From positions 1,690 to 65,689 of the forward strand of contig JASGCW010000009.1 in the NCBI GenBank assembly GCA_030053945.1: a stretch of DNA of 64,000 nucleotides, in the 5' to 3' direction. Shown one piece after another: positions 1 through 64,000 of the stretch. The number at the start of each line of letters is the position of its first letter. Positions within the stretch are counted from its first letter, which is position 1. This stretch comes from Limnohabitans sp. (GTDB lineage Bacteria > Bacteroidota > Bacteroidia > Flavobacteriales > Flavobacteriaceae). The notes beneath the pieces were generated by a model. That model saw only the letters and a list, made by a program, of their open reading frames with translations, made no database searches and had not been told where the DNA came from. Both the position numbers and the translations under genes were made by a program.

Positions 1-198
1 AAAAGATACTATATTTATATATGTATCTAAATCCTTTTCTAAAATTAAATATTTAAAAAAGCATAAGAAATTAATTCTTTTAAATGCTATATAATAACAT
101 TTATTCAAATACAATGAGGCTGTCTTAAAAGGCAAACTCAGTTTCTGAGAATTATTTATACCAAAACTGTCTCAGATAAGTATCCGAATGTTTTAATG

Positions 199-232
199 AA
201 AAAAGAGGGTGTCATAAACTTTTTGACACCCT
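199..232 (-). terminator. Intrinsic terminator closing the aromatic catabolism operon
   Basis: AGGGTGTCA (206-214) / TGACACCCT (224-232) 9-bp stem, followed on the minus strand by a T-tract, just downstream of the 245 stop. Confidence 0.7.
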
Positions 233-244
233 TATTTTATAAGT

Positions 245-991
245 TTAATATTTCCCATTCAACAATTCCCCTCCAATTCCTGATTTAGCTTCAATTCCTA
301 ATTTCTTCATCATTTCGTAAGTAGTACAAACGGCCGCAGAAGTTACAGGAATGCCACATTCTGTCTGAATTAAATCGATAGCTTCTAAGGATGGCATTTG
401 TACACAAGCCGAAGCTACTAATACATCTACATCTGTTAAATCTAGTGTTTTATAGATTTCTAATAAATTCAACGGATTTTGAGCCGCTACTTCTAAATTA
501 TCTGGAATTTCAAGCGCTATACTTTCCTTCACTTTGATGCCTTGATGCTCTATGTATTCTACCACTTTATCTGTTAACGGACGCATATATGGTGTGATAA
601 TAGAAATTTGTTTTGCTCCTAAAGTTTTTAATCCGTTGATTAATGCACCCGCAGATGTTACAATAGGAGTAGGGAAGCCATTGGCAATTGTTTCGGCGTG
701 AAGATTTGCTTCAGACACACAATGATATCCTTTACCCATACTCATAATAGCTACTAGACAAGCATAACCCATAACATCTACCTCTGCATCTGAAAGTTCG
801 ATGGCACATTTTAAACTCATAGCATCCATAGCTTCAAGCTCTTCTTTGGTTACTTTTTTCATTCGCATCCTGCTGCTATGAAAGGTAAAACGTTCTGGTA
901 AAATGGTTTCACGCGAACGGAAAATGGCTGGTATTTCGGTTTCCATCGTTACATTGCTCGATGGAACTATTTGTCCTATTTTGAATTTCAT
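245..991 (-). CDS. maiA: Maleate cis-trans isomerase (Asp/Glu racemase superfamily)
   Basis: N-terminal GQIVPSSNVTME motif; two catalytic-type Cys in YACLVA and SACVQMPS; 248 aa. Confidence 0.85.
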   Translation of the reverse strand: MKFKIGQIVPSSNVTMETEIPAIFRSRETILPERFTFHSSRMRMKKVTKEELEAMDAMSLKCAIELSDAEVDVMGYACLVAIMSMGKGYHCVSEANLHAETIANGFPTPIVTSAGALINGLKTLGAKQISIITPYMRPLTDKVVEYIEHQGIKVKESIALEIPDNLEVAAQNPLNLLEIYKTLDLTDVDVLVASACVQMPSLEAIDLIQTECGIPVTSAAVCTTYEMMKKLGIEAKSGIGGELLNGKY

Positions 992-1035
992 TTGTTTAAA
1001 TGTTTAAGGTTTAAAAATTTAAAGTTCTTAACTAA

Positions 1036-1106
1036 ACTGAACACTAAAAACTGTTAACTGAACACTGCTAACTGTGACTGAACACTGCTAACTGTGACTG
1101 AATACT
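1036..1106. repeat. Intergenic tandem repeat (ACTGAACACTGCTAACTGTG x2 plus partial copies)
   Basis: 20-bp unit at 1057-1076 and 1077-1096; ACTGAACACT/ACTGAATACT partial copies at 1036 and 1097. Confidence 0.85.
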
Positions 1107-2013
1107 AAATTTCTTTAACAGTATTAATAATAGTCCCAATTCCTTCTACGGTAGCTTCTACTACATCACCATCATACATCCATTCTTGTGGGTCACGACC
1201 AGCACCAACACCCGCAGGGGTTCCTGTGGCAATGATATCACCAGCTTCTAAAGTGAAAACAGTACTTAAATCTTCAATTAAATCATTGATATTGAAAAGC
1301 ATAAATTTAGTATTAGAATTCTGTTTTTCCACACCATTTACTTTTAACGATAAATTCAAATTATGTGGATTTTCGATTTCGTCTTTGGTTACTAAAATAG
1401 GTCCCATAGGAGCGAAAGTGTCTTGTCCTTTAGAAACAATCCATTGTCCTTCACGGCGACAATCTCTGGCTGAAATATCGTTTATTACCGTATAACCAAA
1501 CACATAATCTAATGCTTCAGATTTAGATACGTATTTCCCTTTTTTTGAGATAATTACAGCCAATTCACATTCCCAATCTAATTGAGATGTTAGCTTGGTA
1601 TTTTTGATAATATCGGTATTAGTCGCTGTAACTGTTGTAGGTGGTTTTGAGAAGATAATTGGCTTTTGAGGAAGTTTACCAGTTGTATCTAAAGTACGTG
1701 CGCTTTCTGCTACGTGCTCTGTATAGTTTAATCCAATTCCTATAATATTTTTTCTTGGTTTAGGAATAGGAGCAAGGAAGGTAACTTCCTCCATTGTATA
1801 TGCAATTTCTTCAAATTGTTTATCGCTGGTTTCTGAAATTAAATCGTTTATTTCGGAAATGACTTCAAATCCCATATCGATTAATTCTAACATAGTTTTA
1901 GGTAACGGAAAATTGGATACATCGCCAAAATCTTCCATATCAATTACTTGGTTGTTGTGTATAAAGCCTAATCGAGGCTCTGAGTTTTCAATAGTGTAGG
2001 TGAGTAGTTTCAT
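1105..2013 (-). CDS. Fumarylacetoacetate hydrolase family protein
   Basis: IIGIGLNYTEH, IFSKP, DWECELAVII, GYTVINDISARD, GDIIATGTPAGVG motifs. Confidence 0.9.
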   Translation of the reverse strand: MKLLTYTIENSEPRLGFIHNNQVIDMEDFGDVSNFPLPKTMLELIDMGFEVISEINDLISETSDKQFEEIAYTMEEVTFLAPIPKPRKNIIGIGLNYTEHVAESARTLDTTGKLPQKPIIFSKPPTTVTATNTDIIKNTKLTSQLDWECELAVIISKKGKYVSKSEALDYVFGYTVINDISARDCRREGQWIVSKGQDTFAPMGPILVTKDEIENPHNLNLSLKVNGVEKQNSNTKFMLFNINDLIEDLSTVFTLEAGDIIATGTPAGVGAGRDPQEWMYDGDVVEATVEGIGTIINTVKEI

Positions 2014-2024
2014 TTAAAATTTTT

Positions 2025-2083
2025 GTTTCAAGTTTAATGTTTCAAGTTCAATTTTACTTAATTGATATTGAAATTTGAAATTG
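2025..2083. repeat. Degenerate heptamer arrays (GTTTCAA... / ...TTGAAAT) in roughly inverted orientation
   Basis: GTTTCAA GTTTAAT GTTTCAA GTTCAAT followed by TTGAAATTTGAAATT. Confidence 0.55.
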
Positions 2084-2086
2084 TTA

Positions 2087-3205
2087 TTATTCTTTAATTA
2101 TTTGATGTCCATTATTTTCTGTATAGTCTCTAGATTGATATAACCCTAATCCTTCAATTACAGGCAAGTCGTTAAAGTTAAATAAGCAGGCATCTTCGGT
2201 TTCTGAAAGGTTATGATGTTCATGAAATGCCCAAGAAGGAACGCAAAAAATATCTCTTTCTTTCCAATCAAAACGTTGTCCATTTATAATAGAATATCCT
2301 TTCCCTTTAGCACATTGATATACAAAAGATCCGGTATGGCGGTGTGCTTTTCCTTTGAATCCAGCAGGTAATAATTGGATTGCCGCCCCCATAGTTTGCA
2401 TAACATGCCCGCCTGTTAACGGATTTGAATATTTCATGAAAATTCCGTCGAATGGATTTAGTTCATTTACCTTTTGCGCTTCTAACAATGCAGGATATAC
2501 TTTAGACCATGAATATTTGAATAGGGGAGAATAGGGTTTTGTCCAAGTAGTCGTATCTGCTGGAATTAATCCAGAGCATCCATAAGTTATTGGACTGTAA
2601 TTTAAAGGAACATCCAAAGGTTGTTTTCCGTCAAAAACAGCATAATCATTAGCCTCTAGTGCATTTACCAATGGTATATCTAAACCATCCTGCCAAATAC
2701 AAGTTTCGCCATCTTCTTCAACGCCATGTTCATGCCAAGTAGAATTAGGAGTAATTACAAAATCATTGACTTCCAACATAATTTTGTTACCATCTACCAC
2801 TGTATATCCTTTTTTGCCTTCCATAATAAAACGTAGGGCAGAAGCACGATGTCTATGAGCAGAGGTGCTTTCACCTGGACGAGTAACTTGTATGCCAGTG
2901 TATAGCCAACCTACTGCTGCGGAAACGTCTTTACGTTTATCATTAACCAAATATACTACACGTCTTCCAGCTTGTTCTGGTGTTACTAATTCAGATGATT
3001 TTAGAACTAAATGTCTTAAATTTTCATATTTCCATAACATAGGAACAGAATTCGATTTAGGTTCCCAAGGTTCAATATCATTAGCTACTGTCCAAAGAGC
3101 TCCAGCGCCTAAAGTTTCTAATTCTTTATAATAGGCTTCTAGTTCAGGTGTGTCTTGAACACGAGCGCGACCTATAACGTCGTCTGAGTATTTTTTTTCT
3201 TCCAT
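2087..3205 (-). CDS. Bicupin ring-cleavage dioxygenase, gentisate 1,2-dioxygenase family
   Basis: AERR-like AGRRVVYLVN, AHRHRASALRF and WHEHG metal motifs in the first cupin; AHRHTGS and FHEHHN in the second. Confidence 0.85.
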   Translation of the reverse strand: MEEKKYSDDVIGRARVQDTPELEAYYKELETLGAGALWTVANDIEPWEPKSNSVPMLWKYENLRHLVLKSSELVTPEQAGRRVVYLVNDKRKDVSAAVGWLYTGIQVTRPGESTSAHRHRASALRFIMEGKKGYTVVDGNKIMLEVNDFVITPNSTWHEHGVEEDGETCIWQDGLDIPLVNALEANDYAVFDGKQPLDVPLNYSPITYGCSGLIPADTTTWTKPYSPLFKYSWSKVYPALLEAQKVNELNPFDGIFMKYSNPLTGGHVMQTMGAAIQLLPAGFKGKAHRHTGSFVYQCAKGKGYSIINGQRFDWKERDIFCVPSWAFHEHHNLSETEDACLFNFNDLPVIEGLGLYQSRDYTENNGHQIIKE

Positions 3206-3220
3206 TGTTTGTTTATTTAT

Positions 3221-3263
3221 TTTTTAAAGTATATTCAAAACTCCAGGAGTTATACTTTAAAAA
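3221..3263. repeat. REP-like palindrome downstream of the RAYT gene
   Basis: TTTTTAAAGTAT / ATACTTTAAAAA outer stem around an AACTCC-A-GGAGTT core. Confidence 0.65.
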
Positions 3264-3269
3264 GGTTCA

Positions 3270-4027
3270 TCATTCTATAATTAGTTCATTAATTTCTGAT
3301 AAATTATGTTCTTGATTATGGAACTCGATAAAATTACTTTTATTTCCGTATATGTCTAAAATTTCTTCTCTTTTAATTTTTGTTTTTTTGTCTGATACAA
3401 CACTTTCATATGTTTAAATTTTATTTTTCAGCGGTAACATATGGTATCCCTTTTTTAATCATTGGTGTTTACCTCACTTAGCATTTATTTTTATAGGTGT
3501 TCAGTGAATATATTTGCATACGCAAACTACTTGTTTATGGGGATTTCATATGATGACCAAGGATATAAACTCATTTTATCTGTAAATCCGTGTTGAACAG
3601 GGTTGTTGTGGATATAATAAATGAGATTTTTAAGATAGCGTTCTGATATCACTTTTTTTCTTTCAAAAGGAACTTCAAAAAGACTTCCAGTTCGTTTGAA
3701 TTTTTTATTTATCGCTTGTGTGTAAGCGTTAAAAAGATATCCAAATTGTCTTGAAGGTTCAATAACATTTGCCTTTTCTACTGTTGAATATTCTAATTTA
3801 TCTATTTCAATTTCATAGGGTAATTTTAGATAGACTAAAATATGAAAATGATTTTTCAGTAAACACCAAGCATAAGTTTCAGCAATAGGAGAAAAATACT
3901 TATCATAAAGTCTTAAAAAATGGAAATAACTTTCACTATCAAAAAAAACATCTATTTTATTATTACCTCTATTATAAATGTGGTAATAATTTCCAGTTTC
4001 TAATGGTAATGGTTTATAGGATTTCAT
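3270..4027 (-). pseudogene. REP-associated tyrosine transposase (RAYT, Y1/HUH), disrupted by a 140-bp insertion
   Basis: YYHIYNRGNN, HUH motif NHFHILV, YIHNNPVQHG and YPWSS. Removing 3411-3550 joins ...PWSS in frame to YESVVSDKKTKIKREEILDIYGNKSNFIEFHNQ...IE* (3410-3270), giving a 205-aa protein. Confidence 0.85.
3411..3550. mobile_element. 140-bp non-autonomous inserted element, copy 1
   Basis: Flanked by TTTCATA(TG) direct repeats at 3404-3412 and 3544-3552; interrupts the RAYT frame; homologous copy at 27763-27856. Confidence 0.8.
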
Positions 4028-4048
4028 TTTTTTAATTTCTATTTATTC

Positions 4049-4085
4049 TTTTAGTATTAAACTCCATTGGAATTTAATACTAAAA
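4049..4085. repeat. REP-like palindrome upstream of the RAYT gene
   Basis: TTTAGTATTAAACTCC-ATT-GGAATTTAATACTAAA, a 16-bp stem with one mismatch; shares the AACTCC..GGA core with 3221-3263. Confidence 0.7.
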
Positions 4086-4104
4086 ATGTAATTAAATGTA
4101 AAGA

Positions 4105-5073
4105 TTACTCATTTGTATGATCTACAAACGTAATTTTTCGAGTGGGTGCCACATTCACTCTTAAATCAAAAATATCAAATCGGTTATAATGCCCTAAAAT
4201 ATCGTGCATTTGCTTTGGCTGAATGCATTTTTGTAAATCTATTTCAGCATAAATAATTCCTTCATCATCAATTAGAGGTTCTCCTATTACAGCACCATTA
4301 GGACCTAAAAATCCTGAAAAAGCCGAACTTTTTCTAGCAAATAATTCTTCAATTTGTGGCGCTTCTGGTTTTAAAAATTCCATAATTTCTTTTGAAATTG
4401 TTGAGCAAGAAACTATGGTAAATAATTTGCCTTCAAAAGAATGAGCCGCAGCACGGATTTTAATTGCTTCCGCCATATTATAATCTGGTGGTGCAACAGG
4501 AAGTGAGATGTAATTAGCAATATGAACTAATTCACCCTGTGAAAGTAATGTGAATCTTGCCAATGTATTTGTGTTTTCTCCACAAGCTAACGTTCCGATA
4601 GGGCCAACTTCTGTGTCATAAACCTTTAAAGAAGAACCATCACCGCTAGTCCACGTAAGTTTTTCGGCCCAAGTGGGTACTAATTTTCTATGTCTTCCAA
4701 TTAGTTGGCCTTTGTTATCTATAATTAAATTGGTGTTATAAATTTCGCCATAGCTTTTACCTCGCTCGTTAATTCCAATAACAATATGCATATCAAAATC
4801 TTTAGCAGCTTGATATAGTTTTTGCATTGCTAAATCATCTGTTGCCACCGAATTTTTATACAATTCCTCGTACCATTTACTTCCTTGAACAGGTGTCATT
4901 ACCCAATTCCAGTAAGGATAACCTGCAATAAATACCTCAGGAAAAGCAATGAGTTTAGCTCCGTTTTGAGATGCTTCTTTTATAAAAGATATGGCTTTGT
5001 CGATTGTTTTTTCAACATCTAAAAAAACAGGCGAAGTTTGTACTGTAGCGGCTTTGAATTTTTTAAATTCCAT
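4105..5073 (-). CDS. Nitrilase-family carbon-nitrogen hydrolase
   Basis: Catalytic triad contexts FPEVFIAGYP (E), HRKLVPT (K) and TLACGEN (C); C-terminal DILGHYNRFDIF. Confidence 0.9.
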   Translation of the reverse strand: MEFKKFKAATVQTSPVFLDVEKTIDKAISFIKEASQNGAKLIAFPEVFIAGYPYWNWVMTPVQGSKWYEELYKNSVATDDLAMQKLYQAAKDFDMHIVIGINERGKSYGEIYNTNLIIDNKGQLIGRHRKLVPTWAEKLTWTSGDGSSLKVYDTEVGPIGTLACGENTNTLARFTLLSQGELVHIANYISLPVAPPDYNMAEAIKIRAAAHSFEGKLFTIVSCSTISKEIMEFLKPEAPQIEELFARKSSAFSGFLGPNGAVIGEPLIDDEGIIYAEIDLQKCIQPKQMHDILGHYNRFDIFDLRVNVAPTRKITFVDHTNE

Positions 5074-5085
5074 TTTAAATATATT

Positions 5086-6171
5086 TTAATTAGAAACCTT
5101 ACGCATTAAAGTTTCTAATGGTCCGTTTTTAAATTTCTTGTCCCAAATTACGCTAAAAATAACACTAATTACAAAAAAAGCGATTGCATAGGCGAGAATA
5201 TAAATAGTTCCTACTGGTTTTCCAGTAGGAATGTTTCCTTTAGTAAATCGTTTATTGAATATAAATTGAAAAATTAAAACGCCAATAGTAAGATGAATTA
5301 CATAGTGTGTCAACGTCATTTGTCCTGTTTTTTGTAGAGATTGAATGATTTTATTATGGGCAAAAATTTCACCTATATATATGCAAATCACAATTACGAT
5401 TAGTGCAAAACCTATCGTTACTAAAATGAATGGTAGATAAGGTGGGAAATATTCGGCTAAAATATAATCTTTCAAAAAAGGAGGGAAGTTATCATTTTTT
5501 GCAAAGTATCTCAATAATTGAATAGAACCAAAAAGCGCAACACCTGTAAGAAAGATGTTTTGTTTAATTTTTTTGAGATTCCAGTCGAGTTTACCTAACC
5601 ACATTCCTATAACAAAATAAGTAAACCACGGGAATATTGAATTCCATCCATTATACAAGGAATTTCTTAGAAAACCTTTTATTGACCAGAAATCTGTATA
5701 ATCAAAGGTGTTGAAATTCCAACCTGTTTCGATTGGAATAAAGTTAAGTAGGATATTGTGCGCTACTAATGTTACTATCGCTATTGACAAATAAAATCTT
5801 GATGGAATAAATAATATAAATGCTGCAATATGCATATATCCACCATAGAAATGCAAAATATCACCTTGCCACCAATTATAAAGTAAGAGCCCCAAGCCAA
5901 ACAAAAACCAAGAGCGTTTAAGCACTTTTGATTTTAATTTAGATTGTTCTTCTTTAGTTAAATTAGGTTTGTTTGACATCAAAGAAACGCCCATTCCCGC
6001 ACAAATAATGAAAATGGCAGTCGAATTACCAGTAAATAAGCTCATAAACCACCCTACAGAATCAGTAGGAGCAAACATAATTGAACCAAAACTGAAATTG
6101 AAGTTTACAATAAACATTCCTAAAATAGCATAGGCACGAGCTAGATCAAAACCTGTAATTCTTTGATTCAT
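5086..6171 (-). CDS. DUF418-type multi-pass membrane protein
   Basis: RITGFDLARAYAILGM, GDILHFYG, GQMTLTHY and GPLETLMR motifs; many hydrophobic helices. Confidence 0.7.
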   Translation of the reverse strand: MNQRITGFDLARAYAILGMFIVNFNFSFGSIMFAPTDSVGWFMSLFTGNSTAIFIICAGMGVSLMSNKPNLTKEEQSKLKSKVLKRSWFLFGLGLLLYNWWQGDILHFYGGYMHIAAFILFIPSRFYLSIAIVTLVAHNILLNFIPIETGWNFNTFDYTDFWSIKGFLRNSLYNGWNSIFPWFTYFVIGMWLGKLDWNLKKIKQNIFLTGVALFGSIQLLRYFAKNDNFPPFLKDYILAEYFPPYLPFILVTIGFALIVIVICIYIGEIFAHNKIIQSLQKTGQMTLTHYVIHLTIGVLIFQFIFNKRFTKGNIPTGKPVGTIYILAYAIAFFVISVIFSVIWDKKFKNGPLETLMRKVSN

Positions 6172-6596
6172 TAAGATTTAAGTAAAAAATAACTGATTTT
6201 TTCTCTCATTGCATCAGTAAATGCTTCAGAGGTTATTGTTTTTCTATCCTCTGCAATTTTTACATTGACTAATGTTACTTCGCCTTCAAGGACAACTTCG
6301 TTTTGTTGGTTTTTGAAAATAAAGCCACATAATAGGGAAGAGGTGCGAAGCTCTTTTACATACAGTTCCTTTACGATTGTTTCTCCTAATCGAGCTGCTT
6401 TTTTGAATTGTACTTTCAAATCGACCGTAGGCATTCCATTTGTCTCGTGCATTTTTGAAAACGGACGATGTAAAGCTTCTTCAAACCAGTCTTCAACCAA
6501 GTCGTTTAGCATTTCCAAAAATCTTGGGTAAAACACAATTCCAGCATAATCTATATGCTTAAATTTTATTTTTTGTTCTTTTATAAAGTATTTCAT
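6171..6596 (-). CDS. Acyl-CoA thioesterase (4-HBA-CoA/hotdog family)
   Basis: IKFKHIDYAGIVFYPRF motif; 141 aa. Confidence 0.85.
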   Translation of the reverse strand: MKYFIKEQKIKFKHIDYAGIVFYPRFLEMLNDLVEDWFEEALHRPFSKMHETNGMPTVDLKVQFKKAARLGETIVKELYVKELRTSSLLCGFIFKNQQNEVVLEGEVTLVNVKIAEDRKTITSEAFTDAMREKISYFLLKS

Positions 6597-6680
6597 ATTT
6601 TCAAATTCAATTTGTCATAGATTACATTCTACTAATCTATTATTACTTTTCACTATTTTCTTTTCACTTATCACTCTCAA

Positions 6681-8270
6681 CTATTTCAATTTAAAACGCT
6701 GAATTTTACCCGTTTCTGTTTTGGGTAGTGAATTCACGAAATTTATCACTCTTGGGTATTTATATGGTGCGGCTACTTCTTTGAACCACTGCTGAATAGA
6801 TTTAATCATTTCGTTAGTTTCTTTAGAAGAATCTTTCAACACTACGTAAGCACAAACTAACATTCCACGTTCTTCGTCAGGAACACCAACCACAGCACAT
6901 TCTAATATATCATTGTGAGTCAGGAGTACACTTTCTACTTCTATTGCGGCAATATTATACCCTGAGGAAATAATCATATCATCACCACGAGCTACAAAAT
7001 AAAAATAGCCTTCTTCATCTTGTCTAAAAACATCACCAGTAATATTCCATCCGTACTGAACATATTCCTTTTGCTTATCTTCTCGACCTAAATATTTGCA
7101 ACCCGTAATTCCTCTAACGGCCAATCTTCCAGCTTCATTACGAGGCAATTCATTTCCGTTACTATCAATAATTTTTGCTTCATAGCCTGTTATGGCAACG
7201 CCAGTACTACCAGGCTTCATATTTTCCACATTAGATGAAATGAAAATATGTAACATTTCAGTGGCACCTATACCATCTATTATTTTTAATCCTGTTGTAT
7301 CATACCATTCTTGCCAAATTTTCAAGGGTAGTGTTTCACCAGCAGATACACATTTGCGAAGACTTGAAAGGTTAAATTCTGATACTTTTTGAGTTAAAAC
7401 CCGCCAAGCTGTTGGCGCTGTAAAACATATAGTAATTTTATGTTCTTCGATTGCTTGAAGAAGCAAATCCGGTGAAGGTTTTTCAATTAGAAACGTTGAA
7501 GCTCCGTAATACATTGGAAATAAAACCAATCCACCTAAACCAAATGTAAATCCTAAAGGTGGACTTCCTGTAAAAATATCATCAGCTTTTGGTTGAAGGG
7601 AATACTGAGGAAAAGCTTCGCAAATGTTTAAAACATCTCGATGATAATGTGCTGTCATTTTAGGTAAACCCGTTGTGCCAGAAGTAAACCCAATTAATGC
7701 TACACTATCAGCTTTTGTATGATAATTTTGAAATGTTTTAGACTTAGATTGCATTAAAGTTTCTAGTTCAGAATTTCGATAGAAACAAGTTCTTTTCAGA
7801 AAATCTGAATGTACTAAATTCATTTCTTCACTAAGATCATTATCACAAAGTGCTATTGAAATTTCGGCGCAATCAATTATTGTTGTTAGCTCTTTTGAAC
7901 GCAATAATGGCATAGTTGCTATAACAATTCCACCAGCTTTAAGAATCGCAAACCAACACGCGACCATCATAGGGTTATTGGCACTGCGTAACAAAACTCT
8001 ATTTCCAGATTGTAATCCTAAATTATCCACTAAAACGTGAGCAATTTGATTTGCTTTTTCATACAAATCTTGATAGGTCCAAGTTTCCGTAAAGGTGCGA
8101 ATACAAATACTATTTCCCCGACCTTCTTTTATATGATTATCTAGCAAACGTTCAACACAATTAAGCATTTCTAGTTTGTTAAATTGTGGCAAATCCAAAA
8201 AAGCATACTCGGGATGTAAGTTTGTGCTTGGTAAATTATCCTGAGCGAAAGTATCTTTAAAATGTTTCAT
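6681..8270 (-). CDS. Aromatic acid-CoA ligase (2-aminobenzoate/benzoate-CoA ligase type)
   Basis: FTSGTTGLPK, SAGETLP, IDGIGATEMLHIF, TGD and LPKTETGKIQRF adenylation motifs. Confidence 0.85.
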   Translation of the reverse strand: MKHFKDTFAQDNLPSTNLHPEYAFLDLPQFNKLEMLNCVERLLDNHIKEGRGNSICIRTFTETWTYQDLYEKANQIAHVLVDNLGLQSGNRVLLRSANNPMMVACWFAILKAGGIVIATMPLLRSKELTTIIDCAEISIALCDNDLSEEMNLVHSDFLKRTCFYRNSELETLMQSKSKTFQNYHTKADSVALIGFTSGTTGLPKMTAHYHRDVLNICEAFPQYSLQPKADDIFTGSPPLGFTFGLGGLVLFPMYYGASTFLIEKPSPDLLLQAIEEHKITICFTAPTAWRVLTQKVSEFNLSSLRKCVSAGETLPLKIWQEWYDTTGLKIIDGIGATEMLHIFISSNVENMKPGSTGVAITGYEAKIIDSNGNELPRNEAGRLAVRGITGCKYLGREDKQKEYVQYGWNITGDVFRQDEEGYFYFVARGDDMIISSGYNIAAIEVESVLLTHNDILECAVVGVPDEERGMLVCAYVVLKDSSKETNEMIKSIQQWFKEVAAPYKYPRVINFVNSLPKTETGKIQRFKLK

Positions 8271-8275
8271 CTTTT

Positions 8276-9175
8276 TTAGTTTAAAAAACTTTCAATTTCT
8301 TTAAAATATAATTCTTTAGCATCCAGCCAACCATAATGTGCACAATTATCTATTGTAACTAATTTTGAGTTTGGAAATGCTTTAGCAATTTCTTCAGCTG
8401 TTTCAACTGAAATGATATCGTTTTTGCCTTGTAACACTAAAACGGGTTGCTTAAAATTTGAAAAAGAGTTGCTACAGTCAAATTTTATTTTTTGAAGGTT
8501 TTGAATAACTAACGAATTAGTTTTTCTATTCAATTGCGTTAATCTCTCCGCAATGATTGGTGCTTTTGATTTATCAAAAACATAAGCATTAGCTAAAACT
8601 GCAGCTCTCTTTTTAGAAGTTTCTTCAGAAATATCTCCAGATTCTATTTTTTCTTGATAATAATTCAAAGAATCTTGCTGCTCCTTAGTTAAGTTATTAT
8701 TCAATCGTGTGCCTAAATAATCTAAAAATTTCAGATTGATACCTCCTGATGATGAAAAAATGAGTTTTTCTATTGTGTTGGGATGTTTACTAGCATAGTA
8801 AGCTTCCATAATTCCCCCAAAAGAATGTCCTAAAATTGTCCATTTTTTTATTTTAAGATGTTTTCTTAGATTTTCTATATCTTTTACCATCAAATCCATA
8901 GTGATATTATTTTCATCTAATGAAGTAATTACTGATTGTCCAGTACCACGCTGGTCATAAATAATAGTCTTGTAATTTAATTTTGCAAGCTCTTTAGCAA
9001 TAAAAACAAAACCTTCACAATTCATACCTGGTCCACCATTTATTATTAAAATAGGCTTTCCTTTGCCAAAAGTTTTATAATGAAGTTTTACATTTTCATT
9101 TGAAATAGTATTTTCTGTTTGTGAATAACAAAAAAACTGACTAAATAATCCTAATAATGCCAATATATTTTTCAT
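8276..9175 (-). CDS. Secreted alpha/beta hydrolase (proline iminopeptidase-like)
   Basis: Signal peptide-like N-terminus; NGGPG, YDQRGTG, GHSFGG nucleophile motif, C-terminal CAHYGW. Confidence 0.75.
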   Translation of the reverse strand: MKNILALLGLFSQFFCYSQTENTISNENVKLHYKTFGKGKPILIINGGPGMNCEGFVFIAKELAKLNYKTIIYDQRGTGQSVITSLDENNITMDLMVKDIENLRKHLKIKKWTILGHSFGGIMEAYYASKHPNTIEKLIFSSSGGINLKFLDYLGTRLNNNLTKEQQDSLNYYQEKIESGDISEETSKKRAAVLANAYVFDKSKAPIIAERLTQLNRKTNSLVIQNLQKIKFDCSNSFSNFKQPVLVLQGKNDIISVETAEEIAKAFPNSKLVTIDNCAHYGWLDAKELYFKEIESFLN

Positions 9176-11590
9176 TTATAGTTTGTTACTTTTCGGTTTT
9201 AATGCTTTTTTCATACCCTCTAACTGTTTTCTTTCTGAAGCTTTTAAAGGATATAAATGGCTATTGCCCATTTTGTATTGATTAGGTATAAATTGGTCTG
9301 TATATTGTTCATAAGCTTGAGCATTACGAACAAAATTAGCGTCGGCCAAAAGCGGTCTTCCTAGAGCTACTAAATCAGCACGTCCATTTAAAATGGTAGT
9401 GTTAATTTGGTCAATATCTTGGATATAACCCGCAGTAATAGTAGGAATTTGTACCGTATTACGAACCAAATCAGAAAAAGGAGTTTGCCACATTCTTCCT
9501 GTTTGAGGTTTTTGATTAGAAACCGTATTTCCAGTAGAAACATTAATAATATCTGCTCCTGCCTTTTTGAAAGTTTCTGCAATTATAATAACATCTTCTT
9601 CAGAAATTCCGTTTTCTGCCCAATCAGATGCTGATATTCTTACCGACATAGGTTTGTCAGTTGGAAAGGCATTTCGCATTTCGGTAAAAACTCGTAGAGG
9701 GAATTTTAGTCGATTTTCAATACTTCCACCAAATTCATCCCTACGAATATTAGTCAGAGGTGAAAGGAAAGAAGCTAATAGAAATCCGTGATGTGCTTGT
9801 AATTCTACTAAATCAAATCCAGCCTTATCTGCATTTAGTGTTGCTTGGACAAACTGCGAAGTGACCAAATCCATATCTTCAAGAGTCATTTCTTTAGGTG
9901 TAATAGAACTATCATTAAATGGAATAGCTGAAGCGGATAGCAATTCCCAAGGTTGACCAGTAAAAGTGTCTTGCCAAGGAATTTTTGAACAGCCTTTTCT
10001 TCCAGAGTGTCCTAATTGAATTCCTATTTTAGTGGAGGTATTATGATGGATAAAATCGGTTATTTTTTTCCATTCAAGTAATTGATTTTCATTATATATA
10101 CCCGCACAAGCTAAAGTGATTCTTCCATTTTCTGCAACTGCAGTCATTTCAGTCAAAATTAGTCCTACACCTCCTGTCGCTCGGCTACCATAATGGACTA
10201 AATGCCAATGGTTAACCAAACCATCTTTCGCTGAATATTGCCCCATTGGAGCCATTACAATTCGGTTAGAGAGTTCTAGATTGCGTAACTTGAAAGGGGT
10301 AAAGGCAGCGCTTTTGCCTTCGAGAGCCTCAGGCAACGCTTCGAGAGCCTCAGGCAACGCTTCGAGAGCCTCAGGCAACGCTTCGAGAACCTCAGGCAAC
10401 GCTTCGAGAACCTCAGGCAAAGCGTTTTTGTTGTCTGAGGCACTCGAAGACAACAAAGAAGACGACAAAAACTCTTTTAAAACCTTATCTGTAAATGATT
10501 TATCTCGTAAACGAAGGTTTTCATAAGTCACTTTTTTAGAGCGAGTCATACAGCCAAATGCAAATTGGTAAAAAGAATGCTGAATGTGTCGATCCATATT
10601 TTCAAACCAATCTAATGAAACAGTCGCTGCATACTGAATCATTTCTACTGGATTTCTTCGTGTTTGTTCATATTGTTCAAAGGCTGCTTGAATATCATTA
10701 GGATTTGCAATTACCGCATCTGATAGTCCTATAGCACAATCCATTGCCAGCTTTGTCCCCGAACCAATAGAGTAGTGGGCAGTAGCTTTTGCATCACCCA
10801 GCAATACCATATTATTGTGATACCAATTCTTATTAGTCACGTGTGGAAATTGTCTCCAATGTGATTTGTTAGAAATCAAAGGATGACCATCTAGTTCATC
10901 TTTAAAAATTTCCTGAATTTTAGTAATTGTATCTTCCTCGTTGGTTACTTCAAAACCAATATTTTCCCAAGTTTCATCACTACATTCAAATATCCAAGTA
11001 CTCATACCAGGTTCATATTGGTAGGAATGGGCTACAATAGTTCCGTGTGGAGTAGTTCTAAAAAAATAGGTAAAAGCATCCAGAGGTTTTGTAGAACCCA
11101 ACCATACAAACCGATTCTTTTTTAAAGTAATTTGAGTACCAAATTCTTTTTCAAATTTAGTTCGTGTTAAACTTCCTATTCCGTCAGCTACAAGAATAAT
11201 ATCTGAATCTTGCAATGGTGCCAAATCAGTAATTTCAGACTCAAAATGTAGATTAATTCCTTCTTCTTGACAACGTTGATGCAATAATTTTAATAAAGTC
11301 TTCCTTGAACAGCCACAAAAACCATTTCCAGAAGCACTTACTTGCTGTCCGTCACGAGCGACAATAATATCATCCCAATACGCAAAATTAGAGCGAATCA
11401 ATTCATAAGATTGCATATCACGTTTCAGGAATTCGCCTAAAGTTTCATCTGAAAACACAACCCCAAATCCGAAACTATCGTCGGGTTTGTTTCGTTCATA
11501 TATATCTATTTGACAATTTGGAATTGCTTTTTTTGTAAGTATTGAAAAGTAAAGTCCGCCTGGACCGCCACCTATAACAGTTATTTTCAT
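9176..11590 (-). CDS. Bifunctional salicylyl-CoA 5-hydroxylase / 2-aminobenzoyl-CoA monooxygenase-reductase type (FAD monooxygenase plus OYE-like domain)
   Basis: GGGPGGLY, FGFGVVFSD, GDAKATAHYSIGSGTKLAM in the N-domain; NRIVMAPMGQYSA, HHGFLLASFLSPLTN in the C-domain. Confidence 0.85.
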   Translation of the reverse strand: MKITVIGGGPGGLYFSILTKKAIPNCQIDIYERNKPDDSFGFGVVFSDETLGEFLKRDMQSYELIRSNFAYWDDIIVARDGQQVSASGNGFCGCSRKTLLKLLHQRCQEEGINLHFESEITDLAPLQDSDIILVADGIGSLTRTKFEKEFGTQITLKKNRFVWLGSTKPLDAFTYFFRTTPHGTIVAHSYQYEPGMSTWIFECSDETWENIGFEVTNEEDTITKIQEIFKDELDGHPLISNKSHWRQFPHVTNKNWYHNNMVLLGDAKATAHYSIGSGTKLAMDCAIGLSDAVIANPNDIQAAFEQYEQTRRNPVEMIQYAATVSLDWFENMDRHIQHSFYQFAFGCMTRSKKVTYENLRLRDKSFTDKVLKEFLSSSLLSSSASDNKNALPEVLEALPEVLEALPEALEALPEALEALPEALEGKSAAFTPFKLRNLELSNRIVMAPMGQYSAKDGLVNHWHLVHYGSRATGGVGLILTEMTAVAENGRITLACAGIYNENQLLEWKKITDFIHHNTSTKIGIQLGHSGRKGCSKIPWQDTFTGQPWELLSASAIPFNDSSITPKEMTLEDMDLVTSQFVQATLNADKAGFDLVELQAHHGFLLASFLSPLTNIRRDEFGGSIENRLKFPLRVFTEMRNAFPTDKPMSVRISASDWAENGISEEDVIIIAETFKKAGADIINVSTGNTVSNQKPQTGRMWQTPFSDLVRNTVQIPTITAGYIQDIDQINTTILNGRADLVALGRPLLADANFVRNAQAYEQYTDQFIPNQYKMGNSHLYPLKASERKQLEGMKKALKPKSNKL
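10318..10457. repeat. In-frame 21-bp tandem repeat x5 plus one inverted copy (REP-like doublet) inside the CDS
   Basis: CTTCGAGA(G/A)CCTCAGGCAACG at 10318, 10339, 10360, 10381 and 10402 (the last ends AAG); inverted copy TTGTCTGAGGCACTCGAAG at 10431-10449. Encodes ALPE(V/A)LE repeats. Confidence 0.95.
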
Positions 11591-11803
11591 AATTATGTTT
11601 TCTTAAAATCAAAAGCACCTAAAATGATGCTGTTTGCTAAATATGTTTTTAAATAAACTTAAAATATTTTCTCTTCGAAAAATTTCAGAAAATCATTTCA
11701 AGTTTTACTAAGCAAGAAATTTTGTCTGAGAAATTATTTATACTTCAAAATACTTAATTAGTAGTTTTTAAATTTTATATTAATTGCCAATTCACACTGC
11801 TTT

Positions 11804-12415
11804 TTAACCTCTTTTAATCGAAAATATTTCTCCTAACTTTGCATAATTAGAACCTGCTAAACGAGCAACAGGTTTATAATTCATTAGGTCTATTTTGTGA
11901 TCGTCAAGGAGTATTGTATCATCAAAATGCATCATTACAATTTTTCCAATAATCACACAAGCTCCACCATTTTTGTGACCTTCAAGAAAATAATGATGAA
12001 CCATTTCACATTCAAAATGAACCTTACTTTCTTTAACTCTTGGAGCATTAACTTTTATAGAATCAATAGGAGTTAATCCAGCCAACTCAAATTCACTTTC
12101 ATTAGATGGTATAGCTTGAGAAGTTGTATTCATCTTTTCCACTAAATCTTCTGTAACTAAATTTACAACAAATTGTTTTGAAGCTAATATATTGTTTAGT
12201 GTATCTTTATTTTTGTTACCTGTTCTTACAGTAGAAAACATTATATGTGGGGGATCTTCACCTACGGCATTAAAATAAGAAAAAGGAGCAAGGTTGTTTA
12301 TTCCATTTTCATCTACCGTAGAAATCCAACCTATAGGTCTTGGAATAATAGCACCTGTTAGTAATTTATATATTGCTTTGTCATCTATTATAGTAGGATC
12401 AAATTGCATTTTCAA
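11804..12415 (-). CDS. Flavin reductase-like family protein
   Basis: IPRPIGWISTV, NLAPFSYFN, KDTLNNI, PVARLAGSNY motifs. Confidence 0.85.
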   Translation of the reverse strand: MKMQFDPTIIDDKAIYKLLTGAIIPRPIGWISTVDENGINNLAPFSYFNAVGEDPPHIMFSTVRTGNKNKDTLNNILASKQFVVNLVTEDLVEKMNTTSQAIPSNESEFELAGLTPIDSIKVNAPRVKESKVHFECEMVHHYFLEGHKNGGACVIIGKIVMMHFDDTILLDDHKIDLMNYKPVARLAGSNYAKLGEIFSIKRG

Positions 12416-12512
12416 GTTGTTTGTTTATTTACAAATAAAAAGAAAAAAAACTAGAATTAAAAACCAATCTTTAGTCAACTTATTTATAATTTTAGCAAAA
12501 AATTTACAAACT

Positions 12513-14420
12513 ATGAGTTATTTTACAATCAAGGATTTAGAACACTATTTTAAAATGTATAAAAAGTCGGTTCGCGAGCCCAAAAAGTTTTGGGACAAAA
12601 TAGCCGATGAAAACTTTGTTTGGTATCAAAAATGGGATAAAGTTTTTGATTTTAATATGCAAGAAGCTCAATTCAAATGGTTTGTAGATGCAAAAGTTAA
12701 CATAACAAAAAATTGTATTGATCGTCATTTAGCTAGAAAGGGTGACAAGACTGCCATTTTATTTGAACCAAATAACCCTAATGAAGAAGCTGTACATATA
12801 AGTTACAATGAGCTTTACAAAAGAGTATCTAAAATGGCGAATGTACTTCGCGATCAAGGTGTAAAAAAAGGAGATAGAGTTTGTATTTATTTGCCTATGA
12901 TTCCAGAACTTGCAGTAGCTGTTTTAGCCTGTGCAAGAATAGGAGCAATTCATTCTGTCGTATTTGCTGGTTTTTCTGCGGGAGCACTTGAAGCAAGGAT
13001 AAATGATTGCGAAGCTTGTGTAGTTATTACCTCAGATGGTGGGTACAGAGGTGACAAAACTATTAACTTAAAAGCAATTGTAGATGAAGCCCTACAAAAG
13101 TGTCCTACTATTAATAAAGTTTTTGTAGCTAAACGTACTAATCATTCTGTTGAAATGAAAGAAAACAGAGACTTTTGGTTACAGCCTCTTTTAGACAGTG
13201 CATTAGATACAAATGTTGCAGAAATGATGGATGCAGAAGATCCATTGTTTATTTTATACACTTCAGGTTCAACAGGAAAACCAAAAGGGATGTTACATAC
13301 CACTGCTGGTTATATGGTTTACACGGGTTATACATTCAAAAATGTTTTTAATTATCAAGAAGATGATATTTTTTGGTGCACAGCCGATATAGGTTGGATA
13401 ACTGGTCACTCATATATATTATATGGACCACTATTAAACGGAGCTACAACTGTTATGTTTGAAGGTGTGCCTTCGTATCCTAATTTTTCGCGCTTTTGGG
13501 AAGTAATAGAAAAGCATAAAATCACACAATTTTATACAGCTCCTACAGCGATTAGGGCTTTAGCAAAGGAAAGTTTAGATTATGTACAACGTTTTCCTTT
13601 AAAATCACTAAAAGTTATTGGAAGTGTTGGTGAACCCATAAATGAAGAAGCTTGGCACTGGTATAATGATCATGTAGGAGGGAAGCGTTGCCCACTTGTT
13701 GATACTTGGTGGCAAACCGAAACAGGCGGAATTTTAATTTCACCAATACCATTTGTAACTCCTACAAAACCAACTTATGCAACGTTACCATTACCAGGAA
13801 TCCAACCAGTATTGATGGATGAATTACGTAATGAAATTGAAGACAATCAGGTTGTAGGTAGTTTGTGTATTAAATTCCCATGGCCAAGTATTGCTAGAAC
13901 TATTTGGGGTGATCATCAACGTTTTAAAGATACTTATTTTAAAGCATTTCCAGGTAAATATTTTACAGGTGACGGAGCACTACGCGACGAAGTAGGTTAT
14001 TATAGAATCACTGGAAGAGTTGATGATGTGATTATAGTTTCAGGTCATAATTTAGGGACAGCACCTATAGAAGATGCAATAAACGAGCATCCAGCAGTGG
14101 CGGAAAGTGCAATTGTTGGTTTTCCGCATGATATAAAAGGAAATGCTTTATATGGATATGTAATGCTGAAAGAAGTGGGTGAGAATAGAGATAAAGAAAA
14201 TGTATCTATTGAAATTAATCAATTAATTTCTGATCAGATAGGTCCAATTGCTAAATTAGACAAAATACAATATGTAAATGGTTTGCCTAAAACACGCTCG
14301 GGTAAAATTATGCGTCGTATTTTACGTAAAATAGCAGAAGGTGATTTCTCAAACTTTGGTGATACTTCTACATTGTTAAATCCAGAGATAGTTGAAGAAA
14401 TTAAAGAAGGGAAAGTTTAA
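12513..14420 (+). CDS. acs: Acetyl-CoA synthetase
   Basis: YTSGSTGKPKG, DTWWQTETGG, GLPKTRSGKIMRR. True start taken as the ATG at 12513 (MSYFTIK). Confidence 0.95.
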   Translation: MSYFTIKDLEHYFKMYKKSVREPKKFWDKIADENFVWYQKWDKVFDFNMQEAQFKWFVDAKVNITKNCIDRHLARKGDKTAILFEPNNPNEEAVHISYNELYKRVSKMANVLRDQGVKKGDRVCIYLPMIPELAVAVLACARIGAIHSVVFAGFSAGALEARINDCEACVVITSDGGYRGDKTINLKAIVDEALQKCPTINKVFVAKRTNHSVEMKENRDFWLQPLLDSALDTNVAEMMDAEDPLFILYTSGSTGKPKGMLHTTAGYMVYTGYTFKNVFNYQEDDIFWCTADIGWITGHSYILYGPLLNGATTVMFEGVPSYPNFSRFWEVIEKHKITQFYTAPTAIRALAKESLDYVQRFPLKSLKVIGSVGEPINEEAWHWYNDHVGGKRCPLVDTWWQTETGGILISPIPFVTPTKPTYATLPLPGIQPVLMDELRNEIEDNQVVGSLCIKFPWPSIARTIWGDHQRFKDTYFKAFPGKYFTGDGALRDEVGYYRITGRVDDVIIVSGHNLGTAPIEDAINEHPAVAESAIVGFPHDIKGNALYGYVMLKEVGENRDKENVSIEINQLISDQIGPIAKLDKIQYVNGLPKTRSGKIMRRILRKIAEGDFSNFGDTSTLLNPEIVEEIKEGKV

Positions 14421-14422
14421 TT

Positions 14423-15025
14423 ATGTAGAAAAACTATACTCAAGATGAATTATTTGAAGCTTATGAAAGCTGGATTACAAATTCTGGAAAAATAAGTAAA
14501 GATCTTGAAGAAGAAATCGAGAGTAGAGAAGGAGGAATGGATTCATTTCTTCGAGCTTATGAAAAAAATGAAAATATTAAAAGCGAGAAGAAGAGAATTG
14601 GATACGAAACTTTTCTTTATACAAATGAAGGAAAGAATCTTGAATTTATAAAAAATAATATTTCATCAGAAATTATTGATGATATTGAATTAAAAGTAAT
14701 AATTGAAAATCATTATAGAAAAAATATCAGTATAATTGAAAACAGAAAAATCAGCTCAAAAATTATTTTAAAAACAATATTTGCAACATTGATTAGTTCT
14801 GTAACAGGTTCAATATTTTTTTGTTTTTTAATATTAGGTTTGAAAATTATTTGGTGGAAGCCTTTTATAATTTTGGTTTATATACTAAATTATCAACTTA
14901 TTAAATTAATAACAAAAAGAAATAGAGATAATATAGTAATTTTTATAGGGGCTTTAATTGGAACAATTATCTCACTTTTAATTACATATCTATTTTTAAA
15001 AAATATAGTGACTTTACAACCCTAA
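14423..15025 (+). CDS. Hypothetical membrane protein; probable 5' extension blocked by a stop at codon 2
   Basis: ORF 14537-15025 has three C-terminal hydrophobic segments; the frame is open back to 14429 and is preceded by ATG-TAG at 14423-14428. Confidence 0.5.
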
Positions 15026-15574
15026 CTTTCCTCTCATTTTTAAAAATAATAGTGCTACATTGTAAGCAATAGTCCCTGAAGTTTGTACTTCAGGGTTTTT
15101 TATTTTATAAATTGTTAGCAGTTCCTCAAGCGAATATGGTCTGCCCATTTCATCTAAAATTCTACTATGCATTACTTCAACATCAAGTAAATTGTTTTTA
15201 ATTCGTCCACATTGAATTTTTGACAAATATTCGTTCAATATTTCAATGTCATAATGAATACGATGTCCTACAAGTGTAGCGTTTCCTATAAAATAGATCA
15301 AACTTTCTATAGCTTGAATCTCATCATAAGTCATTTCTTTTGCAGAAAGAATTTTTTCTTTATCTAAATCTATTTCAATACTTTTTTCAATCAGAATTTG
15401 ATTGTTTTCTATTGTAATTGCTCCTATAGAAAGAATTTTATCTTTATCTGGATTGATCCCAGTGGTTTCAATCTGTAAGACAACTTTTTTTGAACTAGGC
15501 TTCTCTATTTCTTGTAAATAATTTTTCCAAAAGTCAGGATAATCCTTTCCTAAATTTTTTAACCAATCAAGCAT
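15014..15574 (-). CDS. DEDDh-type 3'-5' exonuclease-like protein (degenerate motifs)
   Basis: LQIETTGINPDKDKILSIGAI and LVGHRIHYDIEIL resemble ExoI/ExoII. Confidence 0.75.
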   Translation of the reverse strand: MLDWLKNLGKDYPDFWKNYLQEIEKPSSKKVVLQIETTGINPDKDKILSIGAITIENNQILIEKSIEIDLDKEKILSAKEMTYDEIQAIESLIYFIGNATLVGHRIHYDIEILNEYLSKIQCGRIKNNLLDVEVMHSRILDEMGRPYSLEELLTIYKIKNPEVQTSGTIAYNVALLFLKMRGKLGL

Positions 15575-15575
15575 A

Positions 15576-17486
15576 TTATGAAAACTGTGTTAATTGGAAA
15601 GTATCTTTAACAATCTCTTCCAAATCTTTTAAAACGTGTAATGAATCTTTTAATTTTTCCTTTTCAGATTTTGAAAAAAGTTCTATATCAATAAATTCTC
15701 CCGAATTATCATTCTTTAAACCTTCCAAAGTCCTATAGCGAGACAAAAGTAAAAAAGTATCTGCTGCCATTAGATAAACTTCAGCATTATCTGGATTTCG
15801 AATGGCCAATTCTTTATAACGAGAAAATGTATTATTTACTCCTATCAAACTAAATTTTATCGTTAATAACCTTGCAATATCAACTAATTGATTGATGGCT
15901 TTCTCTTTTACATTCAATTTTCCTTTATGAATACCACTTTCTTCTTCATTAAATTTCTTAAAGAAGTTTAATGGTGCTGGTTTTTTGAGCGCATCGTTAC
16001 CTAAATAATCTAAAAACAATGTTTTACTTTGAATTTTGAAAATAGCATCTGTGATAGTCACTTCCATATTAGGATCTCCAAAAACAAATTCATAATCAAA
16101 AAAGATAGAACAGTGATCATTTGTAGATTCTCCAGGAGTGTTTATCCAATTTTCATATTGTTTCACCCATTCATTTAATGATTTACACCATTTTTCATTT
16201 GTTATTGAATCACCATATATGCAGTGTGAATAACCAATTTTTTCTAAAATATCTGAAGTTTTATTGGCTAACTGACTAAAGTAAAATTTCACATCTCTCA
16301 CTTGCTGAATATCCACATCTGCATACACCAATATATTATCGTGATCAGTAAGTAAAAGTTGCTCTTTTCGTCCTTGACTTCCAATACTTAAAAAAGCAAA
16401 TGGGACAGGAGGGGAGCCTAACTCTAAAATACTCAATTCTATAGCACGGCGAATAATAGCCAGTGTAACTTCTCCTGAAACATTGAATAAATGTTGTAAT
16501 GGAATGTTTTTAGTTAATGCCTGCTGAATTATAGAAGCTAGTGAGTTATATACAGCTCTTAATTCGACTGCATTCATTGCACGTTTTATTTCTTTCAATA
16601 AAACTCCAGGTGAGCTAGCCTGAGCTTGCACTAAATCGGTTTGAGTAATTACTCCTTTAACTTCAGTATTTGGAGTTCCATCAACAGTTACACAAAGATG
16701 ATGTACTTTATGGGATAACATAACCAATTGTGCTTCTGTTAATGACACATTTTCGGTTACTGTTATTACTGGATAAGTCATTATTTTATCTATATGAGAC
16801 TGTATAGCTTGCTTTCCTGTAGCTACTTTTAATCTAAAATCTGCATCTGTGACAATACCAACTAATTTGCCATTTTCTTTTACAAAAGCATTATCTAAAA
16901 GATTGTCAGTCATTAATATTGCAACTTCTCTTATAGTTTGATCGTGTTCTACAACAAGAGGTTTTTTATTATAGTTTAAAGTCTGAATAAATGAGAAATC
17001 ATTTTGAAATTCAGAAAATTGTCCAGTATCTGTAATTAATTTGTTTTTGTCTTTATCTGATGGATTATTAGAATTACTAGCAAAACTTTCTAATAAAAAG
17101 TTCAAAATTTTTGCATTTTGAGCTACAAATGGTTTTACTTTTTCAATAGGAACAGCATAAAGAATGACATCATCATTAGCTTTTGCAGTCATTTGATAAT
17201 TATTCTTAGCAAAAAAAGGACGAAGCCCAAAAATATCCCCAGAATAACATTTATTCAAAAGTGTTTCCTCAGCATCTGAAACTACAGTTAAATGAACAAC
17301 ACCAGAATTCACCACATAAAAGCAATCGTGTAATTCATCATTTATTTGAAATAATTTTTGGTTTTTATCCAAGTGAAGAACTCTGATAGAATTTGAAATC
17401 TCTTTTAAATCTTCAAAATTCAAAAAACTAAATGGTTTAAAATCTTTCAGAAAATTAGCAACATTTTCAATAATAGAATTTTTCAT
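15576..17486 (-). CDS. cNMP-binding / CBS / DUF294 nucleotidyltransferase-like protein
   Basis: N-terminal cNMP domain (GDIFGLRPF), CBS pair (VGIVTDADFR, KGVITQTDL), GSQGRKEQLLLTDHDN nucleotidyltransferase motif. Confidence 0.85.
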   Translation of the reverse strand: MKNSIIENVANFLKDFKPFSFLNFEDLKEISNSIRVLHLDKNQKLFQINDELHDCFYVVNSGVVHLTVVSDAEETLLNKCYSGDIFGLRPFFAKNNYQMTAKANDDVILYAVPIEKVKPFVAQNAKILNFLLESFASNSNNPSDKDKNKLITDTGQFSEFQNDFSFIQTLNYNKKPLVVEHDQTIREVAILMTDNLLDNAFVKENGKLVGIVTDADFRLKVATGKQAIQSHIDKIMTYPVITVTENVSLTEAQLVMLSHKVHHLCVTVDGTPNTEVKGVITQTDLVQAQASSPGVLLKEIKRAMNAVELRAVYNSLASIIQQALTKNIPLQHLFNVSGEVTLAIIRRAIELSILELGSPPVPFAFLSIGSQGRKEQLLLTDHDNILVYADVDIQQVRDVKFYFSQLANKTSDILEKIGYSHCIYGDSITNEKWCKSLNEWVKQYENWINTPGESTNDHCSIFFDYEFVFGDPNMEVTITDAIFKIQSKTLFLDYLGNDALKKPAPLNFFKKFNEEESGIHKGKLNVKEKAINQLVDIARLLTIKFSLIGVNNTFSRYKELAIRNPDNAEVYLMAADTFLLLSRYRTLEGLKNDNSGEFIDIELFSKSEKEKLKDSLHVLKDLEEIVKDTFQLTQFS

Positions 17487-17604
17487 TGTTTTTTATGTGT
17501 TTACTTATTTAGTAAAATTAGCAACATTTTTTAGAAGATAGAAGTATATTTTAAAAAATTCTATTTTACATAATATAAATTATAGTTCAAATATATTTCA
17601 ATTT

Positions 17605-19140
17605 TTAATCCTCTGCAAAAAGTCGTTCTCTAAATAATTTACCTACAGCTAGTTGAAGTCTTGTTTTATAATCGTCAATTAACCATTCTCTGTAATTCTT
17701 TGTAGAATTAGCTAAACATCTTGTAAATATTTTTACACGATATTCAATATCTTCTGACAAATGTTTGGCTAGATTTTTTGCTTCGTTTAAACTTTCAGAA
17801 TTATCTACACACATTTCGGCATGTTGATCAATAGATTTATCTATAACGACTTTTGGACGTAAATTTTTGCTCAAAACTTGTTTAAATTCTTCTTCAATAT
17901 CAAAATCTAAAGTTGTTGAATTTTTAAATAATTCACGAACTTCGCTAGACATTTCATATCTAAAATTTATTTCTATATCAGCATCCGAACGTAAATTTTC
18001 CAGATAATACTCAGGAGATTTAAAAATATGTTGCCAATCTATAGGATCATTCCATAATCCGAACCGTGCAGCATTATTTCCTAAATCAATAATAGAAAAA
18101 TCTGTTTTATTAGGCAATCTTCTAGATCCACGACCAATCATTTGAAAATATAATGTCAAAGATTTAGTTGCTCTATTTATGATAATACATTCTACTGTAG
18201 GCTCGTCGAAACCTGTTGTTAAGATTCCTACAGAAGTTAATACAGCATCAGGTGTATGTTTAAACCATTTTAAAATAGCTTTTCGCTCTTCAGCATTAGT
18301 AGTATTATCAAGATGTCTGACCGCAATTCCAGCTTTTTTAAAAGTATCATGAACATATAAAGATGTATTGATACCATTGTTAAAAATCAAAGTCTTTTTA
18401 CCTTTTGCTTTCTCTTCATATGCGTGCAAAAGTTTACTCTGCATATCTAATTGGGAATACAATTCTTCAGATGATTTCACTGTATAATCACCGGTTATTC
18501 CTACCTTAAGACTAGACAAACTAACGTCATAACTATAAGTAGTTGCTTTAGCTAAAAATCCATTTTGTATTAATTTATTAATTGGATCACCTACAATCAA
18601 TTCTTTGTAATTTTCATACATTGGTAAATTGATATTTGAACTCAAAGGTGTTGCTGTAACTCCTAAAATAAATGAATTTTTAAAAGAACTTAAAAGTTTT
18701 CTAAAAGAATTGTAATGCGCCTCATCAATAATTACTAAACCAACATTTTCAATTTGCAACTTTTCATCATTCAAACGATTTTTAAGCGTTTCGACCATAG
18801 CTACAAAACAAGAATATTCGTTTTGATCTGGTAATTCTTTAACTTTTGAATTAATGATTTTATTTTTAACCTCAAAAGAATCTAACATTTTTGAAGTTTG
18901 TTTACAAAGTTCTATTCTGTGAGTAAGAACAACTACTTTTTTATTGTGATTTTCAAGGTAGCGTCTAACAATTTCAGAAAAAATTACAGTCTTCCCCCCT
19001 CCTGTTGGCAATTGGTATAACAAGTGATAATTATGGGGAGTATTATCCATTCTGTCAAAAATGGCGTTAATATCGCGTGACTGATAATCATAAAGCGTTT
19101 TTCGCTCGTGTAATTCTATTTCACAATCAGTCTTAATCAT
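17605..19140 (-). CDS. DEAD/DEAH-box superfamily 2 helicase (ResIII-like)
   Basis: QLPTGGGKT, IIDEAH, GVTATP, LTTGFDEP, QMIGRGSR. Confidence 0.9.
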   Translation of the reverse strand: MIKTDCEIELHERKTLYDYQSRDINAIFDRMDNTPHNYHLLYQLPTGGGKTVIFSEIVRRYLENHNKKVVVLTHRIELCKQTSKMLDSFEVKNKIINSKVKELPDQNEYSCFVAMVETLKNRLNDEKLQIENVGLVIIDEAHYNSFRKLLSSFKNSFILGVTATPLSSNINLPMYENYKELIVGDPINKLIQNGFLAKATTYSYDVSLSSLKVGITGDYTVKSSEELYSQLDMQSKLLHAYEEKAKGKKTLIFNNGINTSLYVHDTFKKAGIAVRHLDNTTNAEERKAILKWFKHTPDAVLTSVGILTTGFDEPTVECIIINRATKSLTLYFQMIGRGSRRLPNKTDFSIIDLGNNAARFGLWNDPIDWQHIFKSPEYYLENLRSDADIEINFRYEMSSEVRELFKNSTTLDFDIEEEFKQVLSKNLRPKVVIDKSIDQHAEMCVDNSESLNEAKNLAKHLSEDIEYRVKIFTRCLANSTKNYREWLIDDYKTRLQLAVGKLFRERLFAED

Positions 19141-19300
19141 AGCTTGTTTTTGAATTTTTGCAAAATTACATTTAAAAAACAGTTAAACACTATTTTTCCA
19201 ATAAAAAATAACTTTTAAATATTTTTTAACTTTTTTGAAGCATTTATCACACTTCTAAAACGTAAAGTTTTACTTACTTTGCATAAATTTCAATTAGTTT

Positions 19301-19912
19301 GTGATGAATCTAGAATCCGATATATTTTTAGAAAATGATTTAGTGCTTTTAAGACCTTTAAAAGAGTCTGATTTTGAAGAATTGTTAGTCTATTCTGAAA
19401 ATGAACCTGAAATTTGGCTTTTTAATGCATTAGGCGCAGATGGAACTGAAAATTTAAAAAAATATATAACAGCTGCTCTTGAAAATAAATCAAAAGGCAT
19501 AGACTATCCATTTGTAGTTTTAGATAAAAAAACAAATAAAATAGTAGGGAGTACAAGATATTATGCAATTAATACATTTAATAAGACACTTGAAATTGGC
19601 TTTACTTGGTATGGAAAGCAATATCAAGGGACAGGACTCAATAAAAACTGTAAATACTTACTATTAGAATATGCCTTTCAAAATTTAGGTGTTGAACGTG
19701 TTGGATTTAGAGCAAATAATTTGAATGCAAGAAGTATAAATGCGATGAAAAGTATTGGGTGCAAAGAAGAAGGCGTTTTAAGAAATTTTGCAATGAATGC
19801 CAATGGAGAAAGAATTGATGCAATTGTTTTGAGTATTATAAAAAACGAATGGTTTAATGAAGTAAAAAATAATTTAAAAAATAAAATAAGTAATTATGCT
19901 AAAAACATTTAA
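19301..19912 (+). CDS. GNAT (RimJ/RimL-like) acetyltransferase
   Basis: LLRPLKESD, VGSTRY, LEIGFTW, NARSINAMKSIG. Confidence 0.85.
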   Translation: MMNLESDIFLENDLVLLRPLKESDFEELLVYSENEPEIWLFNALGADGTENLKKYITAALENKSKGIDYPFVVLDKKTNKIVGSTRYYAINTFNKTLEIGFTWYGKQYQGTGLNKNCKYLLLEYAFQNLGVERVGFRANNLNARSINAMKSIGCKEEGVLRNFAMNANGERIDAIVLSIIKNEWFNEVKNNLKNKISNYAKNI

Positions 19913-20180
19913 AAGAGTTGCAATCCTAGAGGGTATTTCATATATTGTTATTTTACTTAATATGTTGATTGTTAAAAAAATATCTATTTTACTTTACAAA
20001 CAAATCTTATTCCCTGTAGGTATGTCACACGGAGTTTTATTTATAGGGTATATTATTTTAGCAATGTTACTTATGAAACCTCAAAAATGGGATTTTAAAA
20101 CTTTAGCCATTATACTTGGTGCTTCACTAATTCCTTTTGGAACATTTTATATTGAAAAAAAATATTTAAGAGATGCTTGA
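19896..20180 (+). CDS. DUF3817 membrane protein
   Basis: FKRVAILEGISY, GMSHGVLFIGY, ASLIPFGTF. Confidence 0.8.
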   Translation: MLKTFKRVAILEGISYIVILLNMLIVKKISILLYKQILFPVGMSHGVLFIGYIILAMLLMKPQKWDFKTLAIILGASLIPFGTFYIEKKYLRDA

Positions 20181-21435
20181 TAAAACTGAAAAAATATTCG
20201 GTTGGAGTTATAAATTATTAAAAAAAATAAATTTTAATGATACAATAGCATCATATATAAGTTTAGCTATAAATATAGCTATATTAGGCTGCATTGCTTA
20301 TTTAATTTATCTTGTTTGCCGCTTTATTTTAGTGACTTCAATGGCAATTGTTGCTAAGAGAACCAAGACAAAATTTGATGATTTGTTGGTTTCAAACGAA
20401 ACGGCTAAGTATATGTCTCATCTTATTCCTCTTATTTACATATACAAAACAGTTCCAATAATTTTAAAAGATTTTACTTCTTGGGAAACTATTTTTGGAC
20501 GTTTAGTTGCAGTTTATATTACATTATTAACTCTTTGGATAACAAATTCTATACTCAAAGCCATTCGTGATCATCTAATTGTAAAGCCTGAATATAGCGA
20601 CAAACCTATAAATAGCTATGTTCAAGTAATTATGATATTACTTTGGATTTTAGGAGTAACTGTTATAGTCGCTAAAATTTTTGACGTAGGAACAGATACT
20701 TTAGTTAAAACATTAGGAGCTGTTTCAGCTATTATAATTTTAATTTTTAGAGATACAATACTAGGTTTTGTGGCATCTGTACAAGTTTCTGTAAACGATA
20801 TGATTCGAATTGGTGATTGGATTACTATGGATAAATTTGGAGCAGATGGTGATGTGATTGAAATTAATTTAGCAACGGTAAAAGTTAGAAACTTTGACAA
20901 TACAACTACTACCATTCCCACTTATAGTCTAATTTCTGATAGTTTTAGAAACTGGCGTGGGATGATAAATTCTGATGGGAGACGAATTAAACGCCACATT
21001 TTAGTAAAAGCAAGTTCTATTCGTTTTGTACGTGAAGAAGAACTTGAAGATTTTAAACGTATTCAATTGCTAAATAGTTACATAGATAAAAAACAAATCG
21101 ATATAAAAAGGCATAACGAGTTGCATAAAGTTGATAAATCATTGTCGTTGAATGGAAGAAATTTGACAAATTTTGGGCTCTTCAGAAAGTATTTAACCAA
21201 ATATTTAGAAAATTATCCAGGTTTAAATAAGGATATGATTTTATTATGCCGTCAGTTGCAACCCACAGCACAAGGTATTCCGCTAGAGGTATATGTATTT
21301 TCTAGTGATAAACGTTTTGAAAATTATGAATACATAATGAGTGACATTTTTGACCATATTTTAGCCTCTGTTGTTTATTTTGATTTAGAAATTTTTGAAA
21401 TGCCATCGAGTAAAAATTCTTTAAGCGAGGCTTAA
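20173..21435 (+). CDS. Mechanosensitive channel, MscS family (YbdG-like)
   Basis: GFVASVQVSVNDMIRIGDWI, DGDVIEINLATVKVRNFDNT, NWRGM, GRRIKR. Confidence 0.9.
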   Translation: MLDKTEKIFGWSYKLLKKINFNDTIASYISLAINIAILGCIAYLIYLVCRFILVTSMAIVAKRTKTKFDDLLVSNETAKYMSHLIPLIYIYKTVPIILKDFTSWETIFGRLVAVYITLLTLWITNSILKAIRDHLIVKPEYSDKPINSYVQVIMILLWILGVTVIVAKIFDVGTDTLVKTLGAVSAIIILIFRDTILGFVASVQVSVNDMIRIGDWITMDKFGADGDVIEINLATVKVRNFDNTTTTIPTYSLISDSFRNWRGMINSDGRRIKRHILVKASSIRFVREEELEDFKRIQLLNSYIDKKQIDIKRHNELHKVDKSLSLNGRNLTNFGLFRKYLTKYLENYPGLNKDMILLCRQLQPTAQGIPLEVYVFSSDKRFENYEYIMSDIFDHILASVVYFDLEIFEMPSSKNSLSEA

Positions 21436-21607
21436 TTTTCTATTCATAAATTTTAATAACCATAACTTACAATAATTTTTAAAACAAGACGTTAGTTTTA
21501 ACTATATAGCTAGTTTGTTTGAAATTTTCATAGAAGAAAAGGTTTTCTTAAAAACAGCTATGAAGCTATGCCATTTGATATGACCAATTAAGAGCCAAAA
21601 AAGTTTT

Positions 21608-22252
21608 ATGAAGAAGATTATTCAGTATTTCAGTTTATTTGTGTTGTTATTTAGTTTATTATTTCTGTTTTCAAATTGGAATAAATTTAAAAACATAACG
21701 GAGAAAACTCCAATTAATAATAAAAAATCACTAGATTTTGACAATAGATTATCTATTGAAGCTAACAACATCAAAAACTTCGTGAAATCAAAAAAAGATT
21801 ACAACGACGAAATAGTTTTTCTCGTTGATATGAAAATTGCATCTAACAAAAACCGTTTTTTTATTTATGATCTTAAAGAAGATAAAATTATAGACAAAGG
21901 TTTAGTAGCTCACGGATCTGGTTCGGAAAAAGGCAGAAATAACAAAGGAGAATTATATTTTAGCAACGAAAACAATTCGCTTTGCACTTCATTAGGTAAG
22001 TATGAAATTAAAAATAGTTATAATGGTGATTTTGGTAAAGCTTACCGATTAAAAGGATTAGATAAAACAAATTCAAATGCAATAATTAGGTTCATAGTGC
22101 TTCATAAGTATGAAGATGTTCCTGAAAAAGAACAGTTTGACCCAATCTGTTTAAGCTGGGGCTGTCCTATGGTAAATGAAATATTCTTTCAAAAACTTGA
22201 AAAAATAATAGACAATTCTAATAAAACTATCTTACTTTATATTTATTACTAA
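21608..22252 (+). CDS. Murein L,D-transpeptidase-like protein (YkuD_2 type)
   Basis: VAHGSGS, SLGKY, LKGLDKTNSNA, IVLH, SWGCPMV catalytic His/Cys. Confidence 0.8.
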   Translation: MKKIIQYFSLFVLLFSLLFLFSNWNKFKNITEKTPINNKKSLDFDNRLSIEANNIKNFVKSKKDYNDEIVFLVDMKIASNKNRFFIYDLKEDKIIDKGLVAHGSGSEKGRNNKGELYFSNENNSLCTSLGKYEIKNSYNGDFGKAYRLKGLDKTNSNAIIRFIVLHKYEDVPEKEQFDPICLSWGCPMVNEIFFQKLEKIIDNSNKTILLYIYY

Positions 22253-22254
22253 AG

Positions 22255-22644
22255 CTATTCTTTAATTCTATCTTTTACAAACTCTACTTGGGTTTTACCG
22301 TGTGATTTAGGTTTTCCGTCTTCGCCAAGACTTACCATAGTAATGGTATCAATAGTAATAATAGTTTCACGAGTCATCATATTGCGTACTTCACATTTTA
22401 GGACCAAGGATGAATTTCCAAATTTTACTACATCTAATCCAATCTCTACAATATCTCCTTGTTTTGCCGAACTCACAAAATTTATTTCCGACATATGTTT
22501 TGTAACTACCCTTGGGTTTTCTAATTGAACAATAGAATACAAAGCTGCTTCTTCATCTATCCAAGCTAATAATCGTCCTCCAAAAAGAGAATGATTGGGA
22601 TTTAAATCTTCGGGTTTTACCCATTTTCTAGTATGAAATCTCAT
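22255..22644 (-). CDS. Acyl-CoA thioesterase (hotdog fold)
   Basis: DLNPNHSLFGGRLLAWIDE motif. Confidence 0.85.
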   Translation of the reverse strand: MRFHTRKWVKPEDLNPNHSLFGGRLLAWIDEEAALYSIVQLENPRVVTKHMSEINFVSSAKQGDIVEIGLDVVKFGNSSLVLKCEVRNMMTRETIITIDTITMVSLGEDGKPKSHGKTQVEFVKDRIKE

Positions 22645-22658
22645 AAATTTTAAAATGT

Positions 22659-23084
22659 TTAAGAGTTTAAATGTTTAAGAGTTGGAAACTTTAAAATTGC
22701 TTTTTCGATTATTTCTTTGTGATCAAATGCTAATTCTGGTAAATCGTCTATTGAAAACCACTCTGCTTCTTTTGGATCATCAGCAGCTATAGCGATTGTT
22801 TCCTCAGGAACTCTTCCAAAAAAAGCAATAGATATTGAATGGTGTCTTGGGTCTCTAAACGGTTTTCCAAAAGCGCCAATTTGTTCTAAAGAATTTACTT
22901 TTACTGTAGTTTCTTCAAATAATTCACGTCGAGCTGCATCTTCTAAATCTTCATTTTCATCTACAAAACCTCCTGGTAATGCCCAACAGTCCCTAAAAGG
23001 TTCATTACGCCTTTTTATTAATAAAATTTGGTTGTTTTTGTATAAAACAACATCTACCGTAACAAATATTTTTGAAGTGTACAT
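22659..23084 (-). CDS. NUDIX hydrolase
   Basis: GGFVDENEDLEDAARRELFEET Nudix box; LAFDH. Confidence 0.9.
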   Translation of the reverse strand: MYTSKIFVTVDVVLYKNNQILLIKRRNEPFRDCWALPGGFVDENEDLEDAARRELFEETTVKVNSLEQIGAFGKPFRDPRHHSISIAFFGRVPEETIAIAADDPKEAEWFSIDDLPELAFDHKEIIEKAILKFPTLKHLNS

Positions 23085-23177
23085 TTTTTATTTTTTCAAC
23101 ACAAATTTACTAATAACTTTTGAGAGTAAATTCTTATTGGTATTAAGATTTTTCTTAAATTTAATAAAAACAAAAAA

Positions 23178-23573
23178 ATGGAAACGCGAGATGAAAAACT
23201 CTTAAATTTAAGAGGAGAAACCTTAGGAAATGTTAATGCGCAGTCTTCCTCAGAAGAAGCTTTTCAGAATATTACTTTACGACCTATTCTAAAACTTCAA
23301 AATGATTTATTTGTACAAGTATTTATCAATTATGCGGTTAAACAAAAAAATGTATTTTTTTCATTAACCCCCGAAAAGAAATTGGCATATATTGAAAATG
23401 TTATACAAAAAGATATAAAATTTAGAAATTCTTTAAAAGGGATGGTAATTGGCCTTTTTACTGTTGAAGAATATATCGAATACATAAAAAATTCATCAAA
23501 CCTTAATAAAAGAATGATGAATTTATTAATTGAAAGACTGAAAGACAACGTTTTAATGATAATAAATCAATGA
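23178..23573 (+). CDS. Conserved hypothetical protein
   Basis: 131-aa ORF (EAFQNITLRPILKLQND) with normal codon style. Confidence 0.6.
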   Translation: METRDEKLLNLRGETLGNVNAQSSSEEAFQNITLRPILKLQNDLFVQVFINYAVKQKNVFFSLTPEKKLAYIENVIQKDIKFRNSLKGMVIGLFTVEEYIEYIKNSSNLNKRMMNLLIERLKDNVLMIINQ

Positions 23574-24163
23574 CGCGATTTTAAAACATCAACAATATCA
23601 TTAAGTTTATAACCTTTTGCTTGTAAAAGAATTAAATAATGAAAAAGTAAATCGGCAGATTCATTGAGAAATAGTTCATCATTTTGGTCTTTTGCCTCAA
23701 TGACAACTTCTACCGCTTCCTCTCCTACTTTTTGAGCAATTTTATTTATTCCTTTTTCAAATAAAGATGCCACATAACTTCTTTGACTTGTTGCGTTATT
23801 TTTTCTGTCTTGTATAGTATCTTCTAATTTACTAAGAAACCCAAAATTAACTGCATTTTTATCCTGCCAACAAGTATCTGAGCCAGTATGACACGTAGGA
23901 CCAACAGGATTTACTTTTACCAGTAAAGTATCTTCATCACAATCATTTTGAATAGATACTAATTCAAGGAAATTACCACTCTCCTCTCCTTTTGTCCATA
24001 ATCTATTTTTAGATCGGGAAAAGAAAGTTACTTTTTGCGTTTCTAATGTTTTGTCTAATGCCTCTTGATTCATATAACCCAGCATTAAAACATTTTTTGT
24101 CTCATTATCCTGAATAATTGCAGGAATTAGTCCGTTTGTATATTTTGTAAAATCGAGTTTCAT
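23567..24163 (-). CDS. hisIE: Bifunctional phosphoribosyl-AMP cyclohydrolase / phosphoribosyl-ATP pyrophosphatase
   Basis: WTKGEESGN, DCDEDTLL, CHTG, AQKVGEEAVEVV. Confidence 0.95.
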   Translation of the reverse strand: MKLDFTKYTNGLIPAIIQDNETKNVLMLGYMNQEALDKTLETQKVTFFSRSKNRLWTKGEESGNFLELVSIQNDCDEDTLLVKVNPVGPTCHTGSDTCWQDKNAVNFGFLSKLEDTIQDRKNNATSQRSYVASLFEKGINKIAQKVGEEAVEVVIEAKDQNDELFLNESADLLFHYLILLQAKGYKLNDIVDVLKSRH

Positions 24164-24226
24164 AGTGTTTTGTTACACAAAGTTCCACAAAGTTAGACAC
24201 AGAGTTTCACTAAGATATTTTAAAAT

Positions 24227-24982
24227 TTATATTCTAATTCTTACATTCTTTAATTGCAAATAATTTTTTAAATCTGGAATTCCAATTTCATCAAAATGAA
24301 ATACACTTGCAGCTAAACAAGCATCGGCTTTACCTTTTTCAAATCCGTCTAAAAAATGTTCCATTGTTCCTGCTCCACCCGAAGCTATTATAGGAATATT
24401 AACTAGCGTTGATAATTTAGCTAATGCTTCATTAGCAAAACCATCTTTTGTACCGTCGTTGTTCATAGAGGTAAAAAGTATTTCGCCAGCTCCTCTCCTT
24501 TCAGCTTCTTTTGCCCAATCAAATAGATTAATTTCTGTAGCTTGCTTCCCTCCTACTAAATGCACCATCCATTCATCGTTAATTTGTTTTGCATCAATAG
24601 CCACAACTATGCATTGGCTGCCAAATTTAGCCGAAAGTTCATTGATCAAATCAGGATTTTTTACAGCGGAAGAATTAATGGAAATTTTGTCTGCTCCATT
24701 GCGTAGCAGCACTTCTACATCTTCAACTGATGAAATACCACCTCCTACAGTAAAAGGAATGTTGATAGCCTGTGCTACATCACGAACTAATGGAATCAAT
24801 GTTTTTCTTCTATCTTCAGTTGCTGAAATATCTAGAAAAACCAATTCATCAGCTCCAGTATCAGCATATTTTTTTGCTAGTTCTACAGGATCACCAGCGT
24901 CACGTAAACCAACGAAATTGACTCCTTTTACGGTTCTTCCGTTTTTTATATCTAAACAGGGAATTATTCTTTTGGTAAGCAT
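24227..24982 (-). CDS. hisF: Imidazole glycerol phosphate synthase cyclase subunit
   Basis: [40 protein letters not shown]. Confidence 0.97.
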
Positions 24983-25059
24983 TTTTCTTTTTTAGTGATT
25001 AGTAAAAAGTGAATAGTGATAAGCCTTGTATGACTTTTCATTAATTATTTTTCACCTTT

Positions 25060-25779
25060 TTATTTAATATAATTCTCAAGTTGTTTTAAAGTAATTCTAC
25101 TTTCATAGATGGCTTTACCTATGATAACTCCTTCGCAACCCAGTTGAGCGAGCTTTGGTAATTCTTCAAAACCTGAAATACCTCCGGAAGCAATTAATTT
25201 GACATTTTTACATTGTGATATAATTTGTTGGTATAATTCAAAACTTGGTCCTTGAAGCATACCATCTTTAGAAATATCTGTACAAATTACATATTCAATG
25301 CTTTTTGATTGATAGTTTTGAATGAAAGGAATTACTTCCTCTTTGCTTTCTTCTAACCAACCCGAAATAGCAATTTTTCCATTATTTGCATCGGCTCCTA
25401 AAATGATTTTATCAGCTCCATAATTCTGAATCCATTGTTCAAATAATTCAGGATTTTTAACTGCGATGCTACCTCCAGTAATTTGGGTCGCACCACATTC
25501 GAAAGCAATTTTTAAATCTTCATCCGATTTTAATCCACCTCCAAAATCAATTTTTAAGTTTGTTTTTGTAGCTATTTGTTCTAATACTTTATGATTAATT
25601 ATCCGACTTGATTTTGCACCATCTAAATCGACTAAATGCAAATACTCAATTCCGTGATCTTGAAATTCTTTGGCTACTTCAAGTGGATTTTCATTGTATA
25701 TTTTTTTGGTATCATAATCTCCTTTTGAGAGTCTTACGCATTTTCCGTCTATAATATCTATTGCGGGTATTATTCTCAT
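25060..25779 (-). CDS. hisA: ProFAR isomerase
   Basis: [34 protein letters not shown]. Confidence 0.97.
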
Positions 25780-27155
25780 TATTTTTTTAATTTAATTTCC
25801 TCAGCAGTTGCATTTCTATAATCAATTTCGAAAACGCTTACGGCATTACCACTTTTTTCGACACTGCTTTTTCCTTGTGAGGTTATTACTAATTGTCTTC
25901 CATCTGATGAAATAGCCATTCCTACAGGGAATTTAGATATAGGATATGTTTTAATCACTTCAAAAGTTCTACCATCTATAACCGCTAATTTGCTTTCATT
26001 ATTTACACAAGCAAAAATGTATTTCCCATCAGGAGTTGCATCTATAGTTCTTGCTCCGATTCCTACATAAGCAGTTTTCCATTTTGAAAATTCTACTTGT
26101 GTAGAAGTATTTTTAAAAGGTAATTTTAAGAGTTCTCCTAGGGGTGATTTTTGTACAAATCCAAATTTATTTGAACTTACTAAAACATTATTATTATTGA
26201 TGATAATATGTCTTAAGTTTAGTTTACTTCCTTTAATTGTTCCAATATAATTAAAGTTAGTCGTTTCTATTACTGCAATACCATTGCCTCCCATTTTTGA
26301 AACTAATAAATAATCACTATTTGGCGTAAATACAGTACCTCTCAAACAATTTCCACATTCATTATCTCTATCCACTTTTTGTCCATTGCTATAATCCATT
26401 GGCAATCTAGAATCTATAATGATGTGTTTTATGTATTTAAAATCTTGAACATTATCTGATGAAATATCTATGATTCCAACTGTATTATCACCCCAATGTG
26501 TTACTGCGATATATTTATTATCTGGCGAACAAGCAATCATTTTTGGAAGTGGTCCACTAGGCATAACTCGTATGATTTCATCTTTACTTGTATCAATAAT
26601 TGCTACAGCCGATGGAGAAACTGCATTTTCATCAAAATCTCTTCTATAATAAGTAACCCATAAGTATTTTCCATTGTGAGATAAGGCACTTTCAACAGGT
26701 TTACCCATAAAATAATTATAGTTTTCTTTTTCTTGTTTATACGTATAATCAAAAGCTATAGTCTCATTATCTTTAAAAAGAGAATTATTTTTTTCATTAA
26801 AAATGTGTGAAATTGCTTTAATACGTTTTAAAGTTTTTGAATCGTAAACTACTGTTTGATAGCCTTCTAATGAATTTACATAAATTTTTGATCCATCCCA
26901 AGAATATATTGCCGATTTAGGTGATGCAATGTATTTATCATACACATCCAAACTATCTAATTTTATAGAATCAATAGACTGAATTCTTTGAACCAATTTT
27001 AATTCTTTAAAAATGGTATCGGTTCTTACTTCAACTTCTTTAGCAGTTTGAACACTATTTTTATTTGCTGTGGTCGTTTGCCCTTTTGTTTGGCAAGAAA
27101 TTAATGAAACCGCTACTAAAAAATAAGGAAGTATTTTGATGATTTTTACTCGCAT
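25779..27155 (-). CDS. Beta-propeller lipoprotein (YncE/YVTN-like)
   Basis: Lipobox SLISC; repeated [23 protein letters not shown] and [10 protein letters not shown] blades. Confidence 0.7.
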
Positions 27156-27179
27156 TGATAAGATTTTATTTAAGATGAT

Positions 27180-27761
27180 TTATAAGGCTATAAAATTACT
27201 CAAAATTTTACTACCTATATTCCCACTTTTTTCTGGGTGGAACTGTACTCCGTAAAAATTATCTTTTTGAATAGCGGTGGCATATTCCATTTCATAATTT
27301 GTTGAAGCAATGGTATATGGATTTAATGGAGCATAATAGCTATGAACCAAATACATATATTCATTTTCTGAAATTCCATTAAACAATGGAGATTTCAAAT
27401 CATAAATAGTATTCCAACCCATCTGCGGTACTTTAACCACAGGCGAAAATTTTTTAATAGCTATATCAAAAATTCCAAGCCCTTTTGCATTTCCTTCCTC
27501 GGTTGTTTTGCATAATAATTGCATGCCTAAACATATCCCTAATACAGGTTGTTTTAGTTGAAGTATTACTTTATCTAAACCTTGTTCACGTAGCATAATC
27601 ATTGCGCTACTTGCTTCACCAACACCTGGGAAAATAACTTTTGAAGCATTTATAATTTCATTCGCATCTGATGTTACTATACCTTGATAACCTAATCGTT
27701 CCAAGGCAAAAAGCACACTTTGTACATTACCAGCTCCGTAGTCTATTATCGCAATTTTCAT
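27180..27761 (-). CDS. hisH: Imidazole glycerol phosphate synthase glutaminase subunit
   Basis: IIDYGAGN, LGICLGMQ, QFHPEKSG. Confidence 0.97.
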   Translation of the reverse strand: MKIAIIDYGAGNVQSVLFALERLGYQGIVTSDANEIINASKVIFPGVGEASSAMIMLREQGLDKVILQLKQPVLGICLGMQLLCKTTEEGNAKGLGIFDIAIKKFSPVVKVPQMGWNTIYDLKSPLFNGISENEYMYLVHSYYAPLNPYTIASTNYEMEYATAIQKDNFYGVQFHPEKSGNIGSKILSNFIAL

Positions 27762-27762
27762 A

Positions 27763-27856
27763 TGTTTAAAATTTATTTTTCATAGGTAACATATGTTATC
27801 CCTTTTTAATCATTGGTGTTTGCATACGCAAACTGCTTGTTTATGGGGATTTCATA
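27763..27856. mobile_element. 94-bp internally deleted copy 2 of the mini-element, inserted at the hisH start codon
   Basis: Aligns to 3411-3550 with 5 substitutions, one 1-bp indel and a 45-bp internal deletion; flanked by TTTCATA at 27756-27762 and 27850-27856. Confidence 0.8.
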
Positions 27857-27862
27857 ATTATT

Positions 27863-27923
27863 AGTTTAAAGTTTAAGGTTTCAAGTTATTTTTTTTGAAA
27901 TTAACTTGAAACTTGAAACTAAA
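27863..27923. repeat. Inverted heptamer arrays between hisB and hisH
   Basis: AGTTTAA AGTTTAA GGTTTCA AGTT ... AACTTGA AACTTGA AACTAAA. Confidence 0.65.
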
Positions 27924-27924
27924 T

Positions 27925-29061
27925 TTATAACATCCCTTTTGTTGATGGCAAAATCATTTTTTCTGCATCTCTTTTAACTGCCATTTTAATTGCTTTTGCA
28001 AAAGCTTTGAAAATAGCTTCGATTTTATGGTGTTCATTGGTGCCTTCTGCTTTAATATTTAAGTTGCATTTTGAGCCATCTGTAAATGATTTGAAAAAAT
28101 GAAAAAACATTTCTGTTGGCATTTCTCCAATTTTTTCACGTTTAAAATCAGCTTCCCAAACCAACCAATTTCTACCTCCAAAATCGATTGCAACCTGCGC
28201 TAAGCAATCGTCCATTGGTAAGGTAAAACCATAGCGTTCTATACCTAATTTATTTCCAAGAGCTTGGTTAAAAACTTCTCCCAGAGCAATTGCGGTATCT
28301 TCAATGGTATGATGTTCATCTACTTCTAAATCACCTTGAACCTGAATATCAAGATCCATTTGTCCGTGGCGAGCGATTTGGTCTAACATATGATCAAAAA
28401 AAGCTAAACCTGTATTTATATTACTTTTACCAGAACCATCTAGGTTTATATTTATAGCAATTTTGGTTTCATTTGTATTTCTAACAATTGAGGCTGAACG
28501 AGATTCCAGTTTTAAAAACTCATATATTTTTTGCCAGTCATTAGATTCTAAAGCAACTACTTTTAATAATTCTTCAACTGAATTTTCAACTTCGTTAGAT
28601 CCAGCACCTATTCCGTCATTGATATAAATCGCTTTAGCACCAAGATTTTTAGCTAATTCTACATCTGTAATTCTATCACCTATTACAAATGAATTTTGCA
28701 AATCATATTCCTCAGTAAAATATTGGGTCAACATACCAGTTCTTGGCTTGCGTGTAGGCGCATTTTCTTCTGGAAAAGTTTTATCAATACACTCATTTGC
28801 AAAAACAACACCTTCGTTTTCGAAAGTTTTCATAATAAAATTATGAACAGGCCAAAATGTACTTTCTGGAAAAATATCTGTCCCTAGACCATCTTGGTTA
28901 GTTACAAGTACTAATTCATAATCTAATTCTTTTGCAATTTTTCCCAAATAAGTCAAACATTTAGGATAGAAAAACATTTTATCAAAAGCGTCAATTTGAT
29001 AATCCGAAACTTCCTTTATCATTGTTCCATCACGATCGATAAATAAAACTTTTTTAGGCAT
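27925..29061 (-). CDS. hisB: Bifunctional histidinol-phosphatase / imidazoleglycerol-phosphate dehydratase
   Basis: [36 protein letters not shown]. Confidence 0.97.
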
Positions 29062-30100
29062 TTTGAATAGATTTTAAAACAGTTAATAATTTATTGTTTT
29101 CTTCTTTTGTTCCTACAGTAATGCGTAAGCAATTTTCTAATAATGGTTGGTTACTTCTATTTCTTACCACAATACCATCAGCTAATAATTGATTATATCT
29201 TTTTGAAGCATCATCTACTTTTATCAGTATAAAATTAGTGTCTGATGGATAAACCTTTTCAATATATTTTATTTGAAGTAAAGCTTTAGATAAAATATCC
29301 TTTTCTTTTTGTAAATAAACAGTCTTGTCTTTTATTTCTGAATACAATTCTAATTCATTTGAAGCTTTACTTTGAGTCAAAACATTTACATTATAAGGAG
29401 GTTTAATCTTATTTAAAACAGTAACTATTTCTTTTGAAGCATATAAAATACCAAGTCGTAATCCAGCCATACCAAATGCTTTTGATAAGGTCTGTGAAAT
29501 TACTAAGTTAGGATAATCTTTCAGAGATTGTAACCAACTTTCTTTTTCAGAAAAATCGATATACGCCTCATCCAGTAAAACTATCCCATTAAAATTTTGC
29601 AAAAGTGTCAAAACAGTTTCTTTAGAAAAAGTATTACCCGTAGGATTGTTAGGCGAACACAAGAAAATAATCTTTGTATTAGCATTAATCTTACTGAAGA
29701 TTTCATCAAGATTAGGTTCGAAATTAGTATCTAAGAGTACTTCTCTATTTTCAATAGCATTCAAATTAGCTAATACTTCGTACATTCCATATGTTGGAGG
29801 TAACGTAATTATATTATCAACATTGGGTTCACAAAAAGCCCTAAACAATAAGTCTAAAACTTCATCGCTTCCGTTTCCTAACACTATATTCTCAGAGCTA
29901 ATGTTTTTTATACTCGCAATTTTTGCTTTTAAATCTTTTTGTAGCGGATCAGGATAACGATTAATTCCGTTATCGAAAGGATTTTCATTTGCATCTAAAA
30001 AAACCATATCCTTTTCAAAATCCTCAAATTCATCACGTGCTGAAGAATATGGCTTCATATTCTTAACATTTGTTCTAGTTAATTCTTGAATATTCATCAT
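29054..30100 (-). CDS. hisC: Histidinol-phosphate aminotransferase
   Basis: [44 protein letters not shown] at 30100 or 30097. Confidence 0.95.
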
Positions 30101-31400
30101 CAGCAATTTTAATTATATCATTCAATTGTTCTAATCTAAGAGTTACAGCATTTTTATGTGCTTGTAAACCTTCTGCTTCCGCCATTATTTCTATACTTTT
30201 TCCAATATTCAAAATACCTATTTCGGTAATTTTTTGAAAAGTAATTGTTTTTAAAAAGCTATCAAGACTTACACCACTATAATTTTTAGCAAAGCCATTA
30301 GTAGGCAAAGTATGATTTGTACCTGATGCATAATCACCAGCACTCTCTGGGGTATAATTACCTATAAAAACCGAACCAGCATTGATTACATTTTCAATAA
30401 AAAAGTCTTCTTTTTTAGAGCATATTATAAAGTGTTCAGGAGCATAGTCATTTATAAATTCTAAGGCTTCATCGTAATCTTTAAAAAGTATAAGTTTTGA
30501 ATTCTGAATTGCTTTTTTTGCTATTTCTTTACGCGATAAGTCTTCAATTTGAATTTCGATTTGTTTTTCTACCTCTTGCAACAATGGTTTTGAAGTAGTA
30601 GCAAGAATAACTTGACTATCAGCACCGTGCTCAGCCTGACTTAATAAATCGGAAGCAATAAAACTAGCATTACCATATTCGTCTGCAAAAACTAACAATT
30701 CGCTTGGACCTGCAGGCATATCTATTGCTACACCAAATTGTGTACTCAATTGTTTAGCTGCAGTTACATATTGGTTTCCTGGTCCGAAGATTTTAGAAAC
30801 TTTAGGAATTCTTCCAGTTCCAAAAGTCAAACCTGCTATTGCTTGAATACCACCAACTTTCAAAATTTTTGTAACTCCGCAAAGTTGAGCTGCGTATAAA
30901 ATAGCTGGATTTACATTACCGTTTTTATCTGGCGGTGTACATAGTACAATTTCTTTACATCCAGCAATTTTTGCAGGAATAGCCAACATTAAAACTGTTG
31001 AAAACAAAGGAGCGGTTCCGCCAGGTATATACAAACCAACTTTTTCTATGGGTCTTTTTTCTATCCAGCAATTTACTCCTGGCATAGTCTCCACTTCAAT
31101 CCTTTGTGTCTTTTGTTTTAGGTGAAAAGAGGTAATATTTGATTTAGCAATTGTTATCGCTTCTTTCAATTCATTAGATACATTTTTTTTAGCTCCTTCT
31201 AACTCTTCTACAGTAACCTCTAAATCATCTAGCTCTACACCGTCAAATATTGAAGTGTATTTATCAATTGCTTTGTCACCATTAACTTGAATGTCTTTAA
31301 AAATTAAATTTACTGTTTCTTCAATTGATTTGTAAGATTGTGAAACGCGTTGTGTTAGTTTTGCTAAATCAGATTTTTTTGAATATTTAATTATTTCCAT
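30075..31400 (-). CDS. hisD: Histidinol dehydrogenase
   Basis: GLYIPGG, PAGPSE, LLSQAEH, APEH, GTNHTLPT. True start taken as the ATG at 31400 (MEIIK). Confidence 0.95.
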   Translation of the reverse strand: MEIIKYSKKSDLAKLTQRVSQSYKSIEETVNLIFKDIQVNGDKAIDKYTSIFDGVELDDLEVTVEELEGAKKNVSNELKEAITIAKSNITSFHLKQKTQRIEVETMPGVNCWIEKRPIEKVGLYIPGGTAPLFSTVLMLAIPAKIAGCKEIVLCTPPDKNGNVNPAILYAAQLCGVTKILKVGGIQAIAGLTFGTGRIPKVSKIFGPGNQYVTAAKQLSTQFGVAIDMPAGPSELLVFADEYGNASFIASDLLSQAEHGADSQVILATTSKPLLQEVEKQIEIQIEDLSRKEIAKKAIQNSKLILFKDYDEALEFINDYAPEHFIICSKKEDFFIENVINAGSVFIGNYTPESAGDYASGTNHTLPTNGFAKNYSGVSLDSFLKTITFQKITEIGILNIGKSIEIMAEAEGLQAHKNAVTLRLEQLNDIIKIADDEYSRIN

Positions 31401-31417
31401 TATATATAGTTTGTTTA

Positions 31418-32275
31418 TTATAATACCATTTTTTCTATTGGGCATACTAGAATTCCTTCTGCACCTGCTTCTTTTAGCTGATCTATTACTTCCCAAAATT
31501 TTTCTTCATCAATAACAGAATGTAAGCTACTCCATCCTTCTTCTGCAAGAGGCATAATTGTTGGACTTTTTAAAACAGGTAAAATTGAACTTACTTCTTT
31601 TATTTTAGCATTAGGAACATTCATCAAAATATATTTTGATTTTCTGGCTCTTAATACAGATTGAATTCTGAATAATAATTTATCCAAAAGTTTTTTAGAA
31701 TCTTCTTGAATTAAAGGGGACACAGCAAGTACTGCTTCGCTTTTTAGAATTACTTCCACTTCTTTCAAGTTATTTTTGAAAAGAGTACTTCCACTAGAAA
31801 CAATATCTACAATAGCATCTGAAAGCCCAATATTAGGAGCTATCTCGACCGACCCTGAAATTTGGTGTATATCAACATTAACACCTTTTGAATTGAAGTA
31901 ATTTAGAACTGTATTTGGGTAAGATGTTGCAATTTTCAATCCATCTAAATCTTTTAAAGAAGTGAATTCGTAATTTTTAGGTACTGCCACAGAAACTTTG
32001 CATTTTGAAAAACCAAGTTTCTCTACAACACTGATATTTTTCCCTTTTTCTACTAAAAGATTATCACCTACTATTGCGATATCTACTACCCCATCAATCA
32101 AGTATTGAGGAATATCAGAATTTCGTAAAAAATATACTTCTAAAGGAAAATTTGAAGCTACGATTTTTAATTCGTCATTTCCATTATTGATAGAAATTCC
32201 AGAATCTTTTAAAATTTGAAGACTATCTTCGTAAAGTCTTCCTGATTTTTGAATTGCGATTTTTAAAATACTCAT
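31418..32275 (-). CDS. hisG: ATP phosphoribosyltransferase (long form)
   Basis: LKIAIQKSGRL, RNSDIP, GSVEIAP, DAIVDIVSSGSTL. Confidence 0.97.
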   Translation of the reverse strand: MSILKIAIQKSGRLYEDSLQILKDSGISINNGNDELKIVASNFPLEVYFLRNSDIPQYLIDGVVDIAIVGDNLLVEKGKNISVVEKLGFSKCKVSVAVPKNYEFTSLKDLDGLKIATSYPNTVLNYFNSKGVNVDIHQISGSVEIAPNIGLSDAIVDIVSSGSTLFKNNLKEVEVILKSEAVLAVSPLIQEDSKKLLDKLLFRIQSVLRARKSKYILMNVPNAKIKEVSSILPVLKSPTIMPLAEEGWSSLHSVIDEEKFWEVIDQLKEAGAEGILVCPIEKMVL

Positions 32276-32324
32276 TGTGTTTTAGTTTTATGAGTATATC
32301 AAGGAGTAAATCTAAGTTCTTACA

Positions 32325-32362
32325 AAGAAAAAACCCGTTTGATATACTCAAACGGGTTTATA
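32325..32362 (-). terminator. his attenuator terminator
   Basis: AAACCCGTTTGA-TATAC-TCAAACGGGTTT hairpin followed by a T-tract on the minus strand, between the leader peptide and hisG. Confidence 0.9.
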
Positions 32363-32390
32363 GTTTATATGATTTATAACAACATCATCA

Positions 32391-32447
32391 CTACCTCGCT
32401 TGAGCGTGGGACAAATGATGATGATGATGTAATTGATTTAAAAACAT
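32391..32447 (-). CDS. hisL: his operon leader peptide MFLNQLHHHHHLSHAQAR
   Basis: 18 codons plus stop, with 5 consecutive CAT codons and one CAC, directly upstream of the attenuator hairpin. Confidence 0.9.
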   Translation of the reverse strand: MFLNQLHHHHHLSHAQAR

Positions 32448-32464
32448 ATTTTTTTATTATGCTG

Positions 32465-32497
32465 CAAATTTAAAATAAATAAATTGAGATATGCAAA
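32465..32497 (-). promoter_or_regulatory. Bacteroidota sigma70-type promoter for the his operon
   Basis: -7 TAAATTTG (32472-32465) and -33 TTTG (32497-32494) with a 21-bp spacer. Confidence 0.75.
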
Positions 32498-32533
32498 TAT
32501 TTTTTTCAACTTAACTTTTAAATCACAATTTGT

Positions 32534-33989
32534 TTAATTTAAAACAATCTTCTTAACTGTATTATCTTTAAACTTTAATAAATATGTACCTTTTGCCATA
32601 TTAGCAAAATTTACTAATAATGTAGGTTCTGAAATATCTATTTCTTTAATAAGTTTTCCATTTATATCTACTAACTGTGCTTTAGTATTTATTAACTCAG
32701 GAATAGTAACATCTATAGTGATAATATCAGTACTTGGATTAGGATAAACTTTCACATCTCCTTTAACCAAAGTAAAATTTTCATTTGCTAATGCTGATGA
32801 ATACAAATTACTTTCCCACACCCCTCTTCCATAAAACGAAACTCTTACAACACTATTTGTAGTACCATCAAAATATCCAAATAAATCTGTAATTTGAGCA
32901 ATCATTGGAAGATTATTCGAAAAACTTTGCCAATTAGTCATTGAAGAATTTCTATAATATACTCCAAATGGTGTAGCTAAGTAAAAACTTTCGTCTGTGC
33001 TATACGGATCATGAATTAAACTTATAATATTTGAAGTAGTTAGTCCTCCAGAAATATTTGTCCAAGTAACTCCTTTATTAGAAGAACGATAGGCTACATT
33101 AGCACAAGTTAAATACACAATATTTGTATTATTTTTATTTACAACTATATTACAAAAATTCGCGGCCGATGAAGGTGTTGTCGAAATTTGTGAAAAATTT
33201 ATACCATCTGAAGAATAATGAACCTGATTATTTGTTAGAACTACATATATTTCATTATTATTTGTTGGTGAAATTGTAAAGTTTTTAATATTTGAACTAA
33301 AAGTTTTAACAGTTGTCCAAGTGGGCGAAAGTCCTAATAAATTAGTAGTTTTTTTAAGTGTTGTCCCTTGACTAACAAATCCTAAACTAGTATTGCTTGT
33401 TGAAAAAACATAATTATCATTATTACTTGAACTCAAAAGACCAAAACTAGATTCACTACTATTTGTTACTAAGTTTCTTTTTTTAGCATTTTCATAATAA
33501 TATACAATATTTGCATTCGCATAATCAAAAGTAGCTTTAGACCCCCAGTCGCCTCCTCTGTTACAATACCAAGTATTATTATTCAAATAGATTTCGCCAT
33601 TATCTTGAGTACCAATAGTTACAATGTTTCTTGACAATTTGCTTTGTCCCATACGATAAACTTCAGTTGCGCTTATTCCGTCAGATTTAGGATTCCAAAC
33701 ATTTCCACCATCTGTACTTAAGAAAATTCCACCATCATTAATATTGTATAATTTAGTGTTATCAAAAGGAGATGAAATAATTTGATGCATATCTGTATGG
33801 CAATTTTCCCACCAATTTGTAAGTTGTGACCAACTTACGCCACTGTTAGTACTTTTCCAAACTACATGACCACAAACATAAAGTGTATTAGCATCATTTC
33901 TATCAGCAAACATTCCCCAATTATACGCTCCTTGACCGGTTTCAGTTGGAGTATAACCATTTAGATTTGGATTTACATCACCTTTTTTC
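32534..33989 (-). pseudogene. 5'-truncated duplicate of the T9SS beta-propeller gene
   Basis: Encodes the same C-terminal 459 aa as 34473-36743; lacks the signal peptide and N-terminal blades. Confidence 0.85.
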
Positions 33990-34214
33990 TACTAAAAGAT
34001 TATCACCTACTATTGCGATATCTACTACCCCATCAATCAAGTATTGAGGAATATCAGAATTTCGTAAAAAATATACTTCTAAAGGAAAATTTGAAGCTAC
34101 GATTTTTAATTCGTCATTTCCATTATTGATAGAAATTCCAGAATCTTTTAAAATTTGAAGACTATCTTCGTAAAGTCTTCCTGATTTTTGAATTGCGATT
34201 TTTAAAATACTCAT
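33978..34214 (-). pseudogene. hisG: 3'-truncated hisG duplicate (78 aa)
   Basis: First 77 aa match HisG, then it runs out of frame into the junction and stops (...VEKR*). Confidence 0.9.
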
Positions 34215-34263
34215 TGTGTTTTAGTTTTATGAGTATATCAAGGAGTAAATCTAAGTTCTTACA

Positions 34264-34436
34264 AAGAAAAAACCCGTTTGATATACTCAAACGGGTTTAT
34301 AGTTTATATGATTTATAACAACATCATCACTACCTCGCTTGAGCGTGGGACAAATGATGATGATGATGTAATTGATTTAAAAACATATTTTTTTATTATG
34401 CTGCAAATTTAAAATAAATAAATTGAGATATGCAAA
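34264..34436 (-). promoter_or_regulatory. hisL: Second copy of the his promoter, leader peptide (34330-34386) and attenuator
   Basis: Copy of 32325-32497 at offset +1939. Confidence 0.9.
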
Positions 34437-34472
34437 TATTTTTTTCAACTTAACTTTTAAATCACAATTTGT

Positions 34473-36743
34473 TTAATTTAAAACAATCTTCTTAACTGTA
34501 TTATCTTTAAACTTTAATAAATATGTACCTTTTGCCATATTAGCAAAATTTACTAATAATGTAGGTTCTGAAATATCTATTTCTTTAATAAGTTTTCCAT
34601 TTATATCTACTAACTGTGCTTTAGTATTTATTAACTCAGGAATAGTAACATCTATAGTGATAATATCAGTACTTGGATTAGGATAAACTTTCACATCTCC
34701 TTTAACCAAAGTAAAATTTTCATTTGCTAATGCTGATGAATACAAATTACTTTCCCACACCCCTCTTCCATAAAACGAAACTCTTACAACACTATTTGTA
34801 GTACCATCAAAATATCCAAATAAATCTGTAATTTGAGCAATCATTGGAAGATTATTCGAAAAACTTTGCCAATTAGTCATTGAAGAATTTCTATAATATA
34901 CTCCAAATGGTGTAGCTAAGTAAAAACTTTCGTCTGTGCTATACGGATCATGAATTAAACTTATAATATTTGAAGTAGTTAGTCCTCCAGAAATATTTGT
35001 CCAAGTAACTCCTTTATTAGAAGAACGATAGGCTACATTAGCACAAGTTAAATACACAATATTTGTATTATTTTTATTTACAACTATATTACAAAAATTC
35101 GCGGCCGATGAAGGTGTTGTCGAAATTTGTGAAAAATTTATACCATCTGAAGAATAATGAACCTGATTATTTGTTAGAACTACATATATTTCATTATTAT
35201 TTGTTGGTGAAATTGTAAAGTTTTTAATATTTGAACTAAAAGTTTTAACAGTTGTCCAAGTGGGCGAAAGTCCTAATAAATTAGTAGTTTTTTTAAGTGT
35301 TGTCCCTTGACTAACAAATCCTAAACTAGTATTGCTTGTTGAAAAAACATAATTATCATTATTACTTGAACTCAAAAGACCAAAACTAGATTCACTACTA
35401 TTTGTTACTAAGTTTCTTTTTTTAGCATTTTCATAATAATATACAATATTTGCATTCGCATAATCAAAAGTAGCTTTAGACCCCCAGTCGCCTCCTCTGT
35501 TACAATACCAAGTATTATTATTCAAATAGATTTCGCCATTATCTTGAGTACCAATAGTTACAATGTTTCTTGACAATTTGCTTTGTCCCATACGATAAAC
35601 TTCAGTTGCGCTTATTCCGTCAGATTTAGGATTCCAAACATTTCCACCATCTGTACTTAAGAAAATTCCACCATCATTAATATTGTATAATTTAGTGTTA
35701 TCAAAAGGAGATGAAATAATTTGATGCATATCTGTATGGCAATTTTCCCACCAATTTGTAAGTTGTGACCAACTTACGCCACTGTTAGTACTTTTCCAAA
35801 CTACATGACCACAAACATAAAGTGTATTAGCATCATTTCTATCAGCAAACATTCCCCAATTATACGCTCCTTGACCGGTTTCAGTTGGAGTATAACCATT
35901 TAGATTTGGATTTACATCACCTTTTTTCAATATAAAAGTTGTCCCACTATCTGTAGATTGATATATGATACCACCTTGATCAGCATTATTGCTACCCACA
36001 AACCCTGCATAAACTATAGAAGAATTTGCTGCGGATACAGCTATTCTTCCACCATTACCAGCAACGGGATTAACTGAAGCAATAGCAGTCCATGAATCTC
36101 CATCGTTTGTGCTTTTTAAAAATTGATTATCTGTAATAGCATAAACGATAGTATTTGAACCTGGTTTATAAACCATATCTCTAAATGATCCATTTGCTTT
36201 TAGAGACCAAGATGCACCAGCGTCTGTACTTTTCCAAATTCCGTTATTTGTGGCAGCAAGAATAGTATTATGATTATTAGGTGAAATCAAAATTTCTACC
36301 GCCATAGCATTGCCTATTCCAGTATTTGAAGCAGCCCAAGTTTGACCACCATCAATACTTTTGTAGATACCATAATCTGTAGAATAATAATTCGCATCAC
36401 CTGAACATAAATAAATGATATTGTCGTTAGAATAATCTATTGCAACTGAAGAACAAGATCCTTGAGGTATCTGTCCGTCTGTATTTGATTTATTCCAAGT
36501 TAAAGCACCATCATTAGTAATCCATAAACCTCCTGAAGCGCTTACTGCATAAATTTTTTGAGCATTTGTTGCATGAAATTTAATTTGAGATACTCTCCCT
36601 ATTCCATGAATTTGACCAGAAATATTAGTTGGAAATGCAATAGGTCCTTTTATGGTCCAATTTCCATTTAGATTTTGAGCTTCAATATATTGGACAAAAA
36701 ATAACAAGACAATACAAACTGCTATAAAACTATTTTTTTTCAT
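34473..36743 (-). CDS. T9SS-secreted BNR/VPS10-like beta-propeller protein
   Basis: Signal peptide; repeated SxDGGxTW Asp-boxes; C-terminal VYPNPS...KGTYLLK type A sorting domain. Confidence 0.85.
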   Translation of the reverse strand: MKKNSFIAVCIVLLFFVQYIEAQNLNGNWTIKGPIAFPTNISGQIHGIGRVSQIKFHATNAQKIYAVSASGGLWITNDGALTWNKSNTDGQIPQGSCSSVAIDYSNDNIIYLCSGDANYYSTDYGIYKSIDGGQTWAASNTGIGNAMAVEILISPNNHNTILAATNNGIWKSTDAGASWSLKANGSFRDMVYKPGSNTIVYAITDNQFLKSTNDGDSWTAIASVNPVAGNGGRIAVSAANSSIVYAGFVGSNNADQGGIIYQSTDSGTTFILKKGDVNPNLNGYTPTETGQGAYNWGMFADRNDANTLYVCGHVVWKSTNSGVSWSQLTNWWENCHTDMHQIISSPFDNTKLYNINDGGIFLSTDGGNVWNPKSDGISATEVYRMGQSKLSRNIVTIGTQDNGEIYLNNNTWYCNRGGDWGSKATFDYANANIVYYYENAKKRNLVTNSSESSFGLLSSSNNDNYVFSTSNTSLGFVSQGTTLKKTTNLLGLSPTWTTVKTFSSNIKNFTISPTNNNEIYVVLTNNQVHYSSDGINFSQISTTPSSAANFCNIVVNKNNTNIVYLTCANVAYRSSNKGVTWTNISGGLTTSNIISLIHDPYSTDESFYLATPFGVYYRNSSMTNWQSFSNNLPMIAQITDLFGYFDGTTNSVVRVSFYGRGVWESNLYSSALANENFTLVKGDVKVYPNPSTDIITIDVTIPELINTKAQLVDINGKLIKEIDISEPTLLVNFANMAKGTYLLKFKDNTVKKIVLN

Positions 36744-36749
36744 ATTCCC

Positions 36750-37127
36750 TTATTTATTTAATTGGCGATTTCTTTTTTCTTCTTCCCACATATTTATTTT
36801 TTCTGTCGGAGAAGCTATAGTTCCATCGTTCTTAACAAAAGGAAATACTTTTTTTTGCCATTGTAAGAATTTTTTGTATTCAAAAGCATACTTTACTGCT
36901 TTTTTCTTTTTTACTTTTTTGTCATTAAATATAACTTCTTCTTCATTGGGTCTTTCTTTGTCTTTCCAATAATTGTTAAATTCACTGACAGCAGTAAAAT
37001 AGTTTGTATTTGGATTATTCATCATAGAAATCCAAATCGGTTCTTTATCTTCTTTATTTTGAGCAATCGTAACTGACACACTGCAAAAAATAAAAAAGTA
37101 AAAAACATAAAAAATTGATTTTTTCAT
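36750..37127 (-). CDS. Small secreted hypothetical protein
   Basis: MKKSIF signal-like start at 37127; WISMMNNPNTNY...YKKFLQWQ segment; ends 7 bp before the propeller gene. Confidence 0.65.
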   Translation of the reverse strand: MKKSIFYVFYFFIFCSVSVTIAQNKEDKEPIWISMMNNPNTNYFTAVSEFNNYWKDKERPNEEEVIFNDKKVKKKKAVKYAFEYKKFLQWQKKVFPFVKNDGTIASPTEKINMWEEEKRNRQLNK

Positions 37128-37242
37128 TTTCTTATTTATTTTGTTGATTTTGGTGTAAAAATATAATATTTTATTTGTTTTTATAAACAAAACACAATAA
37201 CAATGATGAAAAAATAAGAAATAAGCAAGAATATTTTGAATT

Positions 37243-37953
37243 TTATTGAATTTTCACCCCGAAAAGATGTCCTACTAAAGCAGTTAATCCCATCGCAATA
37301 GTACCCCAAAAAGTAATTCGAACAACAGCTTTCATTATTCCTGCTCCTCCTGCTTTTGCGGCTACCGCTCCTAAATTTGCAAGAAACAAAATTGCTAATC
37401 CATACAAATAATACTCCATATTTTTTATAGGAAAAAATAATGTCACCAGAAACGGTAAAGCACCTCCAAAAACAAATGAAGCACCTGATGCTAAAGCTGC
37501 TTGAAGAGGATTTGCTTGAGAAATTTCGTTTAATCCTAATTCATCACGAACGTGTGCACCTAATGCATCATATTCTGTTAATTCTAGGGCTACTTGCATC
37601 GCGGTTTCTTTCTTTAAGCCTCTTTTTTCGTAAATTTGAGCTAGAATTTGCAATTCTTCTTCAGGCATTTCTTCTAGCTCACGTTTCTCTCTTTCTATGT
37701 CAGATTTTTCCACATCTGTTTGGGAACTTACAGAAACATACTCTCCTGCTGCCATAGATAATGCTCCCGCTACTAATCCCGCAAGCGTTGCTAAAACAAT
37801 TGCCTCACGAGTATCACTAGCCGCAGCAACACCAATAGCAATACTAGAAATAGATAAAATACCATCATTTGCACCTAAAACCGCTGCTCGCAACCAGTTA
37901 CTTCTATGTATGTAGTGAGAGTCTAAATAATTATCAATATTTACATTACTCAT
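37243..37953 (-). CDS. VIT1/CCC1 family iron/manganese transporter
   Basis: WLRAAVLGANDG, SMAAGEYVSV, HVRDELG, NPLQAA. Confidence 0.92.
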   Translation of the reverse strand: MSNVNIDNYLDSHYIHRSNWLRAAVLGANDGILSISSIAIGVAAASDTREAIVLATLAGLVAGALSMAAGEYVSVSSQTDVEKSDIEREKRELEEMPEEELQILAQIYEKRGLKKETAMQVALELTEYDALGAHVRDELGLNEISQANPLQAALASGASFVFGGALPFLVTLFFPIKNMEYYLYGLAILFLANLGAVAAKAGGAGIMKAVVRITFWGTIAMGLTALVGHLFGVKIQ

Positions 37954-37956
37954 AAA

Positions 37957-38451
37957 TTAATCTTCTTCTTTTTCAGATTGGTTATTTTCTATTGGATTGC
38001 TTGTATTAATTGCGTCTTTACGAATTTCAGTATGTCTAATTTCACCACCCGAATTCCCCACAGGTGATGCTAAAACTATCCCAACAATTCCTAAAACAAG
38101 AACTAAATACGATACCAATAAAGCTTTTGGATGCCTTCTCTTATTAGCAACTAATCCTAAAATAGACGCTAAACCTAATAGATAAATTACTTTCATAAAA
38201 CCTTCAGCAAGTTCTTCATGCTCGTGTATCAAATCGTGGGAAATCCCTGAATTTTCGACAATATCTTCTGCTTTATCGCCTGTCATCATAGAAATTTTGC
38301 CCATAATCATTGAAAAAACAAAGATTACATAAGCAATATTTAATACTAAAGGATTCTTTTTAATAATACCATAAAGTAAAATAGTTAGGCCAAAAAATAA
38401 GCCAATAATTGGAAAATGGTTTACAACCATATGCAAGTGTGCATCATTCAT
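37957..38451 (-). CDS. His-rich four-helix membrane protein (DUF2231-like)
   Basis: HLHMVVNHFPIIG, TGDKAE, HEHEELA, GNSGGEIRH. Confidence 0.6.
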   Translation of the reverse strand: MNDAHLHMVVNHFPIIGLFFGLTILLYGIIKKNPLVLNIAYVIFVFSMIMGKISMMTGDKAEDIVENSGISHDLIHEHEELAEGFMKVIYLLGLASILGLVANKRRHPKALLVSYLVLVLGIVGIVLASPVGNSGGEIRHTEIRKDAINTSNPIENNQSEKEED

Positions 38452-38513
38452 AATTTCAATTGAATTTTAGTTTAACCAAATTTAATATTTACTTTTGTAA
38501 AAAACTTAGTACA

Positions 38514-40604
38514 ATGCGATTTTTTGAAAAAACATCTCCTTACAAACAATTGTTGAATTTATCCTTATTAGCAAGTTTCATTTTGCGAATAGTTTTGTTA
38601 TTTCATCCTATAACTTCTGCTTCTTTTTCTTGGGGAGAAATTGGAAAAATCTTTGTACTTGGCTTGCTTTCTGATTCTTTTGTCTTTATAGTGGGATCTG
38701 GATTAATCTGGCTTTATCTGTTGTTTTTATCAAACTCAAAATATGATAAACCTTGGGGGTATGTAATATTTGGCGGGTTAGTAGCATTGCTGATTTATGT
38801 TTCATTCTTCAATACCATTCTAAATGAATATGGTGGAGTTTTGCCAGAAATCGGGATAAGTTTTGTTGCCTTAAAAACTGTTTTATTTGGTTTACTTCTA
38901 TTTCTTCCTCAGTACAAAAGTAAAATTCGCTTAGTTTTATTTTCAATAGCGATATTCATAGTTACATTAGTAATTATTCAAAATTCTATAAGTGAATTCT
39001 TCTTTTGGAATGAATTTGGAGTTCGTTATAACTTCATAGCGGTAGATTATTTAGTTTATACTAATGAAGTAATTAAAAACATAATGGAATCTTATCCCGT
39101 TGTTCCGTTATTTAGTATTGTTGGTTTAATTACCGCTTTTTTTACCTACAGAATAGTTAAAAAATCAAAGCCTTTTTTAGAGAAGTTACCAACATTTAAA
39201 GAAAAAAAGCAAAGTACTATAGGTTATATCGTTTTGTTTGGAATAGGAATATTTTTAATTCCAGCTTTAGCTAAACAAGAAACTTCAACAAATGTTTTTG
39301 CAAATGAGTTACAAGCAAATGGACTGTATCGTTTTTATTTGGCATTTATGAATTCTGAATTGGATTATAACAAATTCTACAAAACCTTACCTGAAAATGA
39401 AGCTTTTGCATTATTAAAAAAACAAATTCCAACGATTTCAAATAATACAACTGAAAGAAAAATAATAGCTTCAAATCCTGAAATCAAAAAAAATGTTGTT
39501 TTAATAACTATCGAAAGTTTAAGTGCTGATTTTATGAAGTGCTATGGAAACCAACAAAATATTACTCCTTTTTTAGATAGTTTAGCTACAAAAAGTACAC
39601 AGTTTTCAAATTTATATGCTGTAGGAAATAGAACGATTCGCGGACTAGAAGCAGTTACTTTATGCTTACCTCCTTCTCCTGGAGAAAGTATTGTAAAAAG
39701 AAAAGACAATAAAAATAAATTTTCAACAGGTAGTATTTTCAAACAAAAAGGATATACTGTTAAATATCTTTATGGTGGTGATGCTTATTTTGACAATATG
39801 GAAGATTTTTTTAGCGGAAACGGATATGATATTGTCGATAAAAAGACTTTCAAACCTGAAGAAATAACATTTTCAAATGTTTGGGGAGTATGTGATGAAG
39901 ATATGGCAAAAAAAGCGATTAAAGTAATGAATGAAGAAGCTAAAACAGGTAAACCATTCTTTAATCATTGGATGACCGTTAGTAATCACCGACCTTTTAC
40001 TTATCCAGCAGGTAAAATTGATATTCCAAATGATTCAAAATCTCGTGAAGGCGGAGTAAAATATACAGATTATGCTTTGAAACAATTCTTTGAAATGGCA
40101 AAAAAGCAATCTTGGTATAACAATACTATTTTCGTAATTCTGGCAGATCACTGTGCTTCTAGTGCAGGAAAAACAGAACTTCCTATGGATAAATATCGTA
40201 TTCCTGCTATGATTTTTGATCCAACAAAAAGCGGAACAATTAATCCAACTTTAATGTCTCAAATTGATGTGATGCCTACTCTTTTTGGAATATTAAACTT
40301 TAACTATACTAGTAAATTTTACGGACAAGATATTTATGCTACTGATTATAAACCACGTGCTTTTATTGCAACTTACCAAGATTTAGGTTTTATAAAAGAT
40401 AATGTTTTAACAATTATTTCGCCAAAACAAAAAGCAAAACAATTTGATTTGGTTTTACAATCTTCTACGCTACCTAAAGAATTTCAATTAATGTATGATG
40501 AAAAATCTAAAGCGAAGCTAGATAATAAACTAGTAAATGAAACGGTGTCCTTTTACCAAACAACTTCCTTTTTACTTAAAAACAAAAAATATCAAAAAGA
40601 ATAA
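38514..40604 (+). CDS. LTA synthase family / sulfatase-fold membrane protein
   Basis: N-terminal TM helices; NVVLITIESLS, GNRTIRGLEA, TVSNHRPF, ADH. Start taken as the ATG at 38514. Confidence 0.85.
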   Translation: MRFFEKTSPYKQLLNLSLLASFILRIVLLFHPITSASFSWGEIGKIFVLGLLSDSFVFIVGSGLIWLYLLFLSNSKYDKPWGYVIFGGLVALLIYVSFFNTILNEYGGVLPEIGISFVALKTVLFGLLLFLPQYKSKIRLVLFSIAIFIVTLVIIQNSISEFFFWNEFGVRYNFIAVDYLVYTNEVIKNIMESYPVVPLFSIVGLITAFFTYRIVKKSKPFLEKLPTFKEKKQSTIGYIVLFGIGIFLIPALAKQETSTNVFANELQANGLYRFYLAFMNSELDYNKFYKTLPENEAFALLKKQIPTISNNTTERKIIASNPEIKKNVVLITIESLSADFMKCYGNQQNITPFLDSLATKSTQFSNLYAVGNRTIRGLEAVTLCLPPSPGESIVKRKDNKNKFSTGSIFKQKGYTVKYLYGGDAYFDNMEDFFSGNGYDIVDKKTFKPEEITFSNVWGVCDEDMAKKAIKVMNEEAKTGKPFFNHWMTVSNHRPFTYPAGKIDIPNDSKSREGGVKYTDYALKQFFEMAKKQSWYNNTIFVILADHCASSAGKTELPMDKYRIPAMIFDPTKSGTINPTLMSQIDVMPTLFGILNFNYTSKFYGQDIYATDYKPRAFIATYQDLGFIKDNVLTIISPKQKAKQFDLVLQSSTLPKEFQLMYDEKSKAKLDNKLVNETVSFYQTTSFLLKNKKYQKE

Positions 40605-40622
40605 TTTAATAATTTATGAGCT

Positions 40623-42311
40623 ATGAAACTATCTAAAGTATTCGTTTGTTTTTTATTTTTCTTGTTTAATATTAATTATTCGCAAGAAAAAAAAATAAAT
40701 GGTTTTTTATCAGACAGAGCAATGATAGTTTCTGCTAGAAAAGAAGCTTCGAAAATTGGTGTCGAGATTTTAAAAAAAGGAGGAAATGCCTTTGATGCAA
40801 TGATGGCTACTGAACTTGCTCTAGCAGTTTGTTATCCTCAAGCAGGAAATATTGGTGGTGGAGGTTTTATGGTTTTTAGAAAAAGTAATGGAGAAATAGG
40901 CTCTCTTGATTATAGGGAAAAAGCGCCAAGTTTAGCCTCTAAAGATATGTTTTTGGATGAAAACAAAAATGTCAAAAAAGATTTAAACACAGATCACGTT
41001 ATTTTTACAGGAGTTCCAGGAACTATAGCAGGAATTTTTGAAGCTCAAAAAAAATATGGCAAACTCCCGTTAAATGTTATCTTTTTACCAGTAATTAATT
41101 TAGCTACTAAAGGTTTTGTAGTTACAGAAAAAAACGAAAAAACTTTTTCAAGTTACACTAACGATTTTATCAAGGCTAATGGAGAAAATAGTTTGTTTTC
41201 AAAAAATTATAAAAAAGGCGATACGATAAAACAACCCTATTTAGCGAAAACTTTTGAACGTATTTTAAAAAACGGTAAAGACGAATTTTACAAAGGACAA
41301 ACGGCAAAAGAGTTTGTCAAATATGTAAAAAAGAAAGATGGAATTATAAGTGAATCTGATTTAGCCTCATATAAACCCATATGGAGAAAACCAATTACTT
41401 TTAAGTATAAAGATTACAAGCTTATTTCAATGGCTCCTCCTAGTAGTGGTGGTATTACTCTAGGACAAATCCTTAAAATGATTGAACCCTATGATTTAAA
41501 AAATTATGGTCATAATTCAGAGAAAGCTATTCAGACTATTGTAGAAGCGGAAAGAAGAGCTTATGCAGATAGAAACTATTTTTTAGGCGATCCTGATTTT
41601 GTTAAAATACCAACAAAAGAGTTACTTGATAACGAATATCTTAAAACTAGAATGAAAAGTTTTACTTTAGATAAAGCTACTAAATCATCTGATATTAAAG
41701 AAGGTAGCATTTTATTTAAAGAAAGTACTGAAACCACTCATTATTCTATTATAGATCAATTTGGAAATGCCATAGCTGTAACAACTACGTTAAATGATGA
41801 TTTTGGTTCTAAGCATTATTGCGATGAACTTGGCTTTTTTCTAAATAACCAAATGGATGATTTTAGTATAAAACCAGGTGTAGCAAATATGTATGGATTG
41901 ATAGGTGCAGAGGCTAATAGCATTCAGCCAAATAAAAGAATGTTAAGTTCAATGACACCAACAATCGTAGAGAAAAACAATAAATTATTTATGGTTTTAG
42001 GAACTCCTGGAGGTTCAACTATTATAACATCTGTACTTCAAACTTTTTTAAATGTTGTTGAGTATGGTTTAGGAATGCAAGAAGCAGTAAACGCTCCAAG
42101 ATTTCACCATCAATGGTTACCTGATGAAGTTGTATTTGAACCAAATCAATTCGAACCAAAACTTCTTCAAAATTTAAAAGACAAAGGTTATAATATAAAC
42201 GAGAACAATAGCAAAATTATAGGAAAAGTAGATGCTATTTTAGTATTACCAAACGGAAAACTTCAAGGCGGAGCTGACCATAGAGGTGATGATGATGCCA
42301 ATGGTTTCTAA
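40623..42311 (+). CDS. ggt: Gamma-glutamyltransferase
   Basis: GGNAFDA, GNIGGGGF, ETTHYS autocleavage site, KRMLSSMTP, GTPGGSTI. Confidence 0.95.
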   Translation: MKLSKVFVCFLFFLFNINYSQEKKINGFLSDRAMIVSARKEASKIGVEILKKGGNAFDAMMATELALAVCYPQAGNIGGGGFMVFRKSNGEIGSLDYREKAPSLASKDMFLDENKNVKKDLNTDHVIFTGVPGTIAGIFEAQKKYGKLPLNVIFLPVINLATKGFVVTEKNEKTFSSYTNDFIKANGENSLFSKNYKKGDTIKQPYLAKTFERILKNGKDEFYKGQTAKEFVKYVKKKDGIISESDLASYKPIWRKPITFKYKDYKLISMAPPSSGGITLGQILKMIEPYDLKNYGHNSEKAIQTIVEAERRAYADRNYFLGDPDFVKIPTKELLDNEYLKTRMKSFTLDKATKSSDIKEGSILFKESTETTHYSIIDQFGNAIAVTTTLNDDFGSKHYCDELGFFLNNQMDDFSIKPGVANMYGLIGAEANSIQPNKRMLSSMTPTIVEKNNKLFMVLGTPGGSTIITSVLQTFLNVVEYGLGMQEAVNAPRFHHQWLPDEVVFEPNQFEPKLLQNLKDKGYNINENNSKIIGKVDAILVLPNGKLQGGADHRGDDDANGF

Positions 42312-42451
42312 ACCTTTTAAAAGACAAATATTTAAACACTTTTAACGATAACATTTTTCTGGTCTATACTAAAATGCATTGTATGATAATGATACTAATT
42401 GCACCCCTATGAAACCATATATTTCAAAAATTTTGACTAATGTAAATTTAT

Positions 42452-42515
42452 TTCGTTCAACAGCTAAGGTCGTTGCGTGCGAAGCACGAACAATGAAACC
42501 TTAGCTGTTGTGTGC
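42452..42515. repeat. attC-like imperfect palindrome
   Basis: CAACAGCTAAGG (42458-42469) / CCTTAGCTGTTG (42499-42510) perfect stem, bulged inner stem and a CGTGC-GAA-GCACG apex, just after the SEFIR stop. Confidence 0.6.
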
Positions 42516-42523
42516 AGTTATTG

Positions 42524-43618
42524 TTAAAATTTGTGATTCTGTGTTTCTTTACTTTTCAAAACTGAATCAGGATCTCCTTGTTCAGGTATTTCATCGTAAT
42601 TTCTAAATTCGATTTCTTTTTTAAGAATCATTGAATCATAATCAAGCTCAAACGGTTGAGAAGATCCTTTCGGGTTTTGTATACCACAAGTGATATAAAA
42701 ATATCCAAGCTTTTTATATTCTTCTTTGAATTTTTTTAAACTAGGAGATTCTCCTTCGACATATATCCTATGAAACCTCTGATTTACTGCAATAAATTCT
42801 ACCGCTTCAGCTCCTTCCTTTGAATCTAAAAAATCTTTGAAAACGTCAATATTTTCTCCAACTAGAACGAAATAACCATTCTTTTGGTTCGGCACTTTTC
42901 CTTCTACAATTGACACTCTCAATCTTTCGGATTCGTCTTCTTGACCGATTATGTTTATTAAGCGGGAAAATAGCTCCTTTCCCTTTTCCATTGTTTCAAA
43001 GAATAAAATTACAACTGGAGGTTTTTTACTATTCTCATCCCATAAATATCCTACACCATTTTTCCAATTAGCTTTCTTCCAATCACTTTGTTTAATAAAT
43101 TCTGAGATAAAAAGTGTTTTTCTTTCCTTTTCTGGCAATTCTCTCAATTTACCTAATTCAGGTTTCTTCGTTTTTTGTCCGCGTAATCTCCAATAAAGTT
43201 TTTCATAAGAATCTTTATCATCAACATTATAGAATGTTGCCCCTTGTAAAGGCTCTGGAATGTTTTCAAATTTTCCGTCTTTAAAGAGTACAGGAATAAA
43301 TTTGGTGTTATGTGATCCGGCATTATAAAGTTGCTGATATATTAAGGTACTTTCCCATTTAATACCATTTCCTTTTTCATCTGTTCCCATTACTCGATTG
43401 TAATAGGTTTCAGTACAAACTACTAATACGAAATCTGAATTTTTAACATTTCTGTCCATCCATTTTGGCCAGCCTTCAGGTGGTGAATCCTCATATTGGT
43501 CAAGACTGCAATCAATGCCTTCATTTCTTAATTCGTCTGATAATTTAAGAACTCTGTCCTGATGTTCTTTACTATCGTGACTATAGCTTATAAATACTTT
43601 CGGATTAGTTTCTTCCAT
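42524..43618 (-). CDS. SEFIR (TIR-like) domain protein with an unrecognised C-terminal domain; putative anti-phage gene
   Basis: KVFISYSHDS..H..RVL.LSD.LR..GID..LDQY, GWPKWM, SDFVLVVCTETY, GIKWE, KFIPV. Likely start is the ATG at 43618. Confidence 0.8.
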   Translation of the reverse strand: MEETNPKVFISYSHDSKEHQDRVLKLSDELRNEGIDCSLDQYEDSPPEGWPKWMDRNVKNSDFVLVVCTETYYNRVMGTDEKGNGIKWESTLIYQQLYNAGSHNTKFIPVLFKDGKFENIPEPLQGATFYNVDDKDSYEKLYWRLRGQKTKKPELGKLRELPEKERKTLFISEFIKQSDWKKANWKNGVGYLWDENSKKPPVVILFFETMEKGKELFSRLINIIGQEDESERLRVSIVEGKVPNQKNGYFVLVGENIDVFKDFLDSKEGAEAVEFIAVNQRFHRIYVEGESPSLKKFKEEYKKLGYFYITCGIQNPKGSSQPFELDYDSMILKKEIEFRNYDEIPEQGDPDSVLKSKETQNHKF

Positions 43619-43877
43619 TGCATTGGGTTGTTTATAATTTCGCACAACTCATAAATATCCACAATACTACAAAATAATTTTTTGTAGTGCTAATTTTTAT
43701 AGTCATAGGCTATTTGAAATTTTACAAAGTTTGTATATAAAAAATACCAATTGCGTATTTTTTATATTTATGTAATTTAATATACAAAATACGCTGTATG
43801 TTTTATAACAAAGTAGGGTTCTATAAGTAAGGTAGTAAAAAACACTGACACTCTAATACAGTGTAATGAAAATAAAG

Positions 43878-43911
43878 AAAACCTAAAAAACGTGAAGATT
43901 TTTAGGTTTTG
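43878..43911 (-). terminator. Probable intrinsic terminator after the FAD/Fe-S oxidoreductase
   Basis: AAAACCTAAAAA / TTTTTAGGTTTT inverted repeat. Confidence 0.6.
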
Positions 43912-43915
43912 TCAA

Positions 43916-46840
43916 TTATTTCAAGGCTTTAAACAAAATCTCGACAGGATGGAGTGCTCTTCTTCCTGTACCGTCGGCAATTTGATGTCGGCAGCTAGTT
44001 CCCGAAGCCGAAATAATCGTTTCTTGTGCTTCTTGCCTAATGGTTGGAAATAAAACCAGTTCCCCTATTTTCATCGAAATATCGTAATGCTCTTTTTCAT
44101 AACCAAATGAACCAGCCATACCGCAACAACCACTTGGTATATTTAAAACCGTATAGTTTTTAGGTAAAGAAAGAATTTGTTTTAATGGTACTAATGACGA
44201 TAGGGCTTTCTGGAAGCAATGTCCATGCATACGTATACGTTCCTCTTGAAGCGTAAAAGCATCAGGCGTGATTTTTCCTTGTTCGATTTCTTTTGCTAAA
44301 AATTCTTCGATAAGGAAAACACGTTTCGAAAATTGTTTGGCTTTTTGTTTTAATTCCCCTCTGCACAATTCTGGGTATTCGTCTCTGAAACTCAAAATTG
44401 CCGATGGTTCTATCCCAACAAGTACAGCATTAAATGGCATGGTACTTTGAACTATTTGTATGTTTTTCTCAGCAATATCTCGGGCTTGCTTTACCATTCC
44501 TTTTGACAAATAGGTTCTTCCGCTTATACTTATAGCTGGTACAATTACTTTATACCCTAATTTATTGAATAGTTTAACAGCGGTTTGCCCAATGGTAACA
44601 TCAAAATAATTTAAAAATTCATCGTTGTATAAATAAACTTCTCCATTGCAGTAAATCCCTTCTTGCTTATAATTTTTAAACCATTTTTCGAAAGTAGTTT
44701 TATACATAGTAGGAAGGCTACGTTCTACCGCAAAACCAGTTGCTTTTTTAATTACTTTTCCTAAAAAACCTTTGGTTGAAATGTTATATAAGGCTGGAAC
44801 AGATTCAAAAAACTTATTTACTTTAGGTGTATGTCCAATTAATTTGGAACGAAATTTCACTCCGTTTTTATCGTGGTATTGTTGTAGGGTTTCGGCTTTC
44901 AGCTTTGCCATATCTACATTTGAAGGACATTCCGACTTACAGCCTTTACAGCTTAAACACAAATCGAGAACGTCAAGAATTTCCTCGTGATCAAATGGAT
45001 TCGCCTTTTTTGAATTGGTTATCGTTTCACGAAGGATATTGGCACGTGCACGAGTGGTATGTTTTTCATCGCGAGTTGCCATATAACTTGGACACATCGT
45101 TCCACCGCTTTTTTCGGTTTTACGACAGTCGCCAGAACCGTTACACATTTCGGCAGCACGTACAAAACCATTCAAATTAGAGAAATCAAAATACGTTTCA
45201 GGCATAGGAGTTTCTTGTCCCGCTTGATAACGCAAGGAAGTGTCCATAGGTGGTGTATTGACAATTTTTCCTGGATTGAAAACGCCCCAAGGGTCCCAAG
45301 TATTTTTAACTTGGATAAACAAATCATAAATTTCTTCACCCAACATCAGCGGAATAAACTCGCCACGTAAACGACCATCGCCGTGTTCGCCACTTAACGA
45401 ACCTTTGTATTTTTTTACCAAATGAGCAATATCTGTCGCAATGGTTCTAAACATCGCAGTACCTTCTTTGGTTTTTAAATCGATAATAGGACGCAAATGC
45501 AACTCTCCTGTAGCTGCGTGTGCATAATGTACACAGTACAAACCGCGTTCTTGAAGAATAGCGTTAAAATCTTCAATAAAATCAGGTAAATCTTCCACTG
45601 CCACAGCAGTATCTTCAATTACCGCTACCGCTTTAGCATCACCAGGAATGTTTGAAAGCAAACCAAGTCCTGCTTTGCGTAAATTCCAAACTTTATTGGT
45701 ATCTTCCCCATAGACAATAGGGAAATGATAACCTAGTCCAGCAGCACGCATTTGTGCTTCCATTTTTTGAGCAGCTTCTTCAATTTCTTCAACTGTATCT
45801 CTCAAAAATTCAACTACAAGAATAGCTTTAGGATCACCTTCAACAAAGAATCTGTTTTTACTTTGTTCGATATTTTCTTTGGTACAATCTAAAATATAAT
45901 GATCGATTAGTTCCACACTATCTGGCTGGTATTCTAAGGCAATTAAATTTGCTTTCAGCGACTCATTAATACTATTACAGTGCACACAAACTAAGCCCGA
46001 TTTGGCTTTTAAAGCATCAACCAAATTCAATTTGATTTCAGTAGCAAAGAACAAAGTCCCTTCTGACCCTGCGATTAATTTACAAAAATTGAATTGGTCT
46101 TGAAACCCACCGAAAGGTTGAGTATCTCCTAATAAATCGAGTGCATACCCTGTATTACGTCTTGGAATAGATTTTTTAGGGTAATTCGCTTCAATTTTTT
46201 CTCTAATTTCAGGACTCGAAAGAATGTTTTTGGCTTGAAGGTAAATTTGCTGTTCAAGTTCACTTACCACATTAATTCCGTTGCATTTTTCTTCAAATTG
46301 TGCATTGGTAAGTGATCCAAAAGTTACTTCGTTACCATCGGCCAAAAAGCCTTTAATTTCTAGTAAATGATCACGAGTAGAACCATACACTACAGATCGA
46401 GCTCCGCAGGCATTATTACCTACCATCCCTCCTATCATACAACGATTACTCGTAGAAGTTTCTGGACCAAAAAACAATCCGAAACTTTTCAGGTGAAGAT
46501 TTAACTCATCGCGAATCACTCCAGGTTGTACCCAAGCACTTTTTTCTTCTTTATTTACCGAAATAATACTAGTAAATTCTTGCGAAATATCTACTACTAT
46601 TCCCTGCCCTACAACTTGGCCAGCTAGCGATGTTCCAGCTGCACGAGGAATAACACTTAATTGATTTTCTCTAGCAAAATCTATTATGGTTTTTATATCA
46701 GCTGCTGTTTTAGGAACCGTTACCGCCAGTGGCATTTCTTTGTAAGCACTGGCATCGGTTGCGTATAAGGTTCGCATAGTGTCATCAAAGAAACACTTGC
46801 CTTGTATTTTATGTTGTAAAGTTTGAAGCAACTTTGTCAT
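43916..46840 (-). CDS. FAD-binding, Fe-S cluster oxidoreductase (YdiJ / D-2-hydroxyacid dehydrogenase type)
   Basis: PRAAGTSLAGQ, HAATGELH, SGEHGDGRLR, CNGSGDC, CLSCKGCKSECP, CCGMAGSFG; 974 aa. Confidence 0.85.
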   Translation of the reverse strand: MTKLLQTLQHKIQGKCFFDDTMRTLYATDASAYKEMPLAVTVPKTAADIKTIIDFARENQLSVIPRAAGTSLAGQVVGQGIVVDISQEFTSIISVNKEEKSAWVQPGVIRDELNLHLKSFGLFFGPETSTSNRCMIGGMVGNNACGARSVVYGSTRDHLLEIKGFLADGNEVTFGSLTNAQFEEKCNGINVVSELEQQIYLQAKNILSSPEIREKIEANYPKKSIPRRNTGYALDLLGDTQPFGGFQDQFNFCKLIAGSEGTLFFATEIKLNLVDALKAKSGLVCVHCNSINESLKANLIALEYQPDSVELIDHYILDCTKENIEQSKNRFFVEGDPKAILVVEFLRDTVEEIEEAAQKMEAQMRAAGLGYHFPIVYGEDTNKVWNLRKAGLGLLSNIPGDAKAVAVIEDTAVAVEDLPDFIEDFNAILQERGLYCVHYAHAATGELHLRPIIDLKTKEGTAMFRTIATDIAHLVKKYKGSLSGEHGDGRLRGEFIPLMLGEEIYDLFIQVKNTWDPWGVFNPGKIVNTPPMDTSLRYQAGQETPMPETYFDFSNLNGFVRAAEMCNGSGDCRKTEKSGGTMCPSYMATRDEKHTTRARANILRETITNSKKANPFDHEEILDVLDLCLSCKGCKSECPSNVDMAKLKAETLQQYHDKNGVKFRSKLIGHTPKVNKFFESVPALYNISTKGFLGKVIKKATGFAVERSLPTMYKTTFEKWFKNYKQEGIYCNGEVYLYNDEFLNYFDVTIGQTAVKLFNKLGYKVIVPAISISGRTYLSKGMVKQARDIAEKNIQIVQSTMPFNAVLVGIEPSAILSFRDEYPELCRGELKQKAKQFSKRVFLIEEFLAKEIEQGKITPDAFTLQEERIRMHGHCFQKALSSLVPLKQILSLPKNYTVLNIPSGCCGMAGSFGYEKEHYDISMKIGELVLFPTIRQEAQETIISASGTSCRHQIADGTGRRALHPVEILFKALK

Positions 46841-46846
46841 TTTCTT

Positions 46847-48763
46847 TTAATATAAGATTCGGTAACGAATCGTATTAGGAATTTCTTTTAATTGTTTTTC
46901 TAATTCAGGATCGTAGAAACTATCCACATCTGTAATTACATATCCAATTTGCTCATTGGTTTTTAAATATTGTCCTAAAATATTGCAATTTGCATTAGAA
47001 AGAATCGTATTGATTTGAGCCAAAATACCTTTCACATTTTCGTGAATATGCATAATACGGTGGGCATTTTGGAATTCTGGTAATTGAATTTCTGGCAAAT
47101 TCACACTTCCAAAAGTCGTTCCTGTATTAATATACTGAATAATTTTACGAGATACATAATTTCCTATATCGTGTTGTGCTTCTTCGGTACTTCCGCCAAT
47201 ATGAGGTGTTAAAATAACATTATCTCTACCACATAATTCAGATACGAAAGGTTCGTCGTTGTTTTTAGGTTCATACGGGAATACATCAACAGCAGCTCCT
47301 CTAATTTTTCCGTTATCTAAATTCTCGACTAAAGCTTTGATATCTACAATATGACCTCTTGAAAGGTTTAAGAAAATCACACCATCTTTCATAGATTTAA
47401 ACGCTTCGGCATCGATTAGGTTTTGATTTACTCCGCGACCATCTACGTGTAACGAAATCACATCAGACAACGCCAATAATTCTTTTAATGAGGCGCATTT
47501 TTTAGCATTTCCTAAAGCTAGTTTATCTACTACATCGTAAAAATACACTTGCATTCCTAAAGCTTCGGCAATTACAGATAATTGTGAACCTATACTACCA
47601 TAACCTACAAGCCCTAGTTTTTTTCCGCGAAGCTCCATACTTCCGTTAGCCGATTTATCCCAAATACCTTTGTGCATTTTGGTGCTTTTTTCGAAAGTAG
47701 AACGCATAAGCATAATCATTTCGCCCAAAGCTAATTCTACCACCGAACGAGTGTTGCTATATGGCGCATTGAAAACTGCAATACCTTTTTCGCTACATTT
47801 CTTTAAATTCACTTGATTTGTTCCAATACAAAACGTACCTATAGCGTGTAATTTATTAGCGTTTTCAAGAACTTTTTCGGTAATTTCTGTTTTAGAACGA
47901 ATTCCAATAATAGAAACATCTTTTATTTTCTCACACAATTCCTCTTCAGAAAGCGAACCTTTAACTGTAGTTACATTATACCCTTCTCTTTCAAATTGAG
48001 CTACTGCATCAGGATGGATATTTTCTAATAATAAAACATTGATTCTGTTTTTAGGGTAAGAAACAGAAGCTTTTATAGATAAATCATATAAAATTTCATC
48101 TAAAGAAGGAGCTACTTTTTCGGCTAAAGCTAACACCACTTGGCGTTGCACATTTTCTGTAAAAGCATAAAATTTTGACACCACGCCGTGTTGGATTGTT
48201 TCATAATCTGTATAGCCATCACCTATCATAATCACTTCGCCATCAAGATTAAGTGATTTTATTTTTAGAGCTTTTCCTTGATTTTCGCAAAGTTCTTCGG
48301 TTTCATCAAAACTGATAATTTTACCTTCGTTATCAAATACAAATGAATTTGCTAAAACATTTTCAGGTTTAATACCAAATTCTTGCACGATAGGTACAAT
48401 AATTTCCTTGAACCCATTAGAAATGATGTAAATATCCTCAGGGTTTTGCTTAAAAAACAAAGCATTTCTCGTTACCGAACTAGAAATTTTTAATTTCAAT
48501 TGCTTAATAAGCTCTTCCAGATTATCACGATTCGCTTGTAATAAATCTAATCTTTTCTGAAGCGATTCTTTTAAGGACATTTTGCCTTCCATACCAAGAT
48601 TCGTAATTTCTTGGATTTGCTTTAAAATAGCTTCTCCTTGATTTGAATTGCCATGTACAATTTCGCATAATACATCGAGTGCTTCTACCTGAATAAAAGT
48701 ACTGTCAAAATCAAAAATTAATGTTCTTGTTGTTTGTGTTGTTGTGGTTGTTGTAGTAGTCAT
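46847..48763 (-). CDS. serA: D-3-phosphoglycerate dehydrogenase with an N-terminal HAD phosphatase (SerB-like) domain and a C-terminal ACT domain
   Basis: FDFDST and GDGYTD HAD motifs; FCIGTNQV, GLVGYGSIG, LTPHIGGSTEEAQ SerA motifs. Confidence 0.9.
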   Translation of the reverse strand: MTTTTTTTTQTTRTLIFDFDSTFIQVEALDVLCEIVHGNSNQGEAILKQIQEITNLGMEGKMSLKESLQKRLDLLQANRDNLEELIKQLKLKISSSVTRNALFFKQNPEDIYIISNGFKEIIVPIVQEFGIKPENVLANSFVFDNEGKIISFDETEELCENQGKALKIKSLNLDGEVIMIGDGYTDYETIQHGVVSKFYAFTENVQRQVVLALAEKVAPSLDEILYDLSIKASVSYPKNRINVLLLENIHPDAVAQFEREGYNVTTVKGSLSEEELCEKIKDVSIIGIRSKTEITEKVLENANKLHAIGTFCIGTNQVNLKKCSEKGIAVFNAPYSNTRSVVELALGEMIMLMRSTFEKSTKMHKGIWDKSANGSMELRGKKLGLVGYGSIGSQLSVIAEALGMQVYFYDVVDKLALGNAKKCASLKELLALSDVISLHVDGRGVNQNLIDAEAFKSMKDGVIFLNLSRGHIVDIKALVENLDNGKIRGAAVDVFPYEPKNNDEPFVSELCGRDNVILTPHIGGSTEEAQHDIGNYVSRKIIQYINTGTTFGSVNLPEIQLPEFQNAHRIMHIHENVKGILAQINTILSNANCNILGQYLKTNEQIGYVITDVDSFYDPELEKQLKEIPNTIRYRILY

Positions 48764-48912
48764 GATTGTATTCTTGGAAATTTAAAAATAAGGCTGCAAG
48801 TTACTATTATTAAATGGAAAAGCCCTCCTATTTTCACAGGAGAACTTTACATTTTAAAGTCAATAATTGCTAGGTAAAATTACCACATTTGGTATTACCT
48901 AAAAACTTTTAT

Positions 48913-49728
48913 TTAAGCCATTTGTAATTTTACATCAGTACTTTCAAAGATTTTATCAGCTGACGCAGCGATAAAACCAGAATATAATTCACCATTAGCC
49001 ATTGGGTGACGCAATGCAAATTCATAATAACACGAAGGAATTTCTTTTGCCCCTTCGTCAAAATTTACAGAATATAGGTCGGCAAGTGTACTTGATTGTT
49101 CTAACAATTCAGCTGGTGTACCTTTAATTTCGCCTCCCGATGTATTTAACTTCCATCCGTTTGTTTTTAAGAATTCGTTTAGCGATTCTAAGTTTGGAAA
49201 TTTAGTTAACGCATTAGCATTGATCGTAAAGTGATTTGCTCTAAAACCATAAATATACATCCAAGCTGCATATTCAGATTCCTCTAACAAAGTACTATAT
49301 TTAGCAAAAGAAGTATTATTCCAAACTGCTCCTGAGATAATTAAATCTTCATTTTCAAAAAGACTTTGATCACAAGAATCTAAAGTTTCTTTTACAGCAT
49401 TTTGCAAAGATTCTGAACATTTATCTAATTCTAACTGTGAAATAAAAACACGAGGTGCATTCTTATCGGTCGTATGTTCATAGTGTTTAGCGAATAGTTT
49501 TTTAGCTTCAAAAACATATTCCCCTTTAGGCTCATAACCTGCTTTTAAAAATGGTTTTTCTAAAACAGAAATGTCCACTCTTTTATCATCATAAGTACGG
49601 ATGGCAATGTGATCATTTTCTATTTCTTCACCTTGTGAAGCTAATAATTGGTGAATTTTTTCAGCCGATGGAGTAATAGCGATATATTGCTCCCATAATT
49701 TTGATAATAATTGATCTTTATTCATTGT
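48913..49728 (-). CDS. DUF1338 protein (2-oxoadipate dioxygenase/decarboxylase HglS-like)
   Basis: NDHIAIRT, PRVFISQL, SEYAAW, NHFT, YYEFALR, ADKIFEST. Start approximated at MNKDQ; the ORF track starts at 49776. Confidence 0.75.
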   Translation of the reverse strand, partial: TMNKDQLLSKLWEQYIAITPSAEKIHQLLASQGEEIENDHIAIRTYDDKRVDISVLEKPFLKAGYEPKGEYVFEAKKLFAKHYEHTTDKNAPRVFISQLELDKCSESLQNAVKETLDSCDQSLFENEDLIISGAVWNNTSFAKYSTLLEESEYAAWMYIYGFRANHFTINANALTKFPNLESLNEFLKTNGWKLNTSGGEIKGTPAELLEQSSTLADLYSVNFDEGAKEIPSCYYEFALRHPMANGELYSGFIAASADKIFESTDVKLQMA

Positions 49729-49906
49729 TAAGACAAATTGGTTATTTTGACGCAAAATTACATTGTAAAAAGTCATTATAACACCATATGTGTTATTTTT
49801 TTATTTTTTAAACTTTTTTATGTTATAAAAGTGTAAATTTGACATTTAAGTTAGTATTTACCATAAAATTTATGTCAAATTATCACTAAACCCTTTTTAG
49901 AAGCCA

Positions 49907-50380
49907 ATGATTAGACAATTTAAAAACGAAGTATTAGATTACATAAATCAAAAAATAATCTTTTTGTTGAGTCAAGACGGACGAATGGCATTTTCGGATA
50001 TAGCTAAAGAATTAAAAATTTCCAATTCGCTTGTGCACCAACGTATAAAAAAACTTATTGATGCCAATATCATAAAAGGTTTTAAAGTACAATTAGATGC
50101 AAAAGAAATGGGGTATGAAACAATTACCTACACAGGAATTACTACTAAAGAAGCCCGATTTTCCTATGCTATAGCCGAAAAACTAAAAGAAATCCCTGAA
50201 GTCGTTGAATGCCATTTTGTTTCCGGTAAATATGCCTTATTTTTGAAAGTTGTTGCTGCTAATAATGAAGAATTTAGAAGTATTTTATATGAAAAAATTC
50301 ACGTGATTGAAGGAGTTGCCTCAACAGACTCATTTATTTCGTTTGGATCTGCTTTTGATAAAAATATACCAGTTCTGTAA
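49907..50380 (+). CDS. Lrp/AsnC family transcriptional regulator
   Basis: LSQDGRMAFSDIAKEL HTH; EVVECHFVSG ligand-binding domain; divergent from the DUF1338 operon. Confidence 0.92.
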   Translation: MIRQFKNEVLDYINQKIIFLLSQDGRMAFSDIAKELKISNSLVHQRIKKLIDANIIKGFKVQLDAKEMGYETITYTGITTKEARFSYAIAEKLKEIPEVVECHFVSGKYALFLKVVAANNEEFRSILYEKIHVIEGVASTDSFISFGSAFDKNIPVL

Positions 50381-50509
50381 TTTCTTGATTAAATTATGTA
50401 ACTATTCAGTTATAGCTTTATTCGCTTGACAATAATCCCGAAGCTTCGAGACAAAAAGTATCAAATATCCAAAATGTTTGATTTTTTGAATCATTAATAT
50501 ATTGGGATT

Positions 50510-51811
50510 CACTAGTGTCCACTATAGATTAAAAAAAGTTCTTTGAAATTATTGTAAATCCGTATTTTAAGTCTCATTTTAGAGCGTGACGATTTGAAAT
50601 GAATCCATTATGTTCGTAAATTAACATTACGAATATGAATTACGGAAAATATGTCTTTTCTCAATTGGTTGAATTTCTACCCCAGCGTGTTTTTGATAGA
50701 CTTGTAACAAAATATGATGGAAATAAAAAAGTCAGACATTTTACTTGTTGGAATCAACTTTTATGTATGATTTTCGGTCAATTGTCTTCACGTGATAGCT
50801 TACGAGATTTGATAATAGTTATCGAAGCACATCAATCAAAATCGTATCATTTAGGATTTGGAAAAAATGTAACTCGAAGCAACTTATCCAAAGCTAATGA
50901 AAACCGTAATTATAAGATATTTGAAGACTTTGCTAACCATTTAATCTTGATTGCTCAAGAAAAAAATCATAACGATAATTTTGAGATAAAAGGCAATATT
51001 TATGCTTTTGATTCTTCAACAATTGACTTGTGTTTGAGTGTGTTTTGGTGGGCTCATTTTAGAACAACCAAGGCAGGAATAAAACTCCACACACTTTTTG
51101 ATATTAACACGCAAATCCCTGTTTTCATTCACATCACAGAGGCTAACGTTCACGATGTTAATGCAATGGATATAATCAATTACGAACGTTTCGCATATTA
51201 TATTTTTGACCGTGCTTATGTGGATTATTCCAGACTATATCAAATTACTAAGTCTTGTGCTTATTTTGTTGTTAGAGCAAAATCAAATGTAAAATTCAAA
51301 AGAATGTATTCCAAAAAAACTGATAAATCCACAGGAGTTATTTATGACCAAACTGGGAAAATAGAAGGCTTTTATACTTCTAAAGACTATCCCGAAAAGA
51401 TAAGAAAAGTGAAATTCTTTGATGCTGAAAACAAAAAAATGTTACTTTTTTTGACGAATAATTTTGATTTATCTGCTCAACAAATTGCATTGCTTTACAA
51501 ACAGCGTTGGCAGATTGAATTATTCTTCAAATGGATTAAACAACATCTGAAAGTTAAAGCTTTTTGGGGAACGACAGAAAATGCTGTTCGCATACAAATT
51601 AACATCGCAATAATAACTTATTGTTTGGTGTCAATAATTGCAAAAGATTTAAAAATCAATCGTTCAATCTACGAAATATTACAAATTTTATCAGCATCAT
51701 TACTTGATAAAACACCTGTAAATGAGTTGCTTATGAAATCAGATTACAATAATGTTAATGAACATATTACTAACCAGCTGGTTTTCAATTTATTTTAAGT
51801 GGACACTAGTG
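50510..51811 (+). mobile_element. IS4-family insertion sequence, 1302 bp
   Basis: 14-bp perfect TIRs CACTAGTGTCCACT (50510-50523 / 51798-51811); 9-bp target duplication ATTGGGATT (50501-50509 and 51812-51820). Confidence 0.95.
50635..51798 (+). CDS. IS4-family DDE transposase
   Basis: AFDSSTI, FDRAYVDY, YKQRWQIELFFKWIKQHL signature. Confidence 0.95.
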   Translation: MNYGKYVFSQLVEFLPQRVFDRLVTKYDGNKKVRHFTCWNQLLCMIFGQLSSRDSLRDLIIVIEAHQSKSYHLGFGKNVTRSNLSKANENRNYKIFEDFANHLILIAQEKNHNDNFEIKGNIYAFDSSTIDLCLSVFWWAHFRTTKAGIKLHTLFDINTQIPVFIHITEANVHDVNAMDIINYERFAYYIFDRAYVDYSRLYQITKSCAYFVVRAKSNVKFKRMYSKKTDKSTGVIYDQTGKIEGFYTSKDYPEKIRKVKFFDAENKKMLLFLTNNFDLSAQQIALLYKQRWQIELFFKWIKQHLKVKAFWGTTENAVRIQINIAIITYCLVSIIAKDLKINRSIYEILQILSASLLDKTPVNELLMKSDYNNVNEHITNQLVFNLF

Positions 51812-51872
51812 ATTGGGATTTATTTCTAAAGAGCTCAGAATTTCTATCTACTTATCATCAAAATTATTAGAT

Positions 51873-52613
51873 TTAGTTCAATAAATCAGGTCTGTACTCA
51901 AAATGCATCGTATCATAATGATACCAGTTTCCACCCCAAATAAAACCGTATTTTTCGAAGATTTTGACTAATTCTAATGGAATTTTATTTTTGTATTTGA
52001 GTTTTGCATTTTCGTTAGTACACTTACAATCCCATTGCCAGTAGTTAGAAAATTGGGTATTAATATCTATAGTCATTCCAAAACTATGCATACTTAATCG
52101 GTTAGTGCCTGCAATTTTCCGCCAATTAAATGTCCCTGCAATATTTTTAAGATAGTTTTTAAATTCAGGATGTGAATCTAATTCTTCACTCAATTTTTTA
52201 ATGACTTTATCAACATTATTCACTCTGGTCACTTTAATCTTCTGATTAACTAATTTTGGACACCAAATTATTTCTACTAAATTCCTTTCTACAGCTGATT
52301 TTGTTTCTCCATATATTTTTTTAAAAAAATTTTCATTTCTAACACGCCCAGCATCATTAAGTCCAGCTTTATTTGAATCATATTTAAAATGAAACATATC
52401 TTCAATATCTGGATTTTCTAATAATTCTTTTTCAGTTTTAACTTTTCCATCATCGTAAATCAAGGAAGAACCATCTTTAAAAACAACTTGATTATTTTTA
52501 ATTTCTTTGATTTGGGGGTAATAATTTAATATTGATTTAATAGTTTGGTTTTCATTGTTTTGACTATAACCAATTTTAGTAATAGTTAAAATAAACCAGA
52601 ATAAATATTTCAT
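51873..52613 (-). CDS. M15 family zinc peptidase (peptidoglycan D,D- or L,D-peptidase)
   Basis: FNWRKI, SMHSFGMTIDIN, WGGNWYHYDTMHFEY. Start at MKYLF (about 52613) is approximate. Confidence 0.8.
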   Translation of the reverse strand: MKYLFWFILTITKIGYSQNNENQTIKSILNYYPQIKEIKNNQVVFKDGSSLIYDDGKVKTEKELLENPDIEDMFHFKYDSNKAGLNDAGRVRNENFFKKIYGETKSAVERNLVEIIWCPKLVNQKIKVTRVNNVDKVIKKLSEELDSHPEFKNYLKNIAGTFNWRKIAGTNRLSMHSFGMTIDINTQFSNYWQWDCKCTNENAKLKYKNKIPLELVKIFEKYGFIWGGNWYHYDTMHFEYRPDLLN

Positions 52614-53431
52614 TAAAAGCATTTTAATTGGTTTGTAGTAAAATTCCATTCAGGCGTAATAAGTTTGTTCCCAAAATCTTCCGAATACCAAGGGTTTAAA
52701 GTTGGTGAATTAGGATTTTTTAAAATTTGGATTTCTTGTGCAGGCATATAGCTTTGTGCTAATAAGAACACTTTTTTTCCTTTTTCATTTACTGCTACAT
52801 CTACCACAATAACCGCGTGACCTGGAAAACCTCCTTTTATAAAAACATCACCAATTTTAATTTCTGAAACACGAGTGGGTTTTAATTCCTTACTTAAAGA
52901 AGCTGTCCCGGCAAATTGAAAAACTTGTTCTAAATATTGCCAATAGGTTTCATAACTAAAAGAAGGTTCTGCTTTCTTTACCCAAGATGTTGTATTACCC
53001 TTAACTTTTATTCTAAAACCTTGTGCCCATTTGGTATAATCAACTCTAAAGCCATTGGTAAAATTAAAATGAATTTTATCGTATTGCTTTGAATTATAAA
53101 AATAATCAGCTCGCAAACGCATTACTGCATCGGCACATTGATGTAAATCTTTATTTCCAATAGGTAAATCAACCACTGCTTCATATACACTATAGTTTGG
53201 TTTTTTTGCGCCATTATAATAAGTAACATATGAATTTCGTGGTTTTAGTGGTAAATCACGTAAATATGCTTCAAATGAATTTTGTGCTTCAATAGTTCTT
53301 TTGTATCCATTGGGTGGCTGAAATCTTACCTGTATTGTAGGATTACTTTGGGCAATTAATTTATTTTCCAAAGAATTACAAAAAGTAATCACGATTATAT
53401 ATAGCCTAATTATTTTAAATTTGTTATTCAT
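52613..53431 (-). CDS. DUF4846 domain protein
   Basis: RFQPPNGYKR, DLHQCADAVMRLRA, GGFPGHAVIVVD, AQSYMPAQ. Confidence 0.75.
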   Translation of the reverse strand: MNNKFKIIRLYIIVITFCNSLENKLIAQSNPTIQVRFQPPNGYKRTIEAQNSFEAYLRDLPLKPRNSYVTYYNGAKKPNYSVYEAVVDLPIGNKDLHQCADAVMRLRADYFYNSKQYDKIHFNFTNGFRVDYTKWAQGFRIKVKGNTTSWVKKAEPSFSYETYWQYLEQVFQFAGTASLSKELKPTRVSEIKIGDVFIKGGFPGHAVIVVDVAVNEKGKKVFLLAQSYMPAQEIQILKNPNSPTLNPWYSEDFGNKLITPEWNFTTNQLKCF

Positions 53432-53478
53432 TACAATTTATATTCATTTTTAGCGTTTTTATTAACTAATTCATAATT

Positions 53479-55119
53479 ATGAAACGAATTTTACCTTTTA
53501 TTTATTATTTTTTTACTATTATATCTTTTGGTCAAACCACGGTAAATTATAACGAATCCTTCGCCGTGATAGCTAATCCAGAAAGAGGTTTACAAAAATA
53601 CACTATTACAGACGAAAACTATAATTCAACTCAGAATTATAGTAATATCGATTCTGCTGAAATCACAAACTGGAGAACAGGAAACGAAAAAATCACAGTG
53701 ATTTTACGATGTTTTTTGCTAAATGATTTCTTCTTTAGTCCAATATCAGATAATTACCTAACCAACATACAGAAGGATTTTGACATCATTAGAGAAGCAG
53801 GATTAAAATGTATAATTAGATTTTCTTATTCGGATAAAATTTCAACTGACATACAACAACCTACAAAAGAACTTATTCTAATACACCTAAAACAAATTGC
53901 TTCATTATTAGAAACAAATAAAGACATAATTGTAACGCATCAAGCTGGCTTTATAGGAACATATGGCGAATGGTATTATACCAATTCAACTGAGTTTGGT
54001 TCTGAGGGTGATATATCTTCCACACAATGGGAAAATAGAAAAGAAGTCTTAGAGGCTATGCTTAGTACAACCCCTATTACGATACCAATTCAGGTACGAT
54101 ACCCATTGATTAAAAAAAAATTGTGCCAAAACACTTCATTAACACCTTTAACAGCTTATCATGACACACCTTTAGCTAGAATTGGATTCTTTAATGATGG
54201 ATTTTTAAATGATTATGGAGATCAAGGAACCTATGAAGTAAGTAGCCAATTTGAAAACCCTTTTAATACCGCAGATTACATCTATCTTTCTAATGAAACA
54301 AAGTACACTCCTATGTCTGGCGAAACTAATGGGTTAAATCCTCCAAGGACAAATGGCGATAATGCCTTAATTGAACTTGACGCAACAAATTGGAGTTTTT
54401 TGTCAAGGGATTACTATGAACCAATCATTACAAACTGGGCAGATTCTGGATATCTTGCAACAATGACTAAAAAACTAGGGTATAGATTTGTTCTTCAAAA
54501 TTCAACTTTCAATATAAACAACACAACATTATCGGTTAAAATAAATTTGAAAAATATCGGATTTGCTAGACCATTCAAAAAACGAATTGTTTATTTAGTT
54601 CTAAGGAATAACTCGACATATTTAACTTATAGCTTTGCCTTAGATACAGATATTCGAAATTGGGAAAATTTGATACACATTAATCAAAATTTTTCATTAG
54701 AGGACTTACCATCTGGACAATATTCAAGTTATTTATATCTACCAGACAGTGAATCAAACATACAAAACACATCAGCATATTCCATCCAAATGGCGAATAC
54801 TAATTGCTGGAATGACGATACAGGTTTTAATGATTTAAATCAAATCGTCACTAAAAATTTCTTTGATGACGGAGATAACACTATGACTAATAAACTAAAA
54901 TTATATCCTAATCCAATTGCTTCTGAGTTAAATATTGATCTTGAAGTAGCGGAATCTACTCAAATTACAATATGTACAATTAGTGAAAAGCGAATCCTTG
55001 AATTTACAGTAAAAAATCACAAGAATAAACTGCTATTAGATAAACTTAATCCTGGTATTTATAACGTAACTGTTACTAATACTGCAATTAATAAGACTTT
55101 CAAAATAGTAAAATTATAA
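53479..55119 (+). CDS. T9SS-secreted DUF4874/DUF4832-type putative glycoside hydrolase
   Basis: Signal peptide; NPERG, GLKCIIRFSY, QAGFIGTYGEW, RIGFFNDGFL, LGYRF; C-terminal LYPNP sorting domain. Confidence 0.7.
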   Translation: MKRILPFIYYFFTIISFGQTTVNYNESFAVIANPERGLQKYTITDENYNSTQNYSNIDSAEITNWRTGNEKITVILRCFLLNDFFFSPISDNYLTNIQKDFDIIREAGLKCIIRFSYSDKISTDIQQPTKELILIHLKQIASLLETNKDIIVTHQAGFIGTYGEWYYTNSTEFGSEGDISSTQWENRKEVLEAMLSTTPITIPIQVRYPLIKKKLCQNTSLTPLTAYHDTPLARIGFFNDGFLNDYGDQGTYEVSSQFENPFNTADYIYLSNETKYTPMSGETNGLNPPRTNGDNALIELDATNWSFLSRDYYEPIITNWADSGYLATMTKKLGYRFVLQNSTFNINNTTLSVKINLKNIGFARPFKKRIVYLVLRNNSTYLTYSFALDTDIRNWENLIHINQNFSLEDLPSGQYSSYLYLPDSESNIQNTSAYSIQMANTNCWNDDTGFNDLNQIVTKNFFDDGDNTMTNKLKLYPNPIASELNIDLEVAESTQITICTISEKRILEFTVKNHKNKLLLDKLNPGIYNVTVTNTAINKTFKIVKL

Positions 55120-57141
55120 CAAACCGTTATACTTTCTGGTAAACCATTCTGTAGCTAATAAAATCGCTAAAAGTACAAGACCCCAAATCCAATCAATTAA
55201 TGGTGATTTCTTGACAATCTCTTTTTGTATTGGTTTATACATATCAGTTTCTTCAAGAAATTTTATTAGTTCAGAGATTTTAGAAGGGAAAAAAGCTTTA
55301 CCCTGAGTATTTTCAGCTAATTGTTGCAAACGGTTTTTATCTGCGTTAACAAATTGTTTTTCGGCATCAAAATGAATAATTTGAAAATTACCCGCATATT
55401 GTGTTCCTGAATTTTTTTCTTTAACGATAAAGCTATAATTGCCTGAATCTAAATTATCAAAGGCTACCGAATAATCACTATTCCCTTTGACAAAATCATA
55501 CATTTTTAATGCATTTGATTCTTTATTCTTTAACTGAATTGTTAATTGGGCATTCTCATCAAACTCATAGTTCTTATTAAAGTATTGTGCAGAAATAGTA
55601 ATGGTTTCACCTGAATTATAAAAGTTTTCGTGGTTTACCACCAAATTCTTTTTCTTAGCATTTGTTGTCAAATATTGAATAATTTTGTCTATAAAAAGAT
55701 CAAATTTTTCAAATGATTTATCTTTTAAATAATTCTCCATTCGCCATTTCCAAAGATTTTCTCCAAAAAGATAAGCATTTCTGTTTCCTCCATTTTCAAT
55801 AAATGATAATAAAGGATTTTCTGTATTTACAGTTCTAATCCTTGCCTGCAACAGTATGTTGGCGTTTTGTTTAGGAGTTATCGTTCCAAATGGATTTTCT
55901 AAGGGAGGAAATTGTTCAAATCCAAAATTATCAATTGCAAATGAATTAAAGTTTGCATTAAAATTTGCAGAATAATCTTCTTTTTGCCCAGACATTTTAA
56001 AGTCAAAATGGCTTTGGTTTTGGTTCAATAAATTAAAATCGGTACTTAAACCAGTGATGGTAAAAGTATTTAATTTTGAATTTTTATTTTGATCTAAAAC
56101 TGATTTGAAAGTAACATCTGGCTGATACAAAACTAAAACATTAAAATCATCTAACTCTTTAATATTATTAGATTTAACTAATGTTACTTTACGTTGAGCG
56201 TTAGATTCGATAGCACGTTTCAAAACACCTAAATCGGGATGGTTGATATTTGAAACGATTCCTACTTCTGTTCGCTGATCAATAACTTCTACTGCAAAGT
56301 TTTTAACATTATTGAATTTATTTTTTTCATTTTCGGCAGAAGATAAGACTGCTCTATAATTATGCACTCCTACTCTATCTGCTTGTAATAAAACGGAAAG
56401 ATTTTCTGATTTTTTAGTATTTGAAAAAGAAACACTTTGTTTAAAAACAGCTGCGTCACCACTAAAAATTGTTAGATTTCCATTTACTGCTTTGTTTCCA
56501 GTATAATTCAGGAAAACTTCAACTGGGAATTTATTTTTAAGAAAGGCATACTTATTAGCATTCAATTGTGAAATTTTCAAATCCAAATGTTCAATTGTAT
56601 CACCCAAAATTACTGGGAATACATTTGCATTTTGTTGAATATTAAAAACATAGTCGTTACCTTGAGTTTGATTTCCATCTGTCAATAAAACTATTGGATG
56701 AATCTCAGAACGATGTAATTGTTTTAAATTCTCAAATACCTTATAAATATTGGATTGTTTACCTTTAAAATCAAGAGATTTGTTTGATGCAAATTCTTCA
56801 TCAAAAGAAAATAATTCAATTTGGTATTTATTTTGTAAAGCGGCATTCGAATTGAATAAATCTGCTATTTCTTTGGCCTTTTTATCTTGTCCTAAAAAAG
56901 AAATTGACTCTGAATTATCGACAACAATAGGCAACGGCGTTTTTTTCGTTTCGTATGTTTTTCTTGAAATGATTGGATTTATCAATAAAACCAAAACCAA
57001 AAAAATAGCAGCGAAACGCAAAAAAGCCAAAAACAAATGCAATTTTGATTTGTAATTGGCTCTATATAGATATTGATAAAATGCAATTCCAGCGGATACT
57101 AATAAGGCTAAAAGTAAAAGTAAAATTGTGTTTATCGACAT
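55114..57141 (-). CDS. Membrane-anchored VWA-like domain protein
   Basis: N-terminal TM segments; VVDNSES and LLTDGNQ MIDAS-like motifs; C-terminal EWFTRK. Confidence 0.7.
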   Translation of the reverse strand: MSINTILLLLLALLVSAGIAFYQYLYRANYKSKLHLFLAFLRFAAIFLVLVLLINPIISRKTYETKKTPLPIVVDNSESISFLGQDKKAKEIADLFNSNAALQNKYQIELFSFDEEFASNKSLDFKGKQSNIYKVFENLKQLHRSEIHPIVLLTDGNQTQGNDYVFNIQQNANVFPVILGDTIEHLDLKISQLNANKYAFLKNKFPVEVFLNYTGNKAVNGNLTIFSGDAAVFKQSVSFSNTKKSENLSVLLQADRVGVHNYRAVLSSAENEKNKFNNVKNFAVEVIDQRTEVGIVSNINHPDLGVLKRAIESNAQRKVTLVKSNNIKELDDFNVLVLYQPDVTFKSVLDQNKNSKLNTFTITGLSTDFNLLNQNQSHFDFKMSGQKEDYSANFNANFNSFAIDNFGFEQFPPLENPFGTITPKQNANILLQARIRTVNTENPLLSFIENGGNRNAYLFGENLWKWRMENYLKDKSFEKFDLFIDKIIQYLTTNAKKKNLVVNHENFYNSGETITISAQYFNKNYEFDENAQLTIQLKNKESNALKMYDFVKGNSDYSVAFDNLDSGNYSFIVKEKNSGTQYAGNFQIIHFDAEKQFVNADKNRLQQLAENTQGKAFFPSKISELIKFLEETDMYKPIQKEIVKKSPLIDWIWGLVLLAILLATEWFTRKYNGLL

Positions 57142-57148
57142 TTTGATA

Positions 57149-57210
57149 AGTATTCAGTTTCAGTATTCAGTGTTCAGTATTCAGTGTTCAGTATTCCGAG
57201 TTCAGTATTC
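57149..57210. repeat. Heptamer tandem repeat (AGTATTC/AGTGTTC) x about 9
   Basis: AGTATTC AGTTTC AGTATTC AGTGTTC AGTATTC AGTGTTC AGTATTC CGAGTTC AGTATTC. Confidence 0.85.
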
Positions 57211-57254
57211 TGTGAATCAATCACAAAATTCTAAAAACAGGAAACTACTTAAAT

Positions 57255-57461
57255 TCATCTGTTTAAAAATGAATTGTTTTTATCAAAAAATAATTTGATT
57301 ATAAAAATTAATATTGCAATAACTTCAATAGTTTTACCGATAAACAGAGTTAGATTTCCTGTGAAAAAACCCAATTCAAAATGAGTAATTTTCAAAAGTG
57401 CTCCAAATATTACAATTATTAATCCAATCAGGAATAAAATGATTATATACTTGTTTTTCAT
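57255..57461 (-). CDS. Small two-TM protein resembling the GldL N-terminal membrane domain
   Basis: IVIFGALLKITH pattern; 68 aa, two hydrophobic helices. Confidence 0.5.
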   Translation of the reverse strand: MKNKYIIILFLIGLIIVIFGALLKITHFELGFFTGNLTLFIGKTIEVIAILIFIIKLFFDKNNSFLNR

Positions 57462-57497
57462 AATCTGAAACTGCCTACTGTTTACTGCTACTGCCTA

Positions 57498-58244
57498 CTA
57501 AGTAAGCATTCCTCCGTCTACGTTCAACACTTGTCCTGTTACATAAGCACTCATATCTGAGCCTAAGAACACACAAGCATTTGCAATATCTTCTGGTGTA
57601 CCACCTCGTTTTAAAGGAATTGTATCTCTCCAACCTTGTACTACATCTTCGTTTAATTTTGCAGTCATTTCAGTTTCAATAAATCCAGGTGCTAATGCGT
57701 TGCAACGGATGTTACGTGAACCTAATTCTAAAGCAATAGATTTAGTAAAACCTATCATACCTGCTTTAGAAGCTGCATAGTTAGCTTGCCCAGCATTACC
57801 TTTGACCCCTACAACACTACTCATATTAATGATAGAACCTGCACGGTTTTTCAACATTGTTTTTTGAACCGCTTTAGTCATATTGAAAACCGATTTTAAA
57901 TTGATATCAATTACCGCATCAAAATCTTCTTCTGACATACGCATTAATAAATTGTCTTTTGTAACACCTGCATTATTAATCAAAATATCAACAGTTCCAA
58001 ATTCAGCCAAAACATCATCTACTAATTTTTGAGCTTCATTAAAATCGGCTGCATTAGATTTATATCCTTTTGCTTTAACACCTAAAGCGATTAATTCATT
58101 TTCTAAAGCCAAAGCACTTTCAGCCGAAGAACTATAAGTAAAAGCTACATTAGCTCCATTTTTTGCAAAAACTTCTGCAATTCCTTTACCAATACCTCTA
58201 CTTGCACCAGTAATAATTGCCACTTTTCCTTCTAATAATTTCAT
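57498..58244 (-). CDS. fabG: 3-oxoacyl-ACP reductase
   Basis: TGASRGIG, NNAGVTKD, YAASKAG, GQVLNVDGG. Confidence 0.93.
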   Translation of the reverse strand: MKLLEGKVAIITGASRGIGKGIAEVFAKNGANVAFTYSSSAESALALENELIALGVKAKGYKSNAADFNEAQKLVDDVLAEFGTVDILINNAGVTKDNLLMRMSEEDFDAVIDINLKSVFNMTKAVQKTMLKNRAGSIINMSSVVGVKGNAGQANYAASKAGMIGFTKSIALELGSRNIRCNALAPGFIETEMTAKLNEDVVQGWRDTIPLKRGGTPEDIANACVFLGSDMSAYVTGQVLNVDGGMLT

Positions 58245-58374
58245 TGTAAATTCTTGTTTTGTAATAAAAAATTTGGTCGAACAAATATAACAAACTTTAT
58301 TATTTAAAAAATCTTTCCAAGAAGATTAAACTTTCTTAAATTAAGGTAGTCAAAATAAAATCATTTTTTCTGAT

Positions 58375-58941
58375 ATGCCATTAAGCCAAAATGAATTTTA
58401 CAAATTATATAACGAATATAAACTATTAGTTTATAATATGGCGTTGCATTATATTCAAAACATTGAAGATGCAGAAGAAATCACTCAGGATGTTTTTGTA
58501 CAGTTATATAATTCGTATGATGATTTTAGAAACAATTCGACTATAAAAACTTGGCTTTATAGAATTACAATCAATAAATCTTTAGACTTTATTAAGCATA
58601 AAAAAAGTAAAAAACGTTTTTTCATTTTCGGGAATAAATCAAATTCAGAAAATGACTTATTAAAATCCTCAAATTTTGAACACCCAGGAATACTTTTAGA
58701 ACGAAAAGAAGATGCTGAGACATTATTTAGAGTAATCAACAATTTGCCTGACAATCTAAAAACCGCTTTTATTTTGGCAAAAATTGATGGACTTAGCAAT
58801 CCCGAAGTAGCAGAAATTATGAATATTAGTATCTCTGCCGTAGAATCGCTAGTATTTAGAGCCAAAAATTCTCTGAAAGAAAAATTATCAATAATTTTTG
58901 AAGAATATTACAAGAATCATAAAATTAAGTCGTCTAAGTAA
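58375..58941 (+). CDS. ECF sigma-70 factor
   Basis: DAEEITQDVF, KTWLYRITINKSLD, EVAEIMNISISAVESLVFRAK. Confidence 0.93.
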   Translation: MPLSQNEFYKLYNEYKLLVYNMALHYIQNIEDAEEITQDVFVQLYNSYDDFRNNSTIKTWLYRITINKSLDFIKHKKSKKRFFIFGNKSNSENDLLKSSNFEHPGILLERKEDAETLFRVINNLPDNLKTAFILAKIDGLSNPEVAEIMNISISAVESLVFRAKNSLKEKLSIIFEEYYKNHKIKSSK

Positions 58942-58943
58942 AT

Positions 58944-59204
58944 ATGAACAAGAAGCATTTCATAGAAAAAATTTTAAATAGCATAGAAGGTATTGAAAAA
59001 GCAATGCCTAATGATGACTTATTTTATAAAATACAAAATAAAATAGAAGTCAAAAAAGAATCTTCTAACTATACAAAATGGTTAGTAGCTGCATCTATAG
59101 TGATTTTATTATCATTAAATGCTTTTGAAGTATTTTATAAATCTAAAGTCAATAAAAATGATTTGTCCGTACTGATAGATAAAAACAACAATCAAATTTA
59201 TTAA
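58944..59204 (+). CDS. Small single-TM putative anti-sigma factor
   Basis: Directly follows the ECF gene; WLVAASIVILLSLN TM segment. Confidence 0.6.
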   Translation: MNKKHFIEKILNSIEGIEKAMPNDDLFYKIQNKIEVKKESSNYTKWLVAASIVILLSLNAFEVFYKSKVNKNDLSVLIDKNNNQIY

Positions 59205-59206
59205 AA

Positions 59207-59647
59207 ATGAAAAAAAACACTTTCTATTATACAGTAATAATTATACTCGTATTGATAAATATAGGAACACTGTATTTTTCACATGATAAAAAAAGAATTC
59301 TTCCTAGAGAGATTATAATTGAAAAGTTGGATTTTGATTCAAAACAAATTATTGAGTATGACAAAATAATCAAAGAGCATCAAAAGAATATAAGATCTCT
59401 AGATGATTCTATACACACAACAAAAGAAAAATTATATGCGCTCCTAACTAGAGATTCGATTAATCCCGTAGAAAAACAAAACTTAATTAGCAAGATTTCT
59501 AAATTTCAAAATGAGGTAGAAAACACACATTTTAATCATTTCTTAGAAATAAAAAAGATTTGTAAAAATAATCAGATAAATAAGTTTAACGAATTATCTA
59601 AAGAACTTTCTAAATTATTTACCCCTAAAAAAATGCCTAAAAATTAA
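59207..59647 (+). CDS. Spy/CpxP/ZraP-like periplasmic helical protein
   Basis: N-terminal anchor; IIEKLDFDSKQ and HFLEIKKIC...Q..KF pattern. Confidence 0.6.
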   Translation: MKKNTFYYTVIIILVLINIGTLYFSHDKKRILPREIIIEKLDFDSKQIIEYDKIIKEHQKNIRSLDDSIHTTKEKLYALLTRDSINPVEKQNLISKISKFQNEVENTHFNHFLEIKKICKNNQINKFNELSKELSKLFTPKKMPKN

Positions 59648-59738
59648 TTCTTTCAAAATTATATTTAGAAAAAATGAATTTTCATGCAAGAATTAAAAAT
59701 TAATGTCGTCTAAACAATAAACAATAAAACGCAACTCT

Positions 59739-61079
59739 ATGAAAAAACTATTACTTTTATTTTTAGTATTTGCATGTAATTTTATTACAGGGCAAACAAA
59801 TCCAGCTATCACTAAATGGTTGCAAAACACCACTACAACTGGAAAATATTACCAATCAGGTAATTCTACAGCAATTTCTAATGGTATTTTAGTCAATTGT
59901 CAACAAGTAAGGTATTCTACTAATAATGTCTATGTTAATGCAACTGGAATTCCTGCTTATCCAACTGGTATTTTTACTGGTGATGGCAACCCAAATCAAG
60001 CCGGAAATCAAAACGCAATTTATAAATTTCCTTTAAGTCCAACACAAAACACTGGTACACTAACTGCTACAACTGCTGGAAATATTGGGGTTTTTATTAA
60101 TGGAGTTTCATTGTTCGATTATAGAGACGGAGTTTCATATAAACTTTCTACCGGAAGCGAAGCGGGAGGTCCTATAGGAGGTACTGGAGATGGTGTATGG
60201 AATAGAGATGCCGTAGTAGCAGAAAAGTTAGGTTTTGATTGTGCAAAAGGACATCCTGCTGGAACAAATTATCATCATCATCAAAATCCAAGTGCTTTTA
60301 AATATGATTTGAATGTTATTTCAACGATTTGTAATACATATGATTCAGAAGGATTGTACACAATTAACACTTCACAACATTCGCCTCTAATAGGTTTTGC
60401 TTATGATGGTTTTCCTATTTATGGAGCCTATGGTTATGCAAATGCTGATGGTACTGGTGGAATTGTTAGGATAAAATCAGGTTATCAATTAAGAAGCATA
60501 ACTGCTCGAACCCATTATGCAAACGGAACAGATGTTATAGATGGTCCTCCTATAAATACAACCTATCCGTTAGGAAGATACAGAGAGGATTATGAGTGGG
60601 TTTCGCATACAGGTGATGCTAGTTATTTAGATGCTCATAATGGGCGTTTTTGTGTAACTCCAGAATATCCTAGTGGAATATATTGTTATTTTGCAACTGT
60701 AGATATTAATCATAATTCTGCTTATCCCTATGTTGTAGGACCTTATTTTTATGGAAATAAAACTGGAGGCAAAGTCACTTCTATTTCTGAAACTGTAACT
60801 ACATATTTAGATGCTAATAGCTTTAGCTTTAATGAAAAAAACATCAATATATATCCTAATCCAAGTACTGGAATTTTGACAATACAACTTGATTTTACAG
60901 ACGAAGATCTTAAAGTGGAATTAATAAACGAATTAGGACAAACTGTAAATAGTGGAACCATATACCAAGGAACAACTTTATGTGCTTTTGAAACATATAA
61001 TTTGAGTAATGGACTCTATTTCTTAAAAATTTCAAATAAAAAAGATAATTATACACAAAAAATACTAATTAAAAATTAA
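59739..61079 (+). CDS. T9SS-secreted YHYH-domain protein
   Basis: GVFINGVSLFD, DCAKGHP, NYHHHQNP, HSPLIGFAYDGFPIYG, YCYFAT; IYPNPS sorting domain. Confidence 0.8.
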   Translation: MKKLLLLFLVFACNFITGQTNPAITKWLQNTTTTGKYYQSGNSTAISNGILVNCQQVRYSTNNVYVNATGIPAYPTGIFTGDGNPNQAGNQNAIYKFPLSPTQNTGTLTATTAGNIGVFINGVSLFDYRDGVSYKLSTGSEAGGPIGGTGDGVWNRDAVVAEKLGFDCAKGHPAGTNYHHHQNPSAFKYDLNVISTICNTYDSEGLYTINTSQHSPLIGFAYDGFPIYGAYGYANADGTGGIVRIKSGYQLRSITARTHYANGTDVIDGPPINTTYPLGRYREDYEWVSHTGDASYLDAHNGRFCVTPEYPSGIYCYFATVDINHNSAYPYVVGPYFYGNKTGGKVTSISETVTTYLDANSFSFNEKNINIYPNPSTGILTIQLDFTDEDLKVELINELGQTVNSGTIYQGTTLCAFETYNLSNGLYFLKISNKKDNYTQKILIKN

Positions 61080-61130
61080 ACCAATATTGGTTTTATTAGT
61101 CATAACTATAAACCTTTAAACCTACCTAGT

Positions 61131-62324
61131 ATGAAAAATTTATTGTTAGTTTTCGGATTTTTAATGTTGTTAACTGGTTGTAGTTCTAGTGATTCGGACT
61201 ATGTTCCATTGAATACACAAACAACAACCAATTCTTATCCTAATGTAGTAGCAAATTTTGGAACTAAATTAGATTTAAATAATCTTTACAATTATGCAAA
61301 CCAAACAGTTCCTGCTTATATTGTCAAAAATAACACTGGAAGTAATGTAATTACAGACAAAGGTGCTACTTTAGGAAGGGTTTTATTTTATGACAAAAAT
61401 TTATCATCTAACAATACTATTGCTTGTGCAAGTTGCCATCAACAAGCTAGCGCATTTAGCGACCCTAATGATGTAAGTACGGGAGTAAACGGTAGTACAG
61501 ACAGACACTCTATGAGATTAGTGAATAATCGTTTTGCAAGAGAAACAAAATTCTTTTGGGATGAACGCGCACCAAGCTTAGAATTTCAAACTACTCAACC
61601 TATTCAAAATCACGTTGAGATGGGCTTTAGCGGTACTAGTGGTGATCAAAATATTGCAGCACTTATTACAAAACTGAGCGCAATAGGATACTACAAAGAG
61701 CTTTTTAAATTTGTGTATGGTTCTGAAGAAATTACTGAAAACAAAATTCAATTGGCATTAGCACAATTTATAAAAAGTATTCAGTCTTTCGATTCAAAAT
61801 ACGATGCAGGAAGAGCTCAAGTAGCAAATGACGGTCAACCGTTCCCTAATTTTACAGCTCAAGAAAACAATGGAAAAAATTTATTCTTAACTCCTCCTAC
61901 TTTTGATTCGACTGGAAGCAGAACAGGTGGTGGTTTAGGATGTGCTGGTTGTCACGCAGCTCCAGAGTTTGATATAGATCCTAATAGTGGAAATAATGGG
62001 ATAATAGGAAACCTTGCAGGCGGAATAGACATCACCGTTACTAGAGCGCCTTCTTTGAGAGATTTAGTAAAACAAGACGGAACATTAAATGGAAATTTAA
62101 TGCATACCGCAGCAATTACAAGTTTGCAAGCAGCTATTGGACATTATGGAACTATCAATTTAGCTACTGGAAACACAAATCTGGACCCACGTTTAAAGCC
62201 AAATGGTTTTGGACAAAAACTCAACTTAAATGCTACAGAAGTTAATGCGGTCATAGCCTTTCTTAAAACTTTATCGGGTAATAATGTTTATTCCGACCCT
62301 AAATGGTCAACACCTTTCAGATAA
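61131..62324 (+). CDS. Di-heme cytochrome c peroxidase / MauG-family lipoprotein
   Basis: Lipobox LLTGC; LGRVLFYD; CASCH and CAGCH heme motifs; FFWDERA; APSLRD. Confidence 0.85.
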   Translation: MKNLLLVFGFLMLLTGCSSSDSDYVPLNTQTTTNSYPNVVANFGTKLDLNNLYNYANQTVPAYIVKNNTGSNVITDKGATLGRVLFYDKNLSSNNTIACASCHQQASAFSDPNDVSTGVNGSTDRHSMRLVNNRFARETKFFWDERAPSLEFQTTQPIQNHVEMGFSGTSGDQNIAALITKLSAIGYYKELFKFVYGSEEITENKIQLALAQFIKSIQSFDSKYDAGRAQVANDGQPFPNFTAQENNGKNLFLTPPTFDSTGSRTGGGLGCAGCHAAPEFDIDPNSGNNGIIGNLAGGIDITVTRAPSLRDLVKQDGTLNGNLMHTAAITSLQAAIGHYGTINLATGNTNLDPRLKPNGFGQKLNLNATEVNAVIAFLKTLSGNNVYSDPKWSTPFR

Positions 62325-62330
62325 TATTAT

Positions 62331-62360
62331 AAAAAATGCTTCTTTAAAGAAGCATTTTTT
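62331..62360. terminator. Perfect 30-bp palindrome, probable terminator
   Basis: AAAAAATGCTTCTTTAAAGAAGCATTTTTT. Confidence 0.8.
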
Positions 62361-62384
62361 GTAGGCAAACTTCTAACTAATTTT

Positions 62385-62392
62385 TATCTTTG
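62385..62392 (+). promoter_or_regulatory. -7 promoter box for pheT
   Basis: TATCTTTG matches TAnnTTTG, 28 bp upstream of the ATG. Confidence 0.6.
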
Positions 62393-62419
62393 CGGCTCTT
62401 AAAAAATTAAGCACATAAA

Positions 62420-64000
62420 ATGAAGATATCATATAACTGGTTAAAACAATTTATTAAAACTGATTGGAGTTCTGAAAAAACAGCCGAATTACTTACAGAT
62501 TTAGGTCTTGAAGTAGAAGGTATTGAAAAATATCAATCCATAAAAGGCGGACTAGAAGGAATTGTTGTTGGACACGTATTGACTTGTATTCAGCATCCCA
62601 ATGCAGATAAATTAAAAATAACCACCGTTGATTTAGGTACTGGAGAACCTGTTCAAATTGTGTGCGGAGCAAGTAATGTTGCTGTGGGACAAAAAGTTCC
62701 AGTAGCTACTATTGGAACCAAATTATACGATAAAGAAGGAAATTCTTTCGAGATAAAGAAAGGTAAAATTCGTGGAGAAGAAAGCCACGGAATGATTTGT
62801 GCCGAAGACGAAATAGGTTTAGGAGATAGCCACGACGGAATTATGGTTCTAGATGAGAGTCTAGTGCCAGGAACTCCAGCTGCTAAAGTCTTTAATATTG
62901 AAAACGATGAAGTTTTTGAAATAGGACTTACACCTAACCGTGCAGATGCAATGAGTCACTGGGGTGTTGCTCGTGATTTACGTGCCGGAATGATCCAACA
63001 AGATTTGAATGTGGAGCTTATTACTCCTTCTGTAAGTTCTTATAAAGTAGAAAAGCGAACCCTTAAAATTGATGTTAAGGTAGAAAACACTGCTTTAGTT
63101 CCAAGATACTGCGGAGTTACTATTTCAGATGTAAAGGTTGGACCATCACCAGCCTGGTTACAAAATAGACTAAAAGCAATAGGGTTAACGCCAAAAAACA
63201 ATATTGTTGACGTTACTAATTATGTGTTACATGAATTAGGACAACCTTTACACGCCTTCGATGCTTCAAAAATTCACGGTAAAATAATCGTAAAAAATGC
63301 TACTGAAGGTGAAAAATTTGTTACACTTGATGATGTAGAAAGAACTTTAAGCAAAGATGATATTATGATTTGCGACGAAAAAGGTCCTTTATGTATTGCA
63401 GGTGTAATGGGCGGAAAAGGCTCGGGAGTAAAAAATAGAACAACCTCAATTTTCCTAGAAAGTGCTTATTTTAATCCTGTTTCTGTTCGTAAGACTGCAA
63501 AACGTCACGGCATAAATTCTGATGCATCTTTCCGTTTTGAAAGAGGTATTGACCCTACAATTACAGAATATGCTTTAAAACGTGCTGCGATTTTAATTCG
63601 CGAAGTAGCTGGAGGTGAAATGACTTCAGATATTTTTGAAGTTCATCCTAAAAAAGCAGAAGATTTTCCTGTTCTTTTAAATTTAGAGAGAGTACGAAAA
63701 GTAATAGGTCAAGCGATTCCAGATGAAGAAATTAAAAACATTTTGGTTTCATTAGACATAAAAGTAAATAGTATCACTAAAGTAGGTTTAGGACTAACTG
63801 TACCTGCATATAGAGTAGATGTAACAAGAGAAATTGATGTTATTGAAGAAATTTTACGTATTTACGGATACAACAACATTAATTTTACTCAAAAATTAAA
63901 TGCAACAACAGCTCATTCTTCAAAAACAGAAGATTATAAAATCCAAAACATTGTTGCTAATTTATTAGTCGCTAATGGTTTCAACGAAATGATGGCTAAT
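62420..64000 (+). CDS. pheT: Phenylalanine-tRNA ligase beta subunit (runs off the window end; absent from the ORF track)
   Basis: Translates as MKISYNWLKQF..., HPNADKL, IVCGASNV, LTPNRADAMSHWGVARD, SFRFERGID. Confidence 0.95.
   Translation, partial: MKISYNWLKQFIKTDWSSEKTAELLTDLGLEVEGIEKYQSIKGGLEGIVVGHVLTCIQHPNADKLKITTVDLGTGEPVQIVCGASNVAVGQKVPVATIGTKLYDKEGNSFEIKKGKIRGEESHGMICAEDEIGLGDSHDGIMVLDESLVPGTPAAKVFNIENDEVFEIGLTPNRADAMSHWGVARDLRAGMIQQDLNVELITPSVSSYKVEKRTLKIDVKVENTALVPRYCGVTISDVKVGPSPAWLQNRLKAIGLTPKNNIVDVTNYVLHELGQPLHAFDASKIHGKIIVKNATEGEKFVTLDDVERTLSKDDIMICDEKGPLCIAGVMGGKGSGVKNRTTSIFLESAYFNPVSVRKTAKRHGINSDASFRFERGIDPTITEYALKRAAILIREVAGGEMTSDIFEVHPKKAEDFPVLLNLERVRKVIGQAIPDEEIKNILVSLDIKVNSITKVGLGLTVPAYRVDVTREIDVIEEILRIYGYNNINFTQKLNATTAHSSKTEDYKIQNIVANLLVANGFNEMMAN

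What the first reader, a model, noticed from the sequence alone, without database searches (positions are those of the whole stretch)
245..12415. CoA-dependent aromatic ring catabolism cluster ending in maleate, possibly an undescribed anthranilate route
Seen: co-oriented genes for an aromatic CoA ligase, a salicylyl-CoA/2-aminobenzoyl-CoA hydroxylase type enzyme, a thioesterase, a gentisate-type dioxygenase, an FAH hydrolase, a nitrilase-family enzyme and a maleate isomerase. No maleylpyruvate isomerase or beta-oxidation genes are in the window. Established: Streptomyces Sdg enzymes convert salicylate to gentisate via CoA esters, whereas Azoarcus ACMR dearomatises 2-aminobenzoyl-CoA for beta-oxidation. 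Inference: the ring-cleavage product is hydrolysed directly to pyruvate plus a cis C4 acid, which the isomerase turns into fumarate. The substrate could be salicylate, or anthranilate via 5-hydroxyanthranilate.
Basis: partly seen in the sequence, partly recalled or inferred. Interest (0 to 1): 0.7.

Follow-up and report, generated by a model that had tools for sequence, protein, structure and literature searches.

The report
Anthranilate ring-cleavage operon with a nitrilase
This Flavobacterium operon most likely breaks down anthranilate, a product of tryptophan and indole, by a route I found in no paper: the ring is hydroxylated on a CoA ester, opened with the nitrogen still attached, and a nitrilase-type enzyme then frees ammonia to give maleate and fumarate.

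Summary

Eight of them form a fixed core, in the same order in 60 of 60 complete Flavobacterium loci:
- flavin reductase-like protein
- two-domain aryl-CoA 5-hydroxylase (ACMR/SdgC type)
- aryl-CoA ligase
- thioesterase
- branch-1 nitrilase
- gentisate-dioxygenase-like bicupin
- FAH hydrolase
- maleate isomerase

The nitrilase-cupin-FAH-isomerase module also occurs in Alpha- and Betaproteobacteria and in an actinomycete. In some of these it lies beside isatin hydrolase and iad-type oxidoreductase genes.

Several results favour anthranilate over salicylate:
- The ligase is 50% identical to ligases of beta-oxidation-type anthranilate clusters that carry tryptophan dioxygenase and kynureninase.
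- A nitrilase stays linked to the cupin and FAH in two separate lineages.
- The hydroxylase's reductase domain has Gln in place of the first catalytic His in every ring-cleavage-linked copy checked.

No beta-oxidation genes flank the cluster, and the genome has no maiA-type isomerase.

Nothing was tested biochemically. The Ruegeria cupin, about 60% identical, is published as a gentisate dioxygenase, so the salicylate route stays open. The searchable library holds no description of this pathway. The scan has already reported the same operon on other genomes.

The parts
199..231 (-). Terminator-like hairpin just after the last gene. On the minus strand it reads GGGTGTCA, a 9-nt loop, TGACACCC, then TCTTTTTT.
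   Evidence: Read directly from the sequence. The scan missed it because the loop exceeds 8 nt.
245..991 (-). Maleate cis-trans isomerase (248 aa); the last enzyme, converting maleate to fumarate.
   Evidence: 306.6 bits, aligned end to end with P. putida S16 maleate isomerase 4FQ7. Both catalytic Cys motifs are kept (GYACLVA, SACVQMP). It is 87-94% identical across the Flavobacterium loci.
1105..2013 (-). FAH-family acylpyruvate-type hydrolase (302 aa). Inferred to split the ring-cleavage product into pyruvate and a cis C4 acid derivative.
   Evidence: PF01557, 233 bits. Best solved relative is 8SKY at 225 bits; maleylpyruvate hydrolase 6JVV scores only 93 bits. It follows the cupin directly in 9 of the 11 cupin-bearing loci of other phyla mapped; in the Ruegeria and Embleya loci the cupin sits between nitrilase and FAH in the same way.
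2087..3205 (-). Gentisate-1,2-dioxygenase-like bicupin (372 aa); the ring-cleaving dioxygenase. Both cupin halves keep an HRH...HxH set.
   Evidence: TIGR02272 scores 299.7, below its 442.1 cut-off. NF049978 (5-aminosalicylate dioxygenase) scores 261, below 650. It scores 521 bits to 3BU7, the Ruegeria pomeroyi GDOsp. It is a single copy in the genome.
3527..4027 (-). Accessory ORF (166 aa), REP-associated tyrosine-transposase-like, with HFH and YYIHNNP motifs.
   Evidence: NF047646 scores 44.7, below its cut-off of 80. There is no Pfam or PHROG hit. It is single-copy in the genome and occupies the same position in 4 of the 80 loci.
4105..5073 (-). Branch-1 nitrilase-family enzyme (322 aa). 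Inferred to release NH3 from the nitrogen-bearing C4 or C7 product, giving maleate.
   Evidence: PF00795, 141.8 bits. TIGR04048 scores 223.8, below 502.6. The best solved relatives are nitrilases and cyanide dihydratases. E46, K130, C164 and E166 are invariant. It is a core member in 60 of 60 complete loci.
5086..6171 (-). Accessory DUF418/HGSNAT-type membrane protein (361 aa).
   Evidence: Pfam. No counterpart was found in any of the 80 related loci.
6171..6596 (-). 4HBT-fold acyl-CoA thioesterase (141 aa). Inferred to free 5-hydroxyanthranilate from its CoA ester.
   Evidence: PF13279 and PF03061. It is a core member. A thioesterase also accompanies the module in Proteobacteria.
6681..8270 (-). 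Aryl-CoA ligase (529 aa); inferred anthranilate-CoA ligase.
   Evidence: TIGR02262 scores 325, below 375. It is 50% identical over 99% of its length to the ligases of abm-type clusters in Ruegeria and Paracoccus.
8276..9175 (-). Accessory alpha/beta hydrolase (299 aa, proline-iminopeptidase family); role unknown.
   Evidence: It is present in 5 of the 80 related loci.
9176..11590 (-). Two-domain FAD monooxygenase plus OYE-type FMN protein (804 aa) of the ACMR/SdgC type; the aryl-CoA 5-hydroxylase. The OYE motif reads ELQAHHGF.
   Evidence: NF006101 scores 956.8, below 1078. PF00724 scores 227 bits.
10318..10420 (-). In-frame tandem repeat of 21 nt, 4.9 copies, encoding heptads ALPE(A/V)LE in the linker between the two hydroxylase domains. 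It accounts for the extra ~39 residues.
11804..12415 (-). Flavin reductase-like split-barrel protein (203 aa); first gene of the operon and a core member. Its role is inferred only, for example keeping the easily oxidised p-aminophenol intermediate reduced.
   Evidence: PF01613, 87.5 bits. 3BPK scores 154 bits and 2-nitrobenzoate nitroreductase 4Z85 scores 101 bits. A homologue lies beside the cupin-FAH genes in Ralstonia, Aminobacter, Tistrella, Novosphingobium and Sulfitobacter alexandrii.

Best explanation
This is an operon for aerobic catabolism of anthranilate (2-aminobenzoate). All steps below are inferred.

1. The ligase makes 2-aminobenzoyl-CoA.
2. The FAD domain of the two-domain enzyme hydroxylates C5. 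Because the OYE-type reductase site is altered, the product re-aromatises to 5-hydroxyanthraniloyl-CoA instead of being reduced as in the Azoarcus route.
3. The thioesterase releases 5-hydroxyanthranilate.
4. The gentisate-dioxygenase-like bicupin opens the ring between C1 and C2. The amino nitrogen therefore ends up on the new acyl carbon, as a carboxamide or, by elimination, a nitrile.
5. The FAH hydrolase cuts the 2,4-diketo acid into pyruvate and maleamate or (Z)-3-cyanoacrylate.
6. The nitrilase-family enzyme releases ammonia to give maleate.
7. Maleate isomerase gives fumarate.

The flavin reductase-like protein probably protects the auto-oxidisable aminophenol intermediate or the iron centre.

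What is shown: gene identities, synteny, catalytic motifs and associations between genes. What is inferred: every substrate and product.
For: - The eight core genes keep the same order in 60 of 60 complete Flavobacterium loci. The nitrilase ortholog is in 70 of 150 sampled genomes of the genus.
- The nitrilase-cupin-FAH-isomerase module recurs at 45-67% identity in Ruegeria, Sagittula, Shinella, Caballeronia, Ralstonia and Embleya.
- In Aminobacter, Tistrella and Novosphingobium the cupin-FAH pair is joined by a second branch-1 nitrilase lineage that is only about 30% identical. A nitrilase-type function was therefore recruited or kept twice.
- The catalytic residues E, K, C and E are intact.
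- The maleate isomerase is close to the enzyme of the nicotine pathway, where maleate comes from maleamate.
- The ligase is 50% identical and the hydroxylase 44-46% identical to their counterparts in abm-type clusters. Those clusters carry tryptophan 2,3-dioxygenase and/or kynureninase in Ruegeria, Sagittula, Ensifer and Aminobacter.
- In Caballeronia and Shinella the module sits beside a homologue of solved isatin hydrolase (5NMP, 461 bits in Caballeronia). In Caballeronia, Ralstonia, Shinella, Sagittula and Ruegeria it sits beside IOR-like alpha/beta genes of the kind called iadAB in the locus that degrades auxin via isatin to anthranilate.
- OYE motif: 6 of 6 abm-type enzymes read ELH-x-A-HGY. 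All ring-cleavage-linked enzymes checked read EL/VQ-A-(G/H)-HG-(Y/F/N). These are 62 of 62 Flavobacterium copies, Caballeronia, Ralstonia, C. taiwanensis and Novosphingobium.
- There are no beta-oxidation genes beside the cluster and no maiA in the genome.
- The genome can make anthranilate: it has kynureninase and TDO.
Against: - No enzyme or growth data exist for this operon.
- The Ruegeria cupin 3BU7, about 60% identical, is published as a gentisate 1,2-dioxygenase and is listed among characterised GDOs.
- The iron ligands and the Arg, Gln and His residues that I recall as contacting substrate in salicylate dioxygenase (a recollection, not checked against a paper or structure here) are unchanged in the alignments. 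The sequence therefore does not tell a 2-amino from a 2-hydroxy substrate.
- The hydroxylase is equally distant from proteobacterial abm-type and cupin-linked enzymes (44-46%), so its own phylogeny does not assign a substrate. I could not obtain a true SdgC for comparison.
- The Gln/His signature rests on about three independent lineages against two.
- The alpha-proteobacterial versions have no hydroxylase next to the module.
- Sulfitobacter alexandrii has a RidA and no nitrilase beside cupin-FAH.
- In Flavobacterium no kynurenine genes or regulator are linked to the operon. The genome's kynureninase may serve NAD synthesis, because HAAO is also present.
- GDO-type cleavage of a 2-aminobenzoate has no precedent that I know of.
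Confidence: 0.55

Rival explanations
1. Salicylate route of the Sdg type. Salicylate is converted to salicylyl-CoA, gentisyl-CoA and then gentisate. Gentisate 1,2-dioxygenase gives maleylpyruvate. Direct hydrolysis gives maleate and pyruvate, and the isomerase gives fumarate. The nitrilase would be a passenger or would serve an unrelated side reaction.
For: - The best NCBIfam names are salicylyl-CoA 5-hydroxylase and gentisate 1,2-dioxygenase.
- The Ruegeria homologue of the cupin is published as a gentisate dioxygenase.
- The active-site residues of GDO/SDO are conserved.
- No maleylpyruvate isomerase was found, which fits a hydrolase route.
Against: - All NCBIfam scores are below the curated cut-offs.
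- RefSeq gives the same 'salicylyl-CoA hydroxylase' name to enzymes in clusters that carry kynureninase and TDO, so the name is not diagnostic.
- The route leaves the nitrilase unexplained, although it is fixed in 60 of 60 loci and linked in other phyla in two lineages.
- Isatin hydrolase and iad-type genes flank the proteobacterial versions.
- The ligase is closest to abm-type ligases.
Confidence: 0.2
2. Anthranilate with deamination before ring cleavage, as Cain reported for Nocardia opaca. The 5-hydroxyanthraniloyl-CoA, its imine tautomer or free 5-hydroxyanthranilate is hydrolytically deaminated to gentisyl-CoA or gentisate. This could occur in the altered OYE domain or through the nitrilase-family protein. 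A normal gentisate cleavage and the maleylpyruvate hydrolase route follow.
For: - The 5-hydroxyanthranilate to gentisate route is in the literature.
- The cupin family cleaves gentisate.
- The altered OYE site could have a new function.
Against: - To my knowledge, nitrilase-superfamily enzymes do not deaminate aryl amines.
- The protein is a branch-1 nitrilase with the full catalytic set.
- If the hydroxylase itself deaminated the substrate, the conserved nitrilase would again have no role.
Confidence: 0.12
3. The true substrate is another ortho-amino or ortho-hydroxy aromatic acid. Candidates are a 5-hydroxyindole-derived acid, a substituted aminobenzoate or an N-acyl anthranilate. Anthranilate would be only a relative of the real substrate.
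For: - The alpha-proteobacterial loci lack a hydroxylase next to the module. In Ruegeria they add an omega-aminotransferase and a phenylacetaldehyde-dehydrogenase-like enzyme.
- Aminobacter adds a glutamine-synthetase-like gene typical of arylamine pathways.
- This window carries an extra alpha/beta hydrolase.
Against: - In Flavobacterium the ligase, hydroxylase and thioesterase are fixed and the accessory genes vary.
- The ligase is related to abm-type ligases.
Confidence: 0.1

Closest known systems
Azoarcus evansii Abm pathway (2-aminobenzoate-CoA ligase plus 2-aminobenzoyl-CoA monooxygenase/reductase, then beta-oxidation-like steps) and the abm-type clusters of Ruegeria, Paracoccus, Sagittula, Ensifer and Aminobacter
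   Same: - A ligase of the same family, 50% identical.
- The same two-domain FAD/OYE hydroxylase, 44-46% identical.
- Activation of the substrate as a CoA ester, and a thioesterase in the cluster.
   Different: - There is no SDR, enoyl-CoA hydratase, acyl-CoA dehydrogenase, hydroxyacyl-CoA dehydrogenase, thiolase or RidA.
- In their place are a ring-cleaving bicupin, an FAH hydrolase, a nitrilase and a maleate isomerase.
- The OYE motif has Gln for the first His and Phe for Tyr.
- The ring is predicted to stay aromatic until a dioxygenase cleaves it.
CoA-dependent salicylate to gentisate pathway (Streptomyces sp. WA46 sdgABCD; recalled from memory, sequences not available here)
   Same: - A CoA ligase.
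- An aryl-CoA 5-hydroxylase of the same family name.
- Release of the free 2,5-substituted benzoate.
- A GDO-type cupin.
   Different: - NCBIfam scores are below the cut-offs.
- A nitrilase, a maleate isomerase and a flavin reductase-like gene are added.
- The genomic associations point to an amino substrate.
Isomerase-independent gentisate pathway (maleylpyruvate hydrolase HbzF of Pseudomonas alcaligenes NCIMB 9867; solved maleylpyruvate hydrolase 6JVV)
   Same: An FAH-family enzyme hydrolyses the ring-cleavage product directly to pyruvate and a cis C4 acid. No maleylpyruvate isomerase is involved.
   Different: - The window's FAH is only distantly related to 6JVV (93 bits) and closer to other FAH proteins (225 bits).
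- Maleate is isomerised to fumarate. From memory, P. alcaligenes hydrates it to D-malate instead.
- A nitrilase is present.
Lower nicotinate/nicotine pathway (2,5-dihydroxypyridine to N-formylmaleamate, maleamate, maleate and fumarate; NicX, NicD, NicF, NicE; P. putida S16 Iso)
   Same: - It ends with maleate cis-trans isomerase, and the window's enzyme is a close homologue of Iso.
- Nitrogen leaves as ammonia from a maleic acid derivative.
   Different: - The ring is a benzoate, not a pyridine.
- There are no NicX, NicD or NicF-type (isochorismatase-fold) genes.
- The C-N hydrolysis is assigned to a branch-1 nitrilase homologue instead.
iad auxin-degradation locus (Variovorax, Bradyrhizobium; IAA to isatin, isatinate and anthranilate)
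   Same: The proteobacterial versions of the module sit with iadAB-like IOR alpha/beta genes and MarR regulators, and in Caballeronia, Shinella and Sagittula also with an isatin-hydrolase/cyclase gene.
   Different: - This window has none of those genes and uses an ATP-dependent ligase.
- The papers on iad stop at anthranilate and give the IOR-like genes no role.

Membership tests
Abm-type 2-aminobenzoyl-CoA pathway | Benzoate-CoA-ligase-family 2-aminobenzoate-CoA ligase | tested here: met
   The ligase is 50% identical over 99% of its length to the ligases of abm-type clusters in Ruegeria and Paracoccus. TIGR02262 scores 325 against a cut-off of 375. It was not compared with the Azoarcus protein itself.
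Abm-type 2-aminobenzoyl-CoA pathway | Two-domain FAD monooxygenase plus OYE reductase with the canonical H-x-x-H-G-Y site | tested here: not met
   Both domains are present. The motif is ELQAHHGF here, against ELHAAHGY in 5 and ELHVAHGY in 1 of the 6 abm-type enzymes.
Abm-type 2-aminobenzoyl-CoA pathway | Linked beta-oxidation-like genes (SDR, enoyl-CoA hydratase, acyl-CoA dehydrogenase, hydroxyacyl-CoA dehydrogenase) | tested here: not met
   None lie in the operon or to its left. Elsewhere in the genome there are only distant housekeeping homologues.
Sdg-type salicylyl-CoA pathway | Salicylyl-CoA 5-hydroxylase equivalog | tested here: inconclusive
   NF006101 scores 956.8, below its cut-off of 1078. 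RefSeq gives the same name to enzymes in kynureninase/TDO-linked clusters. No true SdgC sequence was at hand.
Gentisate 1,2-dioxygenase (TIGR02272) | Score above the curated equivalog cut-off | tested here: not met
   The score is 299.7 against a cut-off of 442.1. The cupins next to a nitrilase are 56-65% identical to the window's (apart from a truncated second Leisingera copy), while canonical gtdA-type enzymes are at most 40% identical.
Gentisate 1,2-dioxygenase (TIGR02272) | Three-His iron site and the Arg/Gln/His substrate residues of GDO and SDO | tested here: met
   The motifs HRH...R-F and H-E-H and the Gln are conserved in the alignments to 3BU7, 2D40 and 2PHD-type chains. The C-terminal cupin also keeps a His set, as it does in 3BU7. 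Which residues contact substrate is my recollection, not checked here.
Isomerase-independent gentisate route (maleylpyruvate hydrolase) | FAH-family hydrolase related to characterised maleylpyruvate hydrolases | tested here: inconclusive
   6JVV scores 93 bits. Other FAH proteins score up to 225 bits.
Maleate cis-trans isomerase (Asp/Glu racemase superfamily) | Close homology to characterised enzymes and both catalytic cysteines | tested here: met
   4FQ7 scores 306.6 bits and 2XEC scores 196 bits. Both Cys positions are conserved; 4FQ5 is the Cys-to-Ala mutant at the second position.
Branch-1 nitrilase (Nit6803 family, TIGR04048) | Catalytic Glu-Lys-Cys plus the second Glu | tested here: met
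   E46, K130, C164 and E166 are invariant in alignment A1. The best solved relatives are nitrilases and cyanide dihydratases.
Branch-1 nitrilase (Nit6803 family, TIGR04048) | Score above the equivalog cut-off; activity on nitriles | tested here: not met
   The score is 223.8 against a cut-off of 502.6. Activity cannot be tested with these tools.
Nicotinate lower pathway (NicX, NicD, NicF, NicE) | Isochorismatase-fold maleamate amidase and 2,5-dihydroxypyridine dioxygenase | tested here: not met
   No such domains occur in any operon protein. Only the NicE/Iso-type isomerase is shared.

The most novel reading that the evidence does not exclude
The bicupin cleaves 5-hydroxyanthranilate and expels the ring nitrogen carbon as a nitrile, giving 6-cyano-2,4-dioxohex-5-enoate and water, rather than as an amide. 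After FAH cleavage the nitrilase would hydrolyse (Z)-3-cyanoacrylate to maleate. This would be a nitrile-forming aromatic ring cleavage, and it would give a bacterial branch-1 nitrilase a physiological role in central catabolism.

The reading fits the fact that two separate lineages of true nitrilase homologues, and no amidase family, are linked to the cupin-FAH pair.
Probability: 0.25. Interest if true: 0.85.

Novelty: new variant of a known kind. Interest (0 to 1): 0.65.

Why it matters
Anthranilate is the common product of tryptophan, indole, auxin and quinolone breakdown. The routes I know of from the literature go through catechol, 3-hydroxyanthranilate, gentisate (never defined genetically) or the CoA/beta-oxidation route.

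If this operon works as proposed, several things follow:
- It would be a further aerobic route, present in about half of the sampled genomes of this genus and in several other phyla.
- It would give a physiological substrate to a discrete nitrilase subfamily.
- It would reassign the natural role of a crystallised 'gentisate dioxygenase' (3BU7).
- It would supply the missing downstream part of iad-type auxin and isatin degradation in Proteobacteria.
- If the ring-cleavage product is a nitrile, the reaction itself would be new.

Tried and rejected
- Kynurenine genes as a discriminator. The genome has kynureninase, TDO and also HAAO, so these may serve NAD synthesis. None lies within 10 kb of the operon in any of the 80 Flavobacterium loci. 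I dropped this line.
- The C-G-E-N motif in place of the textbook C-W-E next to the catalytic Cys looked special. It occurs in 74 of 125 scorable nearest representatives, so it is not diagnostic.
- Hydroxylase identities do not separate cupin-linked from abm-type enzymes. Only the OYE motif does.
- The search for an Sdg-type comparator failed. The Streptomyces plasmid hit was an ordinary 3-hydroxybenzoate/gentisate cluster, and the tblastn of the hydroxylase against plasmids returned only abm-type clusters.
- The GDOsp paper (PMC2492823) is not held, so I could not read its kinetics.
- The sigma-70 promoter scan is uninformative for Bacteroidota.
- The window's alpha/beta hydrolase is unrelated to the one in the Tistrella locus.
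- I did not annotate the rest of the 64-kb window beyond about 22 kb.

Full report
**Observation**

The region 245-12415 holds eleven co-oriented minus-strand ORFs with short gaps between them. Pfam, NCBIfam and PDB searches identify them in order of transcription:
- Flavin reductase-like split-barrel protein, 11804-12415.
- An 804-aa FAD monooxygenase fused to an OYE-type FMN domain, 9176-11590. NF006101 scores 957 bits, below its cut-off of 1078.
- Alpha/beta hydrolase, 8276-9175.
- Benzoate-CoA-ligase-family ligase, 6681-8270.
- 4HBT thioesterase, 6171-6596.
- DUF418 membrane protein, 5086-6171.
- Branch-1 nitrilase homologue, 4105-5073.
- A 166-aa RAYT-like ORF, 3527-4027.
- Gentisate-dioxygenase-like bicupin, 2087-3205.
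- FAH-family hydrolase, 1105-2013.
- Maleate cis-trans isomerase, 245-991.

A hairpin followed by a T-run comes after the last gene on the minus strand (231 to 199, read). The gene upstream is a divergent housekeeping acetate-CoA ligase. The window starts 1.7 kb from a contig end. The only gene to its left is a T9SS-tail protein.

**Core and accessory genes**

A scan of one genome per species returned 390 relatives of the cupin. The best 80 loci were all Flavobacterium-type. I mapped the window's proteins onto them.
- In 60 of 60 loci long enough to judge, eight genes occur in the same order: flavin reductase-like, hydroxylase, ligase, thioesterase, nitrilase, cupin, FAH and isomerase.
- The alpha/beta hydrolase is in 5 of the 80 related loci, the RAYT-like ORF in 4, and the DUF418 gene in none.
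- Other loci carry unrelated inserts, such as a Glu_synthase-domain FMN protein, an aspartyl-protease-like protein and a permease.
- The nitrilase ortholog is present in 70 of 150 sampled genomes of the genus.
- The lower-pathway genes are the most conserved: isomerase 87-94%, cupin 87-92% and nitrilase 81-90% identical.

**The module outside Bacteroidota**

I ran tblastn against plasmids and chromids and read the annotated regions.
- The module nitrilase-cupin-FAH-Asp/Glu racemase occurs at 45-67% identity in Ruegeria pomeroyi, Sagittula, Shinella, Caballeronia, Ralstonia and the actinomycete Embleya. tblastn also finds the nitrilase and cupin next to each other in Sulfitobacter THAF37 and Leisingera; I did not inspect those loci further.
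- The Ruegeria cupin is the crystallised 'GDOsp', 3BU7.
- Cupins of this clade are 56-65% identical to the window's, while canonical gtdA-type enzymes are at most 40% identical.
- In Caballeronia and Ralstonia the gene set matches the Flavobacterium one, including thioesterase and hydroxylase and, in Ralstonia, the flavin reductase. The difference is that an indolepyruvate-ferredoxin-oxidoreductase-like alpha/beta pair replaces the ligase.
- In Aminobacter, Tistrella and Novosphingobium the cupin-FAH pair comes with a different nitrilase. It is about 30% identical to the window's, still has TIGR04048 as its best hit, and always sits next to a flavin reductase-like gene.
- Two nitrilase lineages linked to the same dioxygenase-hydrolase pair argue that a nitrilase-type reaction belongs to the pathway.
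- The catalytic Glu, Lys, Cys and Glu are invariant in both lineages.

**Which substrate?**

Four independent observations point to an amino rather than a hydroxy substituent.

1. The ligase is 50% identical over its full length to the ligases of clusters built like the Azoarcus Abm pathway: hydroxylase, SDR, enoyl-CoA hydratase, acyl-CoA dehydrogenase and RidA. In Ruegeria, Sagittula, Ensifer and Aminobacter those clusters carry tryptophan 2,3-dioxygenase and/or kynureninase. RefSeq names the hydroxylases of those clusters 'salicylyl-CoA 5-hydroxylase' as well, so that name says nothing about the substrate.

2. Next to the module in Caballeronia lies a protein that scores 461 bits to solved isatin hydrolase 5NMP. 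Shinella has a 55% identical copy adjacent. The IOR-like alpha/beta pair, the MarR regulators and the cyclase gene are the kinds of genes called iadA, iadB, iadR and iadI in the locus that degrades auxin through isatin and isatinate to anthranilate. I compared these by annotation and by the isatin hydrolase match, not by alignment to Variovorax proteins.

3. The nitrilase needs a C-N bond to hydrolyse.

4. The maleate isomerase is a close homologue of the nicotine-pathway enzyme, whose maleate comes from maleamate.

**A sequence signature in the hydroxylase**

I aligned the OYE domain with solved ene-reductases and with both kinds of cluster.
- The six abm-type enzymes keep the canonical EL-H-x-A-H-G-Y site.
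- Every enzyme that sits with a ring-cleaving cupin has Gln in place of the first His, and the Tyr proton donor varies: 62 of 62 Flavobacterium copies read LQxHHGF, Caballeronia and C. taiwanensis read QAGHGY, Ralstonia reads QAGHGF and Novosphingobium reads QAGHGN.
- This fits a hydroxylase that no longer reduces the hydroxylated intermediate, so an aromatic 5-hydroxy product is passed to the thioesterase and the dioxygenase.
- The contrast rests on roughly three lineages against two. Loss of activity is inferred, not shown.

**Proposed mechanism (all steps inferred)**

1. Anthranilate is converted to 2-aminobenzoyl-CoA.
2. It is hydroxylated to 5-hydroxyanthraniloyl-CoA.
3. The thioesterase frees 5-hydroxyanthranilate.
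4. The cupin cleaves C1-C2, leaving nitrogen on the former C2 as a carboxamide or, after elimination, a nitrile.
5. The FAH splits the 2,4-diketo acid into pyruvate and maleamate or (Z)-3-cyanoacrylate.
6. The nitrilase homologue gives maleate and ammonia.
7. The isomerase gives fumarate.

Supporting points and open questions:
- The genome (100% complete) has no maiA-type isomerase, and the cupin is a single copy.
- No abm-type beta-oxidation module, IOR or isatin hydrolase ortholog was found in the genome.
- The flavin reductase-like protein resembles NTA-monooxygenase component B (154 bits) and 2-nitrobenzoate nitroreductase (101 bits). Its role is open. Keeping the easily oxidised p-aminophenol reduced is a guess.

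**Evidence against, and rivals**

- The Ruegeria cupin is published as a gentisate 1,2-dioxygenase and is listed among characterised GDOs. I could not read the original paper.
- The iron ligands and the Arg, Gln and His that I recall as substrate contacts are unchanged. Gentisate cannot be excluded as the substrate, either from salicylate (Sdg-like rival) or after early deamination of 5-hydroxyanthranilate (the Nocardia opaca scheme).
- Both rivals leave the conserved nitrilase without a role.
- The alpha-proteobacterial versions lack an adjacent hydroxylase. One Sulfitobacter locus has RidA and no nitrilase. The module may therefore serve more than one aminohydroxybenzoate.
- The Flavobacterium operon has no linked regulator and no genes that would supply anthranilate.

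**Novelty**

Full-text searches found no paper that combines nitrilase, maleate isomerase and gentisate, and none that combines 2-aminobenzoyl-CoA and nitrilase. The reviews and genome papers I retrieved list only the catechol, gentisate (Nocardia), 3-hydroxyanthranilate and CoA/beta-oxidation routes.

The scan's own notebook shows that the same operon was already reported on at least four other genomes, with the same reading, and that the IOR/isatin variant was reported once. Those are AI notes and I did not count them as evidence. My nitrile/amide idea was written down before I read them. I rechecked the isatin hydrolase link and the cross-phylum link myself. What I tested beyond those note summaries:
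- the OYE Gln/His signature
- the two-lineage nitrilase argument
- the 50% identity between the ligase and abm-type ligases
- the core-versus-accessory breakdown for this window

**Verdict**

This is a real, conserved catabolic operon. It is most probably an undescribed anthranilate route that retains nitrogen through ring cleavage (confidence about 0.55). It is a new variant built from known enzyme families. If the ring-cleavage product proves to be a nitrile, the reaction would be new.

Noticed in passing
window 10318-10420: An in-frame tandem repeat of 21 nt, 4.9 copies, 98% matching, encodes heptads ALPE(A/V)LE in the linker between the FAD and OYE domains of the hydroxylase. It adds about 39 residues that the seven homologues aligned with it lack, and Flavobacterium relatives are 757-797 aa long. 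It also raises local GC content.
   Followed up: partly
window 3527-4027: A single-copy RAYT/IS200-like ORF (HFH and YYIHNNP motifs) sits between the nitrilase and the cupin. Homologues 70-79% identical occupy the same position in 4 of the 80 Flavobacterium loci (L010, L045, L061, L072).
   Followed up: partly
window 5086-6171 and 8276-9175: A DUF418 membrane protein (in none of the 80 related loci) and a proline-iminopeptidase-family alpha/beta hydrolase (in 5 of the 80) are inserted in the operon. Their roles are unknown.
   Followed up: partly
L003:6632-8212 and 15 other Flavobacterium loci: A protein of about 530 aa with a Glu_synthase FMN domain lies between the ligase and the thioesterase in 16 of 60 complete loci. 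This window lacks it.
   Followed up: no
L083, L106, L107 (Ruegeria, Sagittula, Shinella): The alpha-proteobacterial versions are arranged as [two MarR, thioesterase, IOR beta, IOR alpha] divergent from [nitrilase, cupin, FAH, isomerase], with no hydroxylase adjacent. Ruegeria adds an omega-aminotransferase and a phenylacetaldehyde-dehydrogenase-like gene. How the 5-hydroxy group arises there is unexplained.
   Followed up: partly
L089, L095, L096 (Aminobacter, Novosphingobium, Tistrella): A second branch-1 nitrilase lineage, about 30% identical to the window's, always lies directly beside a flavin reductase-like gene near the cupin-FAH pair. Aminobacter also has a glutamine-synthetase-like gene and an acyl-CoA-dehydrogenase-like gene, as seen in arylamine pathways.
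   Followed up: partly
L097 (Sulfitobacter alexandrii plasmid): Here the arrangement is cupin, FAH and flavin reductase with RidA and a thioesterase, but no nitrilase and no isomerase. This may be a variant in which nitrogen leaves as an enamine or imine.
   Followed up: no
L081: This contig is labelled as a Variovorax paradoxus MAG but carries the Flavobacterium-type operon at 88% cupin identity. It is probably mis-binned.
   Followed up: no
literature, PMC12852158: A 2026 paper on IAA degradation by Variovorax boronicumulans reports a hydroxyanthranilate (m/z 152) and assigns it as the 3-hydroxy isomer, by retention time against that single standard plus an LC-MS pattern. As far as the retrieved passages show, a 5-hydroxy isomer was not considered.
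   Followed up: no
window 12294-14420: A divergent acetate-CoA ligase (TIGR02188, 944 bits). The listed TTG start overlaps the flavin reductase gene. The first ~79 residues of the ORF have no match, so the true start is probably downstream.
   Followed up: no

Follow-up and report, generated by a model that had tools for sequence, protein, structure and literature searches.

The minus strand of the window (by which we mean the whole 64,000-nt stretch of DNA that was analysed) raises the question of what kind of mobile DNA splits a RAYT-like gene near the left end, with one 7-bp word at both edges of the insert and no terminal inverted repeats (TIRs). Small non-autonomous elements are the least understood mobile DNA of bacteria, and the described ones are mostly MITEs with TIRs. 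The element considered here is TIR-less, and the 7-bp site to which it is strictly confined overlaps start codons. We consider it fairly likely (a probability of about 0.7) that it belongs to a family of small, non-autonomous, site- and orientation-specific elements of Flavobacterium, which recombine through a 7-bp core and use an internal sequence as a splint for their own ends.

The interrupted RAYT-like gene

The gene is present on the minus strand in two parts, namely the N-terminal 159 codons (3551-4027), which keep the HUH motif (HFH) and the YxxxNP tyrosine motif, and a displaced C-terminal part of 46 codons plus the stop (3270-3410). Between them lie the 140 bp of copy 1 of the element (3411-3550, minus strand), which include one 7-mer at 3544-3550, while the outer 7-mer, TATGAAA (TTTCATA on the plus strand; 3404-3410, minus strand), is the retained target or core word on the side of the C-terminal fragment. 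An earlier note on this DNA had described 140 bp between TTTCATA direct repeats, and the words are indeed found at 3404-3410 and 3544-3550; the repeat is in fact a 9-mer, TTTCATATG, with a spacing of 140 bp. The accompanying claim that excision restores the gene also holds: upon removal of 3411-3550 on the minus strand, the ORF at 3527-4027 fuses with the frame at 3270-3410 into a protein of 205 aa. As it stands, the disrupted ORF (3527-4027) encodes 166 aa and stops after five element-encoded codons (IPINK, then the stop); its truncated product retains the HUH and Tyr motifs and has lost the 46 C-terminal residues.

The restored protein has more than 100 homologues of exactly 205 aa, with 70-77% identity and 100% coverage; the named organisms among them are Flavobacterium, and several of the proteins carry the JGI name RayT. 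An insert-free orthologue is found in GCA_025351785.1, where the uninterrupted gene encodes PWSSFQTIISD as against PWSSYE/SVVSD in the window. The restored protein matches the NCBIfam model NF047646 (REP-associated tyrosine transposase) with E = 2e-11 and 43.9 bits, which is below the cutoff of 80, and a Pfam search of the protein gave no match. Its sole PDB match is a weak one to E. coli TnpA-REP (4ER8, E = 0.14), in which HFHIL is aligned with HMHCI and YIHNNPVQHG with YIYINPVKHG, so that the HUH and Tyr motifs are in register. Hairpins with a common AAACTCCA...GGAGTT/GGAATTT core are present on both sides of the gene (3205-3300 and 4028-4104) and may be its cognate REP-like sites; as candidate relatives of the element itself, these hairpins of the AACTCC.GGAGTT type were rejected, being unrelated to it.

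Copies, target word and basic form of the element

A second copy at the same 7-mer, also reported in the earlier note, is confirmed at 27756-27856 with TTTCATA at both edges. It is 94 bp long including one 7-mer (27850-27856) and occupies 27763-27856 on the minus strand, with the splint (see below) at 27788-27802 and the hairpin H1 at 27819-27832; its outer TATGAAA (27756-27762, minus strand) holds the start codon of hisH (ATG, 27761-27759). Its identity with copy 1 is 92.5% across the left 67 nt and 97% across the right 38 nt, and 45 middle nucleotides are absent from it. In the nearest relative that could be reached (Logan SRR30909890; HisH 87% identical) there is no spacer between hisB and hisH, which overlap as TTATAATGAAAATTG, and the 163-nt hisB-hisH spacer of the window is therefore lineage-specific. 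It was through the part of this spacer at 27857-27924 (minus strand), which has a hairpin of its own, that the TATGAAA context of copy 2 arose. The hairpin of this 68-nt segment is a strong one (GTTTCAAGTTA...TAACTTGAAAC), which is absent from the relative and not repeated elsewhere in the DNA examined.

Elsewhere in this region, a gene for a 458-aa beta-propeller lipoprotein (25779-27155) lies between hisH and hisA; as hisA directly follows hisH in the related species, the his operon has gained a gene here. At about 32045-35928, blast matches offset by 1939 bp (e.g. 33129/35068 and 33507/35446) and duplicated ORFs of 459 and 756 aa point to a tandem duplication over part of hisG and the T9SS gene described below.

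Copy 3 comes from another Flavobacterium species (positions 2-101 of L024, a contig of Logan SRR30909890), in which it stands at the start of the contig. It belongs to the 94-bp type, shares 85% identity with copy 2 across 101 nt and lies between two TATGAAA words, of which the downstream one is the start codon of a T9SS/sortilin-like gene. The orthologue of this gene in the window (34473-36743) has at its start codon a vacant TATGAAA (36738-36744, minus strand; context GGGAATATGAAAAAAA), the same site that is occupied by copy 3 in the related species.

In all three copies TATGAAA stands on both sides of the element in one orientation, and the flanks past the 7-mer share nothing. There are thus three independent insertions at this word, by elements of 94-140 bp, across two Flavobacterium species. 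TATGAAA occurs 51 times in the window, 46 of these occurrences being free, and that three insertions in one orientation should all lie at it is not due to chance. The word often overlaps a start codon (ATG AAA), and since exact insertion at ATG AAA rebuilds the start codon, operon genes such as hisH can have their translation start regions rewired by the element and yet not be destroyed. The termini next to TATGAAA read TCCCCATAAAC... and ...TTTAAACA. A 20/21-nt match to the left end, located at 6553-6573 towards the 5' end of a thioesterase gene, was rejected as a copy; it is AT-rich, lies in coding sequence and is probably a chance match. The gene has a free TATGAAA (6591-6597) as its start codon.

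The 45 nucleotides that distinguish copy 1 form a module at 3471-3515 with TTT microhomology at its bounds. The difference had been taken for a 45-bp deletion in copy 2, but an addition in copy 1 is more likely, because two of the three copies, including that of the other species, are without the module and because a relative of it lies outside elements. This relative is at L016:15734-15780, in a strain from ENA, just beyond the window and outside any element (20 nt exact, about 36/44 overall). The basic form of the element is hence more likely the 94-bp one, with copy 1 bearing a 45-bp addition. A long hairpin with the apex GTGCTTCGCAC (GCTAAGGTTTC...GAAACCTTAGC) is found at two loci, about 42450-42520 (minus strand) and L016:15690-15740; it represents a family of REP-like repeats that has no relation to the mini-element, and its L016 locus adjoins the relative of the 45-nt module.

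An internal sequence complementary to both ends

TIRs were looked for in the element and none are present, in agreement with the earlier description, and both internal structures named there exist, i.e. the hairpin TTTGC-ATAC-GCAAA (H1, 3513-3526), whose stem is invariant in all three copies, and the near-palindrome GGTAACATATGGTATCC. In addition, copy 1 contains at 3436-3450 (minus strand) an internal splint, AACATATG-GT-ATCCC as read on the plus strand, that is complementary to both element ends: its segment 3436-3443 pairs with the left junction CATATGTT (3407-3414) in helix 1, and its segment 3446-3450 pairs with the right end GGGAT (3540-3544) in helix 2. In copies 1 and 2 alike the internal AACATATG complements the left junction CATA/TGTT, and the adjacent internal ATCCC complements the right end GGGA/T. 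On the opposite strand the internal site forms the 15-mer GGGATA[C/A]CATATGTT, which differs from the joined ends, GGGA-TTTCATA-TGTT, at two central bases only.

Both helices had already been defined from the first two copies when copy 3 came to light. Copy 3 alters both partners of one pair in each helix, amounting to two double compensatory changes (C-G to G-C and U-A to G-C), by which TCCCC/GGGAT becomes TCGCC/GCGAT and AACATATG/CATATGTT becomes CACATATG/CATATGTG. The proposed pairs are intact (18/18) in all copies, and sliding the 3' partners by 1-3 columns lowers the pairing cells from 100% to 17-56%. When the 14 observed substitutions were placed randomly 200,000 times, at least two compensated pairs together with no broken pair were obtained at a frequency of 2.6e-4; a shuffle control of the pairing gave 57/500, a comparison in which three sequences cannot reach significance. 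Copy 3 on its own folds into the same three-helix shape (z = -4.3 to -4.75). Based on this covariation, which comes from a single diverged copy (copy 3) among three sequenced copies in all, a link between the splint and the element ends is well supported. Inverted repeats bound by one protein would covary identically, and it is for this reason that we only infer pairing to be the active state. An internal sequence complementary to both termini of its own element is a new feature; to our knowledge, no described transposon family has an internal sequence that pairs with both its own ends. Being kept complementary to both ends, this sequence offers a compact and testable case of end recognition via nucleic-acid pairing.

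These observations also bear on a small ORF of 13 codons (MIKKGIPYVTAEK, then a stop), the KKGIPYV tail of which had been regarded as a transposase remnant. The ORF does exist in copy 1, and only there: a 1-nt indel in copy 2 turns it into MIKKG and a stop, and copy 3 is without the ATG. A Pfam search with it gave no match, and its two changed codons are exactly the compensatory bases. The reading frame is not kept, the conserved bases are explained by nucleic-acid pairing, and the interpretation of this tail as a transposase remnant is not supported.

Further copies and comparison of strains

Breaks in assemblies indicate that these three copies are not the only ones. Logan contigs (k=31) of SRR23378605 and SRR23378604, identical to the window where they overlap it, break off at 3433, 3522, 27785 and 27827, the first of these stops falling at 3431 in the second run (SRR23378604). 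At three of the four junctions the contigs stop 30 nt (k-1) inward of the outer edge of the 7-mer, and at the fourth 29 nt inward. Stops 30 nt inside the ends are what would be expected if another locus shared the terminal 23 nt and the 7-mer and then diverged; copies 1 and 2 have no 30-mer in common and hence are unable to account for them. At 3522 a circle junction would put C before ATATGAAA, so the alternative context at this position is not the element's own circle, while at the other three junctions a circle or a further copy fits equally well. In the second species the contigs of three samples all begin at one base, 1 nt outside the 7-mer, which points to another copy with the same first 30 nt and a different hairpin loop. 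Further copies of the element are thus implied in both species.

The ENA contig ERZ26695388 ctg156610 (1.39 Mb) is 99.3% identical to the window and contains both copies unchanged; no further copies are present in the approximately 34 kb past the window on this contig. In about 98 kb of this genome and the near-identical ENA strain there are thus only two copies, and as both are fixed in both strains there is no sign of movement since the strains split. Copies 1 and 2 score 100.9 and 126.3 bits with the model R1. An exact-pattern scan of genome contigs gave one match, in a Polaribacter MAG, with about one expected by chance, and this match was rejected as a member of the family since it attains only 19.5 bits with R1 and has a broken helix 2. 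Exact-pattern scans of metagenomes yielded either 0 matches or chance matches only (7), and those of viral collections, like a blastn search of plasmids with the element, chance matches only. Nothing was recovered in a protein search with the element-spanning ORF for gene calls on other copies, or near threshold in an Rfam search with the element.

Proposed mechanism and competing explanations

We infer that the 7-mer is a shared recombination core, one copy of which belongs to the element, rather than a duplication arising from a staggered cut. The element would recombine with TATGAAA through the 7-bp core that it carries, by way of a joined-end form, circular or single-stranded, of the type ...GGGA-TTTCATA-TGTT.... 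The internal site may pair with the junction of this form into a 15-bp duplex with a 2-nt central bubble, and this duplex would either hold the ends in register for a trans-acting enzyme or itself constitute a folded recombination site like integron attC or the attP(+) hairpin of CTX phage. Owing to the two-nucleotide heterology, the internal site would not itself recombine with targets. A putative recombinase would be supplied in trans, and its identification may reveal either a known enzyme (DEDD, HUH or tyrosine) put to a new use or a new one. Against this mechanism, each arm of the duplex next to the 7-mer measures just 4-5 bp, and arms of this size are short for known tyrosine recombinases; nor did the DNA examined show a circular junction, a recombinase or a parent element. 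A further possibility, which we advance tentatively and at less than even odds, is that the family is an undescribed class of minimal 94-bp mobile DNA that carries its own nucleic-acid splint and is derived neither from IS110 nor from IS200/IS605, DDE elements or integrons. Its 15-mer would pair with the joined ends, either building the site on a folded single strand or holding the ends for a structure-specific enzyme, and the element would home to the start-codon word TATGAAA. Were this so, it would repeatedly land just upstream of genes, with their AUG inside its helix.

Other origins have to be weighed against recombination through a self-carried core. Much of the earlier interpretation stands: excision and flanks bear out that a non-autonomous mobile element without TIRs, specific in target and orientation, has been inserted, that it interrupts a RAYT-like gene, and that a second copy occurs at an identical 7-mer. 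The note's further proposal, in which deletion has reduced an IS110/IS1111 element to a left and a right end that a DEDD transposase and its bridge or seek RNA mobilise in trans, we regard as doubtful. Certain members of IS110, those of the IS900 group, insert at the RBS/start-codon region, and a 5-bp repeat flanks IS492, which is atypical of the family in this respect. The absence of TIRs, the strict target and orientation specificity and the one short word at both junctions are IS110-like, a 22-bp donor or ends of 84+71 bp are enough for IS110-type mobilisation in trans (PMC11208160; PMC11187229), and a MITE-like IS110 derivative, MITEPpu9, has already been described (PMC12288879). However, the junction repeat is 7 nt (TATGAAA) at all six junctions as against the 2-nt core of IS110, the 94-bp form is too small for a bridge RNA of 150-190 nt, and the element has no IS1111-type subterminal inverted repeats (11-13 bp; 7 and 3 bp from the ends). 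Furthermore, the guides of bridge and seek RNAs pair with opposite strands (PMC11208160, PMC11187229), as do LDG and RDG, whereas the sole end-covarying site of the element pairs with a single strand to either side of the core; for this site, the geometry of a bridge-RNA donor loop was rejected because the covariation fits the reverse-complement register and not that of an identical strand. The supposed tail ORF, with its frameshift in copy 2, its missing ATG in copy 3 and no Pfam match, speaks against this origin too, and the window has no gene for a DEDD transposase (PF01548/PF02371), its only transposase being of the IS4-type DDE kind, with ends unrelated to the element.

Single-strand transposition by an HUH (Y1) enzyme, as in IS200/IS605 PATEs or REP/RAYT, would make the 7-mer the target on one side and the element's own 3' cleavage site on the other, with the internal sequences as guides. 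Such elements need neither TIRs nor a true duplication, pairing of internal DNA with both regions of cleavage is reportedly the defining logic of those of the IS608 type, and the genome encodes a RAYT-like Y1 protein. We nevertheless judge this improbable, in that just one hairpin of the element is conserved, where similar subterminal hairpins at left and right would be expected, the 4 nt 5' of the foot of H1 are its most variable position (GTAG, GCAG, GAAG), its pairing consists of ordinary antiparallel helices of 8 and 5 bp and not of 4-nt guide contacts, the hairpins flanking the RAYT-like gene are of another kind, and the resident RAYT is itself the disrupted gene. Very improbable are a DDE-type MITE with degenerate TIRs and a 7-bp TSD, or the reading that there is no mobile element at all but a conserved cis-regulatory leader. 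The former could appeal to the resident IS4-like element (50509-51812), which likewise makes a 7-bp duplication (TTGGGAT), and the latter to helix 1, in which the start codon downstream of copies 2 and 3 is sequestered. Nevertheless, the element has no TIRs and no likeness to the IS4-like ends, one 7-mer at three independent sites is unlike the outcome of a staggered cut, and copy 1 splits a coding gene that its exact excision restores. The restoration of the RAYT-like gene, its 205-aa homologues, the lack of TIRs and the identical 7-mer have already largely refuted both. A classical DDE MITE has TIRs and a TSD of fixed length and variable sequence. The IS4-type insertion sequence was also considered as a parent and rejected on account of its unrelated ends. 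It has the TIR TCACTAGTGTCCAC and encodes a 387-aa transposase with DUF4372 and DDE_Tnp_1 (50635-51798), and an exact empty site in the 99.3%-identical ENA strain implies that it moved recently.

Comparison with known systems

With IS110/IS1111 and MITEPpu9 (PMC12288879) the element shares the lack of TIRs, the strict site and orientation, the short junction word and short ends that can be mobilised in trans. It differs in its core of 7 rather than 2 nt, in having no room for a bridge or seek RNA and no subterminal inverted repeats, and in an end-covarying internal site that pairs with one strand only. Some members of IS110/IS1111 target translation start regions, as does the element. Like the IS200/IS605 elements, PATEs and REP/RAYT systems, the element lacks TIRs and a real duplication, its target is short and specific, and its internal DNA pairs with the regions of cleavage; unlike them, it has one hairpin, an unconserved guide position, long canonical pairing and the same 7-mer at both ends.

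Integron attC sites differ from the element in that its arms are 4-5 bp, its crossover would lie mid-duplex rather than at the base, and it forms no cassette array; the R''/R' boxes of attC (RYYYAAC...GTTRRRY) have no counterpart in its arms, CATATGTT...AACATATG, where AAC/GTT is unconserved and GTG occurs in copy 3. In both attC and CTX attP(+), as in the element, flanks bear a 7-bp core repeat, TIRs are absent, an inner inverse sequence is complementary to the junction of the joined ends, and the stem has a central unpaired spacer or bubble; the size of the element also falls within the attC range (57-141 nt). In its predicted topology the element is strikingly similar to the integron attC site.

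What the first reader, a model, noticed from the sequence alone, without database searches (positions are those of the whole stretch)
4105..5073. Why a nitrilase in a gentisate-type operon? Candidate maleamate amidohydrolase
Inference from chemistry: 1,2-dioxygenase cleavage of 5-hydroxyanthranilate would turn the C2-NH2 into a carboxamide, so FAH would release maleamate rather than maleate, and an amidase would be needed before maleate isomerase. The Pseudomonas nicotinate pathway uses the same maleamate to maleate to fumarate steps (NicF, NicE) but with an isochorismatase-family amidase. The nucleophile motif here is ACGEN rather than the CWE typical of aromatic nitrilases. The alternative is an entry nitrilase for 2-cyanophenol or 2-aminobenzonitrile.
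Basis: inference. Interest (0 to 1): 0.55.

Follow-up and report, generated by a model that had tools for sequence, protein, structure and literature searches.

The report
Nitrilase of an anthranilate ring-cleavage module
This Flavobacterium gene encodes an intact nitrilase-type enzyme that travels across several bacterial phyla with a ring-opening dioxygenase, an acylpyruvate hydrolase and usually maleate isomerase, and it most likely frees the nitrogen in an undescribed route for breaking down anthranilate, a product of tryptophan, indole and auxin decay.

Summary
Window 4105-5073 (-) is an intact 322-aa branch-1 nitrilase-superfamily gene (E46/K130/E137/C164, motif LACGEN). It lies inside a CoA-dependent hydroxylase / gentisate-type dioxygenase / FAH / maleate isomerase operon.

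The gene is a core member of that operon:
- The order is kept in 19 of 20 Flavobacterium loci.
- In 400 genus genomes, nitrilase and dioxygenase are both present in 189, both absent in 200, and split in 11, mostly fragmented assemblies.
- Orthologs (58-68% identity) occur in at least 592 species genomes. In 80 diverse loci the dioxygenase is adjacent in 75, FAH in 74 and maleate isomerase in 55.
- Outside Flavobacterium the module sits beside isatin hydrolase and iadA/iadB of auxin-degradation loci, so the substrate is amino-substituted (anthranilate or isatinate), not salicylate.
- Transporter-nitrilase-isomerase mini-operons indicate that the nitrilase makes maleate directly.

Its use of the CGEN motif is not, and amide (maleamate) versus nitrile ((Z)-3-cyanoacrylate) stays open. 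A second, NIT4-like nitrilase clade fills the same slot in other clusters, once next to a NicX-like dioxygenase.

I found no paper describing this. The scan has already reported the same module on other DNA (for example e1-5211976, e1-5211626, e1-4987838).

The parts
4105..5073 (-). Branch-1 nitrilase-superfamily enzyme (the finding), 322 aa. Catalytic E46, K130, E137 and C164, motif LACGEN. Proposed nitrogen-releasing step that yields maleate.
   Evidence: It is 85-89% identical in 19 other Flavobacterium loci. It forms a well-supported clade across four phyla.
2087..3205 (-). GDOsp-type bicupin ring-cleaving dioxygenase. Proposed to open 5-hydroxyanthranilate between C1 and C2.
   Evidence: 3bu7 E 1.9e-155. 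It scores below the NCBIfam gentisate 1,2-dioxygenase cut-off (299.7 against 442.1). It is adjacent to the nitrilase in 75 of 80 diverse loci.
1105..2013 (-). FAH-family acylpyruvate hydrolase. Proposed to split the ring-fission product into pyruvate and a C4 nitrogen compound.
   Evidence: Pfam FAA_hydrolase E 2.9e-69. PDB 8sky E 1.4e-65 and maleylpyruvate hydrolase 6jvv E 1.7e-25. Adjacent in 74 of 80 loci.
245..991 (-). Maleate cis-trans isomerase.
   Evidence: 4fq7/4fq5 E 1e-90 over the full length, 2xec E 8e-57. Adjacent in 55 of 80 loci.
6171..6596 (-). Hotdog (4HBT) thioesterase. Proposed to release the hydroxylated aromatic acid from CoA.
   Evidence: Pfam 4HBT_2/4HBT. Conserved directly upstream of the nitrilase in Flavobacterium loci.
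6681..8270 (-). Aryl-CoA ligase of the benzoate-CoA ligase family. Proposed anthranilate-CoA ligase.
   Evidence: TIGR02262 at 325 bits, cut-off 375. Conserved. Streptomyces loci show the same ligase-hydroxylase-nitrilase-dioxygenase order.
9176..11590 (-). Fused FAD monooxygenase/OYE enzyme of the salicylyl-CoA 5-hydroxylase / 2-aminobenzoyl-CoA monooxygenase-reductase family.
   Evidence: NF006101 at 956.8 bits, cut-off 1078. Present in 40 of 80 diverse loci.
11804..12415 (-). Flavin reductase-like protein, first gene of the operon. Role unknown.
   Evidence: Pfam Flavin_Reduct E 1.3e-24. It recurs in Flavobacterium, Ralstonia and Burkholderia, and next to the second nitrilase clade.
8276..9175 (-). 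Alpha/beta hydrolase, an accessory gene found in only 4 of 20 Flavobacterium loci plus the window.
5086..6171 (-). DUF418/HGSNAT-like membrane protein inserted between the thioesterase and the nitrilase. Not found in the other 20 loci.
3527..4027 (-). RAYT-like (REP-associated tyrosine transposase) gene lying between the nitrilase and the dioxygenase.
   Evidence: NF047646 E 1.2e-11. The same insertion is seen in three other species (L040, L044, L053).

Best explanation
The gene encodes the nitrogen-releasing hydrolase of the lower, ring-fission module of a CoA-dependent anthranilate pathway. The proposed route in this Flavobacterium is as follows. Anthranilate is activated by the CoA ligase. 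The fused monooxygenase hydroxylates it at C5 on the thioester, and the hotdog thioesterase frees it as 5-hydroxyanthranilate. The GDOsp-type dioxygenase opens the ring between C1 and C2 with the nitrogen still attached. The FAH-type hydrolase splits off pyruvate. The nitrilase-family enzyme converts the remaining C4 nitrogen compound to maleate plus ammonium, and maleate isomerase makes fumarate. What is shown: gene identities, intact catalytic residues, conserved synteny, co-inheritance, and linkage to isatin hydrolase and iadAB. What is inferred: every substrate and product.
For: (1) The enzyme is intact and under strong constraint. It is 85-89% identical across 19 Flavobacterium species, as conserved as the dioxygenase and the isomerase. 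(2) Co-inheritance in 400 genus genomes: both genes 189, neither 200, nitrilase only 6, dioxygenase only 5. Two of the 'dioxygenase only' cases hold nitrilase fragments at contig ends. (3) The clade is monophyletic across Bacteroidota, Actinomycetota and Alpha-, Beta- and Gammaproteobacteria, and at least 592 species genomes carry it. In the best 80 loci the dioxygenase is adjacent in 75, FAH in 74 and the isomerase in 55, while the upstream genes vary: IorAB 45, hydroxylase 40, CoA ligase 7. (4) The substrate carries nitrogen. The 'cyclase family' gene beside the module is isatin hydrolase (5nmp E 1e-137, 5nna E 1e-99). IorAB are iadA/iadB, markers of the iad auxin loci that run IAA through isatin and isatinate to anthranilate (PMC9613470). 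Another Flavobacteriaceae genus has hydroxylase, isatin hydrolase and IorA next to the module. Orthologs occur in the indole degraders Cupriavidus sp. IDO and Burkholderia sp. IDO3. No other C-N hydrolase is conserved in the cluster. (5) Maleate is the likely product. Nitrilase and isomerase genes overlap by 4 bp in Caballeronia and Burkholderia, where the gene order dioxygenase-FAH-nitrilase-isomerase equals the proposed reaction order. MFS transporter-nitrilase-isomerase under IclR (Parapusillimonas) and ABC transporter-nitrilase-isomerase (Polaromonas) operons contain no dioxygenase. (6) For the amide: a second nitrilase clade sits with the dioxygenase and FAH in Aminobacter directly beside a NicX-like 2,5-dihydroxypyridine dioxygenase (7cn3 E 6e-58) and an alpha/beta hydrolase, a route known to give maleamate, and no isochorismatase-type NicF is annotated in that stretch. 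(7) The host has kynureninase and tryptophan 2,3-dioxygenase, a source of anthranilate.
Against: No activity has been measured for any member of this clade that I could identify. All characterised branch-1 members are nitrilases or cyanide-converting enzymes, not dedicated amidases (established knowledge). Two separate branch-1 clades were recruited (30% identity, far apart in the tree). One of them is close to the plant beta-cyanoalanine nitrilase NIT4 (E 2.8e-112), which favours a nitrile substrate. GDOsp of R. pomeroyi, the dioxygenase of this very module, is listed in the literature among gentisate 1,2-dioxygenases that have been purified and characterised (PMC4585797), so nitrogen could be lost before cleavage. 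The isomerase is missing from 25 of 80 loci, notably Bradyrhizobium and Achromobacter. The alphaproteobacterial clusters lack a hydroxylase nearby. Cleavage of a 2-amino analogue by a gentisate-type dioxygenase has no precedent that I found.
Confidence: 0.62

Rival explanations
1. The enzyme is a true nitrilase. The dioxygenase opens 5-hydroxyanthranilate to a nitrile (the cyclic imidate collapses by elimination instead of hydrolysis). FAH releases (Z)-3-cyanoacrylate, and the enzyme hydrolyses it to maleate plus ammonia. This is the nitrile half of the best explanation, listed separately because it differs from the first reader's amidase.
For: The protein is a branch-1 nitrilase by every sequence test. 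Two unrelated branch-1 clades fill the same slot, and in the roughly 100 loci examined no other conserved C-N hydrolase was seen in their place, although amidase families such as NicF were not searched for. The second clade matches NIT4, a nitrilase for the C4 acid beta-cyanoalanine, at E 2.8e-112. The stoichiometry balances, since the nitrile is the amide minus water (inference).
Against: No ring-cleaving dioxygenase is known to form a nitrile, and (Z)-3-cyanoacrylate is not a known metabolite (own knowledge; no supporting paper found). The Aminobacter cluster pairs the second nitrilase clade with a NicX-like enzyme whose pathway gives maleamate. Stand-alone uptake operons fit a known natural compound such as maleamate better.
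Confidence: 0.28
2. The enzyme removes the nitrogen before ring cleavage. It would act, for example, on 5-hydroxyanthranilate, its CoA ester or the enaminone product of the monooxygenase/reductase, so that ordinary gentisate is cleaved and maleylpyruvate is hydrolysed to maleate.
For: GDOsp is listed among gentisate 1,2-dioxygenases that have been purified and characterised (PMC4585797). Old physiology reports anthranilate going to gentisate in Nocardia opaca and Alcaligenes In3, with genes unknown (PMC4539516; PMC6221969). The flavin reductase-like gene that recurs beside the nitrilase could re-aromatise or reduce a quinone intermediate.
Against: Hydrolysis of an aryl amine or enaminone is unknown in the nitrilase superfamily. 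The nitrilase stays with dioxygenase-FAH-isomerase even where no hydroxylase is near (Leisingera, Embleya, roseobacters). The transporter-nitrilase-isomerase operons have no dioxygenase or FAH, so the nitrilase product there must feed the isomerase directly.
Confidence: 0.1
3. The enzyme acts on the C7 ring-fission product before FAH. It would convert the amide or nitrile of maleylpyruvate to maleylpyruvate, which FAH then splits.
For: In Flavobacterium, roseobacters and actinobacteria the nitrilase gene directly precedes the dioxygenase gene, in places with a 4-bp overlap.
Against: The gene order dioxygenase-FAH-nitrilase-isomerase with nitrilase/isomerase overlap in Burkholderiales, and the mini-operons without FAH.
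Confidence: 0.08
4. The enzyme is an entry nitrilase or amidase that converts an aromatic nitrile or amide (2-aminobenzonitrile, 2-cyanophenol, anthranilamide) to the acid taken up by the CoA ligase.
For: The nearest solved relatives hydrolyse aromatic and arylaceto-nitriles. In Flavobacterium a CoA ligase follows, so a free acid is the ligase substrate.
Against: In 45 of 80 loci the CoA ester is made by IorAB from a 2-oxoacid, leaving no step for a nitrile. The nitrilase is linked to the lower module, not to the variable upper genes. The mini-operons pair it with the isomerase only.
Confidence: 0.05

Closest known systems
NicF/NicE of Pseudomonas putida KT2440 and Ami/Iso of P. putida S16 (maleamate amidohydrolase followed by maleate isomerase in nicotinate and nicotine catabolism)
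   Same: The proposed last two steps are the same: a C4 nitrogen compound goes to maleate plus ammonia, then to fumarate. The isomerase here is a close homolog of Iso (4fq7 E 1e-90). A ring-cleaving dioxygenase followed by a hydrolase supplies the C4 unit in both.
   Different: NicF and Ami are isochorismatase-fold enzymes, whereas this is a nitrilase-superfamily protein. The ring here is a benzene ring opened by a bicupin dioxygenase, and the C4 unit is released by an FAH enzyme with pyruvate, not by a deformylase with formate. The substrate may be a nitrile.
Branch-1 nitrilases with solved structures (8uxu nitrilase; NitA of P. fluorescens EBC191, 6zby; Nit6803, 3wuy; cyanide dihydratases)
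   Same: Same fold, length, E-K-E-C residues and C-terminal extension, with E values of 1e-51 to 2e-64. NitA also departs from CWE, with CAE (alignment).
   Different: Gly follows the nucleophile. The protein scores below the only NCBIfam nitrilase equivalog cut-off (223.8 against 502.6). It is fixed in a catabolic operon, and its substrate is unknown.
CoA-dependent salicylate-to-gentisate pathway (Streptomyces sp. WA46 sdgABCD; Rhizobium sp. X9 cehGHI; Bacillus halodurans gentisyl-CoA thioesterase), named from my own knowledge
   Same: The upper logic is the same: ligase, CoA-ester 5-hydroxylase of the same fused family, thioesterase, then a gentisate-type dioxygenase.
   Different: As I recall, those clusters have no nitrilase, and they process a 2-hydroxy acid. 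Here the linkage to isatin hydrolase and iadAB points to the 2-amino acid.
Azoarcus evansii Abm route (2-aminobenzoate-CoA ligase plus 2-aminobenzoyl-CoA monooxygenase/reductase, then beta-oxidation)
   Same: Anthranilate is activated as a CoA ester and attacked at C5 by a homologous fused flavoenzyme (PMC4539516). R. pomeroyi carries such a cluster, with beta-oxidation genes next to tryptophan dioxygenase, at a separate locus.
   Different: The operon here has no beta-oxidation genes. It has a thioesterase and a ring-cleaving dioxygenase instead, so the ring stays aromatic and is opened by oxygen.
iad auxin-degradation loci (Variovorax, Achromobacter, Bradyrhizobium, R. pomeroyi; PMC9613470)
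   Same: iadA/iadB (IorAB) and IadR-type MarR genes lie directly beside the nitrilase module in R. pomeroyi, Bradyrhizobium and others.
   Different: The paper ends the pathway at anthranilate and does not mention the nitrilase, dioxygenase or FAH genes (no hits in text or supplements). The Flavobacterium operon has no iad genes and starts from the free acid.

Membership tests
Nitrilase superfamily, branch 1 (nitrilases / cyanide hydratases) | CN_hydrolase alpha-beta-beta-alpha domain | tested here: met
   Pfam PF00795 E 3.1e-41 over residues 7-285.
Nitrilase superfamily, branch 1 (nitrilases / cyanide hydratases) | Catalytic Glu-Lys-Glu-Cys residues in conserved motifs | tested here: met
   E46 (FPEVF), K130 (RHRK), E137 (WAEK) and C164 (ACGEN) in the translation. 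All are invariant in the six-sequence alignment A1 (four Flavobacteriaceae, one other Flavobacteriaceae genus, one metagenome genome of unknown taxon).
Nitrilase superfamily, branch 1 (nitrilases / cyanide hydratases) | Closest relatives by sequence are characterised nitrilases rather than amidase branches | tested here: met
   Nitrilases and cyanide dihydratases score E 1e-51 to 2e-64. Nit2 scores 7e-07, aliphatic amidase 7e-05 and carbamoylases 1e-07.
Nitrilase superfamily, branch 1 (nitrilases / cyanide hydratases) | Active-site signature C-[WA]-E-[NH] (PROSITE-type pattern, recalled from memory) | tested here: not met
   The sequence reads C-G-E-N. CGE is nevertheless the commonest form among the 150 nearest representatives, 75 of 150.
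Nitrilase superfamily, branch 1 (nitrilases / cyanide hydratases) | Hydrolysis of a nitrile to acid plus ammonia | not testable with these tools
   No characterised member of this clade could be identified. The link to REH16, Nitphym or bll6402 stays unresolved.
Nit6803-family nitrilase (NCBIfam TIGR04048) | Score above the curated cut-off | tested here: not met
   223.8 bits against a cut-off of 502.6.
Maleamate amidohydrolase NicF/Ami (isochorismatase family) | Isochorismatase-like fold | tested here: not met
   The only domain found is CN_hydrolase. By descent it is not a NicF, so any shared function would be convergent.
Maleamate amidohydrolase NicF/Ami (isochorismatase family) | Genomic pairing with maleate isomerase | tested here: met
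   The isomerase is in the same operon in the window and in 55 of 80 diverse loci. There are 4-bp overlaps in Burkholderiales and mini-operons with a transporter.
Maleamate amidohydrolase NicF/Ami (isochorismatase family) | Hydrolysis of maleamate to maleate plus ammonia | not testable with these tools
   This needs an enzyme assay.
NIT4-type beta-cyanoalanine nitrilase | Close sequence similarity to NIT4 | tested here: not met
   P0001 against 6i00 gives only E 5.9e-38, weaker than against bacterial nitrilases. The second clade found in Novosphingobium, Aminobacter and Tistrella clusters does meet it (E 2.8e-112).

The most novel reading that the evidence does not exclude
The GDOsp-type dioxygenase opens 5-hydroxyanthranilate to a nitrile rather than an amide. 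This clade, and independently a NIT4-like clade, would then be true nitrilases for (Z)-3-cyanoacrylate. That would be the first ring-cleaving dioxygenase known to form a nitrile, and the first central catabolic role assigned to bacterial nitrilases. It would also supply the missing downstream half of the iad auxin and isatin degradation pathways.
Probability: 0.27. Interest if true: 0.85.

Novelty: new variant of a known kind. Interest (0 to 1): 0.65.

Why it matters
Three open points would become testable.

1. The genes for the old 'anthranilate to gentisate-type cleavage' route are unknown. It was reported in Nocardia in 1968 and Alcaligenes in 1983, and a 2018 review (PMC6221969) still calls them unreported. 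This module is a concrete candidate.

2. The iad auxin-degradation loci of root-associated Variovorax, Bradyrhizobium and Achromobacter are described only as far as anthranilate. The nitrilase module lies right beside iadA/iadB and would explain how the ring and the nitrogen are finally used.

3. Bacterial branch-1 nitrilases are widely used as biocatalysts, but few have a known natural role. Here a clade found in at least 592 species genomes gets a specific, checkable physiological substrate. About half of the sampled Flavobacterium species carry the operon, so it may matter for tryptophan, indole and auxin turnover in freshwater and soil.

Tried and rejected
- Literature. Searches for maleamate+nitrilase, 2-aminobenzoyl-CoA+nitrilase, isatinate+anthranilate+CoA and combined pathway terms found nothing relevant. 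The GDOsp paper (PMC2492823) is not held, so its kinetics could not be read.
- Link to a characterised enzyme. I tried to tie the clade to assayed nitrilases (bll6402, REH16, Nitphym, NIT191) through papers and cluster names. Cupriavidus necator and Bradyrhizobium do carry orthologs, but identity with the assayed proteins could not be established. I do not use it as evidence.
- CGEN motif as an amidase marker. Rejected.
- Dioxygenase active site. Mapping onto salicylate dioxygenase 2phd shows the three Fe histidines, R83, Q108, R127 and H162 all kept. The one clear difference I noticed (Gln two residues after the second His becomes Ala) has no known meaning, so it is not used.
- More distant homologs. 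At 45-51% identity (P0126, P0127, Polaromonas pPNAP04) the gene contexts are unrelated, so the functional clade starts near 58% identity.
- Phylogeny. The maximum-likelihood tree with the mixture model did not finish in time. The FastTree result is reported instead.
- Isatin hydrolase in the window's own genome. Only a 28% match was found, so this species probably starts from free anthranilate.
- Not run. Structure prediction, complex prediction and read mapping, because none could separate amide from nitrile.
Full report
**What is there**

The minus-strand ORF 4105-5073 (ATG start, 322 aa) is a complete carbon-nitrogen hydrolase. Pfam CN_hydrolase scores E 3.1e-41. Its nearest solved relatives are true nitrilases (8uxu E 2e-64, NitA 6zby E 6.5e-61, Nit6803 3wuy) and cyanide dihydratases. 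The amidase branches of the superfamily are remote: Nit2 7e-07, aliphatic amidase 7e-05. The translation carries E46, K130, E137 and C164, with the motif LACGEN. It scores far below the only NCBIfam nitrilase equivalog (223.8 against 502.6 bits). So it is a branch-1 nitrilase-family protein with no curated name.

The surrounding minus-strand genes are:
- a flavin reductase-like protein (11804-12415);
- a fused FAD monooxygenase/OYE enzyme of the salicylyl-CoA 5-hydroxylase / 2-aminobenzoyl-CoA monooxygenase-reductase family (9176-11590);
- an alpha/beta hydrolase, an aryl-CoA ligase and a hotdog thioesterase;
- a DUF418 membrane protein, then the nitrilase, then a RAYT-like gene;
- a bicupin dioxygenase (3bu7 GDOsp E 1.9e-155);
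- an FAH-family hydrolase;
- a bona fide maleate isomerase (4fq7 E 1e-90).

**Is the nitrilase part of the pathway?**

The top 120 of 5368 homologs are 80-94% identical, and those that carry a source name are Flavobacteriaceae. In 20-kb stretches from 19 other Flavobacterium species the order is kept throughout: flavin reductase, hydroxylase, ligase, thioesterase, nitrilase, dioxygenase, FAH, isomerase. In one of the 19, G307, the lower genes lie 11 kb away on the same contig. The nitrilase is 85-89% identical, among the best conserved genes of the cluster.

In 400 sampled genomes of the genus the nitrilase is present in 195 and the dioxygenase in 194:

| Nitrilase | Dioxygenase | Genomes |
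|---|---|---|
| present | present | 189 |
| absent | absent | 200 |
| present | absent | 6 |
| absent | present | 5 |

Most of the eleven discordant genomes are incomplete assemblies. Two of the 'dioxygenase only' genomes hold nitrilase fragments at contig ends. Kin are not independent, so I give counts and no test statistic.

**Beyond Flavobacterium**

- A genome from another Flavobacteriaceae genus (66% identity) and a metagenome genome (59%) keep nitrilase-dioxygenase-FAH-isomerase together. Homologs at 45-51% have unrelated neighbours.
- Annotated plasmids and megaplasmids of Ruegeria pomeroyi, Sagittula, Sulfitobacter, Leisingera, Shinella, Ralstonia, Caballeronia, Burkholderia and Embleya carry 58-65% orthologs, always with the dioxygenase, FAH and isomerase.
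- A scan of species-representative genomes found at least 592 with the clade's signature peptides.
- In the best 80 loci the dioxygenase is adjacent in 75, FAH in 74 and the isomerase in 55. These loci include Bradyrhizobium, Providencia, Xenorhabdus, Klebsiella, Vibrio, Cupriavidus, Achromobacter, Streptomyces and Glutamicibacter. The upstream genes differ: IorAB in 45, hydroxylase in 40, CoA ligase in 7.
- The clade is monophyletic and sits inside a larger CGE-motif clade.

The nitrilase thus belongs to the lower, ring-fission module, not to the variable entry steps.

**Which substrate enters?**

Several observations point to the 2-amino acid rather than salicylate.
- The 'cyclase family protein' next to the module in Caballeronia, Burkholderia and Shinella is isatin hydrolase (5nmp E 1e-137, 5nna E 1e-99). 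tblastn also finds matches to the Caballeronia enzyme within about 10 kb of the module in Sagittula and Sulfitobacter (59-60% identity).
- It also lies between the hydroxylase and IorA in the other Flavobacteriaceae genus.
- IorA/IorB are iadA/iadB, the marker genes of the iad auxin loci. Those loci degrade IAA through isatin and isatinic acid to anthranilate in Variovorax and Bradyrhizobium, and R. pomeroyi was shown to degrade IAA (PMC9613470).
- The Bradyrhizobium locus has two MarR genes, IorBA, a Rieske oxygenase, a ligase and an SDR next to nitrilase-dioxygenase-FAH.
- Orthologs occur in the indole degraders Cupriavidus sp. IDO and Burkholderia sp. IDO3.

I infer that IorAB turns isatinate (2-aminophenylglyoxylate) into 2-aminobenzoyl-CoA. 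Flavobacterium and Streptomyces reach the same thioester with a ligase. The window's genome lacks isatin hydrolase but has kynureninase and tryptophan dioxygenase. Since the substrate carries nitrogen and the nitrilase is the only conserved C-N hydrolase, it is the obvious nitrogen-releasing step.

**Where does it act?**

Two loci pair a transporter with only the nitrilase and the isomerase: IclR/MFS in Parapusillimonas and an ABC system in Polaromonas. A third pairs a TRAP transporter with the nitrilase alone. In Burkholderiales the order dioxygenase-FAH-nitrilase-isomerase matches the proposed reaction order, and the last two genes overlap by 4 bp.

This argues that the nitrilase product is maleate and its substrate a C4 compound. 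It argues against deamination before ring cleavage and against an entry nitrilase.

**Amide or nitrile?**

Here the evidence divides.

GDOsp-type clusters that lack this clade (Novosphingobium resinovorum, Aminobacter, Tistrella) contain a different branch-1 nitrilase together with the flavin reductase gene. It has the motif ICWENYMP and is 30% identical to ours. In Novosphingobium the hydroxylase and thioesterase are also present. This second clade lies far away in the tree and is a close homolog of plant NIT4, the beta-cyanoalanine nitrilase (E 2.8e-112).

For a nitrile such as (Z)-3-cyanoacrylate:
- two independent recruitments of true-nitrilase lineages, and no other conserved C-N hydrolase seen in their place in the loci examined (amidase families were not searched for);
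- chemically, the cyclic imidate expected from cleavage next to an amino carbon could eliminate to a nitrile (inference).

For maleamate:
- the Aminobacter cluster places the second nitrilase beside a NicX-like 2,5-dihydroxypyridine dioxygenase (7cn3 E 6e-58) and an alpha/beta hydrolase, and that pathway yields maleamate;
- normal dioxygenase chemistry gives the amide;
- stand-alone uptake operons fit a known metabolite.

I lean slightly to the amide.

The CGEN motif does not help. Half of the nearest representatives have it, in unrelated contexts, and the stand-in clade has CWEN.

**Caveats**

- GDOsp, the dioxygenase of the R. pomeroyi module, is treated in the literature as a characterised gentisate dioxygenase.
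- Alphaproteobacterial and Bradyrhizobium clusters lack a nearby hydroxylase. R. pomeroyi has a classical Abm-type cluster elsewhere.
- The isomerase is missing from 25 of 80 loci.
- One Sulfitobacter cluster has RidA and no nitrilase.
- No enzyme of the clade has a measured activity that I could tie to it.

**Comparison and novelty**

By function the closest system is NicF/NicE (Ami/Iso). By descent the protein is a branch-1 nitrilase, not a NicF. The upper steps resemble the Sdg/Ceh salicylate route and the Abm anthranilate route.

No paper in the searchable library links a nitrilase to maleamate, 2-aminobenzoyl-CoA or this module. A 2018 review states that the genes of the anthranilate 'gentisate' route are unknown.

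The scan itself has reported the same module on other genomes, with similar conclusions. I reached mine before reading those notes.

I rate it a new variant of a known kind of pathway, interest 0.65.

Noticed in passing
window 5086-6171 (-): A DUF418/HGSNAT-like membrane protein sits between the thioesterase and the nitrilase, with a 12-bp gap to the nitrilase and a 1-bp overlap with the thioesterase. It has no counterpart in the 20 other loci compared, so it looks like a recent insertion into the operon.
   Followed up: partly
L038:11085-12665, L052:7424-9007 and other Flavobacterium loci; L046:10461-11783, L047:8132-9454: Several Flavobacterium species carry optional genes inside the operon. 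One is a 526-aa FMN protein with the glutamate synthase central domain, between the ligase and the thioesterase. In two species an APC amino-acid permease lies between the nitrilase and the dioxygenase. Both hint at nitrogen handling or an amino-acid-like substrate.
   Followed up: partly
L079:14039-19398 (Aminobacter aminovorans pAA02); L080, L081: A second, NIT4-like nitrilase clade always sits directly upstream of a flavin reductase gene next to a GDOsp-type dioxygenase and FAH. In Aminobacter the following genes are a NicX-like 2,5-dihydroxypyridine dioxygenase, an ACAD-fold (two-component monooxygenase-like) protein and an alpha/beta hydrolase, which suggests two ring-cleavage routes converging on one C4 nitrogen intermediate.
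   Followed up: partly
L084, L129, L141, L142 at about 11870-12730; L132:6364-7257; L080:20666-21562: A hormone-sensitive-lipase-type alpha/beta hydrolase recurs just downstream of the nitrilase, especially in loci without maleate isomerase (Achromobacter, Pigmentiphaga). It is 31-33% identical to the hydrolase next to tryptophan dioxygenase in R. pomeroyi, so it may be an arylformamidase.
   Followed up: no
L078 (Sulfitobacter alexandrii plasmid) 11484-15491: This variant cluster has MarR, a GDOsp-type dioxygenase, FAH and flavin reductase, with RidA and a thioesterase on the other strand. There is no nitrilase and no isomerase. It may be a different way of removing the nitrogen.
   Followed up: no
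window 9176-11590 (-): The hydroxylase ORF is 804 aa here, against open frames of about 770-784 aa in other species. I did not examine the repeat.
   Followed up: no
window 3527-4027 (-) and L040, L044, L053: A RAYT-like gene lies between the nitrilase and the dioxygenase in the window and in three other Flavobacterium species. It is therefore an inherited insertion that splits the otherwise tight nitrilase-dioxygenase pair. Its effect on operon transcription is unknown.
   Followed up: no
L162 (G209:C23:21000-40999): One Flavobacterium genome (93% complete) keeps the dioxygenase, FAH and isomerase, but no nitrilase or hydroxylase was found anywhere in the assembly. This may be a natural loss of the upper half, or an assembly gap.
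   Followed up: partly

Follow-up and report, generated by a model that had tools for sequence, protein, structure and literature searches.

A bSEFIR anti-phage gene in a Flavobacteriaceae genome is probably a stranded cassette of an integron-like gene-capture system

Introduction

The single attC site, lying apart from any integron integrase, is a recognised term beside the CALIN category of IntegronFinder. The single-gene anti-phage defence bSEFIR was reportedly described by Millman et al. in 2022. Two kinds of mobile elements, the IS1111-attC elements and the group IIC-attC introns, insert into attC sites (PMC11187229, PMC3001079). Integron surveys have treated the Bacteroidota as nearly integron-free (10.1101/2022.02.28.482270; 10.1101/2024.07.02.601686), and our literature search on integrons in Flavobacterium, Flavobacteriales, and Bacteroidota returned only surveys giving none or In0 and did not find a description of the system reported here. 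Such surveys depend on the IntI-specific domain and on one attC model.

The present study examined a 64,000-nt stretch (the window) of contig JASGCW010000009.1 from an assembly labelled Limnohabitans sp. and placed by GTDB in the Flavobacteriaceae. An initial annotation, made from the letters alone, had read the locus as a lone cassette, with an attC-like site around a defence gene, and had proposed a Bacteroidota-specific cassette system; comparative evidence supported the core of that reading, and three of its details were not supported.

Results

The bSEFIR locus

The 364-aa product of the gene matched the PADLOC bSEFIR model PDLC03957 with E = 1.4e-60 (residues 1-351 aligned to positions 35-380 of a 412-position profile) and the Pfam families TIR_2 (1.8e-18) and SEFIR (1.5e-17). 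By its sequence the gene is thus a full-length bSEFIR anti-phage gene, presumably expressed and protective against phage; full-length homologues have a patchy distribution across the Bacteroidota. The placements given in the initial annotation for GTTGTGC, the ATG, the stop codon, the stem arms, the apex, and GTTGAAC were all found as claimed (Table 1), and the window holds no integrase gene, as it had also reported. Folded as DNA, the single hairpin copy in the window reaches −19.5 kcal/mol (z = −5.7; 0 of 200 shuffles as stable). Its outer stem has 13 bp, its internal loop is one-sided with 5 nt (TTCAT), and one C is bulged, in place of the AA bulges first proposed. Base composition does not mark out the cassette (G+C ~0.32 throughout). 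The 85-nt repeat toward ggt is 82% identical to window positions 51886-51972 and is present in genome G008 too.

Table 1 Coordinates of the features at the bSEFIR locus, in window positions
Feature	Position	Strand	Description
attI-like junction region	43649..43700	minus	small hairpin ACTACAAAAAATTATTTTGTAGT, then core GGATATTTATGA; crossover G = 43648
Cassette 5' end	43619..43648	minus	R' box G|TTGTGCG, then short leader GAAATTATAAACAACCCAATGCA to ATG
Box GTTGTGC	43648-43642		24 nt to ATG (43618)
bSEFIR anti-phage gene, 364 aa	42524..43618	minus	N-terminal SEFIR/TIR domain and family-specific C-terminal domain; ATG 43618; TAA 42526-42524; neighbours ggt and oxidoreductase gene
R'' box GCACACAAC	42507..42515	minus	9-17 nt 3' of stop; complements R' of own cassette
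Hairpin, putative Flavobacterium 'hairpin-type' attC, symmetrised form	42455..42509	minus	ends with family constant GTTGAAC
Hairpin arm AACAGCTAAGGT	42509-42498		
Hairpin apex GTGCTTCGCAC	42486-42476		
Hairpin arm ACCTTAGCTGTT	42470-42459		
Heptamer GTTGAAC	42461-42455		
Remnant of array context GAAATAAATTTAC	42442..42454	minus	start of mini-element 'module'; attC truncated beyond
85-nt repeat, unrelated	42358..42445		occupies space toward ggt, in place of missing attC 3' part

Boxes at homologues in other genera

The R' and R'' boxes of the window complement each other at only 7 of 8-9 positions (GTTGTGCG against CACACAAC), and a GTTGTG/CACAAC complementarity of 6-7 nt over 1.1 kb would be trivial alone; it is significant only because the boxes recur in other genera. 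Complementary boxes lie in the same places at five of seven full-length homologues with 58-75% amino acid identity (Arenibacter, Saprospiraceae, Tenacibaculum, Allomuricauda, and a Flavobacteriales MAG). The R' box is GTTGTGCATAATTA, 20-27 nt 5' of the ATG, at four of these loci and the variant GTTGGGAAT at the fifth, and R'' at the equivalent place reads ATGCACAAC, ATGCGCAAC, ATGCCCAAC, or AAGTACAAC, giving R'/R'' matches of 9/9, 9/9, 8/9, 8/9, and 7/9. One pair (GTTGGG/CCCAAC, locus L068) is a compensatory double change, and another (L067) carries one G.T change. Similarity between the bSEFIR loci ends 5' of the box G, and the sequence outside the boxes is unrelated. Boxes are absent at the other two homologues (L063 and L065), which argues against their being promoter or terminator elements of bSEFIR itself. 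In Arenibacter (L062), a recombinase gene (113-1288) is followed in the same orientation by a series of six tiled cassettes whose R' and R'' are complementary within each cassette; bSEFIR is the sixth and last.

Arrays, attI, and the recombinase

An orthologue of this recombinase precedes arrays and shares their orientation in six relatives (G271, G339, G042, G105 at two loci, G140, and G218), and in these as in Arenibacter the array and an attI stand next to it; the cassettes within an array are all co-oriented. In Flavobacterium G042, an attI core and then at least 24 tiled cassettes follow the recombinase gene, and the recombinase-proximal 13.3 kb contain 14 perfect GC-rich 9-nt GTTN6..N6AAC pairs with intervening gaps of 119-121 nt, against 0.37 pairs expected and a maximum of 3 in 500 shuffles. 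The linked tyrosine recombinase that the initial annotation had suggested searching for is present beside arrays in relatives and in Arenibacter, whereas in this genome the recombinase gene, on contig C307, has neither an attI nor an array beside it: the genome's attI-like cores lie elsewhere, and contigs C286, C309, and C266 carry arrays without an integrase. Two other genomes (G256 and G265) have hairpin copies and no recombinase orthologue, and in a further two (G050 and G112) the orthologue and the hairpin copies are far apart.

The 5' junction in the window, TATTTATGA|GTT, matches attI cores. The core given in Table 1 recurs 3' of the recombinase gene in G339 (as GCGCCTATTTATGA|GTT), G271, G042, G140, G105, and Arenibacter; this genome has it twice more, at C266:38155 and C306:5150, and the 12-mer TATTTATGAGTT, identical in G339, occurs only six times in the 5 Mb of this genome. 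The junction is hence not a random secondary site, and the integration at a secondary site first proposed is not supported. A search for the ggt-to-oxidoreductase stretch in 40 relatives and then in 400 genomes of the genus gave a best nucleotide identity of at most 76%, and the two genes were adjacent in 0 of the 400 sampled genus genomes.

Against TIGR02249 (IntI), the recombinase scored 188-203 bits, below the cut-off of 265, in a two-piece match that skips model positions ~177-240. It scored about equally against XerA, XerC, and XerD; the alignment with VchIntIA (2A3V) leaves out chain residues 214-248, and that with XerA (4A8E) is continuous. The names given to the family by public sources are no more specific than 'tyrosine-type recombinase/integrase' or 'XerD', and neither this genome nor five genomes with bSEFIR homologues yielded a canonical IntI above the cut-off. 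Since the recombinase lacks the IntI-specific domain around patch III, we regard the system as integron-like and not as a classical integron; it is common in Flavobacterium and its relatives, with a recombinase simpler than that of classical integrons.

This Xer-like recombinase raises the question of whether double-stranded sites simply flank modules in the manner of a Xer-type dif-module system, with a likeness to integrons that is architectural only. The recombinase's co-linearity with XerA, the absence of the IntI domain that reads extrahelical bases, the bracketing of modules by inverted boxes, and the AAC|GTT palindrome present at many junctions all speak for that explanation, which we nonetheless consider improbable. 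The sites are imperfect palindromes of 120-145 nt, and the compact attCs (n = 23, 135-140 nt) share one fold, with compensatory double changes at 14 of 17 pairs; this covariation in otherwise variable sequence points to function as a fold. In addition, the boxes are specific to each module and do not form a conserved 28-bp XerC/XerD site, and the cassettes keep a single orientation with attI beside the recombinase.

Insertion sequences at the sites

Arrays in these genomes are full of insertion sequences. In this genome almost all long units terminate in decayed IS1182-like ends, G271 contains seven IS91-family elements, and an IS110-family gene lies 3' of the R'' of the bSEFIR cassette in two genera. 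This abundance could suggest that the gene is a passenger of a transposable element (IS1182-, IS91-, or IS110-like, or MITE derivatives) and that the boxes are transposon ends or targets, which we judge somewhat less probable still than the dif-module alternative. The copies are better read as insertions into the sites: in G339, an intact IS1182-like element with its own terminal inverted repeats splits ..CGGAAC|GTT exactly. The compact arrays of G042 and Arenibacter, moreover, show the full box and attC pattern without any IS element, and the boxes vary between cassettes, whereas transposon ends do not. The few cases at hand suggest that insertion sequences target the attC crossover.

The hairpin family and the state of the site in the window

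Further sites, for which the initial annotation had proposed a search, are numerous: about 20 strong hairpin copies occur in this genome, and the family, often in arrays, is present in about a quarter of the sampled Flavobacterium species genomes (104/401). Flavobacterium copies stand nearly always 9-45 nt 3' of a co-oriented ORF, and of 66 copies examined in relatives 55 began at most 45 nt after such an ORF, as did 17 of the 20 copies of this genome; copies unlinked to gene ends, which the annotation had named as evidence against its own reading, are thus not the pattern. At 20 of 27 hairpin-type sites, R'' matched the GTT box upstream of its own ORF at 8/9 or more positions; a downstream control, drawn from at most 23 sites with enough downstream sequence, gave 7 matches, and in G271 the match was 9/9 in five of five cases. 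Neither the locus nor the array units had an Rfam match at E ≤ 1, save one chance-level sRNA match. Many copies are dispersed singletons. A RAYT gene and a MITE-like mini-element are both present in this genome; 'module' repeats, tried as part of the site, were dropped as pieces of this genome-wide mini-element.

That the hairpin is a self-spreading REP-like repeat or a terminator/mRNA stabiliser unrelated to gene mobility, as might be supposed from a multi-copy, highly conserved palindrome after stop codons with many single dispersed copies, from the RAYT gene and mini-element, and from the true terminator found 3' of the hairpin in arrays, is the least probable explanation and already largely refuted: the window hairpin is followed by GAACGAAATAAATTT with no T-run and is not flagged by a terminator scan, copies are tied to ORF 3' ends where REP/BIME elements are independent of gene ends, every copy is preceded by a cassette-specific box complementing the GTT box upstream of its ORF, the boxes of bSEFIR travel with the gene across genera while the hairpin sequence changes, and arrays begin at a recombinase and an attI.

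As an attC, the window copy departs from its family. Canonical copies carry three extra bases on the R''/L'' arm, which together with the unequal spacers of the compact sites is indirect evidence that recombination may use the folded bottom strand, guided by extrahelical bases. The arm asymmetry is gone in the window copy, and the inner part of its hairpin matches the family on the opposite strand. The site is cut off 13 nt past GTTGAAC, with the distal L'/R' end missing; GTTGAACGAAATAAATTTAC retains 19/20 identity to array copies on C286, C309, C289, and C266, and no similarity to array units was found further downstream of the remnant. Judged from these comparisons, and as a correction to the initial annotation, the attC is not intact but symmetrised and truncated, so the bSEFIR cassette is probably stranded and fixed in place. 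The 3' crossover had been placed at the G|TT within GTTGAAC; this heptamer is constant throughout the family and is probably internal to the site, and the cassette-specific R' boxes sit farther on, 3' of either ..CGGAAC or an IS remnant. For a time GTTGAAC was considered as R', with the next cassette beginning at the tail and terminator; this was dropped on account of those downstream boxes and of terminal copies that end at GTTGAACGGAAC.

Discussion

We consider it likely that Flavobacteriia and other Bacteroidota have an integron-like system for gene capture, and that this stretch is one of its cassettes, which joined the chromosome at an attI-like core and is now stranded. This reading builds on what was directly observed: where the units begin and end, how these boundaries are conserved and covary between genera, the family of sites, the arrays, the link to a recombinase, and which defence gene is carried. 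The cassette would begin at the crossover G|TT (43648/43647) and extend through a 29-nt leader and bSEFIR to R'' and the hairpin-type attC. A Xer/IntI-like tyrosine recombinase, such as that encoded on C307, may have joined it to the core; we infer both this role in recombination and an action on folded single strands. Once the cassette is excised as a circle, R' (GTTGTGC..) would base-pair with R'' (..GCACAAC), and the folded attC would thereby be closed in the way known from integrons. With its attC symmetrised and its distal end lost, the cassette would be immobile and could still serve as a single-gene abortive-infection defence.

It is an evenly balanced possibility that the Bacteroidota, Flavobacteriia included, harbour a separate and abundant integron-like lineage that never acquired the IntI domain or lost it, and whose cassettes can land in trans at distant attI-like sites. 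If so, the additional IntI domain, regarded as the defining part of integron integrases, would not be needed for attC-type cassette capture, and capture in trans at attI-like sites would place single defence cassettes, like that in the window, between core genes. In the system described here, integron logic (attI, G|TT crossover, folded attC, and self-complementary ends) runs with a Xer-like recombinase, which bears on the descent of integrons from Xer recombinases and on the functions for which the additional IntI domain is required. The system also offers a route for the movement of defence genes among Bacteroidota, with bSEFIR here and Dnd/Pbe-, NsnA-, and ATPase-type genes in relatives. 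In practical terms, cassette boundaries can be read directly in such genomes, and the system is open to standard attI × attC assays.

The closest resemblance is to the sedentary chromosomal integrons of the 'inverted integrase' group, e.g., in Treponema denticola, which share with the arrays of relatives the succession of tyrosine recombinase, attI, and co-oriented, mostly single-ORF cassettes. Also shared are the G|TT crossover, the complementarity between the R' remainder of each cassette and its own R'', attC sites that (in relatives) are imperfect palindromes conserved in structure while their sequence varies, a cargo in which toxin-antitoxin, defence, and small secreted proteins abound, and insertion sequences at the attC crossover. 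It differs in its recombinase, which lacks the ~35-aa additional domain of IntI, has an extra N-terminal domain of ~75 aa, and falls below the IntI cut-off; in attC spacers that are otherwise asymmetric (R'' side, 3-5 nt; R' side, 7-9 nt; ending in ..GAAC|GTT); and in the enlargement of many sites to 300-450 nt by inserted elements. Xer dif-modules (pdif) do not match it, given boxes that differ between cassettes, covarying folds of 120-145 nt, and cassettes that are all co-oriented. Insertion sequences precisely at or in attC recall the IS1111-attC elements and group IIC-attC introns, although at least one element here, IS1182-like with terminal inverted repeats, belongs to a family other than that of IS1111-attC. 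Like CALIN and single attC sites, the window has an attC-type cassette apart from any integrase gene; unlike CALIN, its one cassette combines a truncated site with an attI-like 5' junction. The gene itself agrees with the known single-gene bSEFIR defence in its whole-length family match and in its SEFIR/TIR N-terminal domain and C-terminal region, and differs in being packaged as what appears to be an integron-like cassette.

Results

The bSEFIR gene and its boxes

Sequence comparison leads us to read the window element as a single bSEFIR cassette from a widespread integron-like system of Flavobacterium and related Bacteroidota, with an attI-like core (landing site) at one end and a damaged hairpin-type attC (the folded site after a cassette) at the other. 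The initial annotation had described a cassette-like unit with an attC-like site, and this observation and main idea held up, with the boxes kept in five of seven homologues and arrays present in relatives. It had rightly called the gene a defence gene, because the match to the PADLOC bSEFIR model spans the whole protein (E = 1.4e-60), in which the Pfam domains SEFIR/TIR are also present.

Features of the bSEFIR locus and attI cores of the window and its relatives
Feature	Position	Strand	Sequence	Remark
FAD/Fe-S oxidoreductase gene	end at 43916	minus		then 267-nt spacer
Upstream junction	G at 43648	minus	GGATATTTATGA, then GTTGTGCG	24-nt leader, then ATG 43618
364-aa ORF	ATG 43618 to TAA 42526-42524	minus		
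R'' box	42515-42507	minus	GCACACAAC	8 nt past stop
Hairpin	42509-42459	minus		overlaps GCACACAAC; ending GTTGAAC at 42461-42455
ggt stop	42311			convergent with ORF; ~140 nt beyond hairpin
Window junction core			GTGGATATTTATGA, then GTT	
attI core, G339			GCGCCTATTTATGA, then GTT	
attI core, G271			GCGTATATTTAAGA, then GTT	
attI core, G042			CTATATATTA, then GTT	
attI core, G140			ATATATACTA, then GTT	
attI core, G105			ATATATACAA, then GTT	
attI core, Arenibacter			GGATATAACGA, then GTT	

Seven genomes, all of other genera, encode full-length bSEFIR homologues (58-75% identity), and five of these loci share the window's layout: an R' box (the GTT-box before the ORF; GTTGTGCATAATTA, or GTTGGGAAT in Allomuricauda) 20-27 nt upstream of the ATG and an R'' box (the AAC-box after the ORF; AACTATGCACAAC or a variant) at most 12 nt past the stop, with sequence similarity stopping exactly beyond the two. 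Across 1.1 kb, R' and R'' are reverse-complementary at 9/9 positions in two loci, at 8/9 in two more and at 7/9 in the fifth. The Allomuricauda pair (GTTGGG/CCCAAC) shows a compensated substitution, T to G in R' and A to C in R''. Complementarity maintained over this distance makes pairing in a circular unit the only sensible reading; complementary ends that pair in the circular form are the hallmark of integron cassettes. The other two homologues, L063 (within a type I restriction-modification locus) and L065, have no such boxes, which are therefore not mere expression signals of the bSEFIR gene.

The hairpin-type attC

The window hairpin is well above chance in strength (DNA -19.5 kcal/mol, z = -5.7), has no T-run on its 3' side and drew no call in a terminator scan. 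About 20 strong kin were found in its own genome, forming clusters at ~1-kb intervals on C266 and the small contigs C286 and C309, with singletons elsewhere; all ORFs in these arrays are co-oriented and end 9-45 nt upstream of the repeat, an arrangement found in 17 of the 20 own-genome copies. A 200-nt canonical unit used as query matched 104 of 401 Flavobacterium species genomes (hairpin identity 80-92%), and of 66 copies fetched from ~45 species, 55 sit -10 to 45 nt past the end of a co-oriented ORF of at least 60 codons. The counts of 17 of 20 and 55 of 66 speak against the alternative named in the initial annotation, that copies would be unlinked to gene ends. Across species the arms covary (AGAG/CTC, AGGG/CCC, AAGG/CCT), as does the apex (CGTGC/GCACG, GGCTC/GAGCC).

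In arrays the hairpin makes up just the beginning of a long attC unit, which runs from R'' (N6AAC) through AG and the hairpin, GTTGAA-CGGAAC, a conserved tail and a true terminator, often an inverted remnant of the N-terminal part of an IS1182-like transposase, and the IS inverted repeat ending TTTTTTCACAGACTGAC, to a final GTTN6 that forms the R' complementary to the next cassette's own R''. Terminal and solo copies stop at GTTGAACGGAAC, resembling the ends of compact (short inter-cassette) sites, CGGGAAC followed by GTT. Hairpin-type R'' boxes pair with the GTT-box upstream of their own ORF at 8/9 or more positions in 20 of 27 cases (perfectly in 5/5 in G271), and the downstream control gave 7 hits among at most 23 sites with enough downstream sequence. 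Because of this anatomy, the ends of terminal copies and the upstream matches, GTTGAAC is probably an internal constant of the site, although its GTT does pair with the AAC of R'' in the fold, and crossover probably falls a few nt beyond it rather than at its G-TT step, where the initial annotation had placed it.

The window unit stops 13 nt past GTTGAAC. Here GAAATAAATTTAC begins the mini-element "module" that characterises arrays in this genome (19/20 identity to array copies), and beyond it lies unrelated DNA including an 85-nt repeat. The hairpin is also symmetrised: its flanks are gene-oriented, its inner 40 nt fit the family on the opposite strand (46.9 versus 19.2 bits), and its arms no longer show the 3-nt asymmetry seen in canonical copies; a flip between arms and a template switch are possible origins. 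One copy of the 85-nt repeat (42358-42445 and 51886-51972, 82% identity; also in the relative G008) occupies the space from the truncated attC to ggt. Other symmetrised copies (C152:5489 and C162:10000 in the same genome; L056 5044) carry CTTAG/CTAAG on both arms, like the window copy, and their flanking boxes are GTTGYRY-like, not GTTGAAC.

The attI-like junction

We compared the window junction with the stretch that separates the recombinase stop from the first cassette in relatives; in each case the core ends at the crossover, directly before GTT. The 12-mer TATTTATGAGTT has only six occurrences in the 5-Mb genome, the window junction among them and another (C266:38155) inside a region resembling the G339 attI region; a third attI-like core, at C306:5150, precedes a compact cassette whose R'/R'' pair is perfect (GTTAGCAGC/GCTGCTAAC). 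Because the window core matches the relatives' attI cores and this 12-mer is rare, we infer that the bSEFIR cassette is joined to an attI-type core, not to a secondary site as had been proposed. Upstream of the window core, neither a recombinase gene nor a remnant of one was found. The cassette is probably immobilised. The two attI-like cores elsewhere in this genome (in C306:3850-5256 and C266:37176-38160) read TATTTACGA and TATTTATGA, each followed by GTT; the former heads compact cassettes beside a cytosine methyltransferase gene, 100 nt downstream of the contig end. Adjacency of ggt and the oxidoreductase gene was never seen in the relatives searched, all at most 76% identical in nucleotides to the stretch.

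Complete platforms and the recombinase

In Arenibacter sp. 6A1 (L062), a 391-aa tyrosine recombinase is followed by six tiled co-oriented cassettes, each with its own R'/R'' pair and the sixth bearing bSEFIR. The Flavobacterium genome G042 has an orthologous recombinase, ~95 nt further a junction of CCTATATATTA with GTTATGGGT, and then at least 24 cassettes, each enclosed by a distinct perfect 9-nt GTTN6..N6AAC pair, with 119-121 nt between consecutive pairs. Its recombinase-proximal 13.3 kb holds 14 GC-rich pairs versus 0.37 expected (maximum 3 in 500 shuffles), and 23 inter-cassette sites (135-140 nt including boxes) fit one fold, with compensatory double changes in 14 of 17 pairs.

In G271, G339, G042, G105 (two loci), G140 and G218, arrays follow the orthologue in the same orientation; it is absent from G256 and G265 despite hairpin copies, and in G050 and G112 a long distance separates it from them, so that linkage is not universal. 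Cargo includes toxin-antitoxin genes, read from the sequences, and defence genes of DndD/PbeC, DndH/HerA, NsnA and ATPase types. The recombinase-proximal array of L061 (G105 C1:226-246 kb), with DndD/PbeC-like (E = 1e-88), DndH/HerA-like, NsnA-like and Mrr-like nuclease cassettes, is in effect a defence island made of cassettes.

A single orthologue (C307:403-1434), sharing 51% identity with the G271 recombinase, is encoded in the window's own genome. It sits at the contig start, ahead of convergent housekeeping genes, and no attI lies beside it. Three further ORFs of 119-134 aa (C14:20527-20931, C25:5783-6166, C92:7864-8223) match a tyrosine recombinase over its C-terminal third alone, share a start point, end in ESPLDK and sit beside defence-like genes (methylase, helicase, ATPase).

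Mobile elements in the arrays

An intact IS1182-like copy in G339 (L055 17164-18726; 520-aa transposase, inverted repeats GTCAG(G/T)CTGTGAAAAAAC) interrupts a compact attC precisely at the step from CGGAAC to GTT, which suggests that this family targets the attC crossover. Its decayed copies end nearly all long attC units in the arrays of the window's genome, with remnants on C286 and C309. One cassette array of G271 (L051/L052, C1:997-1016 kb) contains seven IS91-family copies, each with a 181-aa tyrosine recombinase and then a Y2 transposase (443 bits to NF033538). A ~149-nt mini-element has more than 40 copies across the window's genome (one at window 3404-3552); its inner 49 nt are identical to the "module" present one to three times per long attC unit (C286, C309, C289, C214), so the mini-element or a piece of it invaded attC sites.

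Discussion

The literature searched yielded no published description of this recombinase and site family, which is not proof of absence. IntegronFinder 2.0 reported for Bacteroidetes before 2022 only In0 elements and one complete integron, in Salinibacter (10.1101/2022.02.28.482270), a 2024 preprint counts Bacteroidota among the clades "previously found without any integrons" (10.1101/2024.07.02.601686), and two Flavobacteriales genome papers give an IntegronFinder result of none (PMC11523902, PMC13063519); reviews include Bacteroidota when listing phyla in which integrons have been detected, without detail (PMC8618304). Public data hold thousands of recombinase homologues, labelled only "tyrosine-type recombinase/integrase", "site-specific integrase" or "XerD".

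Members of the family combine Phage_int_SAM_4 and Phage_integrase domains with ~75 unassigned N-terminal residues. Against the IntI model they score 188-203 bits (cut-off 265), the match falling into two pieces and leaving out the IntI additional-domain region, and scores against XerA, XerC and XerD are similar; alignment to VchIntIA (2A3V) omits chain residues 214-248, and that to XerA (4A8E) is continuous. The additional domain, a defining feature of integron integrases, was not found in the family, and we therefore call the system integron-like rather than an integron. An IS110-family transposase gene lies directly 3' of the bSEFIR R'' in both Arenibacter (L062 6451-7506), where it is inserted immediately past the box, and Allomuricauda (L068 6211-7179), a position that recalls the IS1111-attC elements of classical integrons.
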